A DNA stretch of 64,000 nucleotides from an uncultured Chloroflexia bacterium (GTDB lineage: Bacteria > Chloroflexota > Limnocylindria > Limnocylindrales > CSP1-4). The notes under the pieces were generated by a model that saw only the letters and a program-made list of their open reading frames with translations, was not told where the DNA came from and searched no databases. The stretch lies in NCBI GenBank assembly GCA_963735865.1, contig CAVTML010000002.1, positions 1,714,917 to 1,778,916 of the forward strand, written 5' to 3'. Shown here one piece after another: positions 1 through 64,000 of the stretch (the stretch's first letter is position 1; the number at the start of each line of letters is the position of its first letter). The translations under genes and the position numbers were made by a program.

Positions 1-531
1 GGTCGCCGCGTCGCCCTCGAGATCGACCAGGCCGTTGGCCACGGCAAGGGCCACGCCGGCCAGCAGCGCCAGGGCGGCCAGGATCGGGAAGCGCGGCGGC
101 AGGCCCGCACCTGCCCCGAGCCAGGCGAACGCCGGCACGAGCGGCAGGGCCAGCGCGTACGCCAGCCACGACCAGGCCGATCGCTTCAGGCGGAGGTCGT
201 AGGCCAGGCCAAGGCCGTAACCCAGGATCGCGACCAGCAGCACGGCCGGCCCGAACAGCGCGGCCACGCCCAGGCCGGCAAGGCCCCCGGCGACCGCCAA
301 GCCAATCGCCGTCCGCCCTTGGACGAGGCCCGCGGGGATCGGTTTGGCGGGCTTGGCCTGCCGGTCGGCCGGCGCGTCCACCACGTCGTTGGCCGACCCG
401 ATCGACGCCTGCAGGCAGAACATCGCCACCGCGAGGGTCGCGGCCGTCGCGGCGCCGCCCCCGGCCAGGATGACGAACGCCGCCGTCGCGCCGCCGTCGA
501 GCAGGCTCGGAAAGGGGTGGATGACGCGCAC
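1..531 (-). CDS. UbiA-family prenyltransferase (partial; 3-prime end runs off the left edge)
   Basis: Not in the ORF track because no stop lies in the window. Manual reverse-strand translation from GTG at 531 gives VRVIHPFPSLLDGGATAAFVILAG...GSANDVVDAPADRQAKPAKPIPAG...GLAYDLRLKRSAWSW. This carries the NDxxDxxxD motif and a hydrophobic multi-TM profile typical of UbiA prenyltransferases. Exact start is uncertain. Confidence 0.65.
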   Translation of the reverse strand, partial: MRVIHPFPSLLDGGATAAFVILAGGGAATAATLAVAMFCLQASIGSANDVVDAPADRQAKPAKPIPAGLVQGRTAIGLAVAGGLAGLGVAALFGPAVLLVAILGYGLGLAYDLRLKRSAWSWLAYALALPLVPAFAWLGAGAGLPPRFPILAALALLAGVALAVANGLVDLEGDAAT

Positions 532-586
532 CGCGCGAAGCCATCGCCGGGGAGCCTGTCGGCTCGACGGGCGGCTGACGCCGTGA

Positions 587-952
587 TCAGGTGTAGACGA
601 GCTCGTTGAAGTTTTCGACCAGGTAGTCGATAAGACGCCCGCGCGCGTCCTTGACCTGCGCCCGCAGGCCGGGCACCAGGCAGTGCAGCGTGATGGCCGG
701 CACCATCATCTCGCCCTCGTCCGTGCGACCCACGGTCGCCGGCGGTCCCCCACCTGCGGCGTAGACCCGCTCGAGCTCGCGGTCGCTCAATCCGGTCGCT
801 TTGCGGAAGTCGGCCAGGACCCGCCGGACCCCCCGGCTGATGGACACGTCGCGCATCAGCTCGATGGCCCAGGCGTCGACCTGCGCGTCGGGCTGGCCAT
901 CCAGCCGGCGGCGGTACTCCTGCGGGTCGGGCGACAGGCCGGTCTCGCTCAT
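587..952 (-). CDS. hypothetical protein (121 aa)
   Basis: ORF 587..952 (-) is GC3-rich with an ATG start. It lies directly upstream of, and co-directional with, the UbiA-like gene. No family recognised. Confidence 0.45.
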   Translation of the reverse strand: MSETGLSPDPQEYRRRLDGQPDAQVDAWAIELMRDVSISRGVRRVLADFRKATGLSDRELERVYAAGGGPPATVGRTDEGEMMVPAITLHCLVPGLRAQVKDARGRLIDYLVENFNELVYT

Positions 953-976
953 GCGGTCATGGTAGCCAGCGCCGGG

Positions 977-1450
977 TCACGCGGGATCGCCGGCCGGGGG
1001 CGTCCCCGAGCCCAGCAGGCCGCTCACGTGGTCCGAGGGCATGCGGCCGTCGATACGGGCGAAGAGGTGGGCGATCCAGGCCGTGATGCCGTCAGCGGCA
1101 TCATCCACGCCCTGGAGGACGGTCCCCTCCACCTGCACCATGACGTAGCGGTGACCGTGGTGGGCCTCCACGTTCAGGTCGCCGATCGTCACGCGGTTCC
1201 AGCGGATGAGTTTGGCGGTGGCGCGCGGGCCTTCCTGCGGCACGTTGACGCGGACGTTGCAGACGCCCAGGCCTGCGTCCGTCGCGGCGAGGATGGTGTA
1301 GCGCACGCCGGGATCGTCGCCCCACACGACGTACGCCACGGGATTGCGGATCGCCCCCACGCCGCGCAGGGCCGGCTCGTAGGCCGCCGCCACCTTGGCG
1401 GTCATGACCTTGGCGCCCTGGGTCGTCTTCTGCCACTCGCTCAGCCGCAT
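977..1450 (-). CDS. hypothetical protein (157 aa)
   Basis: This is the C-terminal part of ORF 977..2053 (-), starting at internal ATG 1450 (MRLSEWQKTT...). The longer 358-aa version would overlap the well-supported + strand gene 1484..2416, and its N-terminal part is low-complexity Arg/Ala/Gly. No family recognised. Confidence 0.45.
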   Translation of the reverse strand: MRLSEWQKTTQGAKVMTAKVAAAYEPALRGVGAIRNPVAYVVWGDDPGVRYTILAATDAGLGVCNVRVNVPQEGPRATAKLIRWNRVTIGDLNVEAHHGHRYVMVQVEGTVLQGVDDAADGITAWIAHLFARIDGRMPSDHVSGLLGSGTPPAGDPA

Positions 1451-1483
1451 CGGAAGGAGCCTATCACGGGCTATGCTGGCGTC

Positions 1484-2416
1484 ATGCAGGTGGATCGGAG
1501 CCGCTTCGGCTGGGGGCTCTTCCTCGTCCTGCTGGGGCTGGTGCCGCTCGGCGTGGCGGCCAACGTCCTCGATGGCAGCACCGTCCGCCAGGCCTGGCAG
1601 CTGTGGCCGCTCGTCCTGATCGGCGTGGGCGTGGGCCTCCTCATCGGCCGTGCACGGGGCGCCCTCGTGAGCACGCTCATCGTCTCCATCTCGCTGGGGC
1701 TCGCCGCGGGCGGCCTCCTCGCGGGGGCGGGCGGCGGCGTCCTGGCCGGCGGCGCCTGCTCGTCGCGCAGCACCGGCGGCACCGGCCACAGGGGCACCCT
1801 CACGAGCGGCACGACCGTCACCATCCAGGGCGGCTGCGGCGACCTCCATGTCACCGCTCAGCCGGGTGCCACCTGGGATACCGGCGAGGACCCCACGGTG
1901 GTGGCCGGCGGCGAGAGCCTCACGATCAGCGCCCGTGGCGACATCTTCCACGACCGGAACACCCTTTCGGTGGCCCTGCCCATCGACCCGCAGCTGGACC
2001 TCCACCTGAAGTCCGGCTTCGGCGACCTGTCGGTCGCCCTGCCGGGAGCCCATCTGAGCGGCCTGCAGGCCGATGTCTCGTTAGGCAGCGGCGTCCTCGA
2101 CCTGACCGGGGCGACCCTCAGCGGCACGCTCGACGGGAGCTTCAGCTTCGGCTCCGGCACGGTCATCCTGCCGGGGGGGTCCTACGGCGGGAGCCTCTCG
2201 TCCAGCTTCGGCAGCCTCGACGTGTGCGCCCCGCCCGGCGTCGCGGTCCACGTCACGGCCCACTCGGGCCTTGGCTCGGTCGACGTCGGCGAAGGGTTCG
2301 ACAGGGTCGGTGACGGGTGGCAGACCGCCGACTACGCCACGGCCACCCAACGCGCCGACCTGCACCTGTCCACGTCGTTCGGCTCGCTCAGCATCACACG
2401 AGGTACCTGCGGATGA
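1484..2416 (+). CDS. LiaF-like / DUF4097-type membrane protein (cell-envelope stress-associated family)
   Basis: Internal ATG 1484 of ORF 683..2416. The N-terminus has TM helices (GWGLFLVLLGLVPLGVAANV..., WPLVLIGVGVGLLIG). The C-terminal part is a repetitive beta-rich region (DLHLKSGFGDLSVALPG, ADVSLGSGVLDLTGA, SFSFGSGTVILPG, STSFGSLSITR), as in LiaF C-terminal / putative adhesin domains. Confidence 0.65.
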   Translation: MQVDRSRFGWGLFLVLLGLVPLGVAANVLDGSTVRQAWQLWPLVLIGVGVGLLIGRARGALVSTLIVSISLGLAAGGLLAGAGGGVLAGGACSSRSTGGTGHRGTLTSGTTVTIQGGCGDLHVTAQPGATWDTGEDPTVVAGGESLTISARGDIFHDRNTLSVALPIDPQLDLHLKSGFGDLSVALPGAHLSGLQADVSLGSGVLDLTGATLSGTLDGSFSFGSGTVILPGGSYGGSLSSSFGSLDVCAPPGVAVHVTAHSGLGSVDVGEGFDRVGDGWQTADYATATQRADLHLSTSFGSLSITRGTCG

Positions 2417-2718
2417 CCAGCCCGAACACCCCTCCCCCGGCCGACCCGGCCGCCCCGGCCCAGGGCCAGCAGCCGCTCCAGGGTCCGCCCGCCAGCCAGG
2501 CCGGCTGGCAGCCCGGGTGGCAGCCGGGCTGGCAGCAGCACCGTCACTACGACGAACGCCGCGGCGCGATCGTGGGCGGCCTCATCCTCGTGCTGCTGGG
2601 CCTGGCCTTCCTGGCCCAGGAGCTCGTGCCGGACCTGGACATCGGCCGCTTCTGGCCCGTCATCCTGGTCGTCATCGGCGCCGCGCTGATCCTCTCGTCC
2701 TTCCGCCGCTCGGCGTGA
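2413..2718 (+). CDS. small membrane protein with Pro/Gln-rich N-terminus (LiaI/LiaF-TM-like)
   Basis: ATG 2413 overlaps the upstream stop (ATGA). The sequence has a GWQPGWQPGWQQ repeat followed by two hydrophobic helices (GAIVGGLILVLLGLAFLA, FWPVILVVIGAALILSSF). Confidence 0.55.
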   Translation: MTSPNTPPPADPAAPAQGQQPLQGPPASQAGWQPGWQPGWQQHRHYDERRGAIVGGLILVLLGLAFLAQELVPDLDIGRFWPVILVVIGAALILSSFRRSA

Positions 2719-4382
2719 CCGCGGCCGCGACGGCCGGCCGGGCGCTCGTCGGCGCCCTGGTCGAGGGCGGCGTCCGGCACGCCTTCACCGTCCCGGGTGA
2801 ATCGTTCCTCGGCATCCTCGACGCCCTCCGCGACGCGCCGATCCGGACGGTCGCCACGCGGCACGAGGGCGGCGCCGCGTTCATGGCCGAGGGTTACGGC
2901 CAGCTGACCGGCCGGCCCGCCGTCTGCCTCGCCACCCGCGCGGTCGGCGCCGCGAACCTGGCCATCGGCCTCCACACGGCCACGGCGAACTCCACGCCGC
3001 TGCTGGCCGTCATCGGCCAGGTACCCAGGGCCTTCCGCGGGCGCGAGTCGTTCCAGGAGGTCGACCAGGTGGCGACGTTCGGGCGCCTCTGCAAGGCGGC
3101 CGTCCAGGTCGACGACCCCGGCCGCCTGGCCGCCGAGACGGCCCGCCTCTTGGCCGTCAGCCGCAGCGGCCGGCCAGGGCCGGTCCTGCTCGCGGTGCCC
3201 GAGGACGTCGTCGAGGCGGAGGCGCCTGCCGCCGCCCCGGACGCCGCACCCCTTGAGGCGCCCATCCTTGCGCCGCGCCCGGCGACGATCCGCCGGGTCC
3301 TTGGCGAGCTCGCCGCGGCGTCCGCGCCGCTGATCGTGGCCGGCGCCGGTGTCCTGCGCGCAGGGGCGATGGAGGCCCTGGTCGCCTTCGTCGAGCGCTA
3401 CTCGGTCCCGGTGGTGGCCAGCTGGCGGCGGCCGGACGTCATGCCGAACGAACATCCGTTCTATATCGGCATGACCGGGCTGGGCTCACCCCCGACCGTG
3501 CAGGAGCGCCTCGCGGACGCCGACGTCGTGCTGGCACTGGGGACGCGGCTGAATCAGATGACGACCTTCGGCTACACCCTGCCGGCCGCCGGCACGCGCC
3601 TCATCCAGGTGGACGTCGCCCCCGGCTTCGCCGGCGACCGCCGCCCGCCGGACCTGGCGGTCACCGCCGATACCCGGCGCTTCCTGGAGGCCGCGCTGGC
3701 CCTCCCGGACGCCCCCCTCCCCGATGCGGCGGCCCTCGCCGGTCGCCGTGCCGCCATTGCCGCGGATCGCGCCGCCTACCTCGCCGCGACGACCCTCCGC
3801 GGGCGGCCGTCCGGCACGGACGAGCGCCTGGTCGACCCGGCCGTCGCCGTGCAGGCCCTGGCCGCGGCGCTGCCCCGCGACGCGGTCGTGACCACCGACG
3901 CCGGCAACTTCGCCGCCTGGTACGCCCGCGGCCTGCGCTTCGCCGCCGGACAGCGCTTCCTCGGCCCCACCTCCGGGGCGATGGGCTACGCCCTGCCGGC
4001 GGCCATCGGCGCGAGCGTCGCCGAACCGGGCCGCCCGGTCGTGGCCCTGGCCGGCGACGGCGGCTTCGCCATGCTCATGGCCGAGCTGGAGACGGCCGTG
4101 CGGGCGGGCGCCAAGGTGACCGCCCTCGTCCACGACAACCGGCGGTACGGGACGATCCGCATGGACCAGGAACGCGCCTTCCCCGGCCGCGTCATCGCCA
4201 CCGAGCTGGGTCCGCTCGACTTCGCCGCCGTGGCCGAAGCCTGCGGAGCGCGCGCGTGGCGGGTGGAACGCGACGCGGACGTCGCCTCGGCCATCGAGGC
4301 GGCCCTGGCCGACCCGGGCGTGACGCTGGTCCACCTGCGGACCGACCCGCGCCGCCTGTCGGTCGACCGTGACCTGGCCTGA
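2715..4382 (+). CDS. thiamine-pyrophosphate-dependent enzyme (acetolactate synthase large-subunit-like)
   Basis: GTG 2715 overlaps the upstream stop (GTGA) and is in frame with ORF 2271..4382. The N-terminus is ALVGALVEGGVRHAFTVPGESFLGILDAL...RHEGGAAFMAEGYGQLTGRPAVC. The TPP-binding region is GAMGYALPAAIGA...LAGDGGFAMLMAELETAVR. Confidence 0.85.
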   Translation: MTAAATAGRALVGALVEGGVRHAFTVPGESFLGILDALRDAPIRTVATRHEGGAAFMAEGYGQLTGRPAVCLATRAVGAANLAIGLHTATANSTPLLAVIGQVPRAFRGRESFQEVDQVATFGRLCKAAVQVDDPGRLAAETARLLAVSRSGRPGPVLLAVPEDVVEAEAPAAAPDAAPLEAPILAPRPATIRRVLGELAAASAPLIVAGAGVLRAGAMEALVAFVERYSVPVVASWRRPDVMPNEHPFYIGMTGLGSPPTVQERLADADVVLALGTRLNQMTTFGYTLPAAGTRLIQVDVAPGFAGDRRPPDLAVTADTRRFLEAALALPDAPLPDAAALAGRRAAIAADRAAYLAATTLRGRPSGTDERLVDPAVAVQALAAALPRDAVVTTDAGNFAAWYARGLRFAAGQRFLGPTSGAMGYALPAAIGASVAEPGRPVVALAGDGGFAMLMAELETAVRAGAKVTALVHDNRRYGTIRMDQERAFPGRVIATELGPLDFAAVAEACGARAWRVERDADVASAIEAALADPGVTLVHLRTDPRRLSVDRDLA

Positions 4383-4404
4383 CGACTCCGCTACGATCGG
4401 CGGC

Positions 4405-5751
4405 GTGACCAGCGGTCGTGTCTTCCGGCGCGTGCTCGACCGCGAGCCGCCCGTCGCCGTGCGGGCCGAGGGCAGCACGATCTGGGATGCCGACGGCCGC
4501 TCGTACCTGGATGCCGCCGGCGGGGCCATCGTGGTGGGCATCGGCCACGGCCGCGAGTCGGTCGCCCGCGTGATGGCCGAGCAGGCCGGGCGCCTCGCAT
4601 ACGCCCATGGCACGGCCTTTACGAGCGAGCCGCTGGAGGCGTACGCGGCGGAGGTCGGGCCCCATCTGCCGATGCGCGACCCGGCCATCTACCCCGTGAG
4701 CGGTGGCTCCGAGGCGATGGAGACGGCGCTCAAGATGGCCCGCGCCTACCACATCGCGCGCGGCCAGCCGGACCGCTGGGTGGTCATCGCCCGCTGGGGC
4801 AGCTATCACGGCAACACCCTGGGGGCACTCGACCTGTCCGGGCGCAAGCCGCTGCGGCGCCCGTACGAGGGCTGGCTGGGGCGGTTCCAGCACGTCAGCG
4901 CCGCCTACCCCTACCGGGCCGGCGACCCGGACGCCCGGGCGCTCGGCACGGCGGACGCTGCGGCTGCCGAACTCGACGCGATCCTGGAGCGAGCCGAGCC
5001 CGGCACCGTCGCCGCCTTCGTGGCCGAGCCGATCGTGGGCGCCACGCTCGGCGCGGTCGAGCCGCCGTCCGGCTACTGGCCCGCCATCGCCGAGGTCTGC
5101 CGCCGCCACGGCGTGCTGCTGGTGGCCGACGAGGTCATGACCGGCTTCGGCCGCACCGGCCACTGGTTCGCCATGGAGCAGTTCGGCGTCCAACCGGACA
5201 TCCTGGTGGCCGCCAAGGGCGCCACGTCGGGCTACGCGCCGTTCGGCTTCGCGGCCGCCAGCGGCGAGGTCTTCGAGACGATCCAGGCCAGCGGCGCGTT
5301 CACCCACGGCTTCACCTTCAGCCACAGCCCGGTCGGGGCGGCCGTGGCCCGCGAGGTCCTGCGGATCCTCCAGGACGAGCGGCTGGTGGAAGCCAGTGCG
5401 GCCAAGGGCAGCCACCTGCTGGGCCTGCTCCACGAGCGCCTGGGCGGCCATCCCCACGTCGGTGACATCCGCGGGACGGGCCTCTTCGCCGCCCTCGAGC
5501 TGGTGGCCGATCGGGCCACCCGCGCCCCGTTCCCCCGATCCCAGCGGCTGGCCGAGCGGGTGCTCGCCGCGGCGCGTGAGCGCGGCCTGTTGCTGTACTC
5601 GGGCACCGGCATGGCCGACGGCACCGCGGGCGACGCCGTGCTGCTTGGCCCGCCCTTCGTGATCACCCGCGACGAGCTGGAGGCCGTCGTCGATCGCCTC
5701 GCAGAAGCACTCAAGGCCGCGGTGACCGCCACCGTCGCAGCAGCCGTCTGA
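4405..5751 (+). CDS. class III (omega) aminotransferase, PLP-dependent
   Basis: ORF 4369..5751; GTG 4405 is the likelier start. Motifs: DADGRSYLDAAGGAIVVGIGHG, SGGSEAMETALKMAR, ADEVMTGFGRTGHWFA, VAAKGATSGYAPFG. Confidence 0.85.
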   Translation: MTSGRVFRRVLDREPPVAVRAEGSTIWDADGRSYLDAAGGAIVVGIGHGRESVARVMAEQAGRLAYAHGTAFTSEPLEAYAAEVGPHLPMRDPAIYPVSGGSEAMETALKMARAYHIARGQPDRWVVIARWGSYHGNTLGALDLSGRKPLRRPYEGWLGRFQHVSAAYPYRAGDPDARALGTADAAAAELDAILERAEPGTVAAFVAEPIVGATLGAVEPPSGYWPAIAEVCRRHGVLLVADEVMTGFGRTGHWFAMEQFGVQPDILVAAKGATSGYAPFGFAAASGEVFETIQASGAFTHGFTFSHSPVGAAVAREVLRILQDERLVEASAAKGSHLLGLLHERLGGHPHVGDIRGTGLFAALELVADRATRAPFPRSQRLAERVLAAARERGLLLYSGTGMADGTAGDAVLLGPPFVITRDELEAVVDRLAEALKAAVTATVAAAV

Positions 5752-5765
5752 GAGGAGCCGCCGCC

Positions 5766-6545
5766 GTGTGCTACGAACCGACCGACCGACCGCCCATCGC
5801 GCCCATGGCCGGCGGCAGTGTGGAGACCGAAGAGCTGGAGCTCGTGGCCGGCGACGGCAACCACCTGGCCGCGTTCGCCGCCCGCACCGGCGACCGGCCC
5901 TCACCGCACGCTGTGCTCATCCTGCCTGACGTGCGCGGTCTGCATCCCTTCTATGTGTCTCTCGCCGAGCGCTTCGCGGAGGCCGGCGTCGACGCCCTGG
6001 CAATCGACTACTTCGGGCGCACAGCGGGTGTGGGGCGCCGGGAGGACGACTTCCCCTACATGGAGCACCGCGAACAGACGACCTGGCCCGGCCTCTCGGC
6101 CGACATCGAGGCGGGCGGGCGGGCGCTGGCGACGGGGGGCCGGCCCGTCTTCACGGTCGGCTTCTGCTTCGGCGGGCGGCTCAGCTTCCTCTCGGGCGGG
6201 CTGCGTGAGCCAGCCTTCGCCGGCGTCATCGGCTTCTACGGGGTCCTCTTCACGAACCCCCGGATGGCCCTCCCGGCCCCCATCGAGGCCGTCGGCGGCT
6301 TCGGCTGTCCCGTCCTGGGCCTCTTCGGTGGCGCCGACCAGGCCATCCCCGGCGATCAGATCCAGGCCTTCGACACCGCCCTGACGTCGGCCGGCGTAGC
6401 CCACGAGCTGGTCACCTACCCGGACGCGCCCCACAGCTTCTTCGACCGCAAGGCGACCGAATACGCGGCGGCGTCGGCCGACGCCTGGCGCCGCGTGCTG
6501 GCCTTCGTGGGCGCGCCCGCGGCCGGCTCCGAGGGCCGGGCCTGA
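5766..6545 (+). CDS. dienelactone hydrolase family protein
   Basis: ORF 5766..6545. Motifs: ILPDVRGLHPFYVSLAERFAEAGVDALAIDYFGR, GFCFGGRLSF, PVLGLFGGADQAIP, YPDAPHSFFD. Confidence 0.8.
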   Translation: MCYEPTDRPPIAPMAGGSVETEELELVAGDGNHLAAFAARTGDRPSPHAVLILPDVRGLHPFYVSLAERFAEAGVDALAIDYFGRTAGVGRREDDFPYMEHREQTTWPGLSADIEAGGRALATGGRPVFTVGFCFGGRLSFLSGGLREPAFAGVIGFYGVLFTNPRMALPAPIEAVGGFGCPVLGLFGGADQAIPGDQIQAFDTALTSAGVAHELVTYPDAPHSFFDRKATEYAAASADAWRRVLAFVGAPAAGSEGRA

Positions 6546-7645
6546 TGGCCATCGGCGGGCTCGAGTTGGAGCTGGCGGCCGGCGCCCTCGTCGGCCTGGG
6601 GGCGGGCGGATGGCTGCTGGTCCGCGGCCTCCTGGCGTGGCGCGACATCGAGGCCGTCGATGACATCGGCACCTCGTCGGTCAGCTCACTGGCGGCCGGT
6701 GAGGCGCGCCTGGCCGGCACGATCCAGCCGCTGGCGCTGACCCTGCGCTCGCCGCTGCAGAGCGTGGAGTGCCTCTACTACCGCTCGCGCGTGCGGCAGG
6801 ACCAGGGCCGCAACGAGCGGCGCACCATCTTCTCCGCCGAGCGCGCCGTGGGCTTCACCCTTACTGACGGCAGCGGCACGATCAAGGTCCTGCCGCGGGG
6901 CGCCACGTGGCGCGTGCCGGACGTGTGGCAGGAGAACAGCAGCATGCTTGGCGACGACCCCATCGGCCTCGACATCGGGGCCGGCGCGACGATGGCCTCG
7001 GCCCTCACGCCGGCCCAGCAGACCGAGGCGCTGCTGACCGTCCATCCGCCGGATCCCTCGGCCGACGAGGCCCTGCTGGGCGGCGGGGGCGGGCTGCTCG
7101 GCGGTGCGGTCGGCGGCCTCATGGGCGGCCGGCGCTACTACGAGGAGGCCCGGCTGGCGGTGGGCGACACCGTGACGATCGTGGGCACGGCCCTCCCCTA
7201 CCGCGACGTGGCCGACCCTGCGACCGCCGACCGCTACGATCCGGACGTCGCGCTGGCCGACCCCGAGATCGCCGCCGACCTCGCCGCGGCCCAGGCGAGC
7301 GGCCATCTCGAGACGGACCCCGCCAGGGCCTGGGGCAACGCCGCGATCCCCGGCTTCGGCATCGGCCAGCCGACCCGCGCTCCGGTGCTCGATCCGGAGG
7401 CCGACCCCGAGACGGTCGTGGCCAACGCGCCCGCGGCCACCGCCGCGGCGACCGCGCTCTTCGAGATCCCCGACGACGTGCTGGTGCTGGCCTCCACCCC
7501 CGGATCGCCGCTGACCGTGTATGCCGGCACCCCGGAGGCCGCCACCACGACCGCCTCAGGCGGCATGCTGCAGGCAGGGCTCGGCGTCGGCGTGATGATC
7601 CTGGCGGCCATCGTGCTGGTCCTCGCCCTGGGGGTGCAGCCGTGA
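6545..7645 (+). CDS. GIDE-domain membrane protein (bacterial E3-ligase-like GIDE family)
   Basis: ORF 6545..7645. It has an N-terminal TM helix, then ARLAGTIQPLALTLRSPLQSVECLYYRSRV...FTLTDGSGTIKVLPRGA, as in GIDE proteins. A Gly-rich linker and a C-terminal TM helix follow. The start overlaps the upstream stop by 1 nt. Confidence 0.6.
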   Translation: MAIGGLELELAAGALVGLGAGGWLLVRGLLAWRDIEAVDDIGTSSVSSLAAGEARLAGTIQPLALTLRSPLQSVECLYYRSRVRQDQGRNERRTIFSAERAVGFTLTDGSGTIKVLPRGATWRVPDVWQENSSMLGDDPIGLDIGAGATMASALTPAQQTEALLTVHPPDPSADEALLGGGGGLLGGAVGGLMGGRRYYEEARLAVGDTVTIVGTALPYRDVADPATADRYDPDVALADPEIAADLAAAQASGHLETDPARAWGNAAIPGFGIGQPTRAPVLDPEADPETVVANAPAATAAATALFEIPDDVLVLASTPGSPLTVYAGTPEAATTTASGGMLQAGLGVGVMILAAIVLVLALGVQP

Positions 7646-8217
7646 ACGCCGCCGGCTTCGTCGTGGCGATCGTCCTCGCGGTCGTCGTCCTTGGACTCGC
7701 CTTCGTCGTGCTCAGCACGTACAACGAGATCGTGGGCCTGGCCCAGCGCATCGACAAGGCCTGGGCCAATATCGACGTCGCCCTCAAGCAGCGCTACGAC
7801 GAGCTGCCCAACCTGGTGCTGGCCGTCCGCGGCCTGATGGGCTTCGAGCAGAGCGTCCTGGAGCGGGTGACCCAGGCCCGCGCCGGCTACCGGCCGGACG
7901 CGCCGATCCCCCAGCAGGCGGTCACGTCGGAGCAGACGACCGGCGCGGTCAAGTCGCTCCTGGCCGTGGTCGAGCACTACCCCGACCTGACGGCGCACGA
8001 GAACGTCATGGCCCTGCAGGCCGAGATCGCCCGCCTGGAGGGCGTCATCGCCGACCGCCGCGAGCTCTACAACGACATGGTCTACCGCTACGACGCGCGC
8101 ATCCAGCAGGTGCCGGCCGTCCTCCTGGCCTCGCTCTTCGGCTGGAAGCCGCGGCCGTACTTCAAGGCCGACCCGTCCCAGACGGGCGTGCCCGACACGA
8201 CCCTGACCCCCGGCTGA
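7642..8217 (+). CDS. lemA: LemA family protein
   Basis: GTG 7642 overlaps the upstream stop (GTGA). An N-terminal TM helix is followed by YNEIVGLAQRIDKAWANIDVALKQRYDELPNLVLAVRG...YPDLTAHENVMALQAE...RRELYNDMVYRYD. Confidence 0.85.
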   Translation: MNAAGFVVAIVLAVVVLGLAFVVLSTYNEIVGLAQRIDKAWANIDVALKQRYDELPNLVLAVRGLMGFEQSVLERVTQARAGYRPDAPIPQQAVTSEQTTGAVKSLLAVVEHYPDLTAHENVMALQAEIARLEGVIADRRELYNDMVYRYDARIQQVPAVLLASLFGWKPRPYFKADPSQTGVPDTTLTPG

Positions 8218-8225
8218 GCGGATCG

Positions 8226-9341
8226 ATGCGGCTGCGCGATCTCGGCGTGGCCATCGGCGAGGGGCGACCGGGCCCGTCCAACGCCATCACCGATGTGCCT
8301 GGCGTGCGCGTGGGGCACGTCACGCTCATCGACGGTGACGGGCCGCTCATCGTGGGCCGCGGGCCCGTGCGAACCGGTGTGACCGTCGTCCTGCCGCATG
8401 ACGGCGACCTGGGCCGCGAGCCCGTCTTCGCCGGCGCGCACCGCCTCAACGGCAACGGCGAGATGACCGGCCTGGAGTGGATCCGCGAATCGGGCCTGCT
8501 GACCTCGCCAGTCGGGCTGACCAACACCAACAGCGTCGGCATGGTGCGCGACGCGCTGGTGGCGCTCGAGGCGCGCGGCCGCGACCCCGATGAGATCAGC
8601 TGGGCCTTGCCCGTGGTGGCCGAGACATGGGACGGCCGCCTCAACGACATCGACGGCTTCCACGTCAAGGCCGCCCACGTGGAGGCCGCCGTGACCGCCG
8701 CCCTCGGGCCGGCCGGCACCGCCGTCGCCGAGGGCAACGTGGGCGGCGGCACCGGCATGATCTGCCACGCCTTCAAGGGCGGCATCGGCACGAGCTCCCG
8801 CGTCGTCGAGCTGCCCGGGGTGTCCTTCACGCTGGGGGTGCTGGTGCAGGCGAACTACGGCCGGCGCCCCCGGCTGCGGCTCGACGGCGTGCCCATCGGG
8901 GCGGCCATCCCCACCAGCGAGGTGCCCTCACCATGGGAGGCGGCGCCCGCCGCCCGCGAAGGGGCCGGCTCGATCATCGTGCTCGTGGCGACCGACGCGC
9001 CCCTGCTGCCCGACCAGCTGACGCGCCTGGCCCAGCGACCGGCGCTGGCCATCGGGCGGGTCGGCGGCACCGGCGCCAACGACTCGGGCGACCTGATGCT
9101 GGCCTTCTCCACGGCCCAGCGTGGCGTGACCGCCAGGGAGCGCGAGGGTCCGGTCGTCACGCTCCGGGCTCTGGCCATCGACCAGCTCGACGGCCTCTTC
9201 ACGGCCGCCATCGAGGCCACCGAGGAGGCCATCTGGAACGCGCTCGTCGGGGCCACCACCATGGTCGGCCGCGACGGCAACACGGCCCACGCCATCCCCC
9301 ATGACCGGCTCGTGGAGGTGTGGCACCGGGCTCGGGGCTGA
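8226..9341 (+). CDS. P1/S58 family peptidase (DmpA-like L-aminopeptidase/D-esterase)
   Basis: ORF 8226..9341. Motifs: MRLRDLGVAIGEGRPGPSNAITDVPGVRVGHVTLI...TGVTVVLP...NGNGEMTG...GGGTGMICHAFKGGIGTSS. Confidence 0.8.
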   Translation: MRLRDLGVAIGEGRPGPSNAITDVPGVRVGHVTLIDGDGPLIVGRGPVRTGVTVVLPHDGDLGREPVFAGAHRLNGNGEMTGLEWIRESGLLTSPVGLTNTNSVGMVRDALVALEARGRDPDEISWALPVVAETWDGRLNDIDGFHVKAAHVEAAVTAALGPAGTAVAEGNVGGGTGMICHAFKGGIGTSSRVVELPGVSFTLGVLVQANYGRRPRLRLDGVPIGAAIPTSEVPSPWEAAPAAREGAGSIIVLVATDAPLLPDQLTRLAQRPALAIGRVGGTGANDSGDLMLAFSTAQRGVTAREREGPVVTLRALAIDQLDGLFTAAIEATEEAIWNALVGATTMVGRDGNTAHAIPHDRLVEVWHRARG

Positions 9342-9395
9342 CCCCCAGCCGGCATCAGGACAGGGCTCGAGCGAGGGTCCCAGGACCCGCGGTGC

Positions 9396-11411
9396 GTGGC
9401 GGCCACGGCCGCGAGCCTGGTGCCCGCGCGCATCGCCCGGGTCATGACCATGGACCTATTCGCGGCCACGCTCACGGCCGGTAGCCTCTCGCACGTTGTG
9501 AGCCTGCGACCCACGACCAGCGACGGGGGCCCGCGGCCGCCGCGGCGTGCCGCGCGGCCGACGCTGTTCCGGCTCGTCTTCGGGGCCTTCCTGCTGATCG
9601 TGGGGGTGGCCGCCAGCGGCCAGGCCGCGCTCGTCACGGCCGACCAGCAGCAGGCCCTGCTGGGCACGACCGTGGGCGCTGACGCCTCGACCGTGCGGGC
9701 CTTCGTCGGCCTCAACCTGCAGCCCCAGGACATCGCCCCAGGCGGCCTGACGACCGACCGACGGGCGACCCTCCAGGCGGGCCTCGCCTTCCTGGCCCAG
9801 AGCGGCCAGCTCCTGCACGTGGCGCTGTTGCAACCCGACGGCACGGTCCTGGTGAGCGACGACGGCACCGGCGTCGGGACGAAGGCGCCCAGCACGGACG
9901 ACCTGCTCACCGCGATCGGCCAGCAGCAGGCGCAGGCGGCGATCACCACCACGGCCGCGGCCGGAGCGCTCGAACCGCTGGCAACCACCGAGGTCATGCG
10001 CGAGTACCTGCCGATCATCCCCGCCGCGACCACCGGCGGCACGGCGACCGCCGGCCAGGTCCAGGCGGTCATGGCCGTCTGGCGTGACGCGGCCCCGGTC
10101 CTCGCGCAGCTCGACCAGGAGCGCCTGGAGATCGTGGCCATCACCATCGCCGCCGCTCTCATCAGCGCCCTCCTCCTGGGCTACGTCTTCCGCACCGCGC
10201 AGAAGCGCCTCTCCCGCCAGTCGGAGCAGCTCCTGGAGTCGACCCGCCTCGACCCGCACACGGGCCTCCTCAACCACGGCGCGCTCGTGGAGCTGCTGGG
10301 AGCGCGGCTCGAGGGCGCCCGCGAGGCCAGCCAAGCGAACGCGACGAGCGTGGCGCTGCTCGACCTGGACAACTTCCGCCTCCTCAATGACACGCACGGC
10401 CACCCGGCCGGCGACCTCGTGCTCGACGAGGTGACGGCGCTCCTCAAGCGGTATGCGCCGAGGGGCGCGCTCATCGGCCGCTATGGGCCCGACGAGTTCC
10501 TCGTCGTCTCGCCGCCGCACGACGCCAGCGGGCTGGAACCGGCCATGGACCACCTGCGCGAGGCCTTGACCGAGCTGAGCCTGCAGTTCGAGGGATCGGA
10601 GCGGCTGCCCGTGTCGGTCAGCATCGGCATCGCCTTCTACCCGCTCCACGGCACGTCCGTAACGCCGCTCCTGGCCGCCGCGTCGGCCGCCCTCGACGAA
10701 GCCAAGACGAGCGGCGGCGACGCGATCTGCGTGGCCGACGATCGCGCGGCCGAGCACGTCGCCGACCAGACGTTCGGCGTCCTGCAGGGCCTCGTCATCG
10801 CGGTCGACACGAAGGACCGTTACACGCGGCGCCACTCCGAGGACGTGGCCCGCTACGCCGACTTCCTGGCCCGCGAGCTCGGCCTGGACGGCGAGACGCG
10901 GCGCGTCGTCCACACCGCCGGGCTGCTGCACGACGTGGGCAAGATCGGCATCCCCGACGCCATCCTGCGCAAGCCGGGCAAGCTGACCGACGACGAGTAC
11001 GCCATCGTCAAGCAGCACGTCACGCTCGGCGACCGGATCGTCCACGGCCTGCCCGACCTGGAGATGATCCGCGCCGGCGTGCGGCACCACCACGAGCGGT
11101 GGGACGGGCGCGGCTACGCCCACGCCCTCGCCGGCACCGACATCCCGCTCATCGCGCGCCTCCTGGCCGTCGGCGATGCCTTCTCCGCCATGACCACGAC
11201 CCGCCCCTATCGCAAGGCGATGTCGATCGAGGAGGCCCTGCGGCGGCTGGAGGACGCCGCAGGCACGCAGCTGGACGAGGACCTGGTGCGGACGTTCGCG
11301 CACGCCATGCGCACGGTGAGCGACGCCCCGCTGGGCGAACCGACGCGCACCGTGGGCGCGGCGCCGGCCCGCCTGTGGACCCCGGACGTGGCTACGGCAC
11401 GCGTCGCATGA
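9396..11411 (+). CDS. membrane-anchored GGDEF (degenerate GPDEF) + HD-GYP-type (GYA variant) c-di-GMP signalling protein
   Basis: ORF 9396..11411; ATG 9444 is an alternative start. It has a TM helix and periplasmic region. The GGDEF domain reads [12 protein letters not shown]...[19 protein letters not shown]...[12 protein letters not shown]. The HD-GYP domain reads HSEDVARYA...[12 protein letters not shown]...[14 protein letters not shown]. Confidence 0.85.
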
Positions 11412-12460
11412 CACGGTCCATCGGACTCTTCGCCGTCCTCCTCGCCGCGGGCCTGGCGATCCTCACCGCCCCGGTGACGTCGGCCGCCGTGCTGCCGACA
11501 ATCTGGACCGTCAGCGCGACCCCCATGGTGCTCACGGAGGGCCAGGTCACGGACGTCACGCTGACCGTGACCGGCGGCGACACCCGCATCCGCTGCCTCG
11601 TGGTCTCGGTGCCGGCCGGGTTCACGGTCCTCGCCGAGGGCGTCGACAGCGTCCCGGCCGGTCAGACGTGGACGGCCAGGCAGACCGGTTCCGCGCCCAC
11701 CACCGTGACGTTCAACGCGACTGGCACCGGCGCCGGGCTGCAGCTCCTGGATGTCGGCACGTTCGACATCCGGGTGATGCCGGTCGACGCCCCGCTCGGC
11801 GCCTGGACGACGACCGGGCACACCGGCAAGTCGCCCGGCAGTCCCGACGCCGGTCCGCCGCTGCTGCCGCTCCAGCCGTTCGTCATCATCCCGGGACCGA
11901 CACCGACACCGACCGCCACCCCGACCCCGACGCCGACGCCCACTCCGACCGACACGCCGACGCCGACGCCCACGCTCGGGCCGACCCCGACCCCCGGGAC
12001 GACCCCGAGCGCGACCGCCCGCCCCACGCCGACCGCCGCCCGCACGGGTTCGCCGACGTCCGGCCCGACGCGCTCGCCAGGCACCGGCGCCACTCCATCG
12101 GTCACACCGACCGACGCCCCGACCGCCTCACCGACTGGATCGCCGTCGCCGAGCGACACCGACACGACGGGCGGCGGCGCCGGACCGGTGAGCGGCGCGG
12201 GCGGCGGGCCGTCAGCTGCCGGGACCGCTGGTCACGGGGTGGTGACCGTCGCGGCGGCGCCGGTGGGCGGGGCCGTGACTATCGGCAACCTGGGCGTGGC
12301 GGGCGCCGTGGGCCTCTTTGCCTGGCTCGTGCCGGTGACGCTGCTCGGCCTTCCGGGACTGCTGCTCCTGATCATCGGAGCGCAGCTGGGGACGGCCGGC
12401 CTGTTCGTGCCGCTGACCCGACGCGTCCTGGCGGACCGTGAGACACGATCCGGGGCGTGA
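11408..12460 (+). CDS. secreted/anchored Pro-Thr-rich protein with C-terminal TM segment
   Basis: ATG 11408 overlaps the upstream stop (ATGA). Order of parts: signal peptide ([23 protein letters not shown]), an Ig-like region, a long PT linker ([38 protein letters not shown]...), and C-terminal hydrophobic helices. Confidence 0.6.
11897..11995 (+). repeat. imperfect (CCGACN)n hexanucleotide tract encoding the (PT)n linker
   Basis: Read directly: ccgacaccgacaccgaccgccaccccgaccccgacgccgacgcccactccgaccgacacgccgacgccgacgcccacgctcgggccgaccccgaccc. Confidence 0.8.
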
Positions 12461-12462
12461 CC

Positions 12463-14121
12463 TCAGGGCGACTCGAGGTGCGGAGCCTCGAAGAGCACCC
12501 GACCCTCACTGAGCGTCAGCAGCACGCGAGCGTCGCCGGGCAAGCCCGCGCCTGGGCCCAGGAGGTCGCGGTCCAGGACCACCAGGTCGGCCAGCTTGCC
12601 CGCCTCGAGCGTGCCCGTCAGGTCGTCGAGGTGGTTGACGTAGGCCGAGCCGCTCGTGAAGGCGGCCAGGGCCTCCATGAGGGTGAGCGACTCGGCCGGC
12701 AGGAACGGCGGCTGGTCGCGGTGCTCCGGTGACACACGGGTCACGGCCACCTCCACCTCGGCCAGCACGTCGGGCGTGCTGACGGTCCAGTCACTGCCGC
12801 CGGCCAGCCTGGCCCCGGCGGCGCGGAGCGAGTGGAAGGGGTACTGGAGCGCACGGCGCTCGGGTGGCAGGAAGGGCCACGTCAGGACGTCCATCTGGGG
12901 GTCGTGGCAGGCCCAGTAGGGCTGGATGGTGGCCGTCGCGCCGAGCGCCCGGAAGCGTGACCGGTCGGCCGCATCCACCACCTGGAGGTGCGCCAGGTGG
13001 TGGCGGTGGTCGGCCGCGCCGTTGACGCTCCGGGCGGCCTCGAGGGCATCCAGCACCTCGCGCACGGCCCGGTCACCGATGGCGTGGAAGTGGACCTGGA
13101 AGCCCAGCGCGTCGAGGGCCTGGACGTGGCGCTCGAGCACCGCCGGCTCGATGAAGCTCCGGCCGACGTCGGCCGTCGGCTCTCCGTTCGCATCACGGTA
13201 GGGCCAGAGCATGGCCGCCGTCTGGTTCTCCGCCACGCCGTCCTGCATGATCTTGACCGTGCCCGCCCGGAGCCGGCCGAACGTGCCGACCCGGCGGCCC
13301 TCGACCAGCTCTTCGATCTGCTCGCCGCCGCGCTCGCGCTCCCACCACTGGCAGGCGGTCACCCGGCCGGTGAGCAGATCACGCTCGGCGAACAGGCGAT
13401 AGGCCGCCAGGTCGACGGGGGTCACCCAGGCGTCCTGCCAGGCCGTGATGCCGAGGCGATGGAGATACGCCTGGGCCTCGAGCAACCCCTGCACCCGATC
13501 CTCCTGCGATGGGGCGGGCGCGAGCGGCCGGACCAGGTCCACGGCGCTCTCGTGCAGCGTGCCGCTGGGCGCCCCATCCGGACCCCGTTCGATCCGTCCG
13601 TGGGGCGGGTCTGAGGTGCGCGCCGTGATGCCTGCCGCCTCCAGGGCCCGCGTGTTGACCCACGCCGCGTGGATGTCGCGGTTGACGAAGAAGGCGGGAC
13701 GGTCGGGCACGACGCGGTCGAGCTGGGCTGCGGTCGGTGTCCCCCCGGGGAACGCGGCGAGGTACCAGCCATCTCCCAGCACCCACGGGGCCTCGGGCCA
13801 CCGGGCCGCGTAGGCGGCGATCGCGACGAGGTACGCCTCGGACGTCGCCGGCAGCTCGTGCAGGCGGCACCCGGTGAAGCCCGCCGCGGCGATGGCCACG
13901 TGGACGTGGGCATCCTGGAAGCCGGGCAGGACCGTCCGGCCGCGGAGGTCGATCCGACGGGTGCGGGGCCCGGCCAGCCGCGCGATGTCGGACGAACCCC
14001 CCACGGCCAGGATCCGGCCGTCGCGCACGGCCAGCGCCCCGGCCGGCCGCCCCGCGCCGTCCATCGTCACGACGCGGCCACCGAGCAGGACGAGGTCTGC
14101 AGGCCCGTCAGGCACGTACAT
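12463..14121 (-). CDS. amidohydrolase family metallo-hydrolase (Amidohydro_3-like)
   Basis: ORF 12463..14184 (-); ATG 14121 (MYVPDGPADLVLLGGRVVTMDG) is the likely start. Motifs: PGFQDAHVHV, FHAIGDRAVREVLDA, HLAHLQVV, GSDWTVS, ADLVVLDRD. Confidence 0.85.
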   Translation of the reverse strand: MYVPDGPADLVLLGGRVVTMDGAGRPAGALAVRDGRILAVGGSSDIARLAGPRTRRIDLRGRTVLPGFQDAHVHVAIAAAGFTGCRLHELPATSEAYLVAIAAYAARWPEAPWVLGDGWYLAAFPGGTPTAAQLDRVVPDRPAFFVNRDIHAAWVNTRALEAAGITARTSDPPHGRIERGPDGAPSGTLHESAVDLVRPLAPAPSQEDRVQGLLEAQAYLHRLGITAWQDAWVTPVDLAAYRLFAERDLLTGRVTACQWWERERGGEQIEELVEGRRVGTFGRLRAGTVKIMQDGVAENQTAAMLWPYRDANGEPTADVGRSFIEPAVLERHVQALDALGFQVHFHAIGDRAVREVLDALEAARSVNGAADHRHHLAHLQVVDAADRSRFRALGATATIQPYWACHDPQMDVLTWPFLPPERRALQYPFHSLRAAGARLAGGSDWTVSTPDVLAEVEVAVTRVSPEHRDQPPFLPAESLTLMEALAAFTSGSAYVNHLDDLTGTLEAGKLADLVVLDRDLLGPGAGLPGDARVLLTLSEGRVLFEAPHLESP

Positions 14122-14222
14122 GCCACGTATACTGCCGCCCCATAAGCCAAAACGCCCCTTCCGCCGGCGCCGGCGTCGGCGCACCGCCCACGCTGGAAGA
14201 CCCCCTCGCCGAGGCGCGGCGC

Positions 14223-14954
14223 GTGATCGCCCTGGCCCAGGGCCGCGGGCTCCAGGTGCGGCTCATGGGCGGCCTCGCCTTCCACGCCCGCTGCCCCGAC
14301 TGGACCGCGCGCATCAACCGCTCCGGCCGTGACCTGGACCTGGCCACCCGGACCCGCGACCGCAAGGCCCTGGCCGAGTTGCTGGTGGCCAACGGCTACA
14401 CCGCCGACAAGCAGTACAACGCGCTCTACGGCCACAAGCAGCTCTACTTCGTCGACGTGCCCCGCGAGCGCCCGGTGGACGTGCTGGTCGACGCCCTGGA
14501 GATGTGCCACAAGTTCAGCTTCATGCATCGCCTGGACGTCACCGAGAGCACCCTGCCGCCGGCCGACCTGCTGCTCTCCAAGCTGCAGGTGGTCAAGATC
14601 AACCGCAAGGACGTGCTCGACATCCTGGCCCTGCTGTCGGAGTACCCCTTCGCCGAGGACGACAGCGGGGGCTTGGCCATCTCGCTGCGGCGCATCACCG
14701 AGTTCACCAGCAACGACTGGGGCTGGTGGCGCACGGCGACGGGCACCCTCGACAAGCTGGTCGCCTTCCTGGACCACGACGTCGCAGACGGCGAGCTGGA
14801 GTTCGGCCGCCCGGCCCGTCACGATGCGCGCGCCCAGGTGCTGGCCCTCCGGGCGGCCATCGACGCGGCCCCCAAGTCGGCCCGCTGGAAGATGCGCTCG
14901 CGCGCGGGCGATCACCTGTCGTGGTATCAGGAACCCGAAGAGGTCGGCCACTGA
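14223..14954 (+). CDS. uncharacterised nucleotidyltransferase-family protein
   Basis: ORF 14223..14954. LMGGLAFHARCP...GRDLDLATR...ALAELLVANGYT...VDVLVD resembles the uncharacterised nucleotidyltransferase (NTP_transf_5-like) family. The open frame continues upstream without a canonical start, so the start is uncertain. Confidence 0.55.
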   Translation: MIALAQGRGLQVRLMGGLAFHARCPDWTARINRSGRDLDLATRTRDRKALAELLVANGYTADKQYNALYGHKQLYFVDVPRERPVDVLVDALEMCHKFSFMHRLDVTESTLPPADLLLSKLQVVKINRKDVLDILALLSEYPFAEDDSGGLAISLRRITEFTSNDWGWWRTATGTLDKLVAFLDHDVADGELEFGRPARHDARAQVLALRAAIDAAPKSARWKMRSRAGDHLSWYQEPEEVGH

Positions 14955-15024
14955 CCCGGTGCGGCCGCGCACCGGCGAACGGGCCCCTTCATGACGCCTT
15001 CAGGACACGGCGCTGTAGTGTTGG

Positions 15025-16029
15025 ATGGCGACGTGCGATATCGCGCCGCCTGACGACCGAACCGTCATCGACGACCACCGCGATCCTGCCTGGAGGCCCT
15101 CCGTGAGCGAACCCAACGAGCCGATCGTGTGGCAGCCGACCGAGCCCGCGCCGCTCCAGCCGGAAGCGGACGCGACTGCCCCCGCGGCCGCCCCGGCCCC
15201 CCTCACAGCGGTCGTGCCCGTCTCAGCCGATGCACCGGCCTCCCACGGCCGCCTCGACCGCGGGAACATCCTCAAGGGCGCCATCGGCCTGGTGGCGGGG
15301 ATCGCCATCGTGGCCAGCGTGGCCGTGGTCGCCGGGACCGCGCCAACGAGCGACGGCAACACGGCGGGCGCCGCCCCGCAGGCGTCGACCGCGCCAAAGG
15401 CGTCGGGTCGCCCGCAGCCCTTCGGCCTCCCGTCGATCGGTGGGATCTTCGGCTTCGGCGGGGGTCTGCCCGGCGTGGCCGCCTCGCCGTTCGGTGGCGT
15501 GACCATCGCCTCCATCGAGGGCACCAGGGTCGACCTCAAGACCGCTGACGGGTGGGCCCGCAACGTGACCATCGACAGCTCCGTCAAGGTCACCGAGGCG
15601 GGCCGCACGATGAGCGCCGGCGACCTCAAGGTGGGGCAGGCCGTGCGGCTCCAGGAGAAGCGCAACAGCGACGGGACGTTCACGGTGACCGGGCTCGTCA
15701 TCGTCACGCCGAGCGTCGTCGGCCAGGTCACGGCCAAGACGCTGACCACGATCACGATCAAGCGCTCCGACGGCACCACGCAGACGATCGACGTCGATAG
15801 CAGCACGACCTATCGTGTCCAGGGCGCCGCGACCAGCAACCTGGCGGCCATCACGGTCGGCATGACCATCGTGGCCAGCGGGCCGCAGGAGAGCAACGGC
15901 GCGCTCCACGCCTTCACGGTGCAGGGTGGCTCGTTCCGCGTCTCCCGCCCCTCCGATGGCAAGCACCCCGCGGCCTCCGGGGCGCCCAAGACCTCGGCCG
16001 CGCCGCAGGGTTCCGGGACGAACGGCTGA
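15025..16029 (+). CDS. membrane-anchored protein with two DUF5666-like beta domains
   Basis: ORF 15025..16029. It has a Pro/Ala-rich N-terminus, a TM helix (GAIGLVAGIAIVASVAVVAG) and a Gly-rich linker. Two similar units follow (IASIEGTRVDLKTADGW...VKVTEAG; VGQVTAKTLTTITIKRSDGTTQTIDVDSSTTYRV). Confidence 0.55.
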   Translation: MATCDIAPPDDRTVIDDHRDPAWRPSVSEPNEPIVWQPTEPAPLQPEADATAPAAAPAPLTAVVPVSADAPASHGRLDRGNILKGAIGLVAGIAIVASVAVVAGTAPTSDGNTAGAAPQASTAPKASGRPQPFGLPSIGGIFGFGGGLPGVAASPFGGVTIASIEGTRVDLKTADGWARNVTIDSSVKVTEAGRTMSAGDLKVGQAVRLQEKRNSDGTFTVTGLVIVTPSVVGQVTAKTLTTITIKRSDGTTQTIDVDSSTTYRVQGAATSNLAAITVGMTIVASGPQESNGALHAFTVQGGSFRVSRPSDGKHPAASGAPKTSAAPQGSGTNG

Positions 16030-16053
16030 CGCTCCGGCCGGGTCCCGGCCCGG

Positions 16054-16797
16054 TCAGCCCGCGCGGGCCACGGCGCGCGCGACCCACTCAGGTGCGACCC
16101 GGCTGAGGCGTGCCTTGGCCAGGTTCTGACGCACGATCCAGCGCACGTCCGGCTGGGGATCGTCCACCCACGGGTCGAAGGCAGGCAGGCCGATCTCCGC
16201 GTCGGCGGCGACGGCCACGCTCCACCCGTAGCCCAGCGCCTGGCGCAGGACGCGCACGTCGTCGGCGCGTGGGTCGAGGGCGTCCCTGACCGTGGCGGTC
16301 AGACGGGCAAGCACCGCCAGGACCCGCTCGATGAACGCGCGTCCGCGCAGGAGCCGCGGCTCGCAGAGGGCCGCCATGGCCGCCCGACCCTCGAGGGCTG
16401 AGCCAGTCGCCCATCGCTCCATCTCGTCGAGTAGGCGCTGCGGGTCGATGTCGCCCCACGCCTGCAGGCCGATCGCCACCGCCTCGCGCACGCGCCACCG
16501 TTCGTCGTTGGCGATCCGCCGCAGGCGCGGCAGCAGCGCGCGGTCACCCGCGGCCACCAGTCGCCCCAGCCCGACGACGCCGACGCAGGCCAGGAACCCG
16601 TCGGGCGAGTCGCCCGGCGCCTCCTTCACCCCAAGGGCGGCCCAACGCTCCAGGGCGGCCCGATCGGCCGCCGCGCTGGCGGCGTCGAGTAACTCCAGAT
16701 TGCCCCGTGGCCCCGGCAGGTGGGAGTTGGCCCGCAGGTAAGCGGCCCGGTCCGGGGCCGCGAGGAAGCCGGCCAGCTCGTCGTCGCGTCGTGTCAT
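16054..16797 (-). CDS. HEAT-repeat protein (DNA alkylation repair enzyme-like)
   Basis: ORF 16054..16797 (-). Motifs: PGPRGNLELL, NDERWRVREAVAIGLQAW, PDVRWIVRQNL. It overlaps the stop of the upstream sigma-factor gene by 4 nt. Confidence 0.6.
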   Translation of the reverse strand: MTRRDDELAGFLAAPDRAAYLRANSHLPGPRGNLELLDAASAAADRAALERWAALGVKEAPGDSPDGFLACVGVVGLGRLVAAGDRALLPRLRRIANDERWRVREAVAIGLQAWGDIDPQRLLDEMERWATGSALEGRAAMAALCEPRLLRGRAFIERVLAVLARLTATVRDALDPRADDVRVLRQALGYGWSVAVAADAEIGLPAFDPWVDDPQPDVRWIVRQNLAKARLSRVAPEWVARAVARAG

Positions 16798-17717
16798 GCG
16801 TCGCCATCCAGGTGCAGGCCAGCCAGTTTGGCTGGATCACCGTTGATATCGATCGCGGCGACGCGGCCGTCGGCCACGATGAGCCCGATGACGTACGGCC
16901 CCTGGCCGGTCAGCGTGACGACCACACCGGCCGCGCCATTGACGACGGCCGGGCGGGCGAATCGAGCGAAGCCGCGCCCCACGGTGGTGATGTAGCGCGC
17001 CACGGCCGCGGCACCCTCGACCGGTGGTCGGGCGAGCGGGCCGCTGCCGCCACCATCGGACCGGAAGACCACGTCCGGCGCCAGCAGATCGATGAGCGCC
17101 TCGAAGTCGCCGGCGCGCCCGGCGGCCAGGAATGCCTCCACGACACGCCGCTGCACGGCCAGGTCGGGATCCGGCCGTGGCGCCGCCTGGACCCGCCGGC
17201 GGGCGCGGCTGGCGAGCTGGCGGGTCGCAGCCGGTGTCCGTCCCACGATCGGGGCGATCTCCTCGAAGGCCAAGGCGAAGACGTCGTGGAGGACGAAGGC
17301 GAGCCGTTCGGGCGGGCTGAGGGTCTCCAGCACCACGAGGAGGGCGAGGCCGGCGGAGTCGGCCATCACGGCCTGTGTCTCGGGATCGCTTGCGCCACCC
17401 AGTGCGTCCCGGTCCAGGACCCCGCGGCCGCGCGGATCGTCGTCGCCCAGCAGCGGCTCGGGCAGCCACGACCCCGCGTACGCCTCGCGGCGAGCCTTGC
17501 GCGCACGGAGCATGTCAAGGCAGATGCGCCCGATCACCACGGTCAGCCAGCCGCGCAGGTCCTCCGTGCCTCCCGGATCGGCACGATCGAGGCGCAGCCA
17601 GGTCTCCTGCACGGCGTCCTCGGCCTCACTGACCGAGCCGAGCAGGCGGTAGGCGACCGCGCGCAGGTGCGGCCGCTGCCGCTCGAACGCCTGCGCCAGG
17701 TAGGCCTGCCGATCCAC
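16794..17717 (-). CDS. ECF sigma factor with C-terminal SnoaL-like extension (SigJ/ECF41-like)
   Basis: GTG 17717 is in frame with ORF 16794..18050 (-). Region 2: FERQRPHLRAVAYRLLGSVSEAEDAVQETWLRL. Region 4: LSPPERLAFVLHDVFALAFEEIAPIVGRTPAATRQLASRAR. The C-terminal extension reads VVEAFLAAGRAGDFEALIDLLAPDVVFRSDGGG. Confidence 0.85.
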   Translation of the reverse strand: MDRQAYLAQAFERQRPHLRAVAYRLLGSVSEAEDAVQETWLRLDRADPGGTEDLRGWLTVVIGRICLDMLRARKARREAYAGSWLPEPLLGDDDPRGRGVLDRDALGGASDPETQAVMADSAGLALLVVLETLSPPERLAFVLHDVFALAFEEIAPIVGRTPAATRQLASRARRRVQAAPRPDPDLAVQRRVVEAFLAAGRAGDFEALIDLLAPDVVFRSDGGGSGPLARPPVEGAAAVARYITTVGRGFARFARPAVVNGAAGVVVTLTGQGPYVIGLIVADGRVAAIDINGDPAKLAGLHLDGDA

Positions 17718-17837
17718 CGTTCGCCCTCGTCCTCCTGCGGTCGCAGCGGTTAGCCGGTCACATCCGACCAGCCGCTTCCGTATCCAGTGTGACGACCCGA
17801 TGACAGGCCGTCTGTCCAGAACAGAGGAGTCGCTCGC

Positions 17838-18314
17838 ATGACCAACCCGACCACCGCCCCGTCGCTCGTGTCGGCACTCAACCCGCTCGTCCGACGCCTG
17901 CTCCACATCGGCCTGCCGATGGGGCCCAACGTGCTCCTGACGGTCCGCGGCCGCACGAGCGGGCAGCCGCGGACCTTCCCCGTCGCGATCCTGCAGAGCG
18001 GGGGCCACGAGTACGTGGCATCGCCCTTCGGCGAGGTCAACTGGGTGCACAACCTGCGCGCCGACGGCCGCGCCGTACTGCGGCGGGGGCGCCGCGAGCA
18101 GATGGTCCTGGCGGTGGAACTCACCGCGGACGAGGCCGGGCGGGTCTTCAGCGCCTCGCTCGGGCGCTACCTGGCGCTGCCGGTCGCGTCGTCGCTCCTG
18201 CGCAGGTTCTACAAGCTGCCGGCCCAGCCATCAGCGGCGGACTACCTGCGCGAGGCGCAGTCCCACCCGATGTTCGAGCTGCGACCTACGGCCTCGACGG
18301 CACGCCCGGGGTGA
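17838..18314 (+). CDS. deazaflavin (F420)-dependent nitroreductase-family oxidoreductase (DUF385)
   Basis: ORF 17838..18314. Motifs: NPLVRRLLHIGLPMGPNVLLTVRGRTSGQPRTFPVAIL...GEVNWVHNLRADGRAVLRRG. Confidence 0.8.
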   Translation: MTNPTTAPSLVSALNPLVRRLLHIGLPMGPNVLLTVRGRTSGQPRTFPVAILQSGGHEYVASPFGEVNWVHNLRADGRAVLRRGRREQMVLAVELTADEAGRVFSASLGRYLALPVASSLLRRFYKLPAQPSAADYLREAQSHPMFELRPTASTARPG

Positions 18315-18957
18315 CGCCGCGGGCCGCGGCGCGGTGGCACACGACGGCGATGAGCGCCCCAAGGAACGGCGCCGTGAGGTAGATCCAGAGGCTCCGCAGG
18401 TCGCCTGCCACGAGCGCCGGTCCGAGTGACCGGGCGGGGTTCATGGAGGCGCCGCTGATCGGCCCGCCGACGATTGCCCCAAGGGCGACGGTCGCGCCGA
18501 TCGCCAGCCCCGTCGACTGCCCGATCAACCGAGGTCCCGTCGCGACGGCGAGGATGACCAGGACGAGCAGGAAGGTCAGGACGACCTCCCACGTGAAGGC
18601 CTGCCACGCGTCTCCGGCGGGGCCGGTCACGCCCAGGGGCACGCCGGTGCCGAGCGACACCCGCAGCAGCAATGCGGCGCCGACCGCCCCGGCCCCCTGG
18701 GCGAGCCAGTACGGCACGACCAGCGCGAGCGGGAGCTGGCGCGACAGGGCGAACGCGGCGGTCACGGCCGGATTGAAGTGCGCGCCGGAGGTTGGTCCGA
18801 ACGCCTCCACGATGACGAATATGGCGAGGCCGAAGGCGGCTGCGACGCCGATGACGCCGACGTCCCCGAGGGCGATCGCGCCGCAGCCGGCGAAGACCAG
18901 CGTGAAGGTGCCGATCGCCTCCGCGATGAGGGCCCGCCCGAGCGAGTCTTCCCTCAC
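18286..18957 (-). CDS. MIP-family channel (aquaporin/aquaglyceroporin)
   Basis: ORF 18286..18957 (-). Both NPA boxes are present (GAHFNPAVTAAF and GASMNPARSLGP), with six hydrophobic segments. The start overlaps the stop of the MerR-ArsC gene by 4 nt. Confidence 0.85.
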   Translation of the reverse strand: MREDSLGRALIAEAIGTFTLVFAGCGAIALGDVGVIGVAAAFGLAIFVIVEAFGPTSGAHFNPAVTAAFALSRQLPLALVVPYWLAQGAGAVGAALLLRVSLGTGVPLGVTGPAGDAWQAFTWEVVLTFLLVLVILAVATGPRLIGQSTGLAIGATVALGAIVGGPISGASMNPARSLGPALVAGDLRSLWIYLTAPFLGALIAVVCHRAAARGVTPGVPSRP

Positions 18958-19790
18958 CCAGCGATGGCGGGTCGAGGTGCCACGCCGCGGGCACGAAGGG
19001 CCAGTTCGATGAAGGGATGCAGCCGCATCATGACCTCCATGCGCGTCCGCTCGAAGGCGGCCAGCTTCTCGGCGTCACTGCCCTCGACCTCGGCCGGGTC
19101 CTCCAGGCCCCAGTGCAGGCTGTTGTACGAGCCGGGGAACACCGGGCAGGACTGGCGGGCGCGGTCGCAGACGGTGATGACGTAGTCGAACGGCTGGCCC
19201 AGGAACGCCTCGACCGACTCGCTGCGGGCGGCCGACCAGTCGATCCCCACCTCAGCCAGGGCGCGCACGGTGTAGGGACTGACGCCGCGCGGCTGGGTGC
19301 CCGCGCTGTGGACCTCGAAGGCAGGTCCGCCATGCTGCTGCAGGAGGGCCTCGGCGAGCTGGCTTCGGGCCGAGTTGCCGGTGCACACGAAGAGCACCCG
19401 GATGGGGGCATCGGACACGGTGGATCCTCCCTGCGTCGCCCGGCCGGCGGCGTCGATGGTCGCTTCCAGGTCGTCGAGCTCGCTCGCGAGTCGAGCCAGG
19501 TCGCCCCGCTGGCGTTCGATGGCCACCCGCTGCCCGGCGATCAGTGGCTGCAGGTCCAGGTCCACCTCGCCGCGAGCGAGGCACAGGGCGGCCAGGCGGC
19601 CGGCCTCCACCGGGGCCAGGCCCAGCCGGCGCAGCGTGATGACGATGCGCAACCGCGCGACGTCTGTTTCGTCGTACTCGCGATAGCCGTTGCCGGCGCG
19701 ACGGGCCTGCGGCAACGCGCCGGCGGACTCGTAGAAGCGGACGGCGGATGGGGCGATCCCCACGCGGCGCGCGACGTCGGTAACCCTCAT
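18954..19790 (-). CDS. fusion protein: MerR-family HTH regulator + LMW-PTP-type (thioredoxin-coupled) arsenate reductase
   Basis: ORF 18954..19811 (-); ATG 19790 is the likely start. The N-terminus has a MerR HTH (MRVTDVARRVGIAPSAVRFYESAGALPQARRAGNGYREYDETDVARLRIV) and a coiled-coil. The C-terminus is ArsC-like: a CX5R P-loop (VLFVCTGNSARS) and a CDRARQSC cysteine pair. Confidence 0.8.
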   Translation of the reverse strand: MRVTDVARRVGIAPSAVRFYESAGALPQARRAGNGYREYDETDVARLRIVITLRRLGLAPVEAGRLAALCLARGEVDLDLQPLIAGQRVAIERQRGDLARLASELDDLEATIDAAGRATQGGSTVSDAPIRVLFVCTGNSARSQLAEALLQQHGGPAFEVHSAGTQPRGVSPYTVRALAEVGIDWSAARSESVEAFLGQPFDYVITVCDRARQSCPVFPGSYNSLHWGLEDPAEVEGSDAEKLAAFERTRMEVMMRLHPFIELALRARGVAPRPAIAG

Positions 19791-19803
19791 GTCGTCACCG
19801 TAC

Positions 19804-19824
19804 ACCTTCAAGTGACTTGAAGGT
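19804..19824. promoter_or_regulatory. perfect 9-3-9 inverted repeat ACCTTCAAG-tga-CTTGAAGGT, candidate MerR-type operator
   Basis: Read directly at 19804..19824, which is 14-34 nt upstream of ATG 19790 of the MerR-ArsC gene. Confidence 0.55.
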
Positions 19825-19835
19825 CAAGGGGCGAC

Positions 19836-21113
19836 TCAGGACAGGGCCACGAACCCCGCGACATCGGGTCGTCTTGCGAGCAAGGCGACGCTCGTGGCCG
19901 GCCCCGGTCGGGCATAGAGGAAGCCCTGCCCGAGGGTGACGCCGAGGTCGCGCAGCGCCTCCTGCTCCTCCGCGCGCTCGATGCCCTCGGCGATGACCGT
20001 GCCCCCGTTCTGCAGCGTGACGTACGCCAGGCCGGCGACGACCGCCTGGCGGACAGGGTCGCGCTCGATGGCGTGGACGACGCCCATGTCGACCTTCACG
20101 AAGTCCGGCCGCAGCCCGACGACGTGCCGCAGGTTCGCCGCTCCGGAGGACGCGTCGTCGATGGCGACGCGGACCCCGTGGCCAAGGGACGCCACCGCCC
20201 GGCGGAGTGCCCGCCGGTCGTCCACGGGCGCGTGGGCCGAGATCTCCAGCACGACCCTGTGGGGCGAGCGCGCCAGCAACCGGCGCAGCCGGGAGCCGGC
20301 CTGGATCACCGCCGGGGAGACATTCAGGCTGAGCCAGGGTCCGGCGGGGAGCCCCCGCGAGGCCTCGATGGCCACGTCCAGGCAGGCCAGTTCGAGTTCC
20401 ACCCCGCGGCCCACCGCCGCGGCATCGGCGAAGCGGCGGTCGGGGCGGACGCCGTCGTCGAAGCGCGTCAGCGCCTCGTGGCCGACGGCCAGGCCGGTAT
20501 CCAGGGCCACGATGGGCTGGAAGACGGACCGGAAGGCTCGCGTGGCTACCAGGGCGGAGATCTCCGCATCGACGAGCGCGTGGTCCCGGCGTCCGGCCAA
20601 CTCCTCAGCGAGCACCGAGGCACTGACCGCGGCGAACGCCTCGAACGCCGGGAGGCGTTCCGCCAGCCAGCGGACCTGGTCACCGGCTGCCTCGAGCAGC
20701 AGCGTCCCGGTGGTCCGCGCCCCGATCCGGAGCGGGACGACGGCCATGGTGCTCGGCTCGGCACCGCTCGTGCGCGGCGTCGTGGAGCCCGGGGCCAGAT
20801 CCCACGGCCCGACCCACGGTCCAGCCTCGATGCGAGGACGAAGGCGGGCCTCGAGTGGCTCCGCCAGGGGCCGGTTCACGGCGATCGCCGGGTCGGATGC
20901 ATCGCTGCCGCCAAGGGCGACGAGGTGGCCGGCGGCATCCACGCCGAGCACGATCGCCCGGTCGATGCCGGCCAGGCCGGCGAGTTCGCGGCAGATGCGC
21001 CCCGCGGGGTCCTCCGCCTGTCCGGCGGCGGCGAGGCGGCCCAGGACGGACGTCTGCTCGTCCCACGCCACCGCCCGGGGGTCTGCTCCGGCCGGCATCG
21101 TGGGTCCTCGCAT
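19836..21113 (-). CDS. EAL-domain protein with N-terminal GAF-like sensor region (no GGDEF domain)
   Basis: ATG 21113 (or 21098) is in frame with ORF 19836..21725 (-). EAL domain motifs: FQPIVALDTGLAVGHEALTRF, LSLNVSP, VLEISAH, AIDDASSG, VKVDM, IAEGIE, GQGF. Confidence 0.8.
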   Translation of the reverse strand: MRGPTMPAGADPRAVAWDEQTSVLGRLAAAGQAEDPAGRICRELAGLAGIDRAIVLGVDAAGHLVALGGSDASDPAIAVNRPLAEPLEARLRPRIEAGPWVGPWDLAPGSTTPRTSGAEPSTMAVVPLRIGARTTGTLLLEAAGDQVRWLAERLPAFEAFAAVSASVLAEELAGRRDHALVDAEISALVATRAFRSVFQPIVALDTGLAVGHEALTRFDDGVRPDRRFADAAAVGRGVELELACLDVAIEASRGLPAGPWLSLNVSPAVIQAGSRLRRLLARSPHRVVLEISAHAPVDDRRALRRAVASLGHGVRVAIDDASSGAANLRHVVGLRPDFVKVDMGVVHAIERDPVRQAVVAGLAYVTLQNGGTVIAEGIERAEEQEALRDLGVTLGQGFLYARPGPATSVALLARRPDVAGFVALS

Positions 21114-21290
21114 GAGCGAGACCGTACGTCGCGGCGCCGATCCGCGGCGCGACCCGAAGGTCACCTCCGCACCGCGTGGTGGTACTCCCGCCAGCGGTCG
21201 GCCCCCGTGGCCGCTCTCGCCATGTGATCCCGCGCCGCCCGCGCCGTAACATCCGCCGGGGGCGAGCAGGTCCGGCCTTGGAGGATCGAC

Positions 21291-21707
21291 GTGCAGAGCT
21301 ATCGAACCGCGGCCACGCGCTTGCGGCACCCGGTCAACGTGGAACTGGTGGCGAACGCGCCATTGGGTGTTCGCGTGGCGAACGCCACGACGGGCTTCAT
21401 GGGTTCGTGGAAGTTCATCATCCTCCAGACGATCGTGGTGAGCATCTGGGTGGTCGGCAACATCTACCTGCTCTTCCACTTCGACCCGTACCCCTTCATC
21501 TTCCTGAACCTCGCCTTCAGCACACAAGCGGCCTACGCCGCGCCGCTCATCCTGCTGGCCAGCAACCAGAGCGCCGTGCGCGACCGCGCGACCCTGGAGC
21601 ACGCCGCAGCCGAGGCCGAAGACGCGGACAAGAAGGACGACGACCTGCGCCAGCGCCTCGACCGGATCGAGGTGCTCCTCAAGCAGCTGACGGCTGCCAA
21701 GGTCTGA
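21291..21707 (+). CDS. DUF1003 family membrane protein
   Basis: ORF 21291..21707; GTG start preceded by GGAGGA. Motifs: GSWKFIILQTIVVSIWVVGN...DPYPFIFLNLAFSTQAAYAAPLILLASNQSAVRDR. Confidence 0.7.
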   Translation: MQSYRTAATRLRHPVNVELVANAPLGVRVANATTGFMGSWKFIILQTIVVSIWVVGNIYLLFHFDPYPFIFLNLAFSTQAAYAAPLILLASNQSAVRDRATLEHAAAEAEDADKKDDDLRQRLDRIEVLLKQLTAAKV

Positions 21708-21727
21708 AGAACCGACCGACCGCACCC

Positions 21728-22888
21728 ATGTTCGCCGCCACCGAGCCCGCGACGCTCCTCATCGCCGACATCTCGGGCTATACGAGCTACCTCGCCGCGG
21801 TCGAGCTGGAGCACGCCCAGGACATCCTCGCCGACCTCGTCGACGCGGTCGTCACCAGCCTCCGGCCGGGCTTCAAGTTGGCCAAGCTCGAGGGCGACGC
21901 AGCCTTCATGTCGATGTCCGGCGCGGCGGTGGACGGCTCGGCGCTTCTGGACGCGGTCGAGCGGTGCTAGTTCGCCTTCCGGCGGCGGCTGCGGGACATC
22001 AGGCAGGCCACGAGCTGCGCCTGCAACGCCTGCATCCGCGTCCCCACCTTGGGCCTGAAGTTCGTGGTCCACCACGGCCAGGTCGCCCACCAGTCGATGG
22101 CCGGCATGACCGAACTGGTCGGGAGCGACGTCATCGTCGTGCACCGCCTGCTGAAGAACCACGTCGTGGAGGAGCTGGGTACGATCGCCTACGCGCTGTA
22201 CACGGACGCATGCCTGCACGTGGGCGGCCTGACCGACCCGGCCGGCTTGGGCATGCGTCCCTACCGCGAGACGCTCGAGGGCGTCGGTGAGGTCCGCGGT
22301 TGGGTGAGCGATGTGGCAGCGGCGTGGACGGCCGCAGAGGGCCGTTCGCGGCTGTGCATCACCGCGGACGAGGCGATGGCCGTCGTCGAGCGGCTCATCC
22401 CAGCCGGACCGGAGCTGGTCTGGGATTTCATGACCTCACCGGCCCTGCGGCCGTCGTGGCAGCCGCAGGTCACGGCCGTCGTGGAGGAGCCCGCGGCCGG
22501 ACGGCGTGGCGTGGGGACCGTCAACCACTGCATGCATGGCAAGGATGCGATGGTCGAGGAGATCCTGGACTGGCGGCCCACCGCCTACCTGACGACCCGC
22601 TCGAAGATGCCGGTGGCCGGCGTGCCGAAGATCACCATGACGATCGCGCTTGACGCGGCCGACGGCGGCACCCGCGTCCAGTTCCGCGTCGCCCGGCCAC
22701 GGTCCGCCAGGGACCGCGCGATCCTGACCGCGATCGGCGGCGAGTTCGCGCGACAGGTCAACGCCTCGCTGGACGCCCTGGTGCCGCTCGCTCGGGAGGC
22801 GGCGGCCCGGCAGGCAGCTGATGCGCCCGCGGAGCCGGCCGTGCCCGCCTCCCGCGGCCGCTTCCTGGACGGGCCGGTCACCGCCTGA
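21728..22888 (+). pseudogene. DUF2652 (cyclase-fold-like) + SRPBCC fusion gene interrupted by one in-frame TAG (21968..21970)
   Basis: The N-terminal piece is the tail of ORF 21176..21970 (MFAATEPATLLIADISGYTSYLAAVELEHAQDIL...KLEGDAAFM...AVERC*). The C-terminal piece is ORF 22049..22888. Both are in the same reading frame. The codons between them (FAFRRRLRDIRQATSCACNACIRVPTLGLKFVVHHG) continue the family pattern. Confidence 0.75.
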
Positions 22889-23034
22889 TCGCAGGCGCAG
22901 CGCCGGGCATCCGGCAGGCGTCCTCAGACGTTCCTCAGGATGTAGCCTGAAACTACGGCGGCCGGCGCTCGCAGGGTCCCGTCGCCCTGCCCCGTGAACC
23001 GACCGGCCCGGTCGATGGAGACCTGATCCCCTCG

Positions 23035-24033
23035 ATGGCCGACTTCCCCCCGCCGCCCTGGGCACCGCCTCCTCCGGCAGGCCCACCACCACCGCTCTTC
23101 CCGCTCGAGCCCAGGCAGCGAACGTGGGTGGATCGGCTGAGCGGGGCGGCCGAGCGTCTCAAGGTCGGCCTGACCGCCGCCTGGACCCGTGCTGCGACCC
23201 GCCTCCGGGTCGCAGCTGAGCGCTGGCGCGTCCGGATCCTGGCCGCGTGGCGCCGCCTGCGCCGTGCAGCTACTTTCGCGTTCGGCGTGGCCGCGGCCTT
23301 CCTCGCGATCCTGCTCTACAACACGCTGCAGCCGCCGCCGGCACCTCTGACGTCGAGCGACGTGGACCAGGCGATCGCCAGCGCCCTCGCCTCGCAGACG
23401 CCCGGGCCCGCCCTGTCGGAGGCCGCCTACGCGGCCATCCGGCCCTCGCTCGTCCTGATCCGGACCCAGGCGCCGGCCCCGTCCGCGGGGACGGTCGGGT
23501 CGGCGATCGGCAGCGGCGTGATCGTGGACACGGCCGGCGACATACTTACCAGCCTGCATGTGGTGGCCGACGCCACCGCCATCCAGGTCACGTTCGCCGA
23601 CGGCACGACCTCGCTGGCCCAGATCGCGACGCGGGTCCCAGCGCAGGACATCGCGGTCCTACAGGCCGATCAACCACCCGCGACCCTGACCCCGGCCACG
23701 CTCGGCAACCCCAACACCGTGCGGGTAGGGAGCGACGCCTATGTCGTGGGCAACCCCTTCGGCCTGACCGGCTCGCTCAGCGCGGGGGTCGTCTCGGCCC
23801 TGGGCCGGGACTTCCAGGAGCCGGATGGCGGGCCGCTGCTGCACGGCCTGATCCAGGTCGACGCGGCGATCAACCCCGGCAACTCCGGCGGTCCCCTGGT
23901 GGACCGCGACGGCAGGGTCATCGGCATCGTCACCGGGCTCGTCAACCCGACCCCCGAGGACGTCTTCATCGGCATCGGCTTCGCCGTCCCCATCGATGTG
24001 GCGGGCGGCGCGGCCGGAGCCCCCCAGGACTAG
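23035..24033 (+). CDS. trypsin-like serine protease (S1C/HtrA-like, no PDZ seen) with N-terminal Pro-rich region and TM helix
   Basis: ORF 23035..24033. Motifs: GSGVIVDTAGDILTSLHVV, QDIAVLQAD, GNPFGL, QVDAAINPGNSGGPLVDRDGRVIGI. Confidence 0.8.
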   Translation: MADFPPPPWAPPPPAGPPPPLFPLEPRQRTWVDRLSGAAERLKVGLTAAWTRAATRLRVAAERWRVRILAAWRRLRRAATFAFGVAAAFLAILLYNTLQPPPAPLTSSDVDQAIASALASQTPGPALSEAAYAAIRPSLVLIRTQAPAPSAGTVGSAIGSGVIVDTAGDILTSLHVVADATAIQVTFADGTTSLAQIATRVPAQDIAVLQADQPPATLTPATLGNPNTVRVGSDAYVVGNPFGLTGSLSAGVVSALGRDFQEPDGGPLLHGLIQVDAAINPGNSGGPLVDRDGRVIGIVTGLVNPTPEDVFIGIGFAVPIDVAGGAAGAPQD

Positions 24034-24055
24034 GTGGAGCGGAGGCAGGCCATCC

Positions 24056-25081
<1,026 letters not shown>

Positions 25082-25172
25082 GCGCGTCCTTCAGCGCCTT
25101 GACTGGCAGGTCGTCCGCCGGCTGGACGGCCTCCTGCAGGGTGACTACCGCAGCCTGTTCCACGGCAATGGC

Positions 25173-25955
25173 GTGGACCTCGTCGGGCTGCGCGAGTACC
25201 AGGCGGGGGACGACGTGCGCTACATCGACTGGAACGTCACGGCGCGCATGGACGTGCCCTACGTGCGCCGGTACGCGGAGGACCGCGACCTGACGGCCTG
25301 GTTCCTGCTGGACCTGAGCCCCTCGGTCGACTTCGGGACGCTCGACTCCGCCCGCGTCAAGCGGACCGTGCTGATCGACTTCGTGACGACCCTGGCCCGC
25401 CTGCTCACCCGCCGGGGCAACCGCGTCGGTGCGATCCTCTTCGACACGACCAGCCAGCGCACGATCCCCGCCGGCAGTGGGCGCCTGCAGGTGCTCCGCC
25501 TGGTCCACGAGCTGATGCGCGAGCCGGTCCCCGCCTCTGGGCCGATGACCGATCTCTCGCCGCTCCTGGAGTCCGCCGGGCAGGCCTTCAAGCGACGCTC
25601 GCTGGTCTTCCTGATCTCCGACTTCATCTGCCAGCCGGGCTGGGAACGTCCACTCGACAGCCTGAGCCGCCGCCACGAGGTGGTGGCCGTCCGCCTCCTG
25701 GATCCGCGCGAGGTGCGCCTGCCGGACATGGGGCCGCTGATCATGGAGGACGCCGAGACCGGCGAGCAGCTCTACGTGGACACCCACGACCGGGGCTTCC
25801 GCCGGCGGTTCGAGGCCGCCGCGGCGAGCCGCGAGCAGGCCACGCAGCAGGCCTTCAGGCGGGCCGGTGTGGACGCCCTGGCGCTGTCGACCGATGACGA
25901 CCTCGTGCGGGCCATCGTGCGCATGGCCACCCTGCGCCGCCGGCGCCGGCGATAG
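25173..25955 (+). CDS. DUF58 domain protein (MoxR partner); true start probably upstream of the first canonical start
   Basis: ORF 25173..25955. Motifs: REYQAGDDVRYIDWNVTAR...LLDLSPS. The same frame is open from 25020 and encodes family-like residues (PTPERVLQRLDWQVVRRLDGLLQGDYRSLFHGNG), but it has no ATG/GTG/TTG before 25173. Confidence 0.8.
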   Translation: MDLVGLREYQAGDDVRYIDWNVTARMDVPYVRRYAEDRDLTAWFLLDLSPSVDFGTLDSARVKRTVLIDFVTTLARLLTRRGNRVGAILFDTTSQRTIPAGSGRLQVLRLVHELMREPVPASGPMTDLSPLLESAGQAFKRRSLVFLISDFICQPGWERPLDSLSRRHEVVAVRLLDPREVRLPDMGPLIMEDAETGEQLYVDTHDRGFRRRFEAAAASREQATQQAFRRAGVDALALSTDDDLVRAIVRMATLRRRRRR

Positions 25956-25958
25956 GCC

Positions 25959-26957
25959 GTGTCGTTCCTCTGGCCGCAGGCGCTGCTCGTGCTGGTCCTG
26001 GTGCCGGTGGGCCTTGGCGTCCTCCGGGCGCTGGACCGCCGCCGGCGACGGGCGGCCGAGGCGGGCCTGGCGCTGCCCGCCGTGCGGCGCCCGCAGCGCG
26101 TCCGCGGTCGCCTGCCCGGGCTGCTGATGCTTGTGGGCTTCGTCGCGCTCGCGGTCGCGCTGGCCCGGCCGCAGGCGACGGTGGCCGTGCCGGTGGAGCA
26201 GGGCACGGTGGTGCTGGCCTTCGACATCTCGGCCAGCATGGCCGCCAAGGACCTCACGCCGACCCGCATGGCGGCGGCCAAAGCGGCGGCCAAGGCCTTC
26301 GTCCAGGCGCAACCGGAGAACGTGGCCATCGGCGTGGTCGCCTTCAGCGATGCCGGCATCACCACGCAGGCGCCGACCAAGGACCAGGCGACCGTGCTCG
26401 CCGCGATCGACCGGCTGGCCCCCCAGAAGGGGACCTCGCTGGGCCTCGGCATCGCCGCCGCCCTGAAGGCCGTCAGCGTCGCCGAGAAGCCGCCGGCCAT
26501 CGACTACTACAGCAGCGCGTCCCCCGCGCCGACCGCCTCCCCTACCCCGGTGCCGCCCGGCAGCGACACCGCCGCGCTCATCGTCCTGCTGACCGACGGC
26601 GAGAACAACGAGCAGCCCGATCCGCAGACGGCCGCCAGGACGGCCGCCGACCGCGGCGTGCGCATCGACACGGTCGGCATCGGGACCACGGCGGGAGCGG
26701 ACATCGAACTCAACGGCTTCACCGAGCACACCGCCCTGGATGAGGCGACCCTGCAGCAGGTGGCCCAGGTGACCGGCGGGACGTACTTCACCGCCGCGGA
26801 CGCCGGCCGTCTGACCTCCCTCTACGCCGGCCTGCATCCCGCGGTGGCCATCCAGCCCCAGCCCCTCGAGGTCACCGCTCTCGTCGCCGGCCTGGGCCTG
26901 CTGTGCCTGATGGTCGGCGGCGCCGCGTCGCTCGTCTGGCTGGGGCGGCTGCCCTGA
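25959..26957 (+). CDS. VWA-domain membrane protein (BatA-like)
   Basis: ORF 25959..26957. It has N-terminal TM helices, a MIDAS motif (VLAFDISASM) followed by GTSLGLGI and LLTDGENN, and a C-terminal TM helix. Confidence 0.8.
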   Translation: MSFLWPQALLVLVLVPVGLGVLRALDRRRRRAAEAGLALPAVRRPQRVRGRLPGLLMLVGFVALAVALARPQATVAVPVEQGTVVLAFDISASMAAKDLTPTRMAAAKAAAKAFVQAQPENVAIGVVAFSDAGITTQAPTKDQATVLAAIDRLAPQKGTSLGLGIAAALKAVSVAEKPPAIDYYSSASPAPTASPTPVPPGSDTAALIVLLTDGENNEQPDPQTAARTAADRGVRIDTVGIGTTAGADIELNGFTEHTALDEATLQQVAQVTGGTYFTAADAGRLTSLYAGLHPAVAIQPQPLEVTALVAGLGLLCLMVGGAASLVWLGRLP

Positions 26958-28027
26958 TGGATCTCCTCTGGGCGGGAGCGCTCGGCCTGCTGCTGCTCGT
27001 GCCGGCCCTGGCGGCCGTCTACGCCTGGGCCCTGCGACGTCGGCGGCCGGCGGCCGTACGGTACTCGAGCCTCTCCCTGGTACGCGAGGCGCTGCCGCGC
27101 ACCTCGCGCCTGCGGCGCCATCTCCCGTTCGCCATCTTCCTCGCCGCGGTCGCCTCCCTCGTGGTCGCCCTCGCGCGGCCGGCGGCCATCGTGGCCGTGC
27201 CCACCAACCAGACGACCGTGATGCTAACCATCGACGTGTCGGGCAGCATGTGTTCCACCGACGTGGCGCCCTATCGCCTTGGCGCGGCAGAGGCCGCCGC
27301 CGCCCGTTTCGTGGCCCAGCAGAGCGCCACCACGCAGATCGGGATCGTGGCCTTCAGCGGCTTCGCGGAGGTGGTCCAGGCGCCGACCAACGACCGCGCT
27401 CTGCTCGATACGGCGCTGCAGAGCCTCCTCACGGGGCGGCGGACCGCCATCGGCAGCGGCATCCTCACCTCGATCGATGCCATCGCCCAGATCGATCCGA
27501 GCGTCGCGCCGAGTCAGACCGACTCGAGCACCGCCCCGCCGCCGCAGCCGGTGGCGCCGGGGGCCTACGCGCCGGACATCATCGTCGTCCTGACCGACGG
27601 CGTGAGCAACACCGGGCCCGCGCCCGAGGATGCCGCGAAGCAGGCGGCCGACCGCGGCGTGCGCGTCTACACCATCGGCTTCGGCACGGCCGACGGCGGA
27701 CCGCTCGATCCCACCTGCGCCACGCAGTTCCTGGGCCGCGAGCCCGGCGCCGGTGGCTTCGGCGGCGGGTTCGGTGGGGGCGGTGGCGGGACCGGCTTCC
27801 GGCGGGGCATCGACGACCAGGCGCTCATGCAGGTCGCTTCGATCACCGGCGGCAAGTACTACCCGGCCGAGAGCGCCGAGCAGCTCGAGAGCGTCTTCGC
27901 CAGCCTGCCGACCTCCCTGATCACGAAGCACGAGGCGGTCGAGGTGACGGTGGGCTTCGTGATCGCCGGCACGGTCCTGGCGGCGCTTGCGGTGGTCCTC
28001 GGCAGAGCCTGGCGGCCCCTGCCCTAG
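26957..28027 (+). CDS. VWA-domain membrane protein (BatB-like)
   Basis: ATG 26957 is in frame with ORF 26903..28027 and overlaps the upstream stop by 1 nt. Motifs: MLTIDVSGSM, RTAIGSGI, VLTDGVSN. A C-terminal TM helix is present. Confidence 0.8.
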   Translation: MDLLWAGALGLLLLVPALAAVYAWALRRRRPAAVRYSSLSLVREALPRTSRLRRHLPFAIFLAAVASLVVALARPAAIVAVPTNQTTVMLTIDVSGSMCSTDVAPYRLGAAEAAAARFVAQQSATTQIGIVAFSGFAEVVQAPTNDRALLDTALQSLLTGRRTAIGSGILTSIDAIAQIDPSVAPSQTDSSTAPPPQPVAPGAYAPDIIVVLTDGVSNTGPAPEDAAKQAADRGVRVYTIGFGTADGGPLDPTCATQFLGREPGAGGFGGGFGGGGGGTGFRRGIDDQALMQVASITGGKYYPAESAEQLESVFASLPTSLITKHEAVEVTVGFVIAGTVLAALAVVLGRAWRPLP

Positions 28028-28079
28028 TCCTCGGGCCAGCCCGCGCGCCCCGTCTGGCGAGGCGCGCGCCGCACGTCGG

Positions 28080-28859
28080 TCAGGCCGGCGTGGGGGCCGG
28101 GGCGGGCATCGCCGCGGCCGGGGCCATCGGATTGCGCCACGGACGGAACCAGCGCTGCGGATACCAGCGCCCCTCGACGCGCGCCTGGATGCCCAGCAGC
28201 TGCCGGCGCACCATGACGAAGACGCCCAGGCCCATGAAGCCGCCGAGCATCTCGGCGATCTGGCCGGTCATGGGGGTGGCGATGCGGAAGCGCTCGATGA
28301 GCCTGGTATGGCCACCCTCGAGCGGCTCCAGGAAGAACGTCCAGGTCGCCCGGAACTGGCCGGGGACCATCGTCCCGAGCGCTGCGCTGGTGGCCTTCAG
28401 GTTGACCGAGGCGGGCTCGGCCGGCCTGGCGGCCTGCTGGTTGACGAGCTCGTCGTCCAGGTAGAGCACGAGGGCCCGCTCGGGCTCGAGCTCCTTGACC
28501 AGGAACCCGCCGCCCGGATGGGTCGGCATGAGGTCGCCGACGGCCAGCGTCTGCAGCTCGGGCACGAGCTCGTGGGCGCTGGGGCGGTCCATGTCGATGG
28601 CGTCATAGCTGTACCAGCCGGCGCGCCCGTAGCCCATCTGCATGAGCCACGGCCAGACGGTCTCCGGCGGCGCGGCGATCTCGATGCCGCGCGTGTCGCT
28701 CGCCGTGGGGTCGGCGATCAGGTCGTCACCGGGGAGCGGTTTGGCGGTCTCGAGCGGGTCGATGCCCCACGTGCGCGCCACCCGGCGCGTGCCCACGAGG
28801 GTGATCGTGGCGGTCGCGGCGATGATGCCCGCGCCACCGATCAGGATCTTCCGAAGCAT
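28080..28859 (-). CDS. SRPBCC-family (polyketide cyclase/dehydrase-like) protein
   Basis: ORF 28080..28859 (-). Motifs: PPETVWPWLMQMGYGRAGWYSYDAID...LQTLAVGDLMP...FLVKELEPERALVL. Confidence 0.65.
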   Translation of the reverse strand: MLRKILIGGAGIIAATATITLVGTRRVARTWGIDPLETAKPLPGDDLIADPTASDTRGIEIAAPPETVWPWLMQMGYGRAGWYSYDAIDMDRPSAHELVPELQTLAVGDLMPTHPGGGFLVKELEPERALVLYLDDELVNQQAARPAEPASVNLKATSAALGTMVPGQFRATWTFFLEPLEGGHTRLIERFRIATPMTGQIAEMLGGFMGLGVFVMVRRQLLGIQARVEGRWYPQRWFRPWRNPMAPAAAMPAPAPTPA

Positions 28860-28943
28860 GGCAGTACCTCCTGCCCGCAGCCTCGCCGCTCACCCTGCCG
28901 GTCGCAAGGGCCGTGAGTCACGAAGGGGCGGCGGGGACACCGC

Positions 28944-30996
28944 CTACGTCGCGCGGCGGCCACGGAACGTACCGCTGACCGTCACATGGCCGTCCGCGTC
29001 GCGGTCGTAGTGGAGGGCTTTCCCGCCGACCGTCACGGTGAGGACGAACGAACCGTCATCGCCGAGGACGGCCGAGCCCGTCATGGCCAGGCCCGCCGTG
29101 AACGCGCAGGCCCGCAGGTCGACCTGGGTACCGCTGTCGACCGGCTTGTAGGTGAGGGATCCGCCGGCGTCGCAACCCAGGGCCAGGGCCGTCGACCCGT
29201 CATAGCGGTAGTTGTAGTCGTCGGTGTTGAGGAACTGCTGCTCGATCGACGCGGCGAACTGGCGCGCGGTGCGGTAATCGGCGGCGGCCGGCAGCGGATC
29301 GGCGACGTACGGGTCGGCGACCGCCCCGGCGCACACGTTGACGCGCGTGGCCGGCAGCGTGCCGCCGGCGAGGATAGGCGGTGATGGCGTCGTCGGGGCA
29401 GGCCAGGCCGCGCCCGAAGATGACGTGCGGTCCGCCGGTCTGTACGAACATGTAGGCGTTCGACAGGCGGCCGTAGATCCGCATGGCGTCGGCAAACGGG
29501 GTCGCCGGATCCAGCGTCGCGGTCAGGACGAAGGTCGGGAACGGCTCGTCGGTCAGGGCCGGGACGCGCTGGTCGGAGGCCGGCTGGTTCGGCCACCAGA
29601 GGCAGGGCACGTCGCCGAAGTAGGTGCTTCCCAGGCGCAGCGAACCAACGTCGGCCGCGGTCGCATCGGCGACCCAGGCGTGGAGTCGGACGGTCGGATC
29701 ACCCGCGCCGGGGTAGTAGACGTAGTCCTGGCATTCGACGGCGTAGTACATCGCGTCGGAGTAGGTCGGATCGGGGATCGGGGCCAGCGTCTCGGGGTCG
29801 ATGACTAGGCTGTCGTAGGCGAGCCGCAGCAGCGGCACGTCGTCGCCGCGCGTGGCGGCAGCCACCGCCCGCTGCAGCAGCATCCGGCTGAACTGCGAGT
29901 AGACGTAGCCCGACGCGGCATCGTCAAGCAGCGCGGACGTCAGCTGACGCGTCACGAAGGTGCCCTTGGCCGTCGGGAAGCGCACGTCGAGCGGCGCCGC
30001 GAGGAGCTTCTGGCGCAAGGCGTCGTAACCGGCCGTGACGCCACCGACCGCAATCGCGACGGCAGGTGCCCGCGTCACAGGCGGCGAGGGTCGCGGTCAG
30101 GGCATCGTCGAAGGCCCGCACCTCCTCGCGGTAGAAGGCAGGGCCGTCAAGCGTCAGGTCGACGGGGCCGTCGAGGAACAGCGAGGCGACGTGGTGGGGT
30201 GCGCGCGGCGTAGGTCTGCACGTACTGGGTGCCGTAGCTCTCGCCGTACAGGGCGATCTTGTCGACGCCCAGGTACTGGCGGAACGCCTCGAGGTCCTCC
30301 ACCGCCTGCCGCGTCGAGTAGTAGGGCAGGTCGGCGGGCACCGCCTTCGTCTCGGCCAGGCAGGCGTCCACGTAGGTCTTCGCGTCCCGCGCGGCGCCAT
30401 CGAACTGGGCCGGATCGAGCGGATCGTTGGTCGCTCTGGTAGTAGGTCGCCGTCGCCACCGGGCAGCCCAGCGGCTGTGACATGCCGACCCCGCGCTGGT
30501 CCAGGAAGACGATGTCGTAGTAGTCGGTGAGGGGCGTCTCGAAGGTCGAGGTGTAGTCATCGGCGCTGGCGATGCCGCTGGTGCCGGGGCCGCCGGTGAT
30601 CGTGACGAAGACGCCCTTCCGCTCCTTGGCTGCCTTCTTGAGGGCGAAGGTCACGTCCCAGGTCGGGCCGCCCGCAGAGAAGTGGTCACGCGGCACCGCC
30701 AGCGTGATGCAGGTAAAGGCACTCTCCGGACACGGCTTGGTGCCCACGAGCTGCCATGGCGGGGCGCTCGGGCTGGGGGCGACGGCCTGCGAGGGCGCTG
30801 CGGTGGGAGCGGCAGGGCTCGCCGCGGGCGTGGCGCTGGCGACGATCGACGGACCTGGGCTTGCCGGGGCGAACGTCCACGGTCCGGCGGTCGTGGTGCT
30901 GCCGCACGCGGCCACCAGCAGCAGCGTGCACGCCGTGGCCACGATCCGGCCGAGCGGACGAACGCGACGCCACGGGGCCGTGGCAACGGCACGCAT
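28944..30996 (-). pseudogene. secreted S33 alpha/beta hydrolase (tripeptidyl-aminopeptidase-like lipoprotein) disrupted by four frameshifts
   Basis: Five overlapping minus-strand ORF pieces in successive phases reconstruct one protein: 30154..30996, 30147..30560, 29924..30400, 29200..30078 and 28944..29495. The reconstructed features are a lipobox (LLLVAACGS), VFVTITGGPGTSG, the nucleophile elbow ALYGESYGTQY, LFLDGPVD, and a C-terminal CPDDAITAY/LAGGTLPATRVNVC. Confidence 0.8.
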
Positions 30997-31079
30997 CGCG
31001 GCATGGTAGCAACGGCCGACCCCGGCTGGAGGGTCGTCCGAGCGGCTTGGTCAGCGGGTCGCCGCCCCGCGAGCGATGC

Positions 31080-31409
31080 CTACTTGTTCTTCGTCCCCGG
31101 CGCACGGTACTGGGCGTCCACCTTGGCGGCGGCGTCAAGGTCAGCGGCCGTCAGCAGGACCGTCGTCGACGAGGTCACCGCGCCGGTCGCGCTTACGGTG
31201 AGGCTCAGGGCGGCGACGGCGGCGTTGTCGGGCATGTCCGCGATCAGGTAGAAGTCGTGCGGGCCGAACGCCCAGTACATGCACTCGACCTTGCCGCCGG
31301 CGCTCTTGACGAGGCGCTCGACGACCTTCTGGCGGGCCGTGCCACCTTCGCTGAGGACGCCCTTCGCGCCGGCGGCGGTGTAGGACGCGGTGACGAGGTA
31401 CTTGGGCAT
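31080..31409 (-). CDS. GYD domain protein
   Basis: ATG 31409 is in frame with ORF 31080..31562 (-) and is preceded by GAGGAG. Motifs: MPKYLVTASYTAAGAKGVLSEGGTARQKVVERLVKSAGGKVECMYWAFGPHDFYLIADMPDN. Confidence 0.7.
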   Translation of the reverse strand: MPKYLVTASYTAAGAKGVLSEGGTARQKVVERLVKSAGGKVECMYWAFGPHDFYLIADMPDNAAVAALSLTVSATGAVTSSTTVLLTAADLDAAAKVDAQYRAPGTKNK

Positions 31410-31464
31410 GAGCATCTCCTCGAGGGCACGCCGCGGGTCGCGGTCACCGCATCGTAACGTGCCG

Positions 31465-31842
31465 CTAGGCAGCGGCGGGGACCGGTCCCTCACGCACGCC
31501 GAACACGTTCCCGTCGGGATCCTTGAACCAGGCCGCGCGCGCCGGTCCGATCTGGGCCACACCGTTCACCGTCTTGGGCGCCTCGTATTCCTCGAAGGTG
31601 ATACCCCGCCCGCGCAGGTCCGCCATGACCGCGTCCAGGTCGGTGACCTCGAAGTGGGCGACCGTCTGGCCCACGTTCGGTTGACCACGTCGCACGGAGA
31701 TCTGGCCGCCGGCCACGCCGAACCGGATGGCGAACGGCGCGACGTCGAGCACCGCGAGGCCCAGGCGCGTCTCGTAGAACTCGCGGGCGACGTCCAAGTC
31801 GGTGACCGCTACCGTGGTCACGACCATGAGCGTGTCGATCAT
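31465..31842 (-). CDS. VOC (glyoxalase/bleomycin-resistance/dioxygenase) family protein
   Basis: ORF 31465..31842 (-). Motifs: VAVTDLDVAREFYETRLGL...HFEVTDLDAVMADLRGRGITFEE...WFKDPDGNVFGV. Confidence 0.8.
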   Translation of the reverse strand: MIDTLMVVTTVAVTDLDVAREFYETRLGLAVLDVAPFAIRFGVAGGQISVRRGQPNVGQTVAHFEVTDLDAVMADLRGRGITFEEYEAPKTVNGVAQIGPARAAWFKDPDGNVFGVREGPVPAAA

Positions 31843-31926
31843 CTCCAGGCCTCCAGCTCGCTGCCGCGGGCCGTTCGGTTGGCCCTGCGACCATCGTAGC
31901 GGCCTTCAGCAGCGAGACTGAACTCC

Positions 31927-32493
31927 ATGGGCAGGCTCATCTACTCCATGTCGGTCTCCCTGGATGGGTTCGTCGAGACGCCGAAGCGGTCGCTCGACTG
32001 GGTCCGCGTGGACGAGGAGTTCCACCGCGTCTTCAACGACGAGGCGCGGGCGATGAGCGCCTTCCTCTACGGGCGGCGCATGTACGAACTGATGAGCGCC
32101 TACTGGCCCACCGCCGCGATCCAACCGTCCGTCACGCCGGTGGAGGTGGAGTTCGCCCGCATCTGGACGGCCACACCCAAGGTCGTCTTCTCCCGGACGC
32201 TCGAGGAGGTGAGCTGGAACAGCCGCCTCGTGCGCGACGGGGCGGTCGAGGAGGTCACCCGACTCAAGGCCCAGCCGGGATTCGACATGGACGTGGGCGG
32301 GCCGACCCTGGCGTCAGCCTTCATCCGGGCCGGCCTGGTCGACGAGTACCGGCTGGCCCTCCATCCCGTCGTCCTGGGCGGCGGCACGCCGTTCATCCCG
32401 CGCTTGGATGATCGGCTGGACCTGCGGCTGCTGGAGGTGCGCACCTTCCAGTCGGGCGTCGTCTACCTGCGGTACGGCTCCCGCCCGCGATGA
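31927..32493 (+). CDS. dihydrofolate-reductase-like (RibD C-terminal domain) family protein
   Basis: ORF 31927..32493. Motifs: MGRLIYSMSVSLDGFV...FLYGRRMYELM...GGPTLASAFIRAGLVDEYRLALHPVVLGGG. Confidence 0.8.
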   Translation: MGRLIYSMSVSLDGFVETPKRSLDWVRVDEEFHRVFNDEARAMSAFLYGRRMYELMSAYWPTAAIQPSVTPVEVEFARIWTATPKVVFSRTLEEVSWNSRLVRDGAVEEVTRLKAQPGFDMDVGGPTLASAFIRAGLVDEYRLALHPVVLGGGTPFIPRLDDRLDLRLLEVRTFQSGVVYLRYGSRPR

Positions 32494-32497
32494 TCAG

Positions 32498-34978
32498 TCA
32501 CTTCGTGGGGACGACCTCTTGGGGCACCGGGCGACGTGGCGAGCGCTGCCTCGGCGAACCAGATCGCACGTGCCACGCCGGGGCGGGCGCCGGGCGGCCG
32601 AGCAGGTAGCCCTGGGCGAGGGGAACCCCGAGCTCGCGCAACGTCGCCAGTTCCTCCTCCGTCTCCACACCCTCGGCGATCGTCTGGCTCGCTGACGCGC
32701 TCGCGAAGTGCAGCAGCCCAAGCACCAGCGCCTGTCGCGTCCGATCCGCCTCGATGCCGCGCACGAACTGCAGGTCGAGCTTCACGAACGCCGGTCGAAG
32801 CTCGACGATGTGGCTGAAGTTCGCGACACCCGCCCCGGCGTCGTCCACCGCGATGCGCACCTCGGGGCGCAGCCGGCCGATCGCGGCGCGGAGGGCGACA
32901 TAGTCCTGCACGGCGGCGTGCTCCGTCACCTCGAGCACGACCGGCCGATCGGCCCGACGCAGCACGGCGGCGAGCCTTCGGTCGCCGGCCACGAGACCCG
33001 GTGAGACATTCAGGCTGAGCCAGGCGCCCGCCGGCAAGGCCGCGGACGCGGCGATGGCAGCGCCGAGTGTCGCCAGCTCAAGGTCAGCCTCCAGTCCGGC
33101 GACGCGCGCATCGGCGAAGACGAGATCCGGGGCCATGCCGTCGGAGAAGCGGGTCAGGGCCTCGTAGCCAGCCCGCACACCGCTCGCCAGGTCGACCACC
33201 GGCTGGAAGACGGGCTCGAAGGCCCCGGTCCGGATGATCTCGGTGATCCGCGCGTGGACGCTGCCCGCCTCGGTGAGATCGACGACGGCGGGGCCGACCA
33301 GCTCCCCGGCGAAGCCCGCGAACTCCAGCAGAGCAGGGAGCGACTCGGTGAGGTGCGCGACCGCGTCGGCGTCGGGTGACGTGGCCGTCAGAAGCCCGAT
33401 GAGCCTGCCGCCGTGGCGCACCGGCGCATAGGCCATGGCCTTGGTGCCCAGCTCCTGGTGGATCCGATCGTACGGGTGCCATGGCCGACGGGACCAGGCT
33501 TCGACCCACGGGCCCGCCTCCGATCGCTCGCGGAGGATCCGACTGCGCTGGAACGGCAGGTGCCGCAGCTTGACGGGTACGCCATCGGCCCGAAGAAACG
33601 CAAGCGGCAAGGCCGGGCCTTCCAAAGCGAAGTACACGAGGGACGCACTCGCGACCCCCGACAGACCCAGGACCTGCCGGCAGATCGCCTCCGCAGTGGC
33701 CGGCGCCGAGGCGAGGACCCGCAGGTCGGCGAGGGTTCCGGCGATCATCGCCCGCTCGCGCGTGGCGCGATCGTGGCTTACCTCGAGCGCGCGCTCCCGG
33801 GTCACGTCGCGCTTGACCGCCACGTAGCTCGTGATCACTCCCGTCTCGTCGTGGATGGGCGAGATGACGGCTTCCTCCTGGAAGAGACTGCCGTCCTTCC
33901 GCCGGTTGGTCAGGTCACCGACGAACGACTGCCCGTTCGTCAGGGCGGACCACATCGCGGTATAGAAACCGGGCCCCTGCACGCCGCTCTTGAGGATGCG
34001 CGGGTTCCTGCCAAGCACCTCGTCGGACGCATAACCCGTGACCCGCTCGAACGCCGGGTTCACGTACTCGATGGCGCCGGACTTGTCCGTGATCACGACC
34101 GCCTCCGCGGATTGCTCGATGGCGGTCACCAGGCGTCGTCGCTCGGTCTCGCCACGTGCCGCGGCCGCACGCGCGCGAAGGGTCATGACGCCGTTGGCGA
34201 GAGCCGAGGCGAGCTCCTCGAGGAGGGCGAGTTCATCGCCCTCGACGGAGCCAGGCTCCGCCGCGTAGATCACCAGTGTGCCGAAGACGCCATCCGCGAC
34301 CCTGAGCGGGAGCGCCACCACCGACCCGAACCCCCGCTCGAGCATCTCCTCACGCCACGTGAGCGTTTCCTCAGTCGCCACATCGGGGATGAGAACGATC
34401 CGCCCCTCACGGATGGACGTTCCAGCCGGCCCCAGGCTGCCATGTGCTACGTCGTTCCAGCTGAGGCCGATCTGACCGAGGTAGGACCCGAGTGGACCGG
34501 CCGCGGCGACCGGCCTGATCCTTCCCGATGGGTCATCCTCTCGATAGCCCACCCAGGCTCCCAGGAACGCGCCCTGCTCGGTGATGATGGAGCAGAACGC
34601 CTGGAGGAGGGCCCCCTCCTCAGAGCCGCGGATCAACGCCTGGTTCGCCGAGGCCAAGGTCCGCAGCACCTGGTTGAGCCGCGCGAGGTGCGCCTCAGCG
34701 CGTTCGAGTTCGGCGGTCTGCCGCTCGAGCTCGTGCGTCCGGCGGATCCGTTCAGAGCCGTATCGAGCCAGCAGACCGGCCAGAAGCACGCTCGTGACGA
34801 CGACGAACCCCCAGCCCTTGATCGTGGAGAGGGCCGCGAGGGCATCCTGACTCGGGGCGAATGCCTGTGCCACGCGATCGCTGAAGGCGATCCAGGTCGC
34901 CGCCACCACGGCGTACAGGAGCACGATGCCCCGGGCGGACAGGTGCAGACGCTGCTTCAGCTGGCGTGGCGTATGCAA
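32498..34978 (-). CDS. membrane-anchored GAF-PAS-GAF-EAL sensor protein (no GGDEF domain)
   Basis: ORF 32498..34978 (-). It has N-terminal TM helices, a coiled-coil and a GAF-like region. The PAS domain reads AIEQSAEAVVITDKSGAIEYVNPAFERVTGYASDEVLGRNPRILKSG. A second GAF-like region follows. EAL motifs: FQPVVDLASGVRAGYEALTRF, LSLNVSP, VLEVTEH, AVDDAGAG, VKLD, IAEGVETEEE, AQGY. Confidence 0.85.
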   Translation of the reverse strand: MHTPRQLKQRLHLSARGIVLLYAVVAATWIAFSDRVAQAFAPSQDALAALSTIKGWGFVVVTSVLLAGLLARYGSERIRRTHELERQTAELERAEAHLARLNQVLRTLASANQALIRGSEEGALLQAFCSIITEQGAFLGAWVGYREDDPSGRIRPVAAAGPLGSYLGQIGLSWNDVAHGSLGPAGTSIREGRIVLIPDVATEETLTWREEMLERGFGSVVALPLRVADGVFGTLVIYAAEPGSVEGDELALLEELASALANGVMTLRARAAAARGETERRRLVTAIEQSAEAVVITDKSGAIEYVNPAFERVTGYASDEVLGRNPRILKSGVQGPGFYTAMWSALTNGQSFVGDLTNRRKDGSLFQEEAVISPIHDETGVITSYVAVKRDVTRERALEVSHDRATRERAMIAGTLADLRVLASAPATAEAICRQVLGLSGVASASLVYFALEGPALPLAFLRADGVPVKLRHLPFQRSRILRERSEAGPWVEAWSRRPWHPYDRIHQELGTKAMAYAPVRHGGRLIGLLTATSPDADAVAHLTESLPALLEFAGFAGELVGPAVVDLTEAGSVHARITEIIRTGAFEPVFQPVVDLASGVRAGYEALTRFSDGMAPDLVFADARVAGLEADLELATLGAAIAASAALPAGAWLSLNVSPGLVAGDRRLAAVLRRADRPVVLEVTEHAAVQDYVALRAAIGRLRPEVRIAVDDAGAGVANFSHIVELRPAFVKLDLQFVRGIEADRTRQALVLGLLHFASASASQTIAEGVETEEELATLRELGVPLAQGYLLGRPAPAPAWHVRSGSPRQRSPRRPVPQEVVPTK

Positions 34979-35090
34979 GGCTCCCCTGGGCTGATCGCGT
35001 CTCGGTGAGACCGCAGACGCTCAGGCCGGACGATCGACGCCTGCCGTTGTACACGCGGTCGGCGGTTCGCGGCACCGCCCAGTAGTACCG

Positions 35091-35106
35091 GGCTCGCTTC
35101 CGAGCC
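35091..35106 (-). terminator. short GC hairpin (GGCTCG-cttc-CGAGCC) downstream of the esterase gene
   Basis: Read directly, about 18 nt past the stop at 35124. There is no U-tract, so support is weak. Confidence 0.3.
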
Positions 35107-35123
35107 GCCACAGCGGGTGCCGG

Positions 35124-36074
35124 TCAGGGCATCGGATGGGCGGCGAAGAACGCCCAGATGACCGCTGTCCCGTCCAGGTCCGTGGACGGCTGGTCCAGAC
35201 CCAGGACCGTCGCGACGAGGGGATCCATGCGCTTGCCGCCCGGCCACTGGTGACCCGCGCCCGCGACGGTGATGAGTTCCACGGCGCGGCCCCGGGGACA
35301 GCTGGCGACGGTCGTCGTGACGACGCCGGCCGTCGTCGACGCGGGATCGCCGCAGCCGTCGGTCGCCCGCCAGCCGTCGATGACGGTCGACACGGCCGGT
35401 CCGTCGACATGCCCAACCCCTGAGCCCATACCGCCGGCGAACGGCACGCGCGTGTCCGCCAGGCCGTGGATGGCGATCACCGAGGTCGGACTCGCACCGC
35501 TGCAGGGCACGAGCTGCGTCGCTGAGTCGGGTCCGATGGTGGCGAACAGGTCGGTCTCACACGCCAGCCGGTAGGCCATGATGCCGCCGTTGCTGATGCC
35601 GGTGGCGAAGACCCGCACCGGGTCGATCGGCAGCGCCGCCTCGACGGTCGCCACCAGGTCACGGATGAAGCCGACGTCGTCGATGCCCTGCTGCTGGGGC
35701 ACGCCGCAGCACGTGCCGCCGTTCCACGCCTTGGAGATGCCGTCGGGGTACACGACCACGAAGCGGCCCGCATCGGCGGCAGCGTCCCAGCCGTAGGCAC
35801 CCTCCGCCTGGGCTCCGTCGCCGAAGCCGCCGTGCAGGAACACGACCAACGGCGCCGGGCTACCCGCGCTCAGCGAGGCGGGGCGATACACGCGGTACGT
35901 CCGGGTGCGGCCGCCGCTCGTCAGCGTTGCCGCGGACGAACCCACGGGGATGACGCCGGCGGTGGGCGACGCCGGTTGTCCTGTCGTCGTCGACGGCCGC
36001 GCCGCGCAGCCGGCGAAGGCGAACGCGAGCGCAAGGGCGACGAGCAGCCGATGGGCGGCGCGCGAACCGGTCAT
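35124..36074 (-). CDS. PHB-depolymerase-family esterase lipoprotein (LpqC-like)
   Basis: ORF 35124..36074 (-). Lipobox LALAFAFAGC; PLVVFLHGGFG; serine elbow ATGISNGGIMA; IAIHGLADTRVPF. Confidence 0.8.
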   Translation of the reverse strand: MTGSRAAHRLLVALALAFAFAGCAARPSTTTGQPASPTAGVIPVGSSAATLTSGGRTRTYRVYRPASLSAGSPAPLVVFLHGGFGDGAQAEGAYGWDAAADAGRFVVVYPDGISKAWNGGTCCGVPQQQGIDDVGFIRDLVATVEAALPIDPVRVFATGISNGGIMAYRLACETDLFATIGPDSATQLVPCSGASPTSVIAIHGLADTRVPFAGGMGSGVGHVDGPAVSTVIDGWRATDGCGDPASTTAGVVTTTVASCPRGRAVELITVAGAGHQWPGGKRMDPLVATVLGLDQPSTDLDGTAVIWAFFAAHPMP

Positions 36075-36195
36075 CGGCCGATCATCGCCGAGCGCCCGGC
36101 CCGCGACACCCCCCGATCGTCAGCGCGGTGTAAGTCCGCCCGTGCCATCTGGCGGTCAAGCGCTCGGCTACCATCCACTCCCGGAGGCGAGGCCG

Positions 36196-36660
36196 ATGGG
36201 CGGGGCAACAGTGATCGGCCGCGAGTCGGAGCGCGAAACGATCGGGCAGTGGCTCGACCTGCCGCGCCCTGCCGCACTCGTCATCGAGGGCGAGGCCGGC
36301 ATCGGCAAGAGCACCCTCTGGGACGATGCGCTCGAACAGGCGCAGGCTCGCGGCGATCGCGTCATCGCCTGGCGGGCCAGCGCCGCCGTGCTCACGGGCT
36401 TGTTGGCCGGCGCCGAGGTCGAGGCTGCGCTCGAGATCGTGGCCCAGCCGCGGCGCCGTGCCCTGGAGTTCGCCCTGGGGCGGGCCGATCCGGGAAAGGC
36501 ACCCATCGACACGGTGTTCGCGGGGCTGGCGGTCGCCGACGTCCTGCGCACGCTCGCGGCCGAGCGACCCCTCGTGATCGCCATCGACGATGTCCAGTGG
36601 GCCGATCGGGCCAGCCAGGATGCGCTGGCCTTCGCCGTCCGGCGCCTGCGCACGTCTCCG
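36196..36660 (+). pseudogene. N-terminal remnant of a large ATP-binding LuxR-type (LAL/STAND-like) regulator
   Basis: ATG 36196 is in frame with ORF 35905..36795. The sequence reads VIGRESERETIGQWLDLPRPAALVIEGEAGIGKSTLWDDAL (Walker A)...PLVIAIDDVQWADRASQDALAFAVRRL (Walker B). Family-like sequence stops after about 36655. The expected roughly 600 further residues, including TPR and HTH, are absent. Confidence 0.6.
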
Positions 36661-36699
36661 CAACGTACCAGCCGGGAACCGCCGGCACGTCGAATCCCG

Positions 36700-37019
36700 G
36701 AAGGACGTGCCAGATCGCCCCGGCCCCGGGCGCACCGGGCATCTCGATCGGGCTGGAGGTCTGCACGCTGGCGCTGTGCAACTTCGACACCGTGAAGACC
36801 TTCATGGGCGGCGCCACCGTCCCCGGCGTCGGTGACGACGCGTTCTGGGCCGCCGGCTGTGACGGTCCCGCCCTCGTCCCGAACCACCAGCTGTGGGCCA
36901 AGGCCAAGGGCCTGAACTTCGAGCTTACGTCCGCCTGCCACACGGCGGATTCCCTGGCCGCCGACAAGAGCGATCAGACCCTCATCGACCTGATGAACCT
37001 GGCCATCTCGCGCAGCTGA
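36700..37019 (+). pseudogene. C-terminal remnant of an unrelated (probably secreted) protein
   Basis: This is the tail of ORF 35832..37019. It is strongly GC3-biased coding sequence (GISIGLEVCTLALCNFDTVKTFMGGATVPGVGDDAFWAAGCDGPALVPNHQLWAKAKGLNFELTSACHTADSLAADKSDQTLIDLMNLAISRS), with no plausible N-terminus or signal peptide upstream in that frame. Confidence 0.45.
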
Positions 37020-37063
37020 TCGCCCGCGCCTTCGCCGACTCATCGAACCGGCGTACGGGTGCG

Positions 37064-37477
37064 CTACCTCGAGATCGGCCCCCGGGTCACACCGAGTGGC
37101 CGCATGCGGACGAACGTGGTGACCCCGTTGAGGCGCAGGATCAACCGGACCGGCATCGGCATGAGGCGCCGGTCAGGGTCCTCGAACACCTCCGGATCGA
37201 TCAGCTGCATGTCGTGACCCCGCGTCCGCATCTCGCAGCCGCCCGCAGCGAGGACGTTCTTCAGCCACTGCACATCGGATCCGTACGTGAGGGCGAAGAC
37301 ATACCAGCCGTCACGCTCGAAGACGTTGATCGGTATCGAATAGCGCCGACCGCTCTTCCGCCCCAGATAGGTGAGGATCGCGAAGCCAGGTAGCCGCCCG
37401 GCGAATGGCCGGGTCAGTCGGTTGATGACCTGGTTCGTGAAGGGTCGCAGGGATCGCAGCCGCGACTCACCGGCCAT
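37064..37477 (-). CDS. deazaflavin (F420)-dependent nitroreductase-family oxidoreductase (DUF385)
   Basis: ATG 37477 is in frame with ORF 37064..37855 (-) and is preceded by AAGGAGGAA. Motifs: NRLTRPFAGRLPGFAILTYLGRKSGRRYSIPINVFERDGWYVFALTYGSDVQWLKNVLAAGG. Confidence 0.75.
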   Translation of the reverse strand: MAGESRLRSLRPFTNQVINRLTRPFAGRLPGFAILTYLGRKSGRRYSIPINVFERDGWYVFALTYGSDVQWLKNVLAAGGCEMRTRGHDMQLIDPEVFEDPDRRLMPMPVRLILRLNGVTTFVRMRPLGVTRGPISR

Positions 37478-37631
37478 CGGTTCCTCCTTGATGTTGCGGG
37501 CGATCGGCGAAGGCCGTGTCAGCATGGACGGCTCCTGATATCTGCAGATGCGCGGGCGCCGCCGCTGTACGACGCCATGGGCGTCACGACGGAGATCATC
37601 GGGTGGGCACCGGGCCCGATACAATCCGGTC

Positions 37632-40600
37632 GTGCGACGGGCACTGGCGGTGCTGCTCTGCGCCACGGTGGTCGCCACGGCGTGTGGGACCAGCCTTCCA
37701 TCGACCACGCCTTCGACCCTGCCGAGCCCAACTCCCACTCCCACCACCTCGGGCCCGACGGCGCTCGACGCCTGCGACCCTGGCGGATACGTCGCCTGCA
37801 ACCAGCAGGCCGCCTTCATCTCGCTGCCGATCGCCGATACGGGGCTGTCACTCACCTGGTCCAGTCAGTGGGCGCCGGGGCGGACGGACCGGGCCGGGTG
37901 GGACGCCACGCCGCTGGGGCTGGGCGGCTGGTCCATCGACATGGTCCAGCGCTACCGGAGCGGCGACCAGGCGCTGGTCAGTGGCGACGGGTCCTGGCGC
38001 TTCGCCACGACCGTCAAACTCCCCGACGGCGGATTCGCCGTGCCCAGCTATGACGGCTCCCTGGCCTTCCTGTTCGACGCGTCCGGCCGCCACATCAAGA
38101 CCGTGGACGGCCACCTCGGGACCACGCTGCTCACGCTGACGTACGACTCGGCCGGCCGTCTGTCGACCATCAGCGGCACGTCGGCGGGGCAGCCGGCCCG
38201 TCTGGAAGTGCGACGCGCCGGGGACGGCACGCCGCAGGGGCTGGTGGGCCTCGACGGTGCGGTGACGACGCTGGGAGTGGATGTCGGCGGCAACCTGACC
38301 TCTATCACCGACCCGGCCGGGCACACCACGACCATCGCGTTGAACAAGGGCGGCCTGGTCACCAGCTGGACCGACGCGCTGGGCGGGGTGAGCCGCTTCA
38401 CCTACGACCAGGACGGACGGCTCGTGGCCGCCAGCGATGCCGACGGGGTGACGGCGCAGTTCACCCGATCCGCCACCGCGGGCTCGGTCGAAGTCAAGGT
38501 CACCACGGCGCTAGGACGGACGACCACCTACCGATCGGAGTCCGGCTCCGGTGGTATCACGCGTAGCGTCGTGGCAGCCGACGGCACGACCACGACCGAG
38601 GCGACGGCGGCCGATGGCTCGCGCTCGCTGAGCCTGCCGGACGGGACCACACGCACGATCGGTTTGACGGCCAGCTCGATCTGGGGCACGGCCGCGCCGC
38701 TGCTGACGCCGGACGTGACCAAGCGCCCGGACGGCGTCACGTCCACGACAGCGGTGAAGGCCGCTCTCACCGAGATCGGGGGCCTGCCCTACACCGTTAG
38801 CGGCACGGTGAGCACCACGGTGAACGGGGCAACGTCGATCGAGAGGTTCGACCCGGTCGCGCGGACGATGACGCTCGTCGACGGCGCGGGCCGCAGGACG
38901 GTGGACACGTACGATCCGGCCGGGCGCCTCGTGTCGGAGTCCGCCCCGGGTAGGGCGGCCACCACCTACGCGTATGACCAGCAGGGTCGTGAGACTGGCC
39001 AAACACTTGGAACGGGCTCCGCTGCACAGACCACGCGCTTCGGCTACGACCCCTCGACCGGGCAGATCACGGTGACCCGGGCGGACGGAAGCACCATCGC
39101 CATGAGTGTGGACGCGGACGGCAATGTGGCCACGACGGCCACAGCCGACGGCGCGACGGAGGTGCTTGCCTACGACGCCAGCGGGCGGCTGACCCGGGTC
39201 CAGCCGGCAGGAGGCCTGAGCTTCACCCAGGGATACAGTGCCGCCGGGCGCCCCACCGCCTTCCTGCCCCCATCGGTGCCTGAAGACGCCTCGGCAGAGG
39301 TGACCACCTACGACGCCGACGGCGCTGCCACATCGGTCAGCGGCCTCGGACTGTCCGATAGTCTCGCCTACGACAGCGAGGGGCGTCTGGTCGCTACGAC
39401 CAACGACGCCGGGAAGACGACTCGCTCATACGACCCGACCACCGGCCTTGAGAGCTCCTCGGCCGATCCTGGCGGCGTGTCCACGGTCTACGGGTACGCC
39501 GGCAGCCAGCTCACGTCACTGAGCTGGTCGGGCCCGCTCACCGGGTCTGTCTCGACCACGCTCGATCCCGGTGGCCGCGCCGTGACCCAGACGACTGACG
39601 GCGCCACACCGCTGGACCTGACCTACGACGCGGCCGGCAACCTGACTTCGGCCGGCGGGCTGAGCCTCAGTCGGGACGCGACGAGCGGCCTGGTCACGGC
39701 CAGCACCCTGGGTACCGTGGCCACTCAGCAGGAGTACGACGCGGCCGACCAGCTTGTGCGCTCCGTGACGACCGTGAGCGGCCGGTCGGTCATGGATCTC
39801 ACCTACACCCGTGACGTCCTCGGCCGCATCGTCAAGGTGGTGGAACGGTCAGCTGCCGGCACCACGACCACCAGCTATACCTTCGACGGATCCGACCGCT
39901 TGAGCGCGGTCCAGGTCAACGGCAAGACCGTGGAGACTGATACTTATGACGCGGCCGGGAACCGGCTGTCGACCACCGGGTCGGCCGGCGCGACCAAGGG
40001 CACGTACGACGCACGCGATCGGCTGGTGAGCTGGGGCGGCGCCACATACGCTTGGCTGCCGGACGGCGACCTGGCGACGATGAAGGGCCCGGCAGGCACG
40101 TCCACGTTCAGCTACGACACCGCAGGGAACCTGCGCTCGGTCACGCTGGCCGACGGCAGCTCGATCCGCTACATGGTCGATGCCGACGGCCGCCGCATCG
40201 GCCGAGAGGTCGGCGGGAGACTCACGGCTGGGTACTTGTATGACCCCTCGGGCCAGATCGTGGCCGCGACCGATGGGGCCGGCGCCGTGACCGAGCAGTT
40301 CGGCTACGACGACCAGGGGCATCTGGCCCTGGTCGAGAAGGGTGGCCGAACCTACCGCGTGGTCACCGATGCGGTCGGCAGTCCGCGGCTGCTCATCGAT
40401 TCGCAAAGCGGCGCTCTTGCCGATGCCATCACCTACGACGGCTGGGGCCAGGTGACCAGCGAAACCAGTCCGGGCTTCACCCCGTTCGGCTTCGCCGGCG
40501 GCCTGCTAGACCCCGACACCGGTCTGGTGCGCTTCGGCGCCCGCGACTACGACCCGACCACTGGCCGCTGGACGGCACCCGACCCGACCGGGTTCGACGG

Positions 40601-42668
40601 GGGGGACGCGAACCTGTACCGCTACGCCGGCGGCGACCCGGTCAACCGGACCGACCCGACAGGGTTGTGCATCGGGCCCGTCTTCTGGCTCCCGTGCGCC
40701 GGGTTCGCGCTCTGGAAGATCAGCCAGCCGTCGAATCCGTCGCCTCCCGAGTGGAAGCCGCCGGTCTGGTACTGCCATGGGATCGGCTGCGTACCGCCCG
40801 GCTCGAAGGGAGAACAATGGAATTCCTGTGCGGTCGCATTCGGCTCGTGCCAAGGATCCGGACCCGGCGGAACCTGGGACTGCAAAGGGATAGGCTGCCA
40901 CGGCCCATATGGCGCCGAGTGCTTAATAGCCTGGTGTGGATATGGCGATATCCATCTGGAGACCGGCGACCGTGCGCACGTAGACTTCCAAGCCGGGGGG
41001 GAGTTCCTGGCCGTAACGTCACCTGACCATGCCCTGCAGGTGCAGGCCAGACAGGAGGCCGTGTTGGGCGGGACGCTTGTCACGTTCAGCACTGCCGTGG
41101 CGGCCAGCGTCAACGGCGACCGCGTGGGCGTGTACGCCGACGAGCCGTCGTTCGTCATGGTCGACGGTAAGCCGGTCACGGCCGCCGACCTCGCCGAGCA
41201 ACTTCCCCATGGGGGCTCCCTGGAGCGCCATGGCGGGCTCGTGACCGTGACCTGGCCTGACCGCAGCCAGCTGACCATCAGTCGGATTGCGAATACCCTC
41301 GACTACTGGCTCGTCCCTAGTACGGCCATCGCCCCCACCCTCGGCGGCCTGCTGGGCAACGCCGACGGCAACCCGGCCAACGACCTGACCAGTCGTGACG
41401 GCACGGTCCTGAGCCTGACCGACCCCGACTTCCACACCAAGCTCTATGCGCAGTTCGGCGATAGCTGGCGGATCACCCAGGCGGAGTCGCTCTTCGACTA
41501 CTGGCCAGGAGAGAGCACGGCCACCTTCACGAAGCTCGACATCCCCTCCGCCGAGGTGACGGTGGGCACGCTCGACCCGGCCGCCCGGACGATGGCCCAG
41601 GGCGTCTGCAGCGCCGTCGGCGTGCGCACCGAGCCGCTGCTCGATGACTGCCTCATCGACGTGGCGATGACCGGGGACGCCTCGTTCGCCGCCGCCACCG
41701 CGGCGGTGGCCGCTGCCGGCGGCGCCCAGGCAACCACCAGCTCGGCGCCACCGGCGAGCGTGACCCCGATGACGATCGAGCAGTCGGAGTCCGCCACCAT
41801 CGCCTCCCCTACCCAGACCGATGACTACACCTTCACCGCTATCGCCGGCCAGGTCGTCTACCTCCAGACCCACGCCACCTGTACCGGATCGCTGGGCTGG
41901 CAGCTGCTCGGGCCCGACGGCGGCAGCCTGGCGGGCAGCCTGGTCTGCAACGACCTCCAACGCCAGGTGCTGGGGACCGAGGGCACCTACACGATCCGCG
42001 TCAACCCCGACCACTCCGCAACGGGCGACTACTCGTTCTCCCTGCTGGCCGTGCCGTCCACGGTCGTCACCCCCATCTCCATCGGCCAGACTGTGAGCGG
42101 CGCGGTGTCCCAGCCCGGCCAGTGGGCCGACTACACCCTGACGGCGAGTGCCGGGCAGATCGTCTACCTGAAGCAGGGCAGCACCTGCACCAACGGGCTG
42201 TGGTGGGAGCTGGTCGGTCCGGACGGCCGTGCCGCCGCATCGGCGGTCGCCTGCAACGACCTGCAGCGGCAGGTCCTCCAGGCGGGCACGAACACGATCC
42301 GCGTGTACGGCGACCACGCCACCGTCGGCGCGTTCTCGTTCACCGTGCTCGGCGTGCCCGCCACGCAGGCGTCACCCATCTCCATCGGCCAGACGGTCAG
42401 CGGCTCGTTGACCGCAGCGGGCCAGTGGGCGGAATACACCTTCAAAGCCACTGCAGGGGAGGCCGTCACCCTCCAGGCGAAGGGCGCCTGCGTCGACGGC
42501 CTCAGCTGGGCGCTCGTTCGCCCGGACGGTACGGTCCAAGCCTTCACTGTTGCGTGCCGCGACCTCGGGGCCCAGGTCCTCCAAACGGCAGGGACGTACA
42601 CCGTCCGTATCTACGGGGATCACACCTCCGTCGGTGCCTATCAGTTCACGCTCGGCGCAGGCAGCTGA
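37632..42668 (+). CDS. Rhs/YD-repeat shell protein with signal peptide and a non-toxin C-terminal extension (Cys-rich + VWD-like + 3x PPC-like)
   Basis: ORF 37548..42668; GTG 37632 gives the signal peptide VRRALAVLLCATVVATACGTS. There are many YD repeats (LTYDSAGRL, FTYDQDGRLV, TYDPAGRLV, YAYDQQGRE, FGYDPSTGQ, AYDASGRL, LAYDSEGRLV, ...). The RHS-associated core end is ARDYDPTTGRWTAPDPTGFDGGDANLYRYAGGDPVNRTDPTGL, ending at 40667. A further 666 aa follow. Confidence 0.9.
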   Translation: MRRALAVLLCATVVATACGTSLPSTTPSTLPSPTPTPTTSGPTALDACDPGGYVACNQQAAFISLPIADTGLSLTWSSQWAPGRTDRAGWDATPLGLGGWSIDMVQRYRSGDQALVSGDGSWRFATTVKLPDGGFAVPSYDGSLAFLFDASGRHIKTVDGHLGTTLLTLTYDSAGRLSTISGTSAGQPARLEVRRAGDGTPQGLVGLDGAVTTLGVDVGGNLTSITDPAGHTTTIALNKGGLVTSWTDALGGVSRFTYDQDGRLVAASDADGVTAQFTRSATAGSVEVKVTTALGRTTTYRSESGSGGITRSVVAADGTTTTEATAADGSRSLSLPDGTTRTIGLTASSIWGTAAPLLTPDVTKRPDGVTSTTAVKAALTEIGGLPYTVSGTVSTTVNGATSIERFDPVARTMTLVDGAGRRTVDTYDPAGRLVSESAPGRAATTYAYDQQGRETGQTLGTGSAAQTTRFGYDPSTGQITVTRADGSTIAMSVDADGNVATTATADGATEVLAYDASGRLTRVQPAGGLSFTQGYSAAGRPTAFLPPSVPEDASAEVTTYDADGAATSVSGLGLSDSLAYDSEGRLVATTNDAGKTTRSYDPTTGLESSSADPGGVSTVYGYAGSQLTSLSWSGPLTGSVSTTLDPGGRAVTQTTDGATPLDLTYDAAGNLTSAGGLSLSRDATSGLVTASTLGTVATQQEYDAADQLVRSVTTVSGRSVMDLTYTRDVLGRIVKVVERSAAGTTTTSYTFDGSDRLSAVQVNGKTVETDTYDAAGNRLSTTGSAGATKGTYDARDRLVSWGGATYAWLPDGDLATMKGPAGTSTFSYDTAGNLRSVTLADGSSIRYMVDADGRRIGREVGGRLTAGYLYDPSGQIVAATDGAGAVTEQFGYDDQGHLALVEKGGRTYRVVTDAVGSPRLLIDSQSGALADAITYDGWGQVTSETSPGFTPFGFAGGLLDPDTGLVRFGARDYDPTTGRWTAPDPTGFDGGDANLYRYAGGDPVNRTDPTGLCIGPVFWLPCAGFALWKISQPSNPSPPEWKPPVWYCHGIGCVPPGSKGEQWNSCAVAFGSCQGSGPGGTWDCKGIGCHGPYGAECLIAWCGYGDIHLETGDRAHVDFQAGGEFLAVTSPDHALQVQARQEAVLGGTLVTFSTAVAASVNGDRVGVYADEPSFVMVDGKPVTAADLAEQLPHGGSLERHGGLVTVTWPDRSQLTISRIANTLDYWLVPSTAIAPTLGGLLGNADGNPANDLTSRDGTVLSLTDPDFHTKLYAQFGDSWRITQAESLFDYWPGESTATFTKLDIPSAEVTVGTLDPAARTMAQGVCSAVGVRTEPLLDDCLIDVAMTGDASFAAATAAVAAAGGAQATTSSAPPASVTPMTIEQSESATIASPTQTDDYTFTAIAGQVVYLQTHATCTGSLGWQLLGPDGGSLAGSLVCNDLQRQVLGTEGTYTIRVNPDHSATGDYSFSLLAVPSTVVTPISIGQTVSGAVSQPGQWADYTLTASAGQIVYLKQGSTCTNGLWWELVGPDGRAAASAVACNDLQRQVLQAGTNTIRVYGDHATVGAFSFTVLGVPATQASPISIGQTVSGSLTAAGQWAEYTFKATAGEAVTLQAKGACVDGLSWALVRPDGTVQAFTVACRDLGAQVLQTAGTYTVRIYGDHTSVGAYQFTLGAGS
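41763..42665 (+). repeat. three tandem ~303-nt (101-aa) intragenic repeats encoding PPC-like beta-sandwich domains
   Basis: Units begin near 41763, 42066 and 42369. Each unit has the pattern P(I/M)(S/T)I(G/E)Q(T/S)...(G)QW A(D/E)YT(L/F)...AG..V.L....C..GL.W.L.GPDG......CNDL.RQVL..GT.TIRVYGDH...G.(Y/F)SF.L, with 2 Cys per unit. Confidence 0.8.
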
Positions 42669-42686
42669 TCACGGCTCGCGCCGGAG

Positions 42687-43407
42687 CTACTCGGTAGGTG
42701 TGGCCTCAGGGGACGGCGCGTCGGTCGAGCCGCCGTCATCCTCGGCGAGCAGGCGGTAGAGGCCCCGACGGGTCTCCACGAGCAGCTTGCGGGCTTCCGC
42801 GGTCGTGGCCGGGCTGCCCACCTGGGAGAGCTGGAGGGTCGCGGCCATGACCTGGTGCAGCAGGTCACGCAGCTGGACGGCATCGGAGCCGCCACCGAAG
42901 GCCCATGGCGCGCCGGACCCGCCGGTCGAGGCGGTATCGGCGGCCGTGCGGCCTGTGTCGGTCAGCTCGAAGACCCGGCGGCCGTCCTTCTCGGAGGCAC
43001 GCACGAGGCCCTCGTCCTCCAGCTGCTGGAGCGTCGGGTAGACGCGAGCCGGCGCTGGGCCGCCAGCGGCCGTCGCTGCGGCGCTCGAGCTCGGAGATGA
43101 TCTGGTAGCCGTGCATCGGCTCCTCGGCCAGGAGGCCCAGGATCGCACTGCGCACGTCCCCACGGCGGGCCCGCAGGGCGCCGGGGAGCGGCATGCCGCG
43201 GAACCAGCCGCGGCCGGGTCCGAAGGGGTGTTGGCCGGCGTGGGCGCGGAGATGGGAGCGTGGGTCGGCGCCCGGTTCACCGCCGCGATGCGCCCGCGGG
43301 GGGCGATGCCAGTGACGAGGGTCCATGTCGTGGGGATGGGGATAGTTGTTGCGTGGATCGTCCACTTGATGCCTTTCGATCGGCGTGTGCTCGCGATCAC
43401 GACGCAT
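42687..43407 (-). pseudogene. PadR-family transcriptional regulator with a single-nucleotide frameshift
   Basis: The N-terminal part lies in ORF 42865..43407 (-): ...RRGDVRSAILGLLAEEPMHGYQIISELERRSDGRWRPSAGS. The continuation lies in ORF 42687..43400 (-): VYPTLQQLEDEGLVRASEKDGRRVFELTDTG.... The two frames join if nt 43044 is skipped. Confidence 0.75.
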
Positions 43408-43479
43408 CTGTCGGCGCCGTCCTATCGCGTACCGTCACGATATATCGCGACATCACGTGATGTCAAGTCCCCGACCGAA

Positions 43480-43782
43480 TCAGGGAGCGGGCGATCCGGC
43501 GGTGGCGACCTCATCGAGCGTCAGCAGCTCGCGCGGCCGTGCCTCCCATGACGCGAACGGCACGTCGGCGATGGCGGCCGCCGTCACCGATCGAGCCGCG
43601 AGGAGCCGATCACGCGACTCCCAGATGGAGATGGCGACGATCTGGTCGCCCGCCCGCCAGGCGCTCGCGTGAAGCACCCCCTCCGTAGTCGCGAGCACCT
43701 TGCCGAACCGGGTCATCGCTGCGAGCAGGTCGTCCACGTGCTCGGGCTTGGGGTGGTGGATGGCCAGGAACAGCTGCTTCAT
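43480..43782 (-). CDS. ABM (antibiotic-biosynthesis-monooxygenase-like) domain protein
   Basis: ORF 43480..43782 (-). It is a small ferredoxin-like-fold-type sequence (...HPKPEHVDDLLAAMTRFGKVL...QIVAISIWESRDRLLAA). It overlaps the stop of the ArsR gene by 4 nt. Confidence 0.55.
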   Translation of the reverse strand: MKQLFLAIHHPKPEHVDDLLAAMTRFGKVLATTEGVLHASAWRAGDQIVAISIWESRDRLLAARSVTAAAIADVPFASWEARPRELLTLDEVATAGSPAP

Positions 43783-44165
43783 CTGGTCGCACCTCCAGGA
43801 CCGCCTTGCCGTTCACCCGCCATGGCGGTGCCCGTTCCGACGGCCGCGCTCGCCTCCGCAGCGAGCTTGAACCGCCCCAGGGCATCTGGCCAGAGGTCGG
43901 CCAGGAAGGCGCGCAGCTCGACCAGGCCCTCCGGTCGCAGCCGGTAGAGGCGCCGCGTGCCCGCCCGGCGCTCCGCGATGAGGCCCGCCTCACGGAGGAC
44001 GGTGAGGTGCTGTGAGATGGCTGGCCGCGTTACCGAAAAGCGGTCCGCGATCTCGCCGGCCGCCATCTCCTGGTCCGCGACGAGCTGGAGGATCGCCCGT
44101 CGCTTGGGTTCTGCGAGCGCCCCGAGCATGGCGTCCAGCGACGACGCCTGGGCGTTCAGGACCAC
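43779..44165 (-). CDS. ArsR/SmtB-family transcriptional regulator
   Basis: ORF 43779..44165 (-). Motifs: LGALAEPKRRAILQLVADQEMAAGEIADRFSVTRPAISQHLTVLREAGLIAERRAGTRRLYRL. Confidence 0.85.
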   Translation of the reverse strand: MVLNAQASSLDAMLGALAEPKRRAILQLVADQEMAAGEIADRFSVTRPAISQHLTVLREAGLIAERRAGTRRLYRLRPEGLVELRAFLADLWPDALGRFKLAAEASAAVGTGTAMAGERQGGPGGATR

Positions 44166-44512
44166 AGTCCGACCAGCTGCCCGTCGGGGTCCGCCAGGAC
44201 GGCGAACGACCCGAGATCACCGGGCAGTGGCGTGGGGGGCACGACCGTCCGACCGCCGAGGTCCTCGGCCCGGTCGAGGTACGCCTGGAGGTCGTCGACG
44301 CGCATGTAGATCTTGAGGCCGCCCGGATCCGTGGGGCGCTGCGGCGAACCGATGCCCCCGCCGATGGATCCGGTTCCCGCGCCCGTGTCGATCATCGTGT
44401 ACGTCGGGTCGCCGATGTCCACCGTGGCCCAACCGAAGAGCTGGATGTAGAAGTCCCGGAGCCGCTCCGCCTGCGACGAAACGATCTCGAAGTACGCGAC
44501 TGGTGCGCCCAT
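44156..44512 (-). CDS. VOC (glyoxalase-like) family protein
   Basis: ORF 44156..44512 (-). Motifs: VAYFEIVSSQAERLRDFYIQLFGW...YMRVDDLQAYLDRAEDLGG...FAVLADPDGQLVGLW. Confidence 0.8.
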   Translation of the reverse strand: MGAPVAYFEIVSSQAERLRDFYIQLFGWATVDIGDPTYTMIDTGAGTGSIGGGIGSPQRPTDPGGLKIYMRVDDLQAYLDRAEDLGGRTVVPPTPLPGDLGSFAVLADPDGQLVGLWS

Positions 44513-44580
44513 GGCTTGTCTCCCGTCTGCCGTCGTCGGTTGGAGGCCATAGGTTAGCCAATGCTTACGTTAGTGTCAAG

Positions 44581-45096
44581 TTACGCGGTGATCGCCTCAA
44601 CGGCGTCCTTGAAGAGCAGGAGATCGGCAGGCCAGCCCCTTGAGATCCCCTCCCGGAGCGTCCGCCAGGTCGAACCGTGGCGATCCAGTCCGGAATGTTC
44701 CAGGACGACCCACGTCGCCCTCTCCCCTCGCGCTTCGAAGTGGATGTCGACGCGGCTGGCGTGGCTGTCATCGGCGTCACGGCGGAACTCGCCATCCAGG
44801 TGCCACGAGAGCGCGAGATGGCGCGGCGGATCCCACACCAGGACCACCCCCCAGTCGCACTCGCTGCCGTCGACGCCCAGCTCGTACCACCGCCCGCCGG
44901 CGCGTGGCTCGAGGATCGCCGCCGCCATCGCCACCTCGCCGATGTGGTGGTTGCGCGGCCACCAGCTGTCGATGCCTTCCGTGAAGACGCGGAACGCCTG
45001 CTCGATGGGCGCCTCCACCTCGATCGAGAAGCGAAGGCTGGAGTCCGAACCGGTATGGCCCGCGTCGGGTGGTCGTGGCGAGTCGGCTTGGGTCAC
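44581..45096 (-). CDS. SRPBCC protein (AHSA1/START-like)
   Basis: ORF 44581..45096 (-). Motifs: SIEVEAPIEQAFRVFTEGIDSWWP...ILEPRAGGRWYE...WGVVLVWDPPRHLALSW. Confidence 0.75.
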   Translation of the reverse strand: MTQADSPRPPDAGHTGSDSSLRFSIEVEAPIEQAFRVFTEGIDSWWPRNHHIGEVAMAAAILEPRAGGRWYELGVDGSECDWGVVLVWDPPRHLALSWHLDGEFRRDADDSHASRVDIHFEARGERATWVVLEHSGLDRHGSTWRTLREGISRGWPADLLLFKDAVEAITA

Positions 45097-45698
45097 GGCG
45101 CCGGACGGCGCACGAGGTAGGTGATGTGGATGGCCAACGGCGACTGGCGCACCCCGACGTGCTCCAGGTGGAGGTCCGCGTCGAAGCCCTCGAAGAGAGA
45201 CTTCCCCGCGCCCAGGATCACCGGGGCGATGGTGAGGGTGAATTCGTCCACGTAGCCAGCACGAAGCGCCTGGCGGATGAGGTCGGCCCCACCCATGACG
45301 GCGATGTCCTTCTCCTCCGCGACCGCCTGGGCCCGACGCATTGCCGCATCCAGCCCGTCGACGAACGTGAAGCCACCCTCCCTGGGCTCCTCCGCCGGTC
45401 GATGGGTGACGATGAAGAACGGCACGGGCCAGGGGTTGTGGCCGCCCCAGTGGTCGGCTGCTTCATACGTCGCGCGACCGCCGATCACCGCCCCGACGTT
45501 GGCGTTCGCGGCTTCCAGGTACTCCTTGTCGACCCCGGTCGCCTCGCCCTGCGCGCCCTCCGCGTAGGACCAGGGGCCACCGAAGACCCAGTGATGCAGC
45601 CGCTCGCCACCCTCGCCGAGCCCCTGGCCGGGCCCGTCGTGGGGCCCCGTGATGTAGCCGTCGAGTGACGTCGTGATGCCGGAGATCACCCTACCCAT
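45093..45698 (-). CDS. dihydrofolate-reductase-like (RibD C-terminal domain) family protein
   Basis: ORF 45093..45698 (-). Motifs: MGRVISGITTSLDGYI...VMGGADLIRQALRAGYVDEFTLTIAPVILGAG. Confidence 0.8.
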   Translation of the reverse strand: MGRVISGITTSLDGYITGPHDGPGQGLGEGGERLHHWVFGGPWSYAEGAQGEATGVDKEYLEAANANVGAVIGGRATYEAADHWGGHNPWPVPFFIVTHRPAEEPREGGFTFVDGLDAAMRRAQAVAEEKDIAVMGGADLIRQALRAGYVDEFTLTIAPVILGAGKSLFEGFDADLHLEHVGVRQSPLAIHITYLVRRPAP

Positions 45699-45885
45699 CG
45701 CGTGCCCCGGCCGGGCCCACCATCGCGACCTGGCGAGCTTCGGCGGCCAGGCCGGTGAAACCCGATGCGCCCATCGGCGAGCCGATGATCAGCAGGACTG
45801 GTCCCTTTCTCGTGCCACCAGGTCGCACGTCGCAGGTCAACACCGCGCCGGGCACGTCCAGCGTGTGACTCCTCGATTCGGTCAT
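45691..45885 (-). pseudogene. N-terminal ~64-aa remnant of an alpha/beta hydrolase
   Basis: ATG 45885 is in frame with ORF 45691..45945 (-) and is preceded by AGGAGGA. The sequence MTESRSHTLDVPGAVLTCDVRPGGTRKGPVLLIIGSPMGASGFTGLAAE... ends abruptly where the next gene starts. The nucleophile elbow and the rest of the fold are absent. Confidence 0.55.
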
Positions 45886-46013
45886 GCCGTCCTCCTGCCT
45901 GGTCAGACCGCCTCTGAGCGCACGGGAAGCTAGTGTGCCGCACATCGTGATGGACCGGCCCCTTCACGAGGACAAGGTCAGGCCCTGGGCAGTTGCAGGC
46001 GCCTTGCACCCAC

Positions 46014-46421
46014 CTACGGCAGGACGCTGAAGCGCCCGCCCGACACCGGACGGACCACATCGAAGTGCCGGCGATCGAGGGTCGCGATGCTCCGCGTCGC
46101 GTACCGGCTGGCGAGGACGACGTTGGATGCGTCGGCGACGCCCAGGCGCTGGTCGGCGTAGCGCTGGATCACCGCGCGCGCCGCCATCACGTCCTTGGCC
46201 CCGAACGCAGGCAGGTCCCAGGCTCCACCCGCGAGTTCCTGCAGGACACGGAGCTCGAGCGCCACGCCGAGCCGCGACGCGACGAGGTGATCGAGCTCGG
46301 CGACGACGAATGGCGAGACGACGAGCGGCTCGGTCGCCGCATCGAGGACGCTCGAGACCGCCACATGGTCCGGCTCGTCCGTGTCGAAGTACGCCAGGAG
46401 CGCACTCGTGTCAACGATCAC
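46014..46421 (-). CDS. vapC: PIN-domain toxin (VapC type)
   Basis: ORF 46014..46421 (-); GTG start overlapping the antitoxin stop (GTGA). Motifs: IVDTSALLAYFDTDEP...SPFVVAELDHL...VADASNVVLA...IATLDRRHF. Confidence 0.85.
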   Translation of the reverse strand: MIVDTSALLAYFDTDEPDHVAVSSVLDAATEPLVVSPFVVAELDHLVASRLGVALELRVLQELAGGAWDLPAFGAKDVMAARAVIQRYADQRLGVADASNVVLASRYATRSIATLDRRHFDVVRPVSGGRFSVLP

Positions 46422-46633
46422 GACTCGCCGAACCCGGCCAGAAAGTCGTCAGCCTGGCGCGCGATGGGCGCCCCGCTGGCGAACAGCCCACCATGGGGAC
46501 GCGGTCGCTCAGCTCCGACGGCTCTCCGGATCGACTCCCGGATGACTTCGGCTTCCGAGACGCCGCGTCGTCGGGCCGCGACCTTGATGGCCGACCGGAG
46601 CTCGGCCGATAGGTAGACGGTCGTCTTCTCCAT
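46418..46633 (-). CDS. vapB: ribbon-helix-helix (CopG-like) antitoxin (VapB type)
   Basis: ORF 46418..46633 (-). Motif: MEKTTVYLSAELRSAIKVAARRRGVSEAEVIRESIRRAV. Confidence 0.8.
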   Translation of the reverse strand: MEKTTVYLSAELRSAIKVAARRRGVSEAEVIRESIRRAVGAERPRPHGGLFASGAPIARQADDFLAGFGES

Positions 46634-46657
46634 CCACGTATGGTACTACCGCTGGCA

Positions 46658-47158
46658 CTAGCTATCGGGCCGCCAAAGGTCGATCTGCGGCAGGCCCGCG
46701 ACACCGAGCGTCTGCGACAGCTCGCCGGCGTGGTACGCCTCATGGCTGAACAGGCGCTGCAGGATGGACGCTCGACCATGGACCTGCCGCTCCTCGCCGT
46801 ACATCCGCTCGACCCGCTCCTCCAGCGTGGCCGGCGTCCAGCGGTCGAGACAGCCGTCGATGATCCGCCAGGTCGTATCAATGGCATGGACGAGCTCGGC
46901 GGCAGAACGCGGGTGGTCCAGGTCGTCCTCCCAGCCCTCGTCGGTGCCGGTGAACGGGGTCGCCTCGGCGCCCGGCTCGCCAAGGATCGTGCACAGCCAG
47001 TAGACGCGGGTGCCGGCCGTGTGGCCGACCGTCGCCCAGATCGGCCAGCGCTCCGGTGACGGGCGGATGGCCAGCTGCTCGTCGGTCATCGCGCCGATGA
47101 CCTCGCGCAGCCGTCGGTCGTACTGCGGCCACATGCCATAGAACAGGCGGATCGACAT
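46658..47158 (-). CDS. DinB-family (four-helix-bundle, DinB/YfiT-like) protein; not DNA polymerase
   Basis: ORF 46658..47176 (-). ATG 47158, directly after GGGAAGGAGGG, is preferred. Motifs: WPIWATVGHTAGTRVYW...ILQRLFSHEAYHAGELSQ. Confidence 0.75.
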   Translation of the reverse strand: MSIRLFYGMWPQYDRRLREVIGAMTDEQLAIRPSPERWPIWATVGHTAGTRVYWLCTILGEPGAEATPFTGTDEGWEDDLDHPRSAAELVHAIDTTWRIIDGCLDRWTPATLEERVERMYGEERQVHGRASILQRLFSHEAYHAGELSQTLGVAGLPQIDLWRPDS

Positions 47159-47220
47159 CGCACCCTCCTTCCCCATCTGGACCGTCCGGGCTCACCGCGG
47201 GACATGCTACATTCGTGTAC

Positions 47221-47493
47221 ATGGATCGTACCGTCGGCATCGCCGAACTGCGCCAGAACCTGAGCCTGTACCTGCGTCGCGTGGAGCGCGGCGAGCGGTT
47301 GCTCGTGACCGACCGGAACCGACCGGTCGCCGAGCTGGGCCCTCCGCCCAGCACCGGCGCGGCCCTGGATCGCCTGATCGCCGAAGGCAAGGTGCGCCGC
47401 CCGGTCCGACGTGGACTGCCGCCAGCACTCGTCATGGATGGCGACCCCTACAGCCTGAGTCGCGCACTCGACGAGATCCGCGGCGAGCGCTGA
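47221..47493 (+). CDS. Phd/YefM-type antitoxin
   Basis: ORF 47215..47493; ATG 47221 is preferred. Motif: MDRTVGIAELRQNLSLYLRRVERGERLLVTDRNRPVAEL. Confidence 0.75.
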   Translation: MDRTVGIAELRQNLSLYLRRVERGERLLVTDRNRPVAELGPPPSTGAALDRLIAEGKVRRPVRRGLPPALVMDGDPYSLSRALDEIRGER

Positions 47494-47496
47494 GGG

Positions 47497-47910
47497 GTGG
47501 CCCTCTTCTACGCCGACGCATCGGCGCTGGTCAAACTCGTGCGGGATGAACCGGAAAGCCACGTCCTCCGGACGTTCGTGGCCGCGGCCGACCTCGTCTC
47601 ATGCGAGCTCGTGCTGACGGAGCTCCCCCGGGCGATACGGCGAGCGGCCGCGCAGGATCCTCACCTGGAGCTGGACGTGCTGCTGGGTCGCGCGGGAGAC
47701 CTCGTCGACGCGCTGGGGTTGCTGCCGGTGGACCGGGCCCTGCTGCTGGCAGCAGGCGCGTTGGCCGAGCCGGCGCTGCGCGCCCAGGATGCGATCCACG
47801 TCGCTGCGGCGGCCGACCTCGCGCCGCTCGACGGCTTCGTGACCTACGACGAACGGCAAGCCGCTGCTGCACGCCTGGCCGGACTTCGGTCGATGTCGCC
47901 CGGCGCCTAG
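47497..47910 (+). CDS. vapC: PIN-domain toxin (VapC type)
   Basis: ORF 47497..47910, starting 3 nt after the antitoxin stop. Motifs: LFYADASALVKLVRDEPES...SCELVLTELPRA...AQDAIHVAAA...FVTYDERQ. Confidence 0.8.
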   Translation: MALFYADASALVKLVRDEPESHVLRTFVAAADLVSCELVLTELPRAIRRAAAQDPHLELDVLLGRAGDLVDALGLLPVDRALLLAAGALAEPALRAQDAIHVAAAADLAPLDGFVTYDERQAAAARLAGLRSMSPGA

Positions 47911-47911
47911 A

Positions 47912-49120
47912 TCAGCGACCCGGTTCGGACTCGCGCCAGACCAGCGAGCCGACGCCGGCGAGGAGAACGGTCGCGACGCCGGAGGCGACCAGCGTCGCGG
48001 TCGCGCCGACCGCTCCCACGACCGGTCCGCCGATGGCCGTGCCGAGCGGCGTCGAAACCATGGTCAACGCACTCCGGGCGGCGAGGAGGCCCGGCAGCCG
48101 CTCGGTCGTGACCGCTGCCTGGAACACGGCGTACGTCAGCGGCACGAACGGCCCGTAGATGACACCGCCGAGGCCGAAGAACAGGATCGTGACCGGGATC
48201 GGCGCCACGGCGAACGGGATGAGGCACAGCCCCCAACCGGCCACGATCAGGAGCGCGAGCCGCCGGACGTTCCCGGTGCGCAGGGCCCCGGTCAGCAGGT
48301 TCGCCCCCAGCGCCCCCACGCCGAAAGCGGTCCAGTAGGCCGCGAGCAGCTGTGCCGAGCCGGCGAGGTCGTGGGCCACGTACACCGGCAGCGCCACCTC
48401 CACGGGGCCGTACAGGAAGAAGAAGACCCAGGTCACGGCGGTCAGGCCCAGCAGTTCGCGCCGACGAAGCAGTCGGAAGCCCGACTCGGCGCCCTGCAGG
48501 TCGACCGGGCCCTCCGCTGCCCCGGCGTTGGTGCGGGTCAGCCAGGCGCAGGCGCCGAGGAACGCGAAGGAGGCAGCATCCAGGATCAGCAGCCAGCCGG
48601 GGCTGACGACCGCCAGCAGCAGCCCGGCCGTGGCGGGACCGACGATGTAGGCGAACGAAGCCTGGGCGCTGGACAGGGAGTTCGCGGCGAAGCGTCCGTC
48701 GGCACCGGCAAGGGCCGACAGCATCGTGTACTGGCCGGCGTTGCCCCAGGCCGCCATCAGCGACGAGCCGGCCAGCAGCGCCACGTACGCCGCGGGCGTC
48801 AGCGCGCCGGCCACGGCCAGCACGCCGATGAGCCCCAGGCAGCCGGCCCGCAAGACCGCATGGGCCAGCACGAGCGCTCGTGCGGGCCGCCCGCGCAGCA
48901 CACCCCCGAGGGCCAGAGCCCCCAGCACACCAGGCAGGGTGTAGGCGGCGACGGCCAGGCCGACGAAGAGGCCGAGGGATCCTGCGGGTGCCGTCCGGAC
49001 CGCCAGCCAGGCGATCGTCACGGTGCTGAGCCCGTCGCCCAGCGAGGAGACACCCAGACCGGCCAGGAGCAGACGGGTCTGCCGGCTCCCGAGCAGGCGG
49101 CGGTAGGCGGCGGTGGTCAG
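47912..49120 (-). CDS. MFS transporter (EntS/MFS_3-like)
   Basis: ORF 47912..49021 (-) begins at an internal GTG. The same frame is open up to 49120 and encodes the family-typical N-terminus (TTAAYRRLLGSRQTRLLLAGLGVSSLGDGLSTVTIAWLAV). The only candidate initiator there is CTG 49120..49118, which overlaps the upstream TGA. Multiple TM segments are present throughout. Confidence 0.75.
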   Translation of the reverse strand: MTTAAYRRLLGSRQTRLLLAGLGVSSLGDGLSTVTIAWLAVRTAPAGSLGLFVGLAVAAYTLPGVLGALALGGVLRGRPARALVLAHAVLRAGCLGLIGVLAVAGALTPAAYVALLAGSSLMAAWGNAGQYTMLSALAGADGRFAANSLSSAQASFAYIVGPATAGLLLAVVSPGWLLILDAASFAFLGACAWLTRTNAGAAEGPVDLQGAESGFRLLRRRELLGLTAVTWVFFFLYGPVEVALPVYVAHDLAGSAQLLAAYWTAFGVGALGANLLTGALRTGNVRRLALLIVAGWGLCLIPFAVAPIPVTILFFGLGGVIYGPFVPLTYAVFQAAVTTERLPGLLAARSALTMVSTPLGTAIGGPVVGAVGATATLVASGVATVLLAGVGSLVWRESEPGR

Positions 49121-49563
49121 CCGACGGCTCGCTTCACGAGCGCCCTGATCTGTTCCTCAGCCGTCTTGGTCAGCTCGTTCACGGCGAACGAGACCGGCCA
49201 GAACGGGCCGTCATCAAGGTGGGCGTCGGCCTGGAACTCGAACGTCGCGTAGCGCACCTTGAACTTGGACTTGGGCTTGAAGAAGCAGATGACCTTGCCG
49301 TTCAAGGCATAGGCGGGCATGCCGTAGTACGTCTTCGGCACGAGCGCGGGCTCGGCCTTGGTCACGAGCGCATGGACCCGCTTGGCCATGGACCGGTCCG
49401 GTTCCGGCATCTCGGCGATCTTGGCCTGCAGCTCGGCTTCGCCTGCAGCGCGCTCCTCCGCGGGATCGCGCCGCGAGGCCGACTTCCGCTCCCGGGCGCC
49501 CGCCCGCATGGCGGCCCGCTCTTCCTCGCTCCACACGTTGGCGGATCCTGACTTGGTTGGCAT
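49117..49563 (-). CDS. DUF1801 (YdhG-like) domain protein
   Basis: ORF 49117..49563 (-). Motif: PKTYYGMPAYALNGKVICFFKPKSKFKVRYATFEF. Confidence 0.6.
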   Translation of the reverse strand: MPTKSGSANVWSEEERAAMRAGARERKSASRRDPAEERAAGEAELQAKIAEMPEPDRSMAKRVHALVTKAEPALVPKTYYGMPAYALNGKVICFFKPKSKFKVRYATFEFQADAHLDDGPFWPVSFAVNELTKTAEEQIRALVKRAVG

Positions 49564-49607
49564 TCGACTTTCTCCTCGCTTCGTGGACGGCGTCGGCGGT
49601 CGGCGTG

Positions 49608-50081
49608 TCAGGCCGTCGCCTTGGCCGCGTTCCTACCCTGCTGAAGGATCCTGATGGGGTTGCCGAACGGATCTCGCAGGCCCATGTCCGTGCCGTAGAA
49701 GTGATCCGTGGGCTCCTGGGTGAAATCGGTGACCCCGCGCTCCTTGAGCGTCTCGTAGAGGCCGCGAGCGTCATCGGTGATGAAGACGAGCCCGCCGAGC
49801 GCACCCTTCGTGATGAGCTCGCGGAGCTGATTCGCGGTGGCCTGGTCGTGCAGCGGCGGCCCGGGCTGCTCCAGCGAGACCTCGGTGGCCCCAGCTTCGC
49901 CGGGGACCCGGATCGTCAGCCAGCGATAGTCGCCCTGGCGGACGTCGTTGCCCTTCTCCAGGCCCAGCTTGTTGACGTAGAAGTCGAGCGCCTCGTCCTT
50001 GTCGAGGACGTAGATGGAGGCGACGTTGAGCATGGTGATCACGGCGTTGGCTCTCCTCTGCGCGGTGGCTCGGAACGCCAC
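49608..50081 (-). CDS. VOC (glyoxalase-like) family protein
   Basis: ORF 49608..50081 (-); ATG 50033 is an alternative start. Motifs: ASIYVLDKDEALDFYVNKLGL...GLVFITDDARGLYETLKERGV...LRDPFGNPIRI. Confidence 0.75.
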   Translation of the reverse strand: MAFRATAQRRANAVITMLNVASIYVLDKDEALDFYVNKLGLEKGNDVRQGDYRWLTIRVPGEAGATEVSLEQPGPPLHDQATANQLRELITKGALGGLVFITDDARGLYETLKERGVTDFTQEPTDHFYGTDMGLRDPFGNPIRILQQGRNAAKATA

Positions 50082-50086
50082 CTACC

Positions 50087-50533
50087 CTACGGCTCGCCCG
50101 GCGCGAACGCTTCTCCGAAACTGCTCGATCCGGCCGTCTCCCAGGCGGCCGGCCGCATCGCCGCCAGCTGGACGCAGTGCGGCGCGACGATCGGACCGTG
50201 CCCCGAGCGGTAGGCGGAGGGCGTCTCGCCCACGATCTGGCGGAACGTGCGGCTGAAGGTCCCCAGGCTGGTGAACCCCACGTCCAGGCAGATGTCGGTC
50301 ACGCTGCGGTCGGTCTCCCGCAGCAGGAACATGGAGCGTTCCACTCGTCGGCGCTGGAGGTACCGGTGGGGCGTCTCGCCGAACGTGGCGCGGAAGCAGC
50401 GGCTGAAGTGAGCCTCCGAGACACATGCGACCGCGGCTACCGCGGCGACGTCGAGCGGCTCCGCGTACGCGCGGTCCATGGCATCGCGGGCGCGCAGCAG
50501 GCGCCGGTTCGACTCCTCGGCTTCCAGGCTCAC
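50087..50533 (-). CDS. AraC-family HTH transcriptional regulator (short, HTH-only type)
   Basis: ORF 50087..50533 (-). Motifs: LDVAAVAAVACVSEAHFSRCFRATFGETPHRYLQRRRVERSMFLLRETDRSVTDICLDVGFTSLGTFSRTFRQIVGETPSAYR. Confidence 0.8.
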   Translation of the reverse strand: MSLEAEESNRRLLRARDAMDRAYAEPLDVAAVAAVACVSEAHFSRCFRATFGETPHRYLQRRRVERSMFLLRETDRSVTDICLDVGFTSLGTFSRTFRQIVGETPSAYRSGHGPIVAPHCVQLAAMRPAAWETAGSSSFGEAFAPGEP

Positions 50534-50564
50534 GGAGCAAGGCTACGGCATCGGGTCCGCCGGA

Positions 50565-51605
50565 TCACGCGCGGCGGTCGTACTCCACGCGGACGCCGAG
50601 GAGGCGTACCGGCCGGGAGAGGTCGAACCGGTCCAGTACGACGAGGGCCGCCTGCTCGATGACCTCGTGGTCCGTGGTCGCGCCGGTCGGCAGCTTCATG
50701 GCGCTCGTCCGCGTGAAGAACGAGGCGTAGCGAACCTTGACGGCCACACGAGCCACGGGCCGCCCGGTCGTCGCGGCATCCTGTCCCAGCTCCCTGGCAA
50801 GGCCCGTGACGGCGGTCTCGATCGCGGCGCGGTCGGTAAGGTCCCTGGGGAAGGTCATCTCGCGGCCGCGGGAGCGGGCGATGTAGGGCTCCGCACTGAC
50901 CTCGGTCGGCCCCAGCCCCATGCCCATCGCCTTCAGGCTCGGCCCGATCGTCGGTCCGAAGGCGCCGGCGAGCATCCTCCAGTCGGCCGACGCCAGCTGG
51001 GCCACGGACTCGATCCCGAGACTCTTGAGCTTCGCCGCTGTGCGGTCGCCGATGCCCCAGACGGCCGACGTCGGGCGGTCGCCCATCACCGCCAGCCAGT
51101 GCACGTCGGTCAGCTGATAGATACCAGCCGGTTTGGCGAACCCGGTCGCCTGTTTCGCCTGGAGCTTGTTCCCGCCGATGCCGATGGAACAGGCGAGACC
51201 CGTCCGCGCCAGCACCTCAGCCTGGATGTCCGCTGCGAGGCGTGCCGGGTCGTCCGCCTCGGCGGCCAGGAAGGCTTCGTCCCAGCCCAGCACCTCGACG
51301 ACGACCGGGAACGTCCGGAGCGTCGCCATCACCTTGTCCGAGGCCGTCCAGTAGGCCGGGGCATCGACCGGCAGGAAGACCGCGTCGGGGCATCGCCGCG
51401 CCGCCGTGCGGAGCGGCATGCCCGAGTGGACGCCGAACGCGCGCGCCTCGTAGGACGCCGTCGAGACCACCACCCGCCATTGGGTCGGATCGCCGGCGCC
51501 GCCCACCACCACTGGTCGACCACGCAGCTCGGGATGGCGCAGGACCTCCACCGCGGCCAGGAACTGGTCCAGATCGACGTGGAGGATCCAGGCGCCGATC
51601 GTCAT
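50565..51605 (-). CDS. dinB: DNA polymerase IV (Y-family)
   Basis: ORF 50565..51605 (-). Motifs: ILHVDLDQFLAAVEVLRHPELRGRPVVVGG...VSTASYEARAFGVHSGMPL...VEVLGWDEAFL...CSIGIGGNKLQAKQA. Confidence 0.9.
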   Translation of the reverse strand: MTIGAWILHVDLDQFLAAVEVLRHPELRGRPVVVGGAGDPTQWRVVVSTASYEARAFGVHSGMPLRTAARRCPDAVFLPVDAPAYWTASDKVMATLRTFPVVVEVLGWDEAFLAAEADDPARLAADIQAEVLARTGLACSIGIGGNKLQAKQATGFAKPAGIYQLTDVHWLAVMGDRPTSAVWGIGDRTAAKLKSLGIESVAQLASADWRMLAGAFGPTIGPSLKAMGMGLGPTEVSAEPYIARSRGREMTFPRDLTDRAAIETAVTGLARELGQDAATTGRPVARVAVKVRYASFFTRTSAMKLPTGATTDHEVIEQAALVVLDRFDLSRPVRLLGVRVEYDRRA

Positions 51606-51755
51606 GAGGACGCGACCTTTCGAGGCAAGGATGGCACGACGCGGGCCTCCTGCACGTGACGGCCGTCATGAAGTTGCGGACATGGTCGGCTGCGGCGGGG
51701 GCCAGCCGAGAGCACGTGCCCCTCGAGGATCCGCGGCGGCTCGATGCCGACCTGC

Positions 51756-52163
51756 TCAGCCCACGAGTTCGACGCCAGCCCGTTCGCAGGCCCGCCTGAG
51801 CCGCTCATCGACCGTGGCCAGGGCGACCCCGTGTCGCGCCGCCAGCGCGAGGTAGGCCGCGTCGTAGGCGGTCAGGTCGAGTTGACGAGCGAGCTCGGTC
51901 ACCTCGCCGAGCGCCGTGTCCAGCGGGACGCTCTCGACGACGATAGGGAGCGACACCAGGAGCTCACGGACGTGCGTCATGTCGGCGAGGTCGAGTCGCC
52001 CTCTCCGCTCCGCGTTGCGCAACCCGTTGGCGACCTCGAGCGGCCAGATCGCCGGGGCCAACGCCTCGTCCTGTTCGAGCCGATCAAGGGCTCGACCCGC
52101 CAGCTCGGATGCCTCGTCGGCGAAGCACCAGGCGAGGGCAACCGACGCGTCCACGACGAACAT
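51756..52163 (-). CDS. vapC: PIN-domain toxin (VapC type)
   Basis: ORF 51756..52163 (-). Motifs: MFVVDASVALAW...IWPLEVANGL...TAYDAAYLALA...LATVDERL. Confidence 0.85.
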   Translation of the reverse strand: MFVVDASVALAWCFADEASELAGRALDRLEQDEALAPAIWPLEVANGLRNAERRGRLDLADMTHVRELLVSLPIVVESVPLDTALGEVTELARQLDLTAYDAAYLALAARHGVALATVDERLRRACERAGVELVG

Positions 52164-52402
52164 CAGGGCCGACCCTCGTCGATGAGCTCCCGAAGGGACA
52201 GCCCGTCGAGCGGGTGAGCGCGACGGAAGGCCCGCAGACTCGCGATCGCCTCGTGCGCCGTCCGGGTCGGGGACGCCGAGATGGGCGCGAGCACAGCCAC
52301 CGCGACACCGTGCTTCGTGATGGTGATCGCCTCCCCGCCGGCTACCTCGTCCAGCAGTCGGGGAAGGTGGGTCTTGGCCTCATACGCACCGATCCGTCGC
52401 AT
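52163..52402 (-). CDS. Phd/YefM-type antitoxin
   Basis: ORF 52163..52402 (-). Motif: IGAYEAKTHLPRLLDEVAGGEAITITKHGVAVAVL. There is a 1-nt overlap with the toxin start. Confidence 0.8.
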   Translation of the reverse strand: MRRIGAYEAKTHLPRLLDEVAGGEAITITKHGVAVAVLAPISASPTRTAHEAIASLRAFRRAHPLDGLSLRELIDEGRP

Positions 52403-52711
52403 TCCTATCCTCCATCTGGTCTGAGACTAGTCTAAGCTTCGGAAGGGCCCGACGCAATGGGCGCGCTTGCCGTGGTCGTAGAGCGTCTCGAAGACCCGCA
52501 CGCCACCGTTCGAGATGCGGGGCACCACCCTTCGAGTCGTCCAGCTCCCGCTTCTCGTCGCGCTTGGGTACCTGGCCATCCGAGGGTCAAGGCTCGCCCG
52601 ACGTTGGTGACGATCAGACCGACAGTCGGCCAAAGGTTCAACCTGGTCGCTGGGCGCGGAGAAACTCATCATCCTTGACTGCGGACTGATCAAACGTTTA
52701 GTCTACTGAAC

Positions 52712-53347
52712 GTGAGTTCAACGACCACTCACGGGGACCTTACCGCCCGCGCAACGATCCGGAACGCCGCGTTGCGGCTCTTCGGTGACCGTGGCGCCGA
52801 CGCGGTGACCGTGCGCCAGATCGCCACCCAGGCCGGCGTCTCCCCGGCGCTCGTCCTCCACCACTTCGGGAGCAAGGACGGCCTGCGGGCGGAGGTCGAC
52901 GCGTTCGCCGCGCAGGCGTTCGACGCGATCTTCGAGGCCATCCCGACCGATGAGCTCGTTGAGCTGCTCACCGGCGGGGCGACGAGGGGCTCGCTCGCCG
53001 AGGCATTCGCCCGGGGCTTTCCGCCCGGTTCGCCGCTGCCGGCCTACCTGCGCCGCCTGCTCCTGACGAACGACCCCGCGGGAGCCGCGCTGTTCGGACG
53101 ATGGTATGCCGCGACCCGGCGCCTCCTCGACGGGATGGTCCAGATGGGCGTCGCTCGGCCGAGCGAGGATCCTGGCATCCGGGCGGCGTTCTTCCTGGTC
53201 AACGACCTCGCCCTCATCCTCCTGAGGAACCAGATCGCCGTGGCGATCGGTGCCGACCCGCTGACCCCAGAGGGGATGGATCGGTGGGCGCGGGAGGCCA
53301 GCATCGTCTATGCCGAGGGCGCGTTCAGTGCCCCACGGAAGGAGTGA
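52712..53347 (+). CDS. TetR-family transcriptional regulator
   Basis: ORF 52712..53347. Motif: IRNAALRLFGDRGADAVTVRQIATQAGVSPALVLHHFGSKDGL. Confidence 0.85.
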   Translation: MSSTTTHGDLTARATIRNAALRLFGDRGADAVTVRQIATQAGVSPALVLHHFGSKDGLRAEVDAFAAQAFDAIFEAIPTDELVELLTGGATRGSLAEAFARGFPPGSPLPAYLRRLLLTNDPAGAALFGRWYAATRRLLDGMVQMGVARPSEDPGIRAAFFLVNDLALILLRNQIAVAIGADPLTPEGMDRWAREASIVYAEGAFSAPRKE

Positions 53348-53354
53348 CACCCGT

Positions 53355-54311
53355 ATGAGCGCGGCCCGACCCGTCATCCGGACCCAGGGGCTGACCAAGA
53401 CCTTCGGACCGGTCCGCGCCCTCGACGGGCTCGACCTCGAGGTGGCCCCCGGCGAGGTCCACGGCTTCCTCGGCCCCAATGGGGCGGGCAAGTCGACGAC
53501 GATCCGGATCGTCCTCGGCCTCATCCGCGCCAGCGGCGGGCACGTCGAGCTCTTTGGGGGTGACCCGTGGCGCCAGGCGGCAACGCTCCACGAACGGCTC
53601 GCCTACGTCGCCGGCGACGTCGCGCTCTGGCCGGGACTCACCGGTGGGCAGTGCCTCGACGTCCTCGGCGCGACGCAGGGCGGGCTCGTCGAGGCTCGCC
53701 GGGCCGCCCTGATCGAGCAGTTCGACCTCGACCCGACGAAGCGGATCCGCGACTACTCCAAGGGCAACCGGCAGAAGGTCGCCCTCATCGCCGCCCTTGC
53801 CGCCGACGCCGACCTGCTCGTGCTCGACGAGCCCACTTCCGGGCTGGACCCGCTCATGGAACAGGCGTTCCAGGAGGTCGTCCGCGAGCGGCGCAAGGAT
53901 GGCTGCACGGTCCTGCTGTCGAGTCACCTCCTCGGGGAGGTCGAAGCACTTGCCGATCGGGTGACCATCATCCGCCGGGGCCGGACCGTGACCACCGGAA
54001 CCCTCGCCGACCTGCGACGCCATACCCGCACCCATGTCCACGCGGTCACTGTCGACGCGCCTGCGGGACTCGCTGCCGCCCAGGGGGTCGCGGACTACGT
54101 CTCCGAGCGGCTCGACGGCAACGTCGACAGCCGGTTCACCGTCGATGCCGAGCACCTGGACGCCGTCGTCGGCCGGCTGCATGCCGCACGGATCCATACC
54201 CTCACCGTTACCCCGCCAAGCCTGGATGCGCTATTCCTCCGCAGCTATGGCGGGGACGCCGGGCCGCTCGACGCGTCCGAGCTCCGAGAACCCCTGGAGG
54301 CGGCCCGATGA
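53355..54311 (+). CDS. ABC transporter ATP-binding protein
   Basis: ATG 53355 is in frame with ORF 53310..54311. Walker A GPNGAGKST, signature YSKGNRQKVAL, Walker B LLVLDEPTSGLD. Confidence 0.9.
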   Translation: MSAARPVIRTQGLTKTFGPVRALDGLDLEVAPGEVHGFLGPNGAGKSTTIRIVLGLIRASGGHVELFGGDPWRQAATLHERLAYVAGDVALWPGLTGGQCLDVLGATQGGLVEARRAALIEQFDLDPTKRIRDYSKGNRQKVALIAALAADADLLVLDEPTSGLDPLMEQAFQEVVRERRKDGCTVLLSSHLLGEVEALADRVTIIRRGRTVTTGTLADLRRHTRTHVHAVTVDAPAGLAAAQGVADYVSERLDGNVDSRFTVDAEHLDAVVGRLHAARIHTLTVTPPSLDALFLRSYGGDAGPLDASELREPLEAAR

Positions 54312-55891
54312 CCGCGACCGGCCTGCGGGCCATGCTCCGTGTCCAATGGCGGACGCACCGTCGTGGCACGCTCGTCTGGATGCTCGCGCTCATCACCATG
54401 ATGGTCGGCACCGCGGGATCGATAGCCGGCCTCTACCCCACCCCCGAGAAGATCCACAGCTACGCCCAGGCTGCCACCACTGGGGAGGCCCTCGTCGTGA
54501 TCAATGGCAGGGTCGAGGGGATCGACAGTCTCGGCGGCATCATCCAGGACGAGTTCGGCTTCTTTGCTGCCTTCCTTCTTCCCCTGCTCGGCATCAGCCT
54601 CGTCGCACTCGTGACCCGGAGTGAGGAGGAGGCCGGGCGGCTCGAGACGGTCCTCGCGGGCCGCGTCGCGCGCCACGTCCCGGTGCTCGCTGGGCTCACG
54701 ATCGCGTCCGCCGCCATCGTCGTCACCAGCATCGCGTTCGCGCTGGGGCTCATCGCCTTCGGGGTGCCCGCGACCCGGTCCGTCCTCTACGCGGCCTCCC
54801 TCGGCACGCTGGCGTTCGTCTTCGCCGGGCTCGCGGCGCTCCTCGCGCAGGTCACGCTGCACTCCCGGGGCGTCTACACATGGGGGCTGCTCGTCCTCGG
54901 CGTGGCCTATGTGCTGCGGGGTGTCGGCGACGTGACGAAGACATGGGTCACCTGGCTCTCGCCTCTCGGCTGGGCCGAGAAGGCCGCGCCCTTCGGTGAC
55001 ATGCGGTGGTGGACGCTCCTGATCCCCCTCGCCGTGGGCGGGCTGCTTGCCGCGCTGGCCATCCTGGTCGCCGGGCGCCGCGACCTCGGCAGCGCGCTAG
55101 TCGGCGGTGGCGCAGGCCCCGCGCGCGCGACGTCGCGGCTGCGCAGTCCGCTCGGGCTGGCGACCGCCATCCACCGCCCCGCGATCCTCGCCTGGCTTGC
55201 CGGTGCGGTCATCCTCGCGGGCACGATGGGCTCGCTCGCCCAGCAGTTCATCGACGCTGTGCTTGGCAACGCGGCCATGGCCGAGGCTTTCGGGTTGTCG
55301 GGGGCGCGACCCGTGGACGCGATGGTCGCCCTCACCCAGCTCTACGTCGCCATCATCGCCACGGGCTATGCGGTCCAGGCCGTCGGCAGCCTGCGCGGTG
55401 AGGAGACGGCGGGCCGTCTCGAGATGCGGCTCTCGGGCACCGTCTCCCGTCTGTGCTGGCTCGCCGCCCATGGGCTCGTGATCATCACCGGCGTCGTGGT
55501 CATCGTCCTCGTCGCGTCGATGGTGCTGGCCGCGGGGATGGCCTGGTCGATGGGCACGGCGGTGAACCTCGGTCCCGTCCTCTGGGCTGGCGCGGCCTAC
55601 CTGCCGGCCGAGCTCCTCGTCGGCGGGCTGGCGCTCGCGCTCTTCGGCCTGCGGCCCGGGGCGTTCCCGGCGGCCTGGGCTGTCCTGGCGGGCGTCACCT
55701 TCGTCGCCTTCCTGGGGCCGGGACTCAAGCTGCCCACGTGGCTGCTCGACCTTGCCCCGACGACCCATGTCGGCAACCCGCCGGTGGGCACGGTCGAGGC
55801 GCTGCCGCTCGTCGTCCTCGTCGCCATCGCCGCGGTCCTGGCCGTCGTCGCGGCGGTCGGCTTCCGTCGCCGGGACGTGCCGCAGACCTGA
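54308..55891 (+). CDS. ABC-2-type exporter permease (12-TM, antibiotic-exporter-like)
   Basis: ATG 54308 overlaps the upstream stop (ATGA) and is in frame with ORF 53567..55891. Multiple hydrophobic segments are present. The genomic context is TetR plus an ATPase. Confidence 0.75.
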   Translation: MTATGLRAMLRVQWRTHRRGTLVWMLALITMMVGTAGSIAGLYPTPEKIHSYAQAATTGEALVVINGRVEGIDSLGGIIQDEFGFFAAFLLPLLGISLVALVTRSEEEAGRLETVLAGRVARHVPVLAGLTIASAAIVVTSIAFALGLIAFGVPATRSVLYAASLGTLAFVFAGLAALLAQVTLHSRGVYTWGLLVLGVAYVLRGVGDVTKTWVTWLSPLGWAEKAAPFGDMRWWTLLIPLAVGGLLAALAILVAGRRDLGSALVGGGAGPARATSRLRSPLGLATAIHRPAILAWLAGAVILAGTMGSLAQQFIDAVLGNAAMAEAFGLSGARPVDAMVALTQLYVAIIATGYAVQAVGSLRGEETAGRLEMRLSGTVSRLCWLAAHGLVIITGVVVIVLVASMVLAAGMAWSMGTAVNLGPVLWAGAAYLPAELLVGGLALALFGLRPGAFPAAWAVLAGVTFVAFLGPGLKLPTWLLDLAPTTHVGNPPVGTVEALPLVVLVAIAAVLAVVAAVGFRRRDVPQT

Positions 55892-56037
55892 GCCGGCGCG
55901 ACGCCGCTGGCTCGTGTCCGTCGCGGTCGAGGTTCACGCGTCGGCGCAGCGGCTCGTGGCTTTCCTCAGCGCGACCAGGTTGGACAGGCCCACGCACGTC
56001 TAAGTGCCGCGGCCGCCGGGGTCGTTACTCTGGGTCC

Positions 56038-57408
56038 ATGCGCGAACGTCCGCCGGTCTCCCGGACGCCGCGGCCCGCGAGCGATCCGACGGGTCGTGCG
56101 ATGACTCGCGTGCCTGGGACCCGGGCGGCACCCTCCGAAGTCGTCGTCGAGATGGCCCGCCTGAAGGGCCTGAGCGACAGCGTCGTGGCCTTCGCGTTGA
56201 CCGTGCTGGTGCTCGACGTGCGCCTCCCTGCCCTCGTCACCGACGCCGATCTCGTCGGTGACGTGCTGGCGCTCGGGCCCAAGCTCCTCATCTACCTGAT
56301 CAGCTTCGCCATCGTCGGCGGAGCCTGGGGCTCGCACCAGCGAATGCTCGGCCAGATCAGCCGCGGCGACGGCCTGCTGGTGTGGTTCAACCTGTTGTCG
56401 TTGCTGCCCATCACGTTGCTGCCCGCGTGCGCGGTGCTGCTCGGCGATTTCCCGAAGCGGGACGTGGCGGTGGCCATCTTCGGCGCCGACGCGCTGGCGA
56501 TCCAGATCACCGCCTACCTCTTGTGGCGCCACGCGGCGAGCCGGGGACTGGTCGATCCGTCGCTCGACGGCATGGTGGTGGCCGGCATCGGCCGTCGCAG
56601 CCTGGTGAATGCTCTCGGGTTCGCCCTGTCCATCCCCCTCGCATTCATCGCTCCCCTCCTCGACTACGCCCTGTGGGTGGCCGTGTTCGCCCTCGTCTTC
56701 ACGACCGACTGGGTGTCCTGGCGACAGGCGATCCGGACCACCCGGGAGACGATCGTGCTCGACGGCACCACTCAGGCTCTCGTGGAGCTCCGGCACGGGG
56801 ACGGCCATCTCCACATCGACGCCGTCGAGGGCCACGGCGTCCTCCTCGAAGGCGTCTTTGGCGGAGGGGTCGAGCGAGCCGTCCATCTCGAGCACGACCA
56901 CGCCCACATCACCATTAAGCTCCCGCGGGTCGGCGGCCTGCTTGACCCGAGGTATCCATGGGCGTGGGGGCGTTTCTCCGCGGACTGGGATCTCGGCCTG
57001 ACCCGTCGGATCCCTGTCTCGCTGGCAGTCGAGACGAAGGCAGGCACGGCCGACCTTGACCTCGACGAGCTCCAGCTCACCCAGCTCGACATCCGGGCCG
57101 ACGCGAGCACAGTACGGGCGAGGCTGCCAGCTGGCGCCGGCGTGCTTCGCGTCGCCGTCGTGTCGAAGGCCGCCGCGGTGACGCTCCAGATCCCGGACGG
57201 TGTCGCCGTGTGGGTCCACTCGGAGACGGACATCCCCGAGCTCGAACTCGACCTCGCGCGGGTGCCGGCGACGGTGGACCTGCGTGAGTGGCGGTCGGTG
57301 GATTACGACACGGCGCCCGACCGGGTGGATCTCAGCGTGTCGTCCGCGGCGGGCGCCATCAGGCTCACAGGGGCCGGAGGACCCGCCGCCGCAGGTCCGA
57401 TCTGGTAG
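56038..57408 (+). CDS. TMEM175-family (DUF1211) putative K+ channel fused to a C-terminal DUF4097/LiaF-like beta-rich domain
   Basis: ATG 56038 is in frame with ORF 55453..57408; later ATGs at 56101 and 56152 are possible starts. The family signature region is RLKGLSDSVVAFALTVLVLDV, followed by about 6 TM segments. The soluble tail has repeated beta motifs ([40 protein letters not shown]...VTLQIPDG). Confidence 0.7.
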   Translation: MRERPPVSRTPRPASDPTGRAMTRVPGTRAAPSEVVVEMARLKGLSDSVVAFALTVLVLDVRLPALVTDADLVGDVLALGPKLLIYLISFAIVGGAWGSHQRMLGQISRGDGLLVWFNLLSLLPITLLPACAVLLGDFPKRDVAVAIFGADALAIQITAYLLWRHAASRGLVDPSLDGMVVAGIGRRSLVNALGFALSIPLAFIAPLLDYALWVAVFALVFTTDWVSWRQAIRTTRETIVLDGTTQALVELRHGDGHLHIDAVEGHGVLLEGVFGGGVERAVHLEHDHAHITIKLPRVGGLLDPRYPWAWGRFSADWDLGLTRRIPVSLAVETKAGTADLDLDELQLTQLDIRADASTVRARLPAGAGVLRVAVVSKAAAVTLQIPDGVAVWVHSETDIPELELDLARVPATVDLREWRSVDYDTAPDRVDLSVSSAAGAIRLTGAGGPAAAGPIW

Positions 57409-57411
57409 GAG

Positions 57412-57443
57412 TGGCTCCGGCGGTAGGACTCGCACCTACGACC
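57412..57443 (-). other. tRNA 3-prime-half-like fragment, copy A (T-arm + acceptor + CCA; T-loop mutated)
   Basis: Forward strand reads tggctccggcggtaggactcgcacctacgacc. The reverse complement is GGTCGTAGG-TGCGAGT-CCTAC-CGCCGGA-G-CCA. No D-arm or anticodon arm can be folded upstream. Confidence 0.5.
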
Positions 57444-57453
57444 AAGCGGTTGA

Positions 57454-57470
57454 CGCGGGCGACGCCCGCG
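57454..57470. terminator. GC hairpin (CGCGGGC-gac-GCCCGCG) between convergent genes
   Basis: Read directly. It lies between the stop at 57408 (+ gene) and the stop at 57472 (- gene). There is no U-tract. Confidence 0.45.
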
Positions 57471-57471
57471 C

Positions 57472-58719
57472 TCAAGCCTGGCGCACTGCCTCCCGACGTG
57501 CAGCGAAGAGGACGATCGGCTCCGACACGCCCTTGAGCTCCACCGGGCCGATGGGCGTGAAGGACACGCCAGACGGGTCGGCCGACTCGTCGGCCCCCTT
57601 CCCATGCGTCGCCGCGTCCACCACGTCCTGGCTCACCAGCACCTCGCCCTGGCGCGCGTAGTCCGCGATGCGCGACGCGACATTCACCGTCCGCCCGAAA
57701 TAGTCCCCAGCCTGGAACAGCACCGGACCCGAGTGAACGCCGACGTGCGCCGGCGGCAGCCCCGAGCGCGCGGCTCCTTCCACCATCTCGATCGATGCGA
57801 TCACCGCGTTCGCGGGACCTGGGAAATGGAACATGACCCCGTCGCCCAGCCACTTCACGGGCTTGCCGCCATGCTGCGTGGACGTCCGCTGCACGAGACG
57901 GCTGAGCTGCGCCGCGAGGTCGGCGGCTGCCTCGTCGCCGCGTTCGTCGGTCAGACGCGTGTAGCCGGTCAGGTCGAGAAAGGCGATGGCCGGCGGGCGC
58001 TGAAGCCGCTCGTGAAGGCCGGCCCGCACAAGGACCCCCTCGAACCCCTCGAGTACGTTCCGCATCCACTGGTTCGCCTGCTGGCCGTGATAGAGAGCCT
58101 GGATGGCCTGATCGCCGTAGCCCACCAGCTCGCCGGACAACCGGCTGGTCAGCCCGAAGAGCTCCTGGTAGGTCACGCCGCGGCGGAAGAGCGGCTGCAG
58201 GAGCTCCGAGTTCCACCAGTCCGCCTCCGTCTCTGCGACGCGGCGGAGACTCTCGCCGTACGTCCGGAGGGAGCGCTCGATCACCGGCTGGCGACACCCG
58301 TGGTCGACCATGAACCGCAGCAGCGGCACGACATCCAGCTCGTCCTGACCGATCCTGTCCGTTGGCCTCGGCAGCCCATAGCCCATCGACTCCCGGACGG
58401 TCAGTAGCAGTTCGACCGGTACGGCGCACCGCTCTGCTGCCTGCTCGAAGGTCTCGTGGCCGAGCGGGTCAAAGCGCTCGTACGTTGGCGTGTCGGCGAA
58501 ATCGAGCCCGAGCAGACCTTGGCGCATCGCCGCGGCCAAGCCATCGATCGGCAAGCCTGACCGCTCCAAGGACCTCGCGATCCGGATCCGTCGCACGTGG
58601 CCCGTGGAATAGCGCCCGTCCGCGTCCGGCTCGATCACGCCGGCCGCCACGTACCGGTCGAGATCGGCTGGGTCCACCTCCGCGCGGATGGCGGTCTCTT
58701 CTGCCGTGAAGTCGCCCAT
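57472..58719 (-). CDS. class III adenylate/guanylate cyclase with N-terminal regulatory domain
   Basis: ATG 58719 is in frame with ORF 57472..59559 (-). Catalytic domain: AIAFLDLTGYTRLTDERGDEAAADL...KWLGDGVMFHFPG...HVGVHSGPVLFQAGDYFGRTVNVASRIADYARQGEVLVS. Confidence 0.85.
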   Translation of the reverse strand: MGDFTAEETAIRAEVDPADLDRYVAAGVIEPDADGRYSTGHVRRIRIARSLERSGLPIDGLAAAMRQGLLGLDFADTPTYERFDPLGHETFEQAAERCAVPVELLLTVRESMGYGLPRPTDRIGQDELDVVPLLRFMVDHGCRQPVIERSLRTYGESLRRVAETEADWWNSELLQPLFRRGVTYQELFGLTSRLSGELVGYGDQAIQALYHGQQANQWMRNVLEGFEGVLVRAGLHERLQRPPAIAFLDLTGYTRLTDERGDEAAADLAAQLSRLVQRTSTQHGGKPVKWLGDGVMFHFPGPANAVIASIEMVEGAARSGLPPAHVGVHSGPVLFQAGDYFGRTVNVASRIADYARQGEVLVSQDVVDAATHGKGADESADPSGVSFTPIGPVELKGVSEPIVLFAARREAVRQA

Positions 58720-58805
58720 GTCGGCAGGATGCCGGTTCGCGCCTACGGCGGTCAATGGCGTTCCGGCCGTCACCTGACCGGCAGCGGTGGGCCGCTCGGG
58801 GAAAG

Positions 58806-58837
58806 TGGCTGCGGCGGTAGGACTCGAACCCACGACC
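58806..58837 (-). other. tRNA 3-prime-half-like fragment, copy B (canonical TTCGAGT T-loop)
   Basis: Forward strand reads tggctgcggcggtaggactcgaacccacgacc, 29/32 identical to copy A. The reverse complement is GGTCGTGGG-TTCGAGT-CCTAC-CGCCGCA-G-CCA. The upstream 40 nt do not fold into D or anticodon arms. Confidence 0.5.
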
Positions 58838-58917
58838 GATGTGCCGACCTCCGTCGCAGGCGCTATGGTCCTCGTGCGCACCGGTCCAGCCCGCCCCCAT
58901 GAACCGAGGAAGAACGT

Positions 58918-61671
58918 GTGAGGCAGGAGCTCGATCGCCGGCTCGTTGCTGTGGCCTTCACCGACATGGTCGGCTACACCACGTTGATCCAGGCGGACGA
59001 GCGCCTGGCCGTCGACAGGCGTGACCGGTACTGGCGGGCGGTCGACCGTCATCATCAGGCCTTCGGCGGGACGATCGTTCAGCGGCTCGGCGATGGCAGC
59101 ATGAGCATGTTCCCGAGCGCGCTCGCGGCCGTCCAGGCCGCAGTCGAGATCCAGCGTGAGCTCGCCGTCAACGACGTCCCGGTGCGGATCGGCATCCACG
59201 TCGGCGAGGTGACGGTCGAGCGTGAGCGGCTCAGTGGTGAGGCGGTGAACATCGCGTCCAGGATCGAGTCCTTCGCGGTGCCCGGCGGGGTGATGCTGTC
59301 GGACACCGCGTACGACCATCTCAGGAACCGGAGGGATGTGGCCGTCGTCAGCCTGGGGCGGTTCAGGCTCAAGAACGTCGGTCGTCCGCTGGAGCTCTTC
59401 GCCGTTTCCGCTGACGGCATCGTCGTGCCGGATCCGCGGGCACTTGAGGGCAAGGGGGAGCGGTTTGCGAGCTTGCCTAGCAACCTCCCCGAGCCGGTCG
59501 GACCATTGCTCGGTCGGGCCACCGAGCTCGACTTGCTCGTCGCGTCGGTCCGAGACCATCGGGTGGTCACGATCACCGGCCCGGGTGGGGTCGGGAAGAC
59601 GCGCTTCATGGTCGAGCTTGGCCGCGTGCTCGCCCCAGACTTCCTGGACGGTGTCGCGTTCATCCCACTGGCCGACATCCTCGAGGCCGATGCCTTCATG
59701 CCCGCTCTCGCCGCTGCACTGGACGTGAAGGAGGCCGAAGAGCGGACGCTCGGCGACGGTGTCACGTCGCTGATCGGTGACAAGAAGGCGCTCCTGCTCC
59801 TGGACAACCTCGAGCAGATCGTGTCGGCTGCTCCGGAGATCGCGCGGCTTGTGGCAGCCTGCCCAAGGCTCCGGATCTTGATCACCAGCCGGACCCTGTT
59901 GCGGATCGCGGCGGAACGGGAGTTCCCACTTGCCCCGCTCGCGCTCCCGTCCTCGTCCGACGCACGCTCATCCGAGTCGCTCCTCGATTACCCGGCCGTC
60001 GCGCTCTTCGTCGAGCGAGCCCGTGCCTCGAGTAGCAGCTTCGCGCTGACGCCGCAGAACGCGAGTGCCGTCACCCAGGTGTGCCGCCGCCTGGACGGTC
60101 TTCCCCTTGCACTTGAGCTCGCTGCCGCACGGTTGCGGATCCTCTCACCGGAGGCGCTCCTCGAGCGGCTGGACCACGCCTTGAATGTGCTCACCTCCGG
60201 TCCACGCGACACTGCCGAACGGCACCAGACGTTGCGCGCCACGATCGACTGGAGCCACGCGCTGCTGACGGAGTCGGAACAGCGTCTCTTTCGGCGGATG
60301 GCCGTATTCGTCGGCGGATGCACCCTCGCAGATGTCGAGGCTGTCTGCGGAGAGCCAGGCGACGCCAGCTTCGAAGAGCTGGAGTCGCTCGTCGACAAGG
60401 CGCTCGTGCAGGTGGACGGCCGAGGCGACAGGCTCCGGATGCTCCAGACGATCGGTGAGTATGCCCGGGAGCGCCTCGAGGACTCCGGGGAGGCCGGCGC
60501 GATCGCGCTGCGGCATGCCCAGCGGTATGCGGCGCTTGCGCGTGACATCCGCGACACCATCGAGGGCACCGACCAGGTCGGCGCTATCGAACGCGGGATC
60601 GCCGAGGAGGGCAATCTCCAGGCCGCGCTGGACACGCTCCTGGCGTCCGCGAAGCGGGGTGACACGACGGCGCTCGAACAGGGCCTGCAGCTGACCGGTG
60701 ACCTATGGATGTACTGGCACATCCGCGGCAGGAATCTCAGCTCAAGGGAGTACGCGACCGCCTTCCTCGATCTCGATCCGGGCGGCGCTCGCACCGTCGG
60801 GCGAGCGGGCGCTCTGTTGACAGTGGGACTCGGGTCCTGGATGTCGGGGCAGTTCGAGCGGTCGGCCGACGAATGGGGCGAGGCGCATCGCATCGCGGCC
60901 GAGCTCGATGCCGGGCGCGAGCTGTGCCTCGCCGGGCTCTGCCGGGCCCTCGCAGTCCTCGGGTCCGACGTCGATGCGGGGCTCACGCTGACGAAAGACA
61001 GCACCGAGCGAGCCGGGGCGCTCGGTTTCACCTGGGCCCAGGCGCTTGCCTTGACCGTCAACGGGATGTTCCAGGCGCTGGCAGGCGATCTCGGTGCGGC
61101 GAAGACGAAGTACTCCGATGCGCTCGCGATCCAGCAGCGACTCGGCGACAGGGAGGGGATGGGCATGTCACTCGGCGGCCTTGCCGAGTTGGCCTCCGGT
61201 CGCGGCGACCCGGTCGCTGCCATCGACCTGTACGGACAGTCGCTCGAGGCGTTCGAAGCGGTAGGCGATCGCGGCGAGGAAGCCCGGATCCTCTCGGAGA
61301 TCGCGTGGACGCACCTGCGGAACGACGACGCCGCGCTCGCGCGTCGCTACTTCTTCAGGTCGGTGCAGGTCCATACCGACGTGGCGAGCGTCCGTGGAGT
61401 GGGTCTCTCCCTGATCGGGCTCGCGGCCACCGAAGCGGCCGAGCTCCGACCCGACCGTGCTGTGCAGATCGCGGCTGCAGCCGAGGTCTATGCCAATCAG
61501 GAGGGCATCGTCGTCGTCTACTCCGATGAGAACCCGGGTCGTGACTTCGTCGAGCAGGCACGCGCATCACTGTCGGATGTGGATGTCGCCCGAGCGACGG
61601 AGATCGGCCGCCGGCTCACGATCAAGCAGGCACTCGACCTCGCCAGGATCTCCGATGCAGCTCCGGCATAG
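58918..61671 (+). CDS. class III cyclase domain + NB-ARC/STAND ATPase + TPR-like repeats
   Basis: ORF 58918..61671. Cyclase domain: VAVAFTDMVGYTTLIQ...RLGDGSMSMFPS...RIGIHVGEVTVERERLSGEAVNIASRIES. P-loop: VVTITGPGGVGKTRF. Walker B: ALLLLDNLEQ. Also LDGLPLALELAA and C-terminal helical repeats. Confidence 0.85.
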   Translation: MRQELDRRLVAVAFTDMVGYTTLIQADERLAVDRRDRYWRAVDRHHQAFGGTIVQRLGDGSMSMFPSALAAVQAAVEIQRELAVNDVPVRIGIHVGEVTVERERLSGEAVNIASRIESFAVPGGVMLSDTAYDHLRNRRDVAVVSLGRFRLKNVGRPLELFAVSADGIVVPDPRALEGKGERFASLPSNLPEPVGPLLGRATELDLLVASVRDHRVVTITGPGGVGKTRFMVELGRVLAPDFLDGVAFIPLADILEADAFMPALAAALDVKEAEERTLGDGVTSLIGDKKALLLLDNLEQIVSAAPEIARLVAACPRLRILITSRTLLRIAAEREFPLAPLALPSSSDARSSESLLDYPAVALFVERARASSSSFALTPQNASAVTQVCRRLDGLPLALELAAARLRILSPEALLERLDHALNVLTSGPRDTAERHQTLRATIDWSHALLTESEQRLFRRMAVFVGGCTLADVEAVCGEPGDASFEELESLVDKALVQVDGRGDRLRMLQTIGEYARERLEDSGEAGAIALRHAQRYAALARDIRDTIEGTDQVGAIERGIAEEGNLQAALDTLLASAKRGDTTALEQGLQLTGDLWMYWHIRGRNLSSREYATAFLDLDPGGARTVGRAGALLTVGLGSWMSGQFERSADEWGEAHRIAAELDAGRELCLAGLCRALAVLGSDVDAGLTLTKDSTERAGALGFTWAQALALTVNGMFQALAGDLGAAKTKYSDALAIQQRLGDREGMGMSLGGLAELASGRGDPVAAIDLYGQSLEAFEAVGDRGEEARILSEIAWTHLRNDDAALARRYFFRSVQVHTDVASVRGVGLSLIGLAATEAAELRPDRAVQIAAAAEVYANQEGIVVVYSDENPGRDFVEQARASLSDVDVARATEIGRRLTIKQALDLARISDAAPA

Positions 61672-61732
61672 ATCCCGGGCCGGGCTTGGCGGAGCGTACG
61701 TAGCGCCACGTTACGGGCGCGAATCGTGTGGA

Positions 61733-61747
61733 AAGTGGCTCCGGCGG
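61733..61747 (-). other. 15-nt copy C of the repeat head (AAGTGGCTCCGGCGG) shared with copies A and B
   Basis: Forward strand reads aagtggctccggcgg, followed by gccggagcc, which forms a GGCTCCGG-cggg-CCGGAGCC hairpin. Only the acceptor-end part of the tRNA-like sequence is present. Confidence 0.3.
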
Positions 61748-62134
61748 GCCGGAGCCGGCCACTTACTGCGTTCCCGAGGCGAGACCTCGAGCGAAATCTC
61801 GCTCCCCCGCCCCACTCGCTCCCGCGAGTGGCTGAAGGTCGCCCTCCTCGAGTGCCGCCGATGCCATCAAGTCGTCGAGCGGCGCTCGCCGGTCCAGCGC
61901 CATTGCCCTGACTGCCGGGCGAGCCTGAAGCAAGCCCGAAGCCGCGACGCCGTCACCCGCGCCCGCTCAGCTCGACTACAAACCCAACCCTCACCCTGAC
62001 CACAGCATGCCTCATACCGGACGCTGAGGTCGGAGGTGCAAGAGGGCTAGCGCCTCCTTAACTCACCAACCTCTGCGGTTCCTGATGATCAACCGGACAC
62101 CCCGGGAGCTCCTCCCGGTGACGGCACGAAGCGC

Positions 62135-62383
62135 ATGAGGGACGGGTATCTGCGCGGCGGACTTCCATCGACCGCGACCCCGGCTCAGATGAGGGCACTC
62201 GCCGCCTACGTCGCCGCTGGCGGTTCCGTCCGGGAGGCTGCCGAGCGTGTGGGTAGTCGTCCGGGCACGGTGAAACGCCACCTCGCGGACCTCCGGGCAC
62301 GGTCGGGCCTTACGACAGGGCAACTTATCTACGCCGGGCGGGCATCGGGCCGGCTCGTCGTCCCGAGCCTGGAGCCAGGCTGA
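62135..62383 (+). CDS. small stand-alone LuxR/FixJ-type HTH protein
   Basis: ORF 62135..62383. Motif: TPAQMRALAAYVAAGGSVREAAERVGSRPGTVKRHLADLRARSGLTTGQLIY. Confidence 0.65.
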   Translation: MRDGYLRGGLPSTATPAQMRALAAYVAAGGSVREAAERVGSRPGTVKRHLADLRARSGLTTGQLIYAGRASGRLVVPSLEPG

Positions 62384-62579
62384 GCTCACAGCTGGCACGC
62401 GGAGCGGGCTTTCGTTGATGGTCGCGGCGCCCCCCGATCGGCACACCATGATGCTCACGAAACGGGCCGTTACGTCCCCACATCTAGGTCGAAGAGCCGA
62501 GCCGCCACAGCCCAAGGCGTACCGCTTGCTCGAGAGGGCACCCGCCGCCCGGCCATCTACCTGAGCCCCGAGCGACGCC

Positions 62580-63284
62580 TCAGTCTCCGAGGGCGTCCGC
62601 GGTCTCGACCGGCATTGTGAGCATTGGCCAGTGCCCGGTCGGGAGAATCTGGATCGTCCAGCCCGGAGCGTCGGCTGGGATGCGGACGGGTCCGTCCGCC
62701 TTGCAGTGGAGGTAGGTGCGCGGCACTGAATCGCTCGGGAACGCTCCTGCGAGCAAGGGTTCGCGGAAGGTCTCGATCGGGTGCGGAACGGCGTTGTCGC
62801 GGAAGCGGTCGAGCAGTTCCCCCGTGAGCCCGTGCTCGCCATAGAACATGTCGAGCTCGGCCTGCCCCGGGACGGGCAGTCGGTCCGGGTTCCCGGCGGC
62901 GGCGGCTGCGGCCGTCATCCCGTCGGCCGCGCCCGGTCCCATCAGGTCGAACATCGACATACCTGCAGGCAGAACCGCGCCGGCCAGGTACACGAGGCGC
63001 CGGACGCGTGGAGCGGCCTGCGTGACAACACCGGTGACGACGGCGCCGCCATACGAGTGCCCGACAAGCACCACGTCTCGGAGATCGCGCGCCTCGAGCA
63101 GGTCGACGACGTGCGAGACGTGCGCCCCGAGGCCAATCGCGGCGGCCGGAGCAGTCGCCTCGTCGCCCAGCCCGGGCAGCGTGACCGCGATGACCTCGTG
63201 GCCCGCCGCCACCAGTTGCCTCCGGGTTTGGTTCCATACCGCTCCGCCAAGCCAGGCGCCTGGCACGAGGACGAATGTGGCCAC
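62580..63284 (-). CDS. alpha/beta hydrolase (esterase-like)
   Basis: ORF 62580..63284 (-). Motifs: FVLVPGAWLGGAVW, VVLVGHSYGGAV (nucleophile elbow), ILPTGHWPML. Confidence 0.8.
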   Translation of the reverse strand: MATFVLVPGAWLGGAVWNQTRRQLVAAGHEVIAVTLPGLGDEATAPAAAIGLGAHVSHVVDLLEARDLRDVVLVGHSYGGAVVTGVVTQAAPRVRRLVYLAGAVLPAGMSMFDLMGPGAADGMTAAAAAAGNPDRLPVPGQAELDMFYGEHGLTGELLDRFRDNAVPHPIETFREPLLAGAFPSDSVPRTYLHCKADGPVRIPADAPGWTIQILPTGHWPMLTMPVETADALGD

Positions 63285-63408
63285 GTCCTACCCTCCGTTG
63301 GTCGATCCGTCCGATGTCGACAACACGCGCATCGATCCGTCCGAGTGTCCATCACGGTATCGGCTAATGAGGGCCGCTAATGTCCTCATTTGCTGTTACT
63401 CTGGCGAC

Positions 63409-64000
63409 ATGCCAGCGTCGTCCCGCGTGCTCTCGCTGCTGCACCTGCTTCAGGGCCGCGAATGGGCCACAGGCCCGGAGCTTGCCGAACAGCTCGAGAT
63501 CGACCTGCGCATGCTCCGTCGAGATGTCGTGCGACTCCAGGACCTCGGGATCCCGGTCGAATCGAGGCTCGGCCGGCACGGCGGCTATCGGCTGCGCCCG
63601 GGCTATCGGCTCCCACCGCTGATGCTGACCGACGACGAGGCGACAGCGGTTGCCCTGGCCCTCCGGGCGGCCCAGCGCTCCGGGTTAGGCCTTTCCGCAC
63701 CGGCCATTGAGGCGGCGCTGGCGAAGATCCGGCGCGTGCTTCCATCACGACTCAGCGAGGACATCCAGCACCTGGAGGCGTCCCTCGCCTTCGCGGACTC
63801 GGGTCCGGAGCGTGAGGCCGTGGCGACAGTGACGCTACTCTCGCTCGCTCGCGCCATGACTGTCCAACGGCGCATCCGCATCGGCTACTCGGCGCGCGAT
63901 CGAGTGGCGACGAGCCGGGACATCGATCCCTACGGCTTGGTTGTGATCCGGGGCCGCTGGTACCTGGCCGCCTTCGATCACGTCAAGCAGGATCTTCGTA
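63409..64000 (+). CDS. YafY-like HTH + WYL-domain transcriptional regulator (partial, runs off right edge)
   Basis: Not in the ORF track because no stop lies in the window. Manual translation from ATG 63409 gives MPASSRVLSLLHLLQGREWATGPELAEQLEIDLRMLRRDVVRLQDLGIPVESRLGRHGGYRL...IDPYGLVVIRGRWYLAAFDH. Confidence 0.8.
   Translation, partial: MPASSRVLSLLHLLQGREWATGPELAEQLEIDLRMLRRDVVRLQDLGIPVESRLGRHGGYRLRPGYRLPPLMLTDDEATAVALALRAAQRSGLGLSAPAIEAALAKIRRVLPSRLSEDIQHLEASLAFADSGPEREAVATVTLLSLARAMTVQRRIRIGYSARDRVATSRDIDPYGLVVIRGRWYLAAFDHVKQDLR

Follow-up and report, generated by a model that had tools for sequence, protein, structure and literature searches.

The gene at 37632-42668 (+) of the window, by which we mean the whole 64,000-nt stretch of DNA analysed, encodes a 1678-aa protein that runs from a lipoprotein signal over a P/T-rich tether, a small plug-like module, a YD shell and an RHS core to a 666-aa tail; the tail starts with 87 aa of Cys/Pro/Gly linker, continues with a VWD-C8 "D assembly" and ends in three PPC-like beta-sandwiches (Table 1). 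The shell is teneurin-type: by sequence as well as by fold, its nearest solved relatives are BiTLP and the animal teneurins, ahead of T6SS Rhs and TcC. We lean towards the view that the gene belongs to a clade, large and not described before, of teneurin-like YD-shell proteins that are anchored as lipoproteins, lack NHL and carry at their C-terminus a conserved extracellular binding module rather than a polymorphic toxin. Most likely, the protein would be anchored at the surface and serve in adhesion or in the binding of a ligand, its tail exposed outside the shell, a topology and a function that we infer from the evidence below.

Gene structure and integrity

The frame is unbroken from the GTG at 37632 to the stop codon at 42666-42668 (stop to stop, 37539-42668), and its GC3 of 0.87 is uniform along its length. 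A preliminary description of this locus had named a chimera at about 40.67 kb as a possible flaw. Such an artefact, be it a chimeric misassembly or two genes joined by a sequencing error near that position, is refuted for practical purposes: the DNA of L001, an independent MAG, remains colinear with the window on both sides of the junction (88% identity), the same part order recurs in 84 full-length homologues from several phyla, and the uniform GC3 likewise speaks against it. Nothing was found for the junction itself that would favour an artefact, yet some database relatives are indeed frameshift-broken, a sign that errors do occur in assemblies of this kind. One of them, P0001 (666 aa, beginning MNQVDPTGL), was considered as an orphan Rhs tail cassette and rejected, since its locus (L005) carries a 495-aa YD fragment upstream together with many tiny gene calls, which identifies P0001 as a frameshift-broken full-length gene.

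Table 1. Parts of the window protein and its flanking genes, with positions in the window.
Feature	Positions	Strand	Basis
Lipoprotein signal peptide VRRALAVLLCATVVATAC, aa 1-18, lipobox Cys18	37632..37685	+	Read from sequence; most complete family members share the lipobox position
Pro/Thr/Ser-rich tether, aa 19-44	37686..37763	+	Read from sequence; P/S/T tethers alike in homologues
Conserved plug-like N-terminal module, aa 45-134, invariant Cys pair C48/C56	37764..38033	+	Invariant columns in family alignment; AF2 pLDDT 85-94
Teneurin-type YD-repeat shell, aa 135-934	38034..40433	+	Pfam RHS_repeat, TEN_YD-shell; PDB phmmer; Foldseek TMq 0.77 to 9ifo
RHS-associated core, aa 935-1012, R971/D984/D1008, motif DPTGL	40434..40667	+	TIGR03696
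Hypervariable linker, aa 1013-1099: short hydrophobic stretch CIGPVFWLPCAGFALWKI, Pro-rich stretch, CxGxxC mini-repeats; predicted disordered	40668..40928	+	pLDDT <50 in both models
VWD domain, aa 1100-1258, beginning GDIH, not GDPH	40929..41405	+	Pfam PF00094; PDB profile matches to FCGBP, VWF, mucins; Foldseek D assemblies
Helical C8-like module, aa 1259-1362, single Cys pair C1326/C1340	41406..41717	+	AF2 helices pLDDT >85; MUC2/VWF VWD-C8 alignment continues past VWD
PPC-like beta-sandwich repeat 1, aa 1375-1476	41754..42059	+	AF2 model; Foldseek ColG s3a-s3b 5iku; repeat profile; repeat identities
PPC-like beta-sandwich repeat 2, aa 1477-1577	42060..42362	+	AF2; Foldseek; repeat profile; repeat identities
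PPC-like beta-sandwich repeat 3, aa 1578-1678, with stop codon	42363..42668	+	AF2; Foldseek; repeat profile; repeat identities
Upstream neighbour, divergent, F420H2-quinone-reductase-like	37064..37478	-	Pfam; ATG after AAGGAGG on minus strand; marks 5' limit of the transcription unit
Downstream neighbour, convergent, PadR-like	42687..43400	-	Pfam; 19 bp after stop; no same-strand ORF at immunity-gene position

The YD shell and the N-terminus

That the protein contains a YD-repeat shell with an RHS core ending at nt 40667, as first described, is confirmed by Pfam, which finds RHS_repeat (PF05593) in 11 stretches (E 2e-47) together with TEN_YD-shell (PF25023), and by NCBIfam, where Rhs_assc_core (TIGR03696) scores 76 bits against a cut-off of 32.5 at aa 935-1012; the PxxxxDPxGL-type motif could be read directly. 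As the core ends at aa 1012, the count of 666 aa after DPTGL stands as well. Including the core, the shell measures ~880 aa (aa 135-1012) and aligns residue-for-residue with residues 1266-2144 of BiTLP (PDB 9ifo and 9pt5; Raoelijaona et al., Nat Commun 2026, PMC13018210). A phmmer search of the PDB matched both BiTLP entries at E 1e-91 and teneurins at 5e-51 to 1e-41. When the AF2 model of the shell (pTM 0.83) was compared by Foldseek, BiTLP 9ifo was matched at E 1e-70 with a TMq of 0.77, and teneurins at 0.66-0.76, whereas T6SS Rhs reached 0.41-0.55, which places the fold nearer to teneurins than to T6SS Rhs. The resemblance to teneurins suggested earlier is thereby substantiated, with the caveats that the autoprotease residues are invariant and that the signal is of the lipoprotein type. 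The end-to-end alignment of the YD shell, and an RHS core with its catalytic Arg and two Asp, are features shared with TLPs, while the combination of YD repeats, RHS core and a PxxxxDPxGL motif with an Asp dyad is shared with classical Rhs, WapA and TcC.

At the N-terminus, the plain Sec signal assigned previously has to be replaced by an SPII-type lipoprotein signal, whose lipobox VVATAC is conserved across the family. Sec/SPII export and predicted lipoprotein anchoring are as in Gram-negative TLPs, and a dedicated secretion machine is absent here as in TLPs at large. The module behind the tether comprises ~90 aa, and the one similarity to the BiTLP FN-plug, the domain that in TLPs seals the N-terminal end, is a weak match of 40 residues near the C-terminus of the module, where profile positions 47-87 align to the end of the plug at BiTLP 885-925 (14 bits, domain E 0.23). 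From there the profile alignment skips from BiTLP 925 to 1263, and no NHL or TEN_NHL match to Pfam is present in the 1678-aa protein; unlike BiTLP, whose residues ~926-1262 thus stay unmatched, the window protein has no NHL propeller. TIP and BIG adhesion domains, a further difference from TLPs, are missing from its N-terminus. Metazoan teneurins (Ten1-4, Ten-m) are similarly membrane-anchored, and carry behind their YD shell C-terminal domains that are not, or cannot be, inside it. They are built, however, from a type II TM segment, EGF, TTR, FN-plug and NHL, where the window protein is a lipoprotein without NHL and with VWD-C8 and PPC-like domains.

Conservation, size and genomic context of the tail

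In an all-against-all BLAST of the tails, every long tail among the nearest shell relatives (92/92) proved homologous to that of the window protein, and the identity of the shell correlates with that of the VWD block at r = 0.83 (84 proteins). The hypothesis of a polymorphic cargo was therefore rejected, as all long tails are homologous and co-diverge with the shell. More distant, NHL-bearing relatives from the same search carry ordinary tails of 72-149 aa. Such conservation, together with the parallel divergence of tail and shell, favours the 'adhesin or receptor-type Rhs' that the preliminary description had cautiously proposed over its alternative, a 'new class of Rhs cargo'.

The tail has a mass of 68.9 kDa, of which 59.8 kDa are folded, and a volume of at least 83,000 A3, whereas the BiTLP shell, which is co-linear, has a measured cavity of ~44,000 A3 (PMC13018210). 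The earlier judgement that it is too large to be encapsulated is thus upheld, and it is from volume only that we infer its placement outside the shell, a placement that in teneurins has been solved. In bacterial TLPs the CTDs are small toxins sealed in the shell, averaging ~15 kDa and limited in size by the cavity volume, and only metazoan teneurins send their C-terminus outside (PMC13018210). The CTD of the window protein, in contrast to the small, polymorphic and encapsulated CTDs of TLPs, is conserved and measures 69 kDa.

Pfam and NCBIfam were searched with the protein at full length, with its tail alone, with the 91 aa behind the core and with the repeats, and returned no toxin family in the tail, only VWD and a weak PPC. 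PAAR, VgrG, LXG and TcA/TcB were absent from the protein in the same libraries and from the neighbouring genes of the window, in line with the earlier report of no toxin motif or trafficking domain. As such, the protein is set apart from classical Rhs, WapA and TcC, as it carries no PAAR, VgrG, LXG, TcB partner, polymorphic toxin or immunity gene. Almost all TLPs do have an immunity gene (PMC13018210), but none follows the window protein: at the five gene-annotated loci (the window, L003, L004, L006 and L007) there is no same-strand adjacent downstream gene, nor any conserved neighbour, toxin domain or secretion-system gene. Scans for promoter and terminator consensus and for Rfam families gave no finds. 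The members of the clade derive mainly from MAGs of Chloroflexota (Limnocylindrales), Dormibacterota, Actinomycetota and Acidobacteriota, and the first and second of these phyla are absent from the six TLP phyla listed in PMC13018210.

These data bear directly on the reading as a canonical polymorphic Rhs toxin, with the VWD-PPC tail itself as a new and very large toxin cargo. Such a reading, already disfavoured, appears highly improbable: the tail does sit in the post-DPxGL position behind an intact RHS core, but it is not polymorphic, has about twice the volume of the cavity, is made of adhesion-type folds with paired Cys, and is not followed by an immunity gene at any of the five loci.

The RHS core and the linker

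With post-core boundaries in the relatives mapped by phmmer, the two protease Asp are kept in 84/84 members, and a 63-sequence alignment shows R971, D984, D1008 and G1011 to be invariant; the Pro of the cleavage motif is retained in 59/84 and the Leu in 71/84. Since the Arg and both Asp of the protease are invariant, cleavage has probably been retained, and an autoproteolytic site is predicted from the sequence between L1012 and C1013, with a chemistry that would follow that of BiTLP and TcC (PMC13018210). This differs from teneurins, which have lost the RHS protease motif and leave the chain uncleaved, whereas the window protein has both the motif and the catalytic residues. The relaxed cleavage motif was also considered as a sign of lost cleavage, an idea that was dropped because distant NHL-bearing TLP-like matches vary similarly at those positions. 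In the AF2 shell model, pLDDT falls below 50 from aa 989 on, that is, over the last 24 residues of the core, and stays there through the whole linker. This low confidence at the core end and in the linker counts against the adhesin reading.

Directly behind the predicted site lies the fastest-evolving part of the protein, and the only hypervariable section of the tail. Even against the L001 orthologue (88-91% identical), no DNA alignment could be obtained across 40745-40943. Linkers in the family range from 50 to 259 aa, with a composition of 21% G, 14% P and 6% C, and the ten longest, read by eye, are Gly/Ala/Pro low-complexity sequences or tandem repeats. The ten Cys that had been assigned to this segment are indeed there (between aa 1013 and 1102), but they do not form a folded domain: the low pLDDT and the variability across the family mark the segment as a disordered hypervariable linker. 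DGR-like diversification was considered for it and rejected, as the window holds no template-like repeat. The hydrophobic first residues after the cleavage site recall the membrane-active CTD of BiTLP, an observation that counts against the adhesin reading.

It is conceivable that the shell would enclose a small first part of the tail, be it a hydrophobic, Gly-rich or Cys-rich peptide, and that VWD-PPC would serve as a receptor-binding domain steering a membrane-active peptide to its target. The hypervariable region is located exactly at the position of Rhs toxins and evolves fastest even between 87% identical orthologues, a TM-like, strongly hydrophobic 17-mer directly follows the cleavage site in 13/93 members, a conserved Gly-rich segment of ~130 aa takes the linker position in a subset, and the 92-aa CTD of BiTLP is itself a small hydrophobic, membrane-disrupting peptide that permeabilises membranes (PMC13018210). 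Nevertheless, we regard a targeted toxin as distinctly unlikely, given that a hydrophobic segment is missing from most linkers, which consist of Pro/Gly/Ala low-complexity sequence or of tandem repeats, that the stretch in the window protein is merely ~17 aa long with a KD of 1.34, that its 91-aa post-core segment contains no Pfam family, and that no immunity-like gene is found at the five gene-annotated loci, as opposed to nearly all TLPs.

The VWD-C8 and PPC-like domains

The VWD domain proposed earlier is well supported. PF00094 scores 28.9-30.1 bits against a gathering score of 22.9, and a profile of the family tails matches FCGBP, VWF and mucins in the PDB (best 2e-61, FCGBP). The AF2 model of the tail (pLDDT 82) retrieves the D assemblies of MUC2, VWF and MUC5AC by Foldseek, over ~280 columns that include the helical C8 region and with a probability of 1.00; profile positions 456-517 match VWF 976-1028. 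It is not a full D assembly: no TIL or E module is present, and the C8-like region has two Cys instead of eight. In this it differs from VWF, gel-forming mucins and FCGBP, as it does in being bacterial and in beginning with GDIH rather than the autocatalytic GDPH. Among the relatives, GDPH is found in 24/93, and GDPH or GEPH in 50/93.

The three C-terminal repeats are 40-56% identical to each other, and each contains one Cys pair. Their beta-sandwich fold matches the tandem collagen-binding domains of ColG (s3a-s3b, 5iku) at a Foldseek E of 3e-8, and by sequence profile, too, the best PDB matches are the PPC/CBDs of clostridial collagenases (ColG s3a-s3b, ColH s3). This sequence similarity is marginal, with the repeat profile reaching collagenase collagen-binding domains at E 0.02-0.09 (0.02-0.8 for ColG and ColH CBDs), and the conserved Cys pair in each repeat sets the window protein apart from them. 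Of the earlier assignment as three PPC-like repeats, the number and the fold hold, while PPC itself (PF04151) stays below the Pfam cut-off in the window protein (15.9 against 25.9 bits) and is reached in some homologues, at E <= 1e-3 in 6/41 tails and 4/20 repeats. The sub-threshold PPC score in the window protein also counts against the adhesin reading.

Throughout the protein, Cys are even in number and paired per domain, and the mature shell carries only two. Together, these features fit oxidative folding outside the cell.

If cleavage does occur, shell and protease could act mainly as a self-cleaving device that holds VWD-C8-PPC and then frees it to act in soluble form or to build a matrix, perhaps by multimerising as the D assemblies of mucins and VWF do, rather than as an adhesin attached to the cell. 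In favour of this are the invariant catalytic residues, the absence in the relatives of any conserved Cys or other evident retention feature after the cleavage site, the fact that the best fold matches, the VWF and mucin D assemblies, are oligomerisation modules, and the frequency of GDPH or GEPH among the relatives. On the other hand, a closed 100-kDa shell would be a costly cleavable anchor, the tight co-divergence of shell and tail suggests continued joint function, and GDIH together with a C8-like module of one Cys pair leaves the window protein without the mucin-type machinery for disulfide multimerisation. We therefore consider release to be unlikely.

Proposed mode of action

For the favoured function, adhesion or ligand binding at the cell surface, the following order of events can be proposed. 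The SPII signal would export the protein, and Cys18, judging from the lipobox, would be lipidated. The P/T-rich tether may then keep a closed ~100-kDa YD shell, the fold of which is predicted with high confidence, at the cell surface. The aspartyl protease of the RHS core (R971/D984/D1008) would probably cut after L1012, as its invariant catalytic residues suggest, and the chain would leave the shell as a flexible, disulfide-rich and fast-evolving linker, in keeping with the size of the tail and the disorder and composition of the linker. This linker would display 60 kDa of VWD-C8 and three PPC-like sandwiches outside, where putative ligand binding or self-association could lead to adhesion. 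Adhesion is proposed because of the roles that these folds have elsewhere, and of the domains to which the same VWD block is joined; VWD has been proposed before as a bacterial adhesion module (PMC12419801). The shell would thus act as a scaffold or anchor, like that of animal teneurins, with which the window protein shares a proposed role in adhesion, rather than as a toxin capsule. Conversely, if the core does cleave, as its catalytic residues imply, an adhesin would come off its anchor, barring some interaction that holds the tail back.

So how does a toxin capsule turn into an adhesion receptor? PMC13018210 leaves this open, and the present clade bears on the question. Tentatively, and with less than even confidence, we suggest that it represents an example from bacteria of the teneurin topology, preceding that of animals, in which a closed YD shell serves as a surface scaffold and a large adhesion module is threaded outside. 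If true, the switch from one to the other would not be a metazoan invention, but would have arisen independently or earlier in soil bacteria, and the adhesion module used would be an animal-type VWD-C8 D assembly. The clade, which is widespread, breaks the rule of small, sealed CTDs within bacteria, as it combines a teneurin-type shell with a conserved adhesion-fold module of about twice the cavity and no immunity gene. Whether a chain can get out of a YD shell, by what route, and what role falls to a shell that is not used as a capsule, are questions that this clade makes tractable. For annotation it holds a warning, in that an 'RHS repeat-associated core domain-containing protein' is not always a toxin.

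The VWD-C8 block in other bacterial proteins

Our literature search found no paper that combines Rhs and VWD; Lang et al. (2016) deals with bacterial FCGBP_N, not VWD. The same VWD block occurs in the myxobacterial Zincin-SAA-vWD-Ig proteins of the lipocone paper (eLife 2025, PMC12419801) and in other bacterial VWD proteins, and that of the window protein is 30-40% identical to proteins of Micromonospora, Amycolatopsis, Myxococcus and Corallococcus. Unlike the window protein, these lack a YD shell and have different domains at the N-terminus, such as a peptidase (M91/Zincin) or SBBP. Elsewhere, the VWD-C8 block is joined to WSC, Fibrinogen_C, DS-like, TSP_C, OmpA, SBBP and PPC domains. Bacteria carry it far more widely than published work acknowledges: 4,207 representative clusters stand against a 'first bacterial example' in 2025. 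Animal-type VWD-C8 assemblies are thus common in bacterial surface proteins, which bears on the origin of the D domains of mucins and VWF.

Shell, protease and N-terminus

The Rhs protein of the window belongs to a new, widespread clade of teneurin-like YD-shell lipoproteins that carry a conserved VWD-C8-PPC module of external size. Its gene reads without interruption from a GTG at 37632 to a stop at 42666-42668 (stop-to-stop frame 37539-42668), at a GC3 of 0.87, the window as a whole having 71.5% GC, and Pfam recognizes RHS_repeat in 11 stretches (E 2e-47) as well as TEN_YD-shell. The preliminary description had ended the RHS-associated core at nt 40667 and counted 666 residues after it; the NCBIfam core boundary at aa 1012 agrees with the former, and the count is confirmed. 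The best solved sequence relative of the shell is the bacterial teneurin-like protein BiTLP (PDB 9pt5, 9ifo; E 1e-91), with aa 135-1012 aligned to BiTLP 1266-2144, after which come teneurin-4, -2 and -3 (E 5e-51 to 1e-41), T6SS Rhs proteins (from 8e-39) and TcC (~1e-5). An AF2 model covering aa 45-1110 (pLDDT 85, pTM 0.83) superposes on BiTLP with a TMq of 0.77 and on teneurins with 0.66-0.76, versus 0.41-0.55 for T6SS Rhs and at most 0.45 for TcB-TcC. As such, the suspected resemblance to teneurins is borne out, the shell being nearest to BiTLP and teneurins both by sequence and by fold. In the N-terminal module, profile positions 47-87 align weakly (14 bits) with BiTLP 885-925, where the FN-plug ends, and positions 89-188 with BiTLP 1263-1359, where the shell begins, skipping the NHL propeller. 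Because of this skip, and of the ranking of the shell, the protein is best regarded as a teneurin-like protein that lacks NHL. A TLP as defined has NHL, so that the window protein, which has none, is not a TLP; neither is it a teneurin.

Both catalytic Asp residues are present in 84/84 full-length members, and R971, D984, D1008 and G1011 are invariant in an alignment of 63 sequences. Since the catalytic Arg/Asp/Asp is invariant, cleavage after L1012 is likely. The Pro of DPxGL is kept in 59 and its Leu in 71 of the 84 full-length members, and as distant TLP-like matches vary comparably at both, we do not take this variation as a loss of function. Mammalian teneurins are without the RHS motif (PMC13018210); unlike animal teneurins, the window protein keeps the protease residues, and of the two only it is likely to be cleaved. 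Although the RHS core is highly conserved, its last 24 residues (aa 989-1012) have a pLDDT below 50 in a shell otherwise above 85-90; gaps in the alignment near the linker, or mobility of a plug segment at the C-terminus, could explain this.

The N-terminus had been read as a plain Sec-type signal. It is indeed an export signal, but one that terminates in a lipobox (VVATAC, followed by GTS), found at the equivalent position in most complete family members, and for this reason the protein is predicted to be a lipoprotein, beyond mere Sec secretion. After the lipobox come a P/S/T-rich tether and then the invariant module ECDPxGYVxC...LTYSSQWA...GLGGWS.

Anatomy of the tail

The tail was modelled with AF2 on 41 homologues, at a pLDDT of 82.

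Domains of the window protein around and beyond the core
Feature	Position	Support
RHS-associated core	aa 935-1012	NCBIfam, 76 bits
VWD	aa 1104-1258	Pfam, above gathering score
Disordered region	tail residues 1-87	AF2, pLDDT below 50
Beta-rich domain, then helices	tail residues 89-350	AF2
Three beta-sandwiches	tail residues 365-664	AF2, pLDDT mostly above 90

Over ~280 columns, Foldseek matched the tail to the VWD-C8 D assemblies of MUC2, VWF, MUC5AC, MUC5B and FCGBP in the PDB (probability 1.00, E 2e-11 to 1e-9), and a sequence profile of the family tail found FCGBP best (2e-61), with VWF and mucins next. Together with the Pfam score, these matches confirm the VWD-like domain that had been claimed. 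The three repeats share 40-56% mutual identity, have one Cys pair each, and match the tandem collagen-binding domains of ColG (5iku) and CUB-type sandwiches in Foldseek. Three tandem beta-sandwiches therefore stand as first described, but their assignment to PPC is mixed: the window repeats score 15.9 bits, below the cut-off of 25.9, PPC is reached in the tails or repeats of some relatives, and the best solved matches of the repeat profile are collagenase collagen-binding and protease PPC domains, with marginal E-values. Likewise, the ten Cys of the supposed 10-Cys segment are present (aa 1013-1102), yet they form no folded domain and lie instead in a linker, which runs from a short hydrophobic stretch (CIGPVFWLPCAGFALWKI) through a Pro-rich stretch to CxGxxC mini-repeats.

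At the start of the VWD, the GD-x-H motif reads GDIH in the window protein (aa ~1099-1102), and among 93 relatives it is GDTH in 33, GEPH in 26 and GDPH in 24. In the VWD domains of mucins and FCGBP, GDPH serves as an acid-labile site of autocatalytic cleavage, and some family members may on this account undergo a second self-cleavage.

Searching the VWD-C8 block against 1.84 billion representative proteins returned 4,207 relatives with E <= 1e-3, of which 879 reach E <= 1e-30; some of the 4,207 are possibly eukaryotic, as the library is without taxonomy. An RHS core lies upstream of the block in 25 of the best 150 of these 4,207. Other partners are WSC, DUF4215, Fibrinogen_C, a DS-like domain, the thrombospondin C-terminal domain, OmpA, SBBP, Peptidase_M91 and PPC, and giant proteins of 2,500-7,100 aa hold the block in 2-13 copies. 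Apart from Peptidase_M91, a metallopeptidase of the effector type, these are the partners of a binding module that works outside the cell. We found no paper that brings Rhs and VWD together, and the sole literature mention of bacterial vWD that we found concerns a myxobacterial Zincin-SAA-vWD protein, termed 'the first bacterial example' and proposed to act in adhesion to prey (PMC12419801). With 4,207 clusters, some possibly eukaryotic, the bacterial-type block is far commoner than this literature suggests.

Conserved tail and hypervariable linker

A family search with shell aa 1-1103 returned 1,814 relatives. The best ~110 measure 1,450-1,920 aa and come from MAGs of Limnocylindrales/Chloroflexota, Dormibacterota, Acidimicrobiales, Pseudonocardiales, Nakamurella, Acidobacteriota and further groups. 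With the core end located by phmmer mapping, tails measure 450-880 aa in essentially all complete family members; more distant, NHL-bearing relatives among the same matches have ordinary tails of 72-149 aa. Every tail of at least 400 aa (92/92) is homologous to that of the window protein across the VWD-C8 block and the repeats, the latter in 1-4 copies, and shell identity correlates with VWD-block identity (r = 0.83, 84 full-length members). Homologous in all of these proteins and co-diverging with the shell, the tail is conserved and inherited together with it, the reverse of what a polymorphic cargo would show. The same conservation, and an 87% identical orthologue at a syntenic locus in a Chloroflexia MAG (L001), rule out a chimeric misassembly at the core/tail junction.

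This orthologue is called as 1,471-1,487 aa, yet DNA homologous to the N-terminal 190 codons of the window gene lies upstream (L001 6947-7529), and a frameshift in that MAG, or a fault in its assembly, likely accounts for the short call. The homologue P0001 was considered as an orphan tail cassette and rejected, its locus being a full-length gene broken by a frameshift.

Hypervariability is confined to the stretch between core and VWD, where family linkers are 50-259 aa long (median 109; G 21%, P 14%, C 6%) and often consist of tandem low-complexity repeats. Window and L001 DNA are 88-91% identical on the flanks and unalignable at 40745-40943 (aa ~1038-1104, the Cys-rich part of the linker). 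At the protein level, this part is nearer to the linker of the more distant homologue P0048 than to the linkers of P0047 and P0050, the closest relatives. Mosaic exchange confined to this stretch, or very rapid evolution, is suggested by these comparisons; no template-like repeat for linker diversification was found in the window. A subset of members (P0093, P0095, P0104, P0105, P0154 and P0096) has, in the first ~130 aa past DxxGL and before the low-complexity linker, a conserved Gly-rich segment (GLNLQYIQG...NPS..DW.G...CLTC) that is missing from the window protein and could be a small encapsulated domain.

Topology, function and gene surroundings

The cavity of BiTLP measures ~44,000 A3, and TLP C-terminal domains are polymorphic toxins of ~15 kDa on average, shut in a shell without opening; a C-terminus routed out via an opening is confined to metazoan teneurins (PMC13018210). 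The window tail of 68.9 kDa needs at least 83,000 A3 at 1.21 A3/Da, and its confidently folded part (59.8 kDa) ~72,000 A3. Because the window and BiTLP shells are co-linear, homology to BiTLP, with its cavity as reference, supports the earlier claim that the tail is too large for encapsulation. We infer that the tail lies outside the shell, with the linker as exit and tether, and that the VWD-C8-PPC module serves to bind a ligand or to associate with itself; the protein would therefore be a surface adhesin or receptor-like protein. Of the two suggestions first made, an adhesin or receptor-type Rhs is favoured over a new class of Rhs cargo, as the tail is not polymorphic. One main rival is that the protein is a self-cleaving device for the release of a soluble VWD-PPC protein.

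An immunity gene lies downstream in almost all TLPs (PMC13018210). No same-strand ORF occupies this position downstream of the Rhs gene in the window, and at L003, L004, L006 and L007, homologous loci on long contigs, the gene stands alone, with no conserved neighbour or adjacent same-strand downstream ORF. Neither Pfam nor NCBIfam detected a toxin family in the 666-residue tail, in line with the lack of toxin motifs first reported. Three defining features of polymorphic-toxin systems were looked for and not found, and in the functional sense the protein is therefore outside these systems. The other main rival is a targeted toxin, with the first part of the tail as its small cargo. Hydrophobic 17-mers are found at that place in 13 of 93 members and recall the membrane-active C-terminal domain of BiTLP, but the toxin reading is disfavoured by the absence of immunity genes at the examined loci and by the low complexity of most linkers. 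If its members are surface adhesins or receptor-like proteins with the topology proposed here, the clade contradicts a size rule recently proposed for bacterial YD shells, and would offer a model, within bacteria, for the change of a toxin capsule into an adhesion receptor.

Upstream in the window lies a divergent F420H2-reductase-like gene (ATG at 37478, preceded by AAGGAGG), and downstream a convergent PadR-like gene starts 19 bp past the Rhs stop; genes for GAF-PAS-EAL, esterase, ABM, glyoxalase, RibD_C, PIN and DinB proteins are also nearby. None of the genes near the Rhs ORF is a T6SS, T7SS, PAAR or VgrG gene, and no paralogue was found elsewhere within the window. At L006, the gene of the distant member P0082 seems to be the last in an operon whose upstream part (1-6004) encodes DUF8403/DUF8402 and CarboxypepD_reg-OmpA proteins, with overlapping stop and start codons, an arrangement seen neither in the window nor at other loci. 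The PIN-domain protein (46014-46421, minus strand; Pfam E 1e-12) probably acts as the toxin in a toxin-antitoxin pair of the VapBC type. The 826-aa GAF-PAS-EAL protein (32498-34978, minus strand) is of the cyclic-di-GMP phosphodiesterase type; its gene lies on the strand opposite to the Rhs gene and ~2.6 kb upstream of it. At L004, a GAF-GGDEF-EAL gene is likewise found within a few kb of the Rhs homologue.
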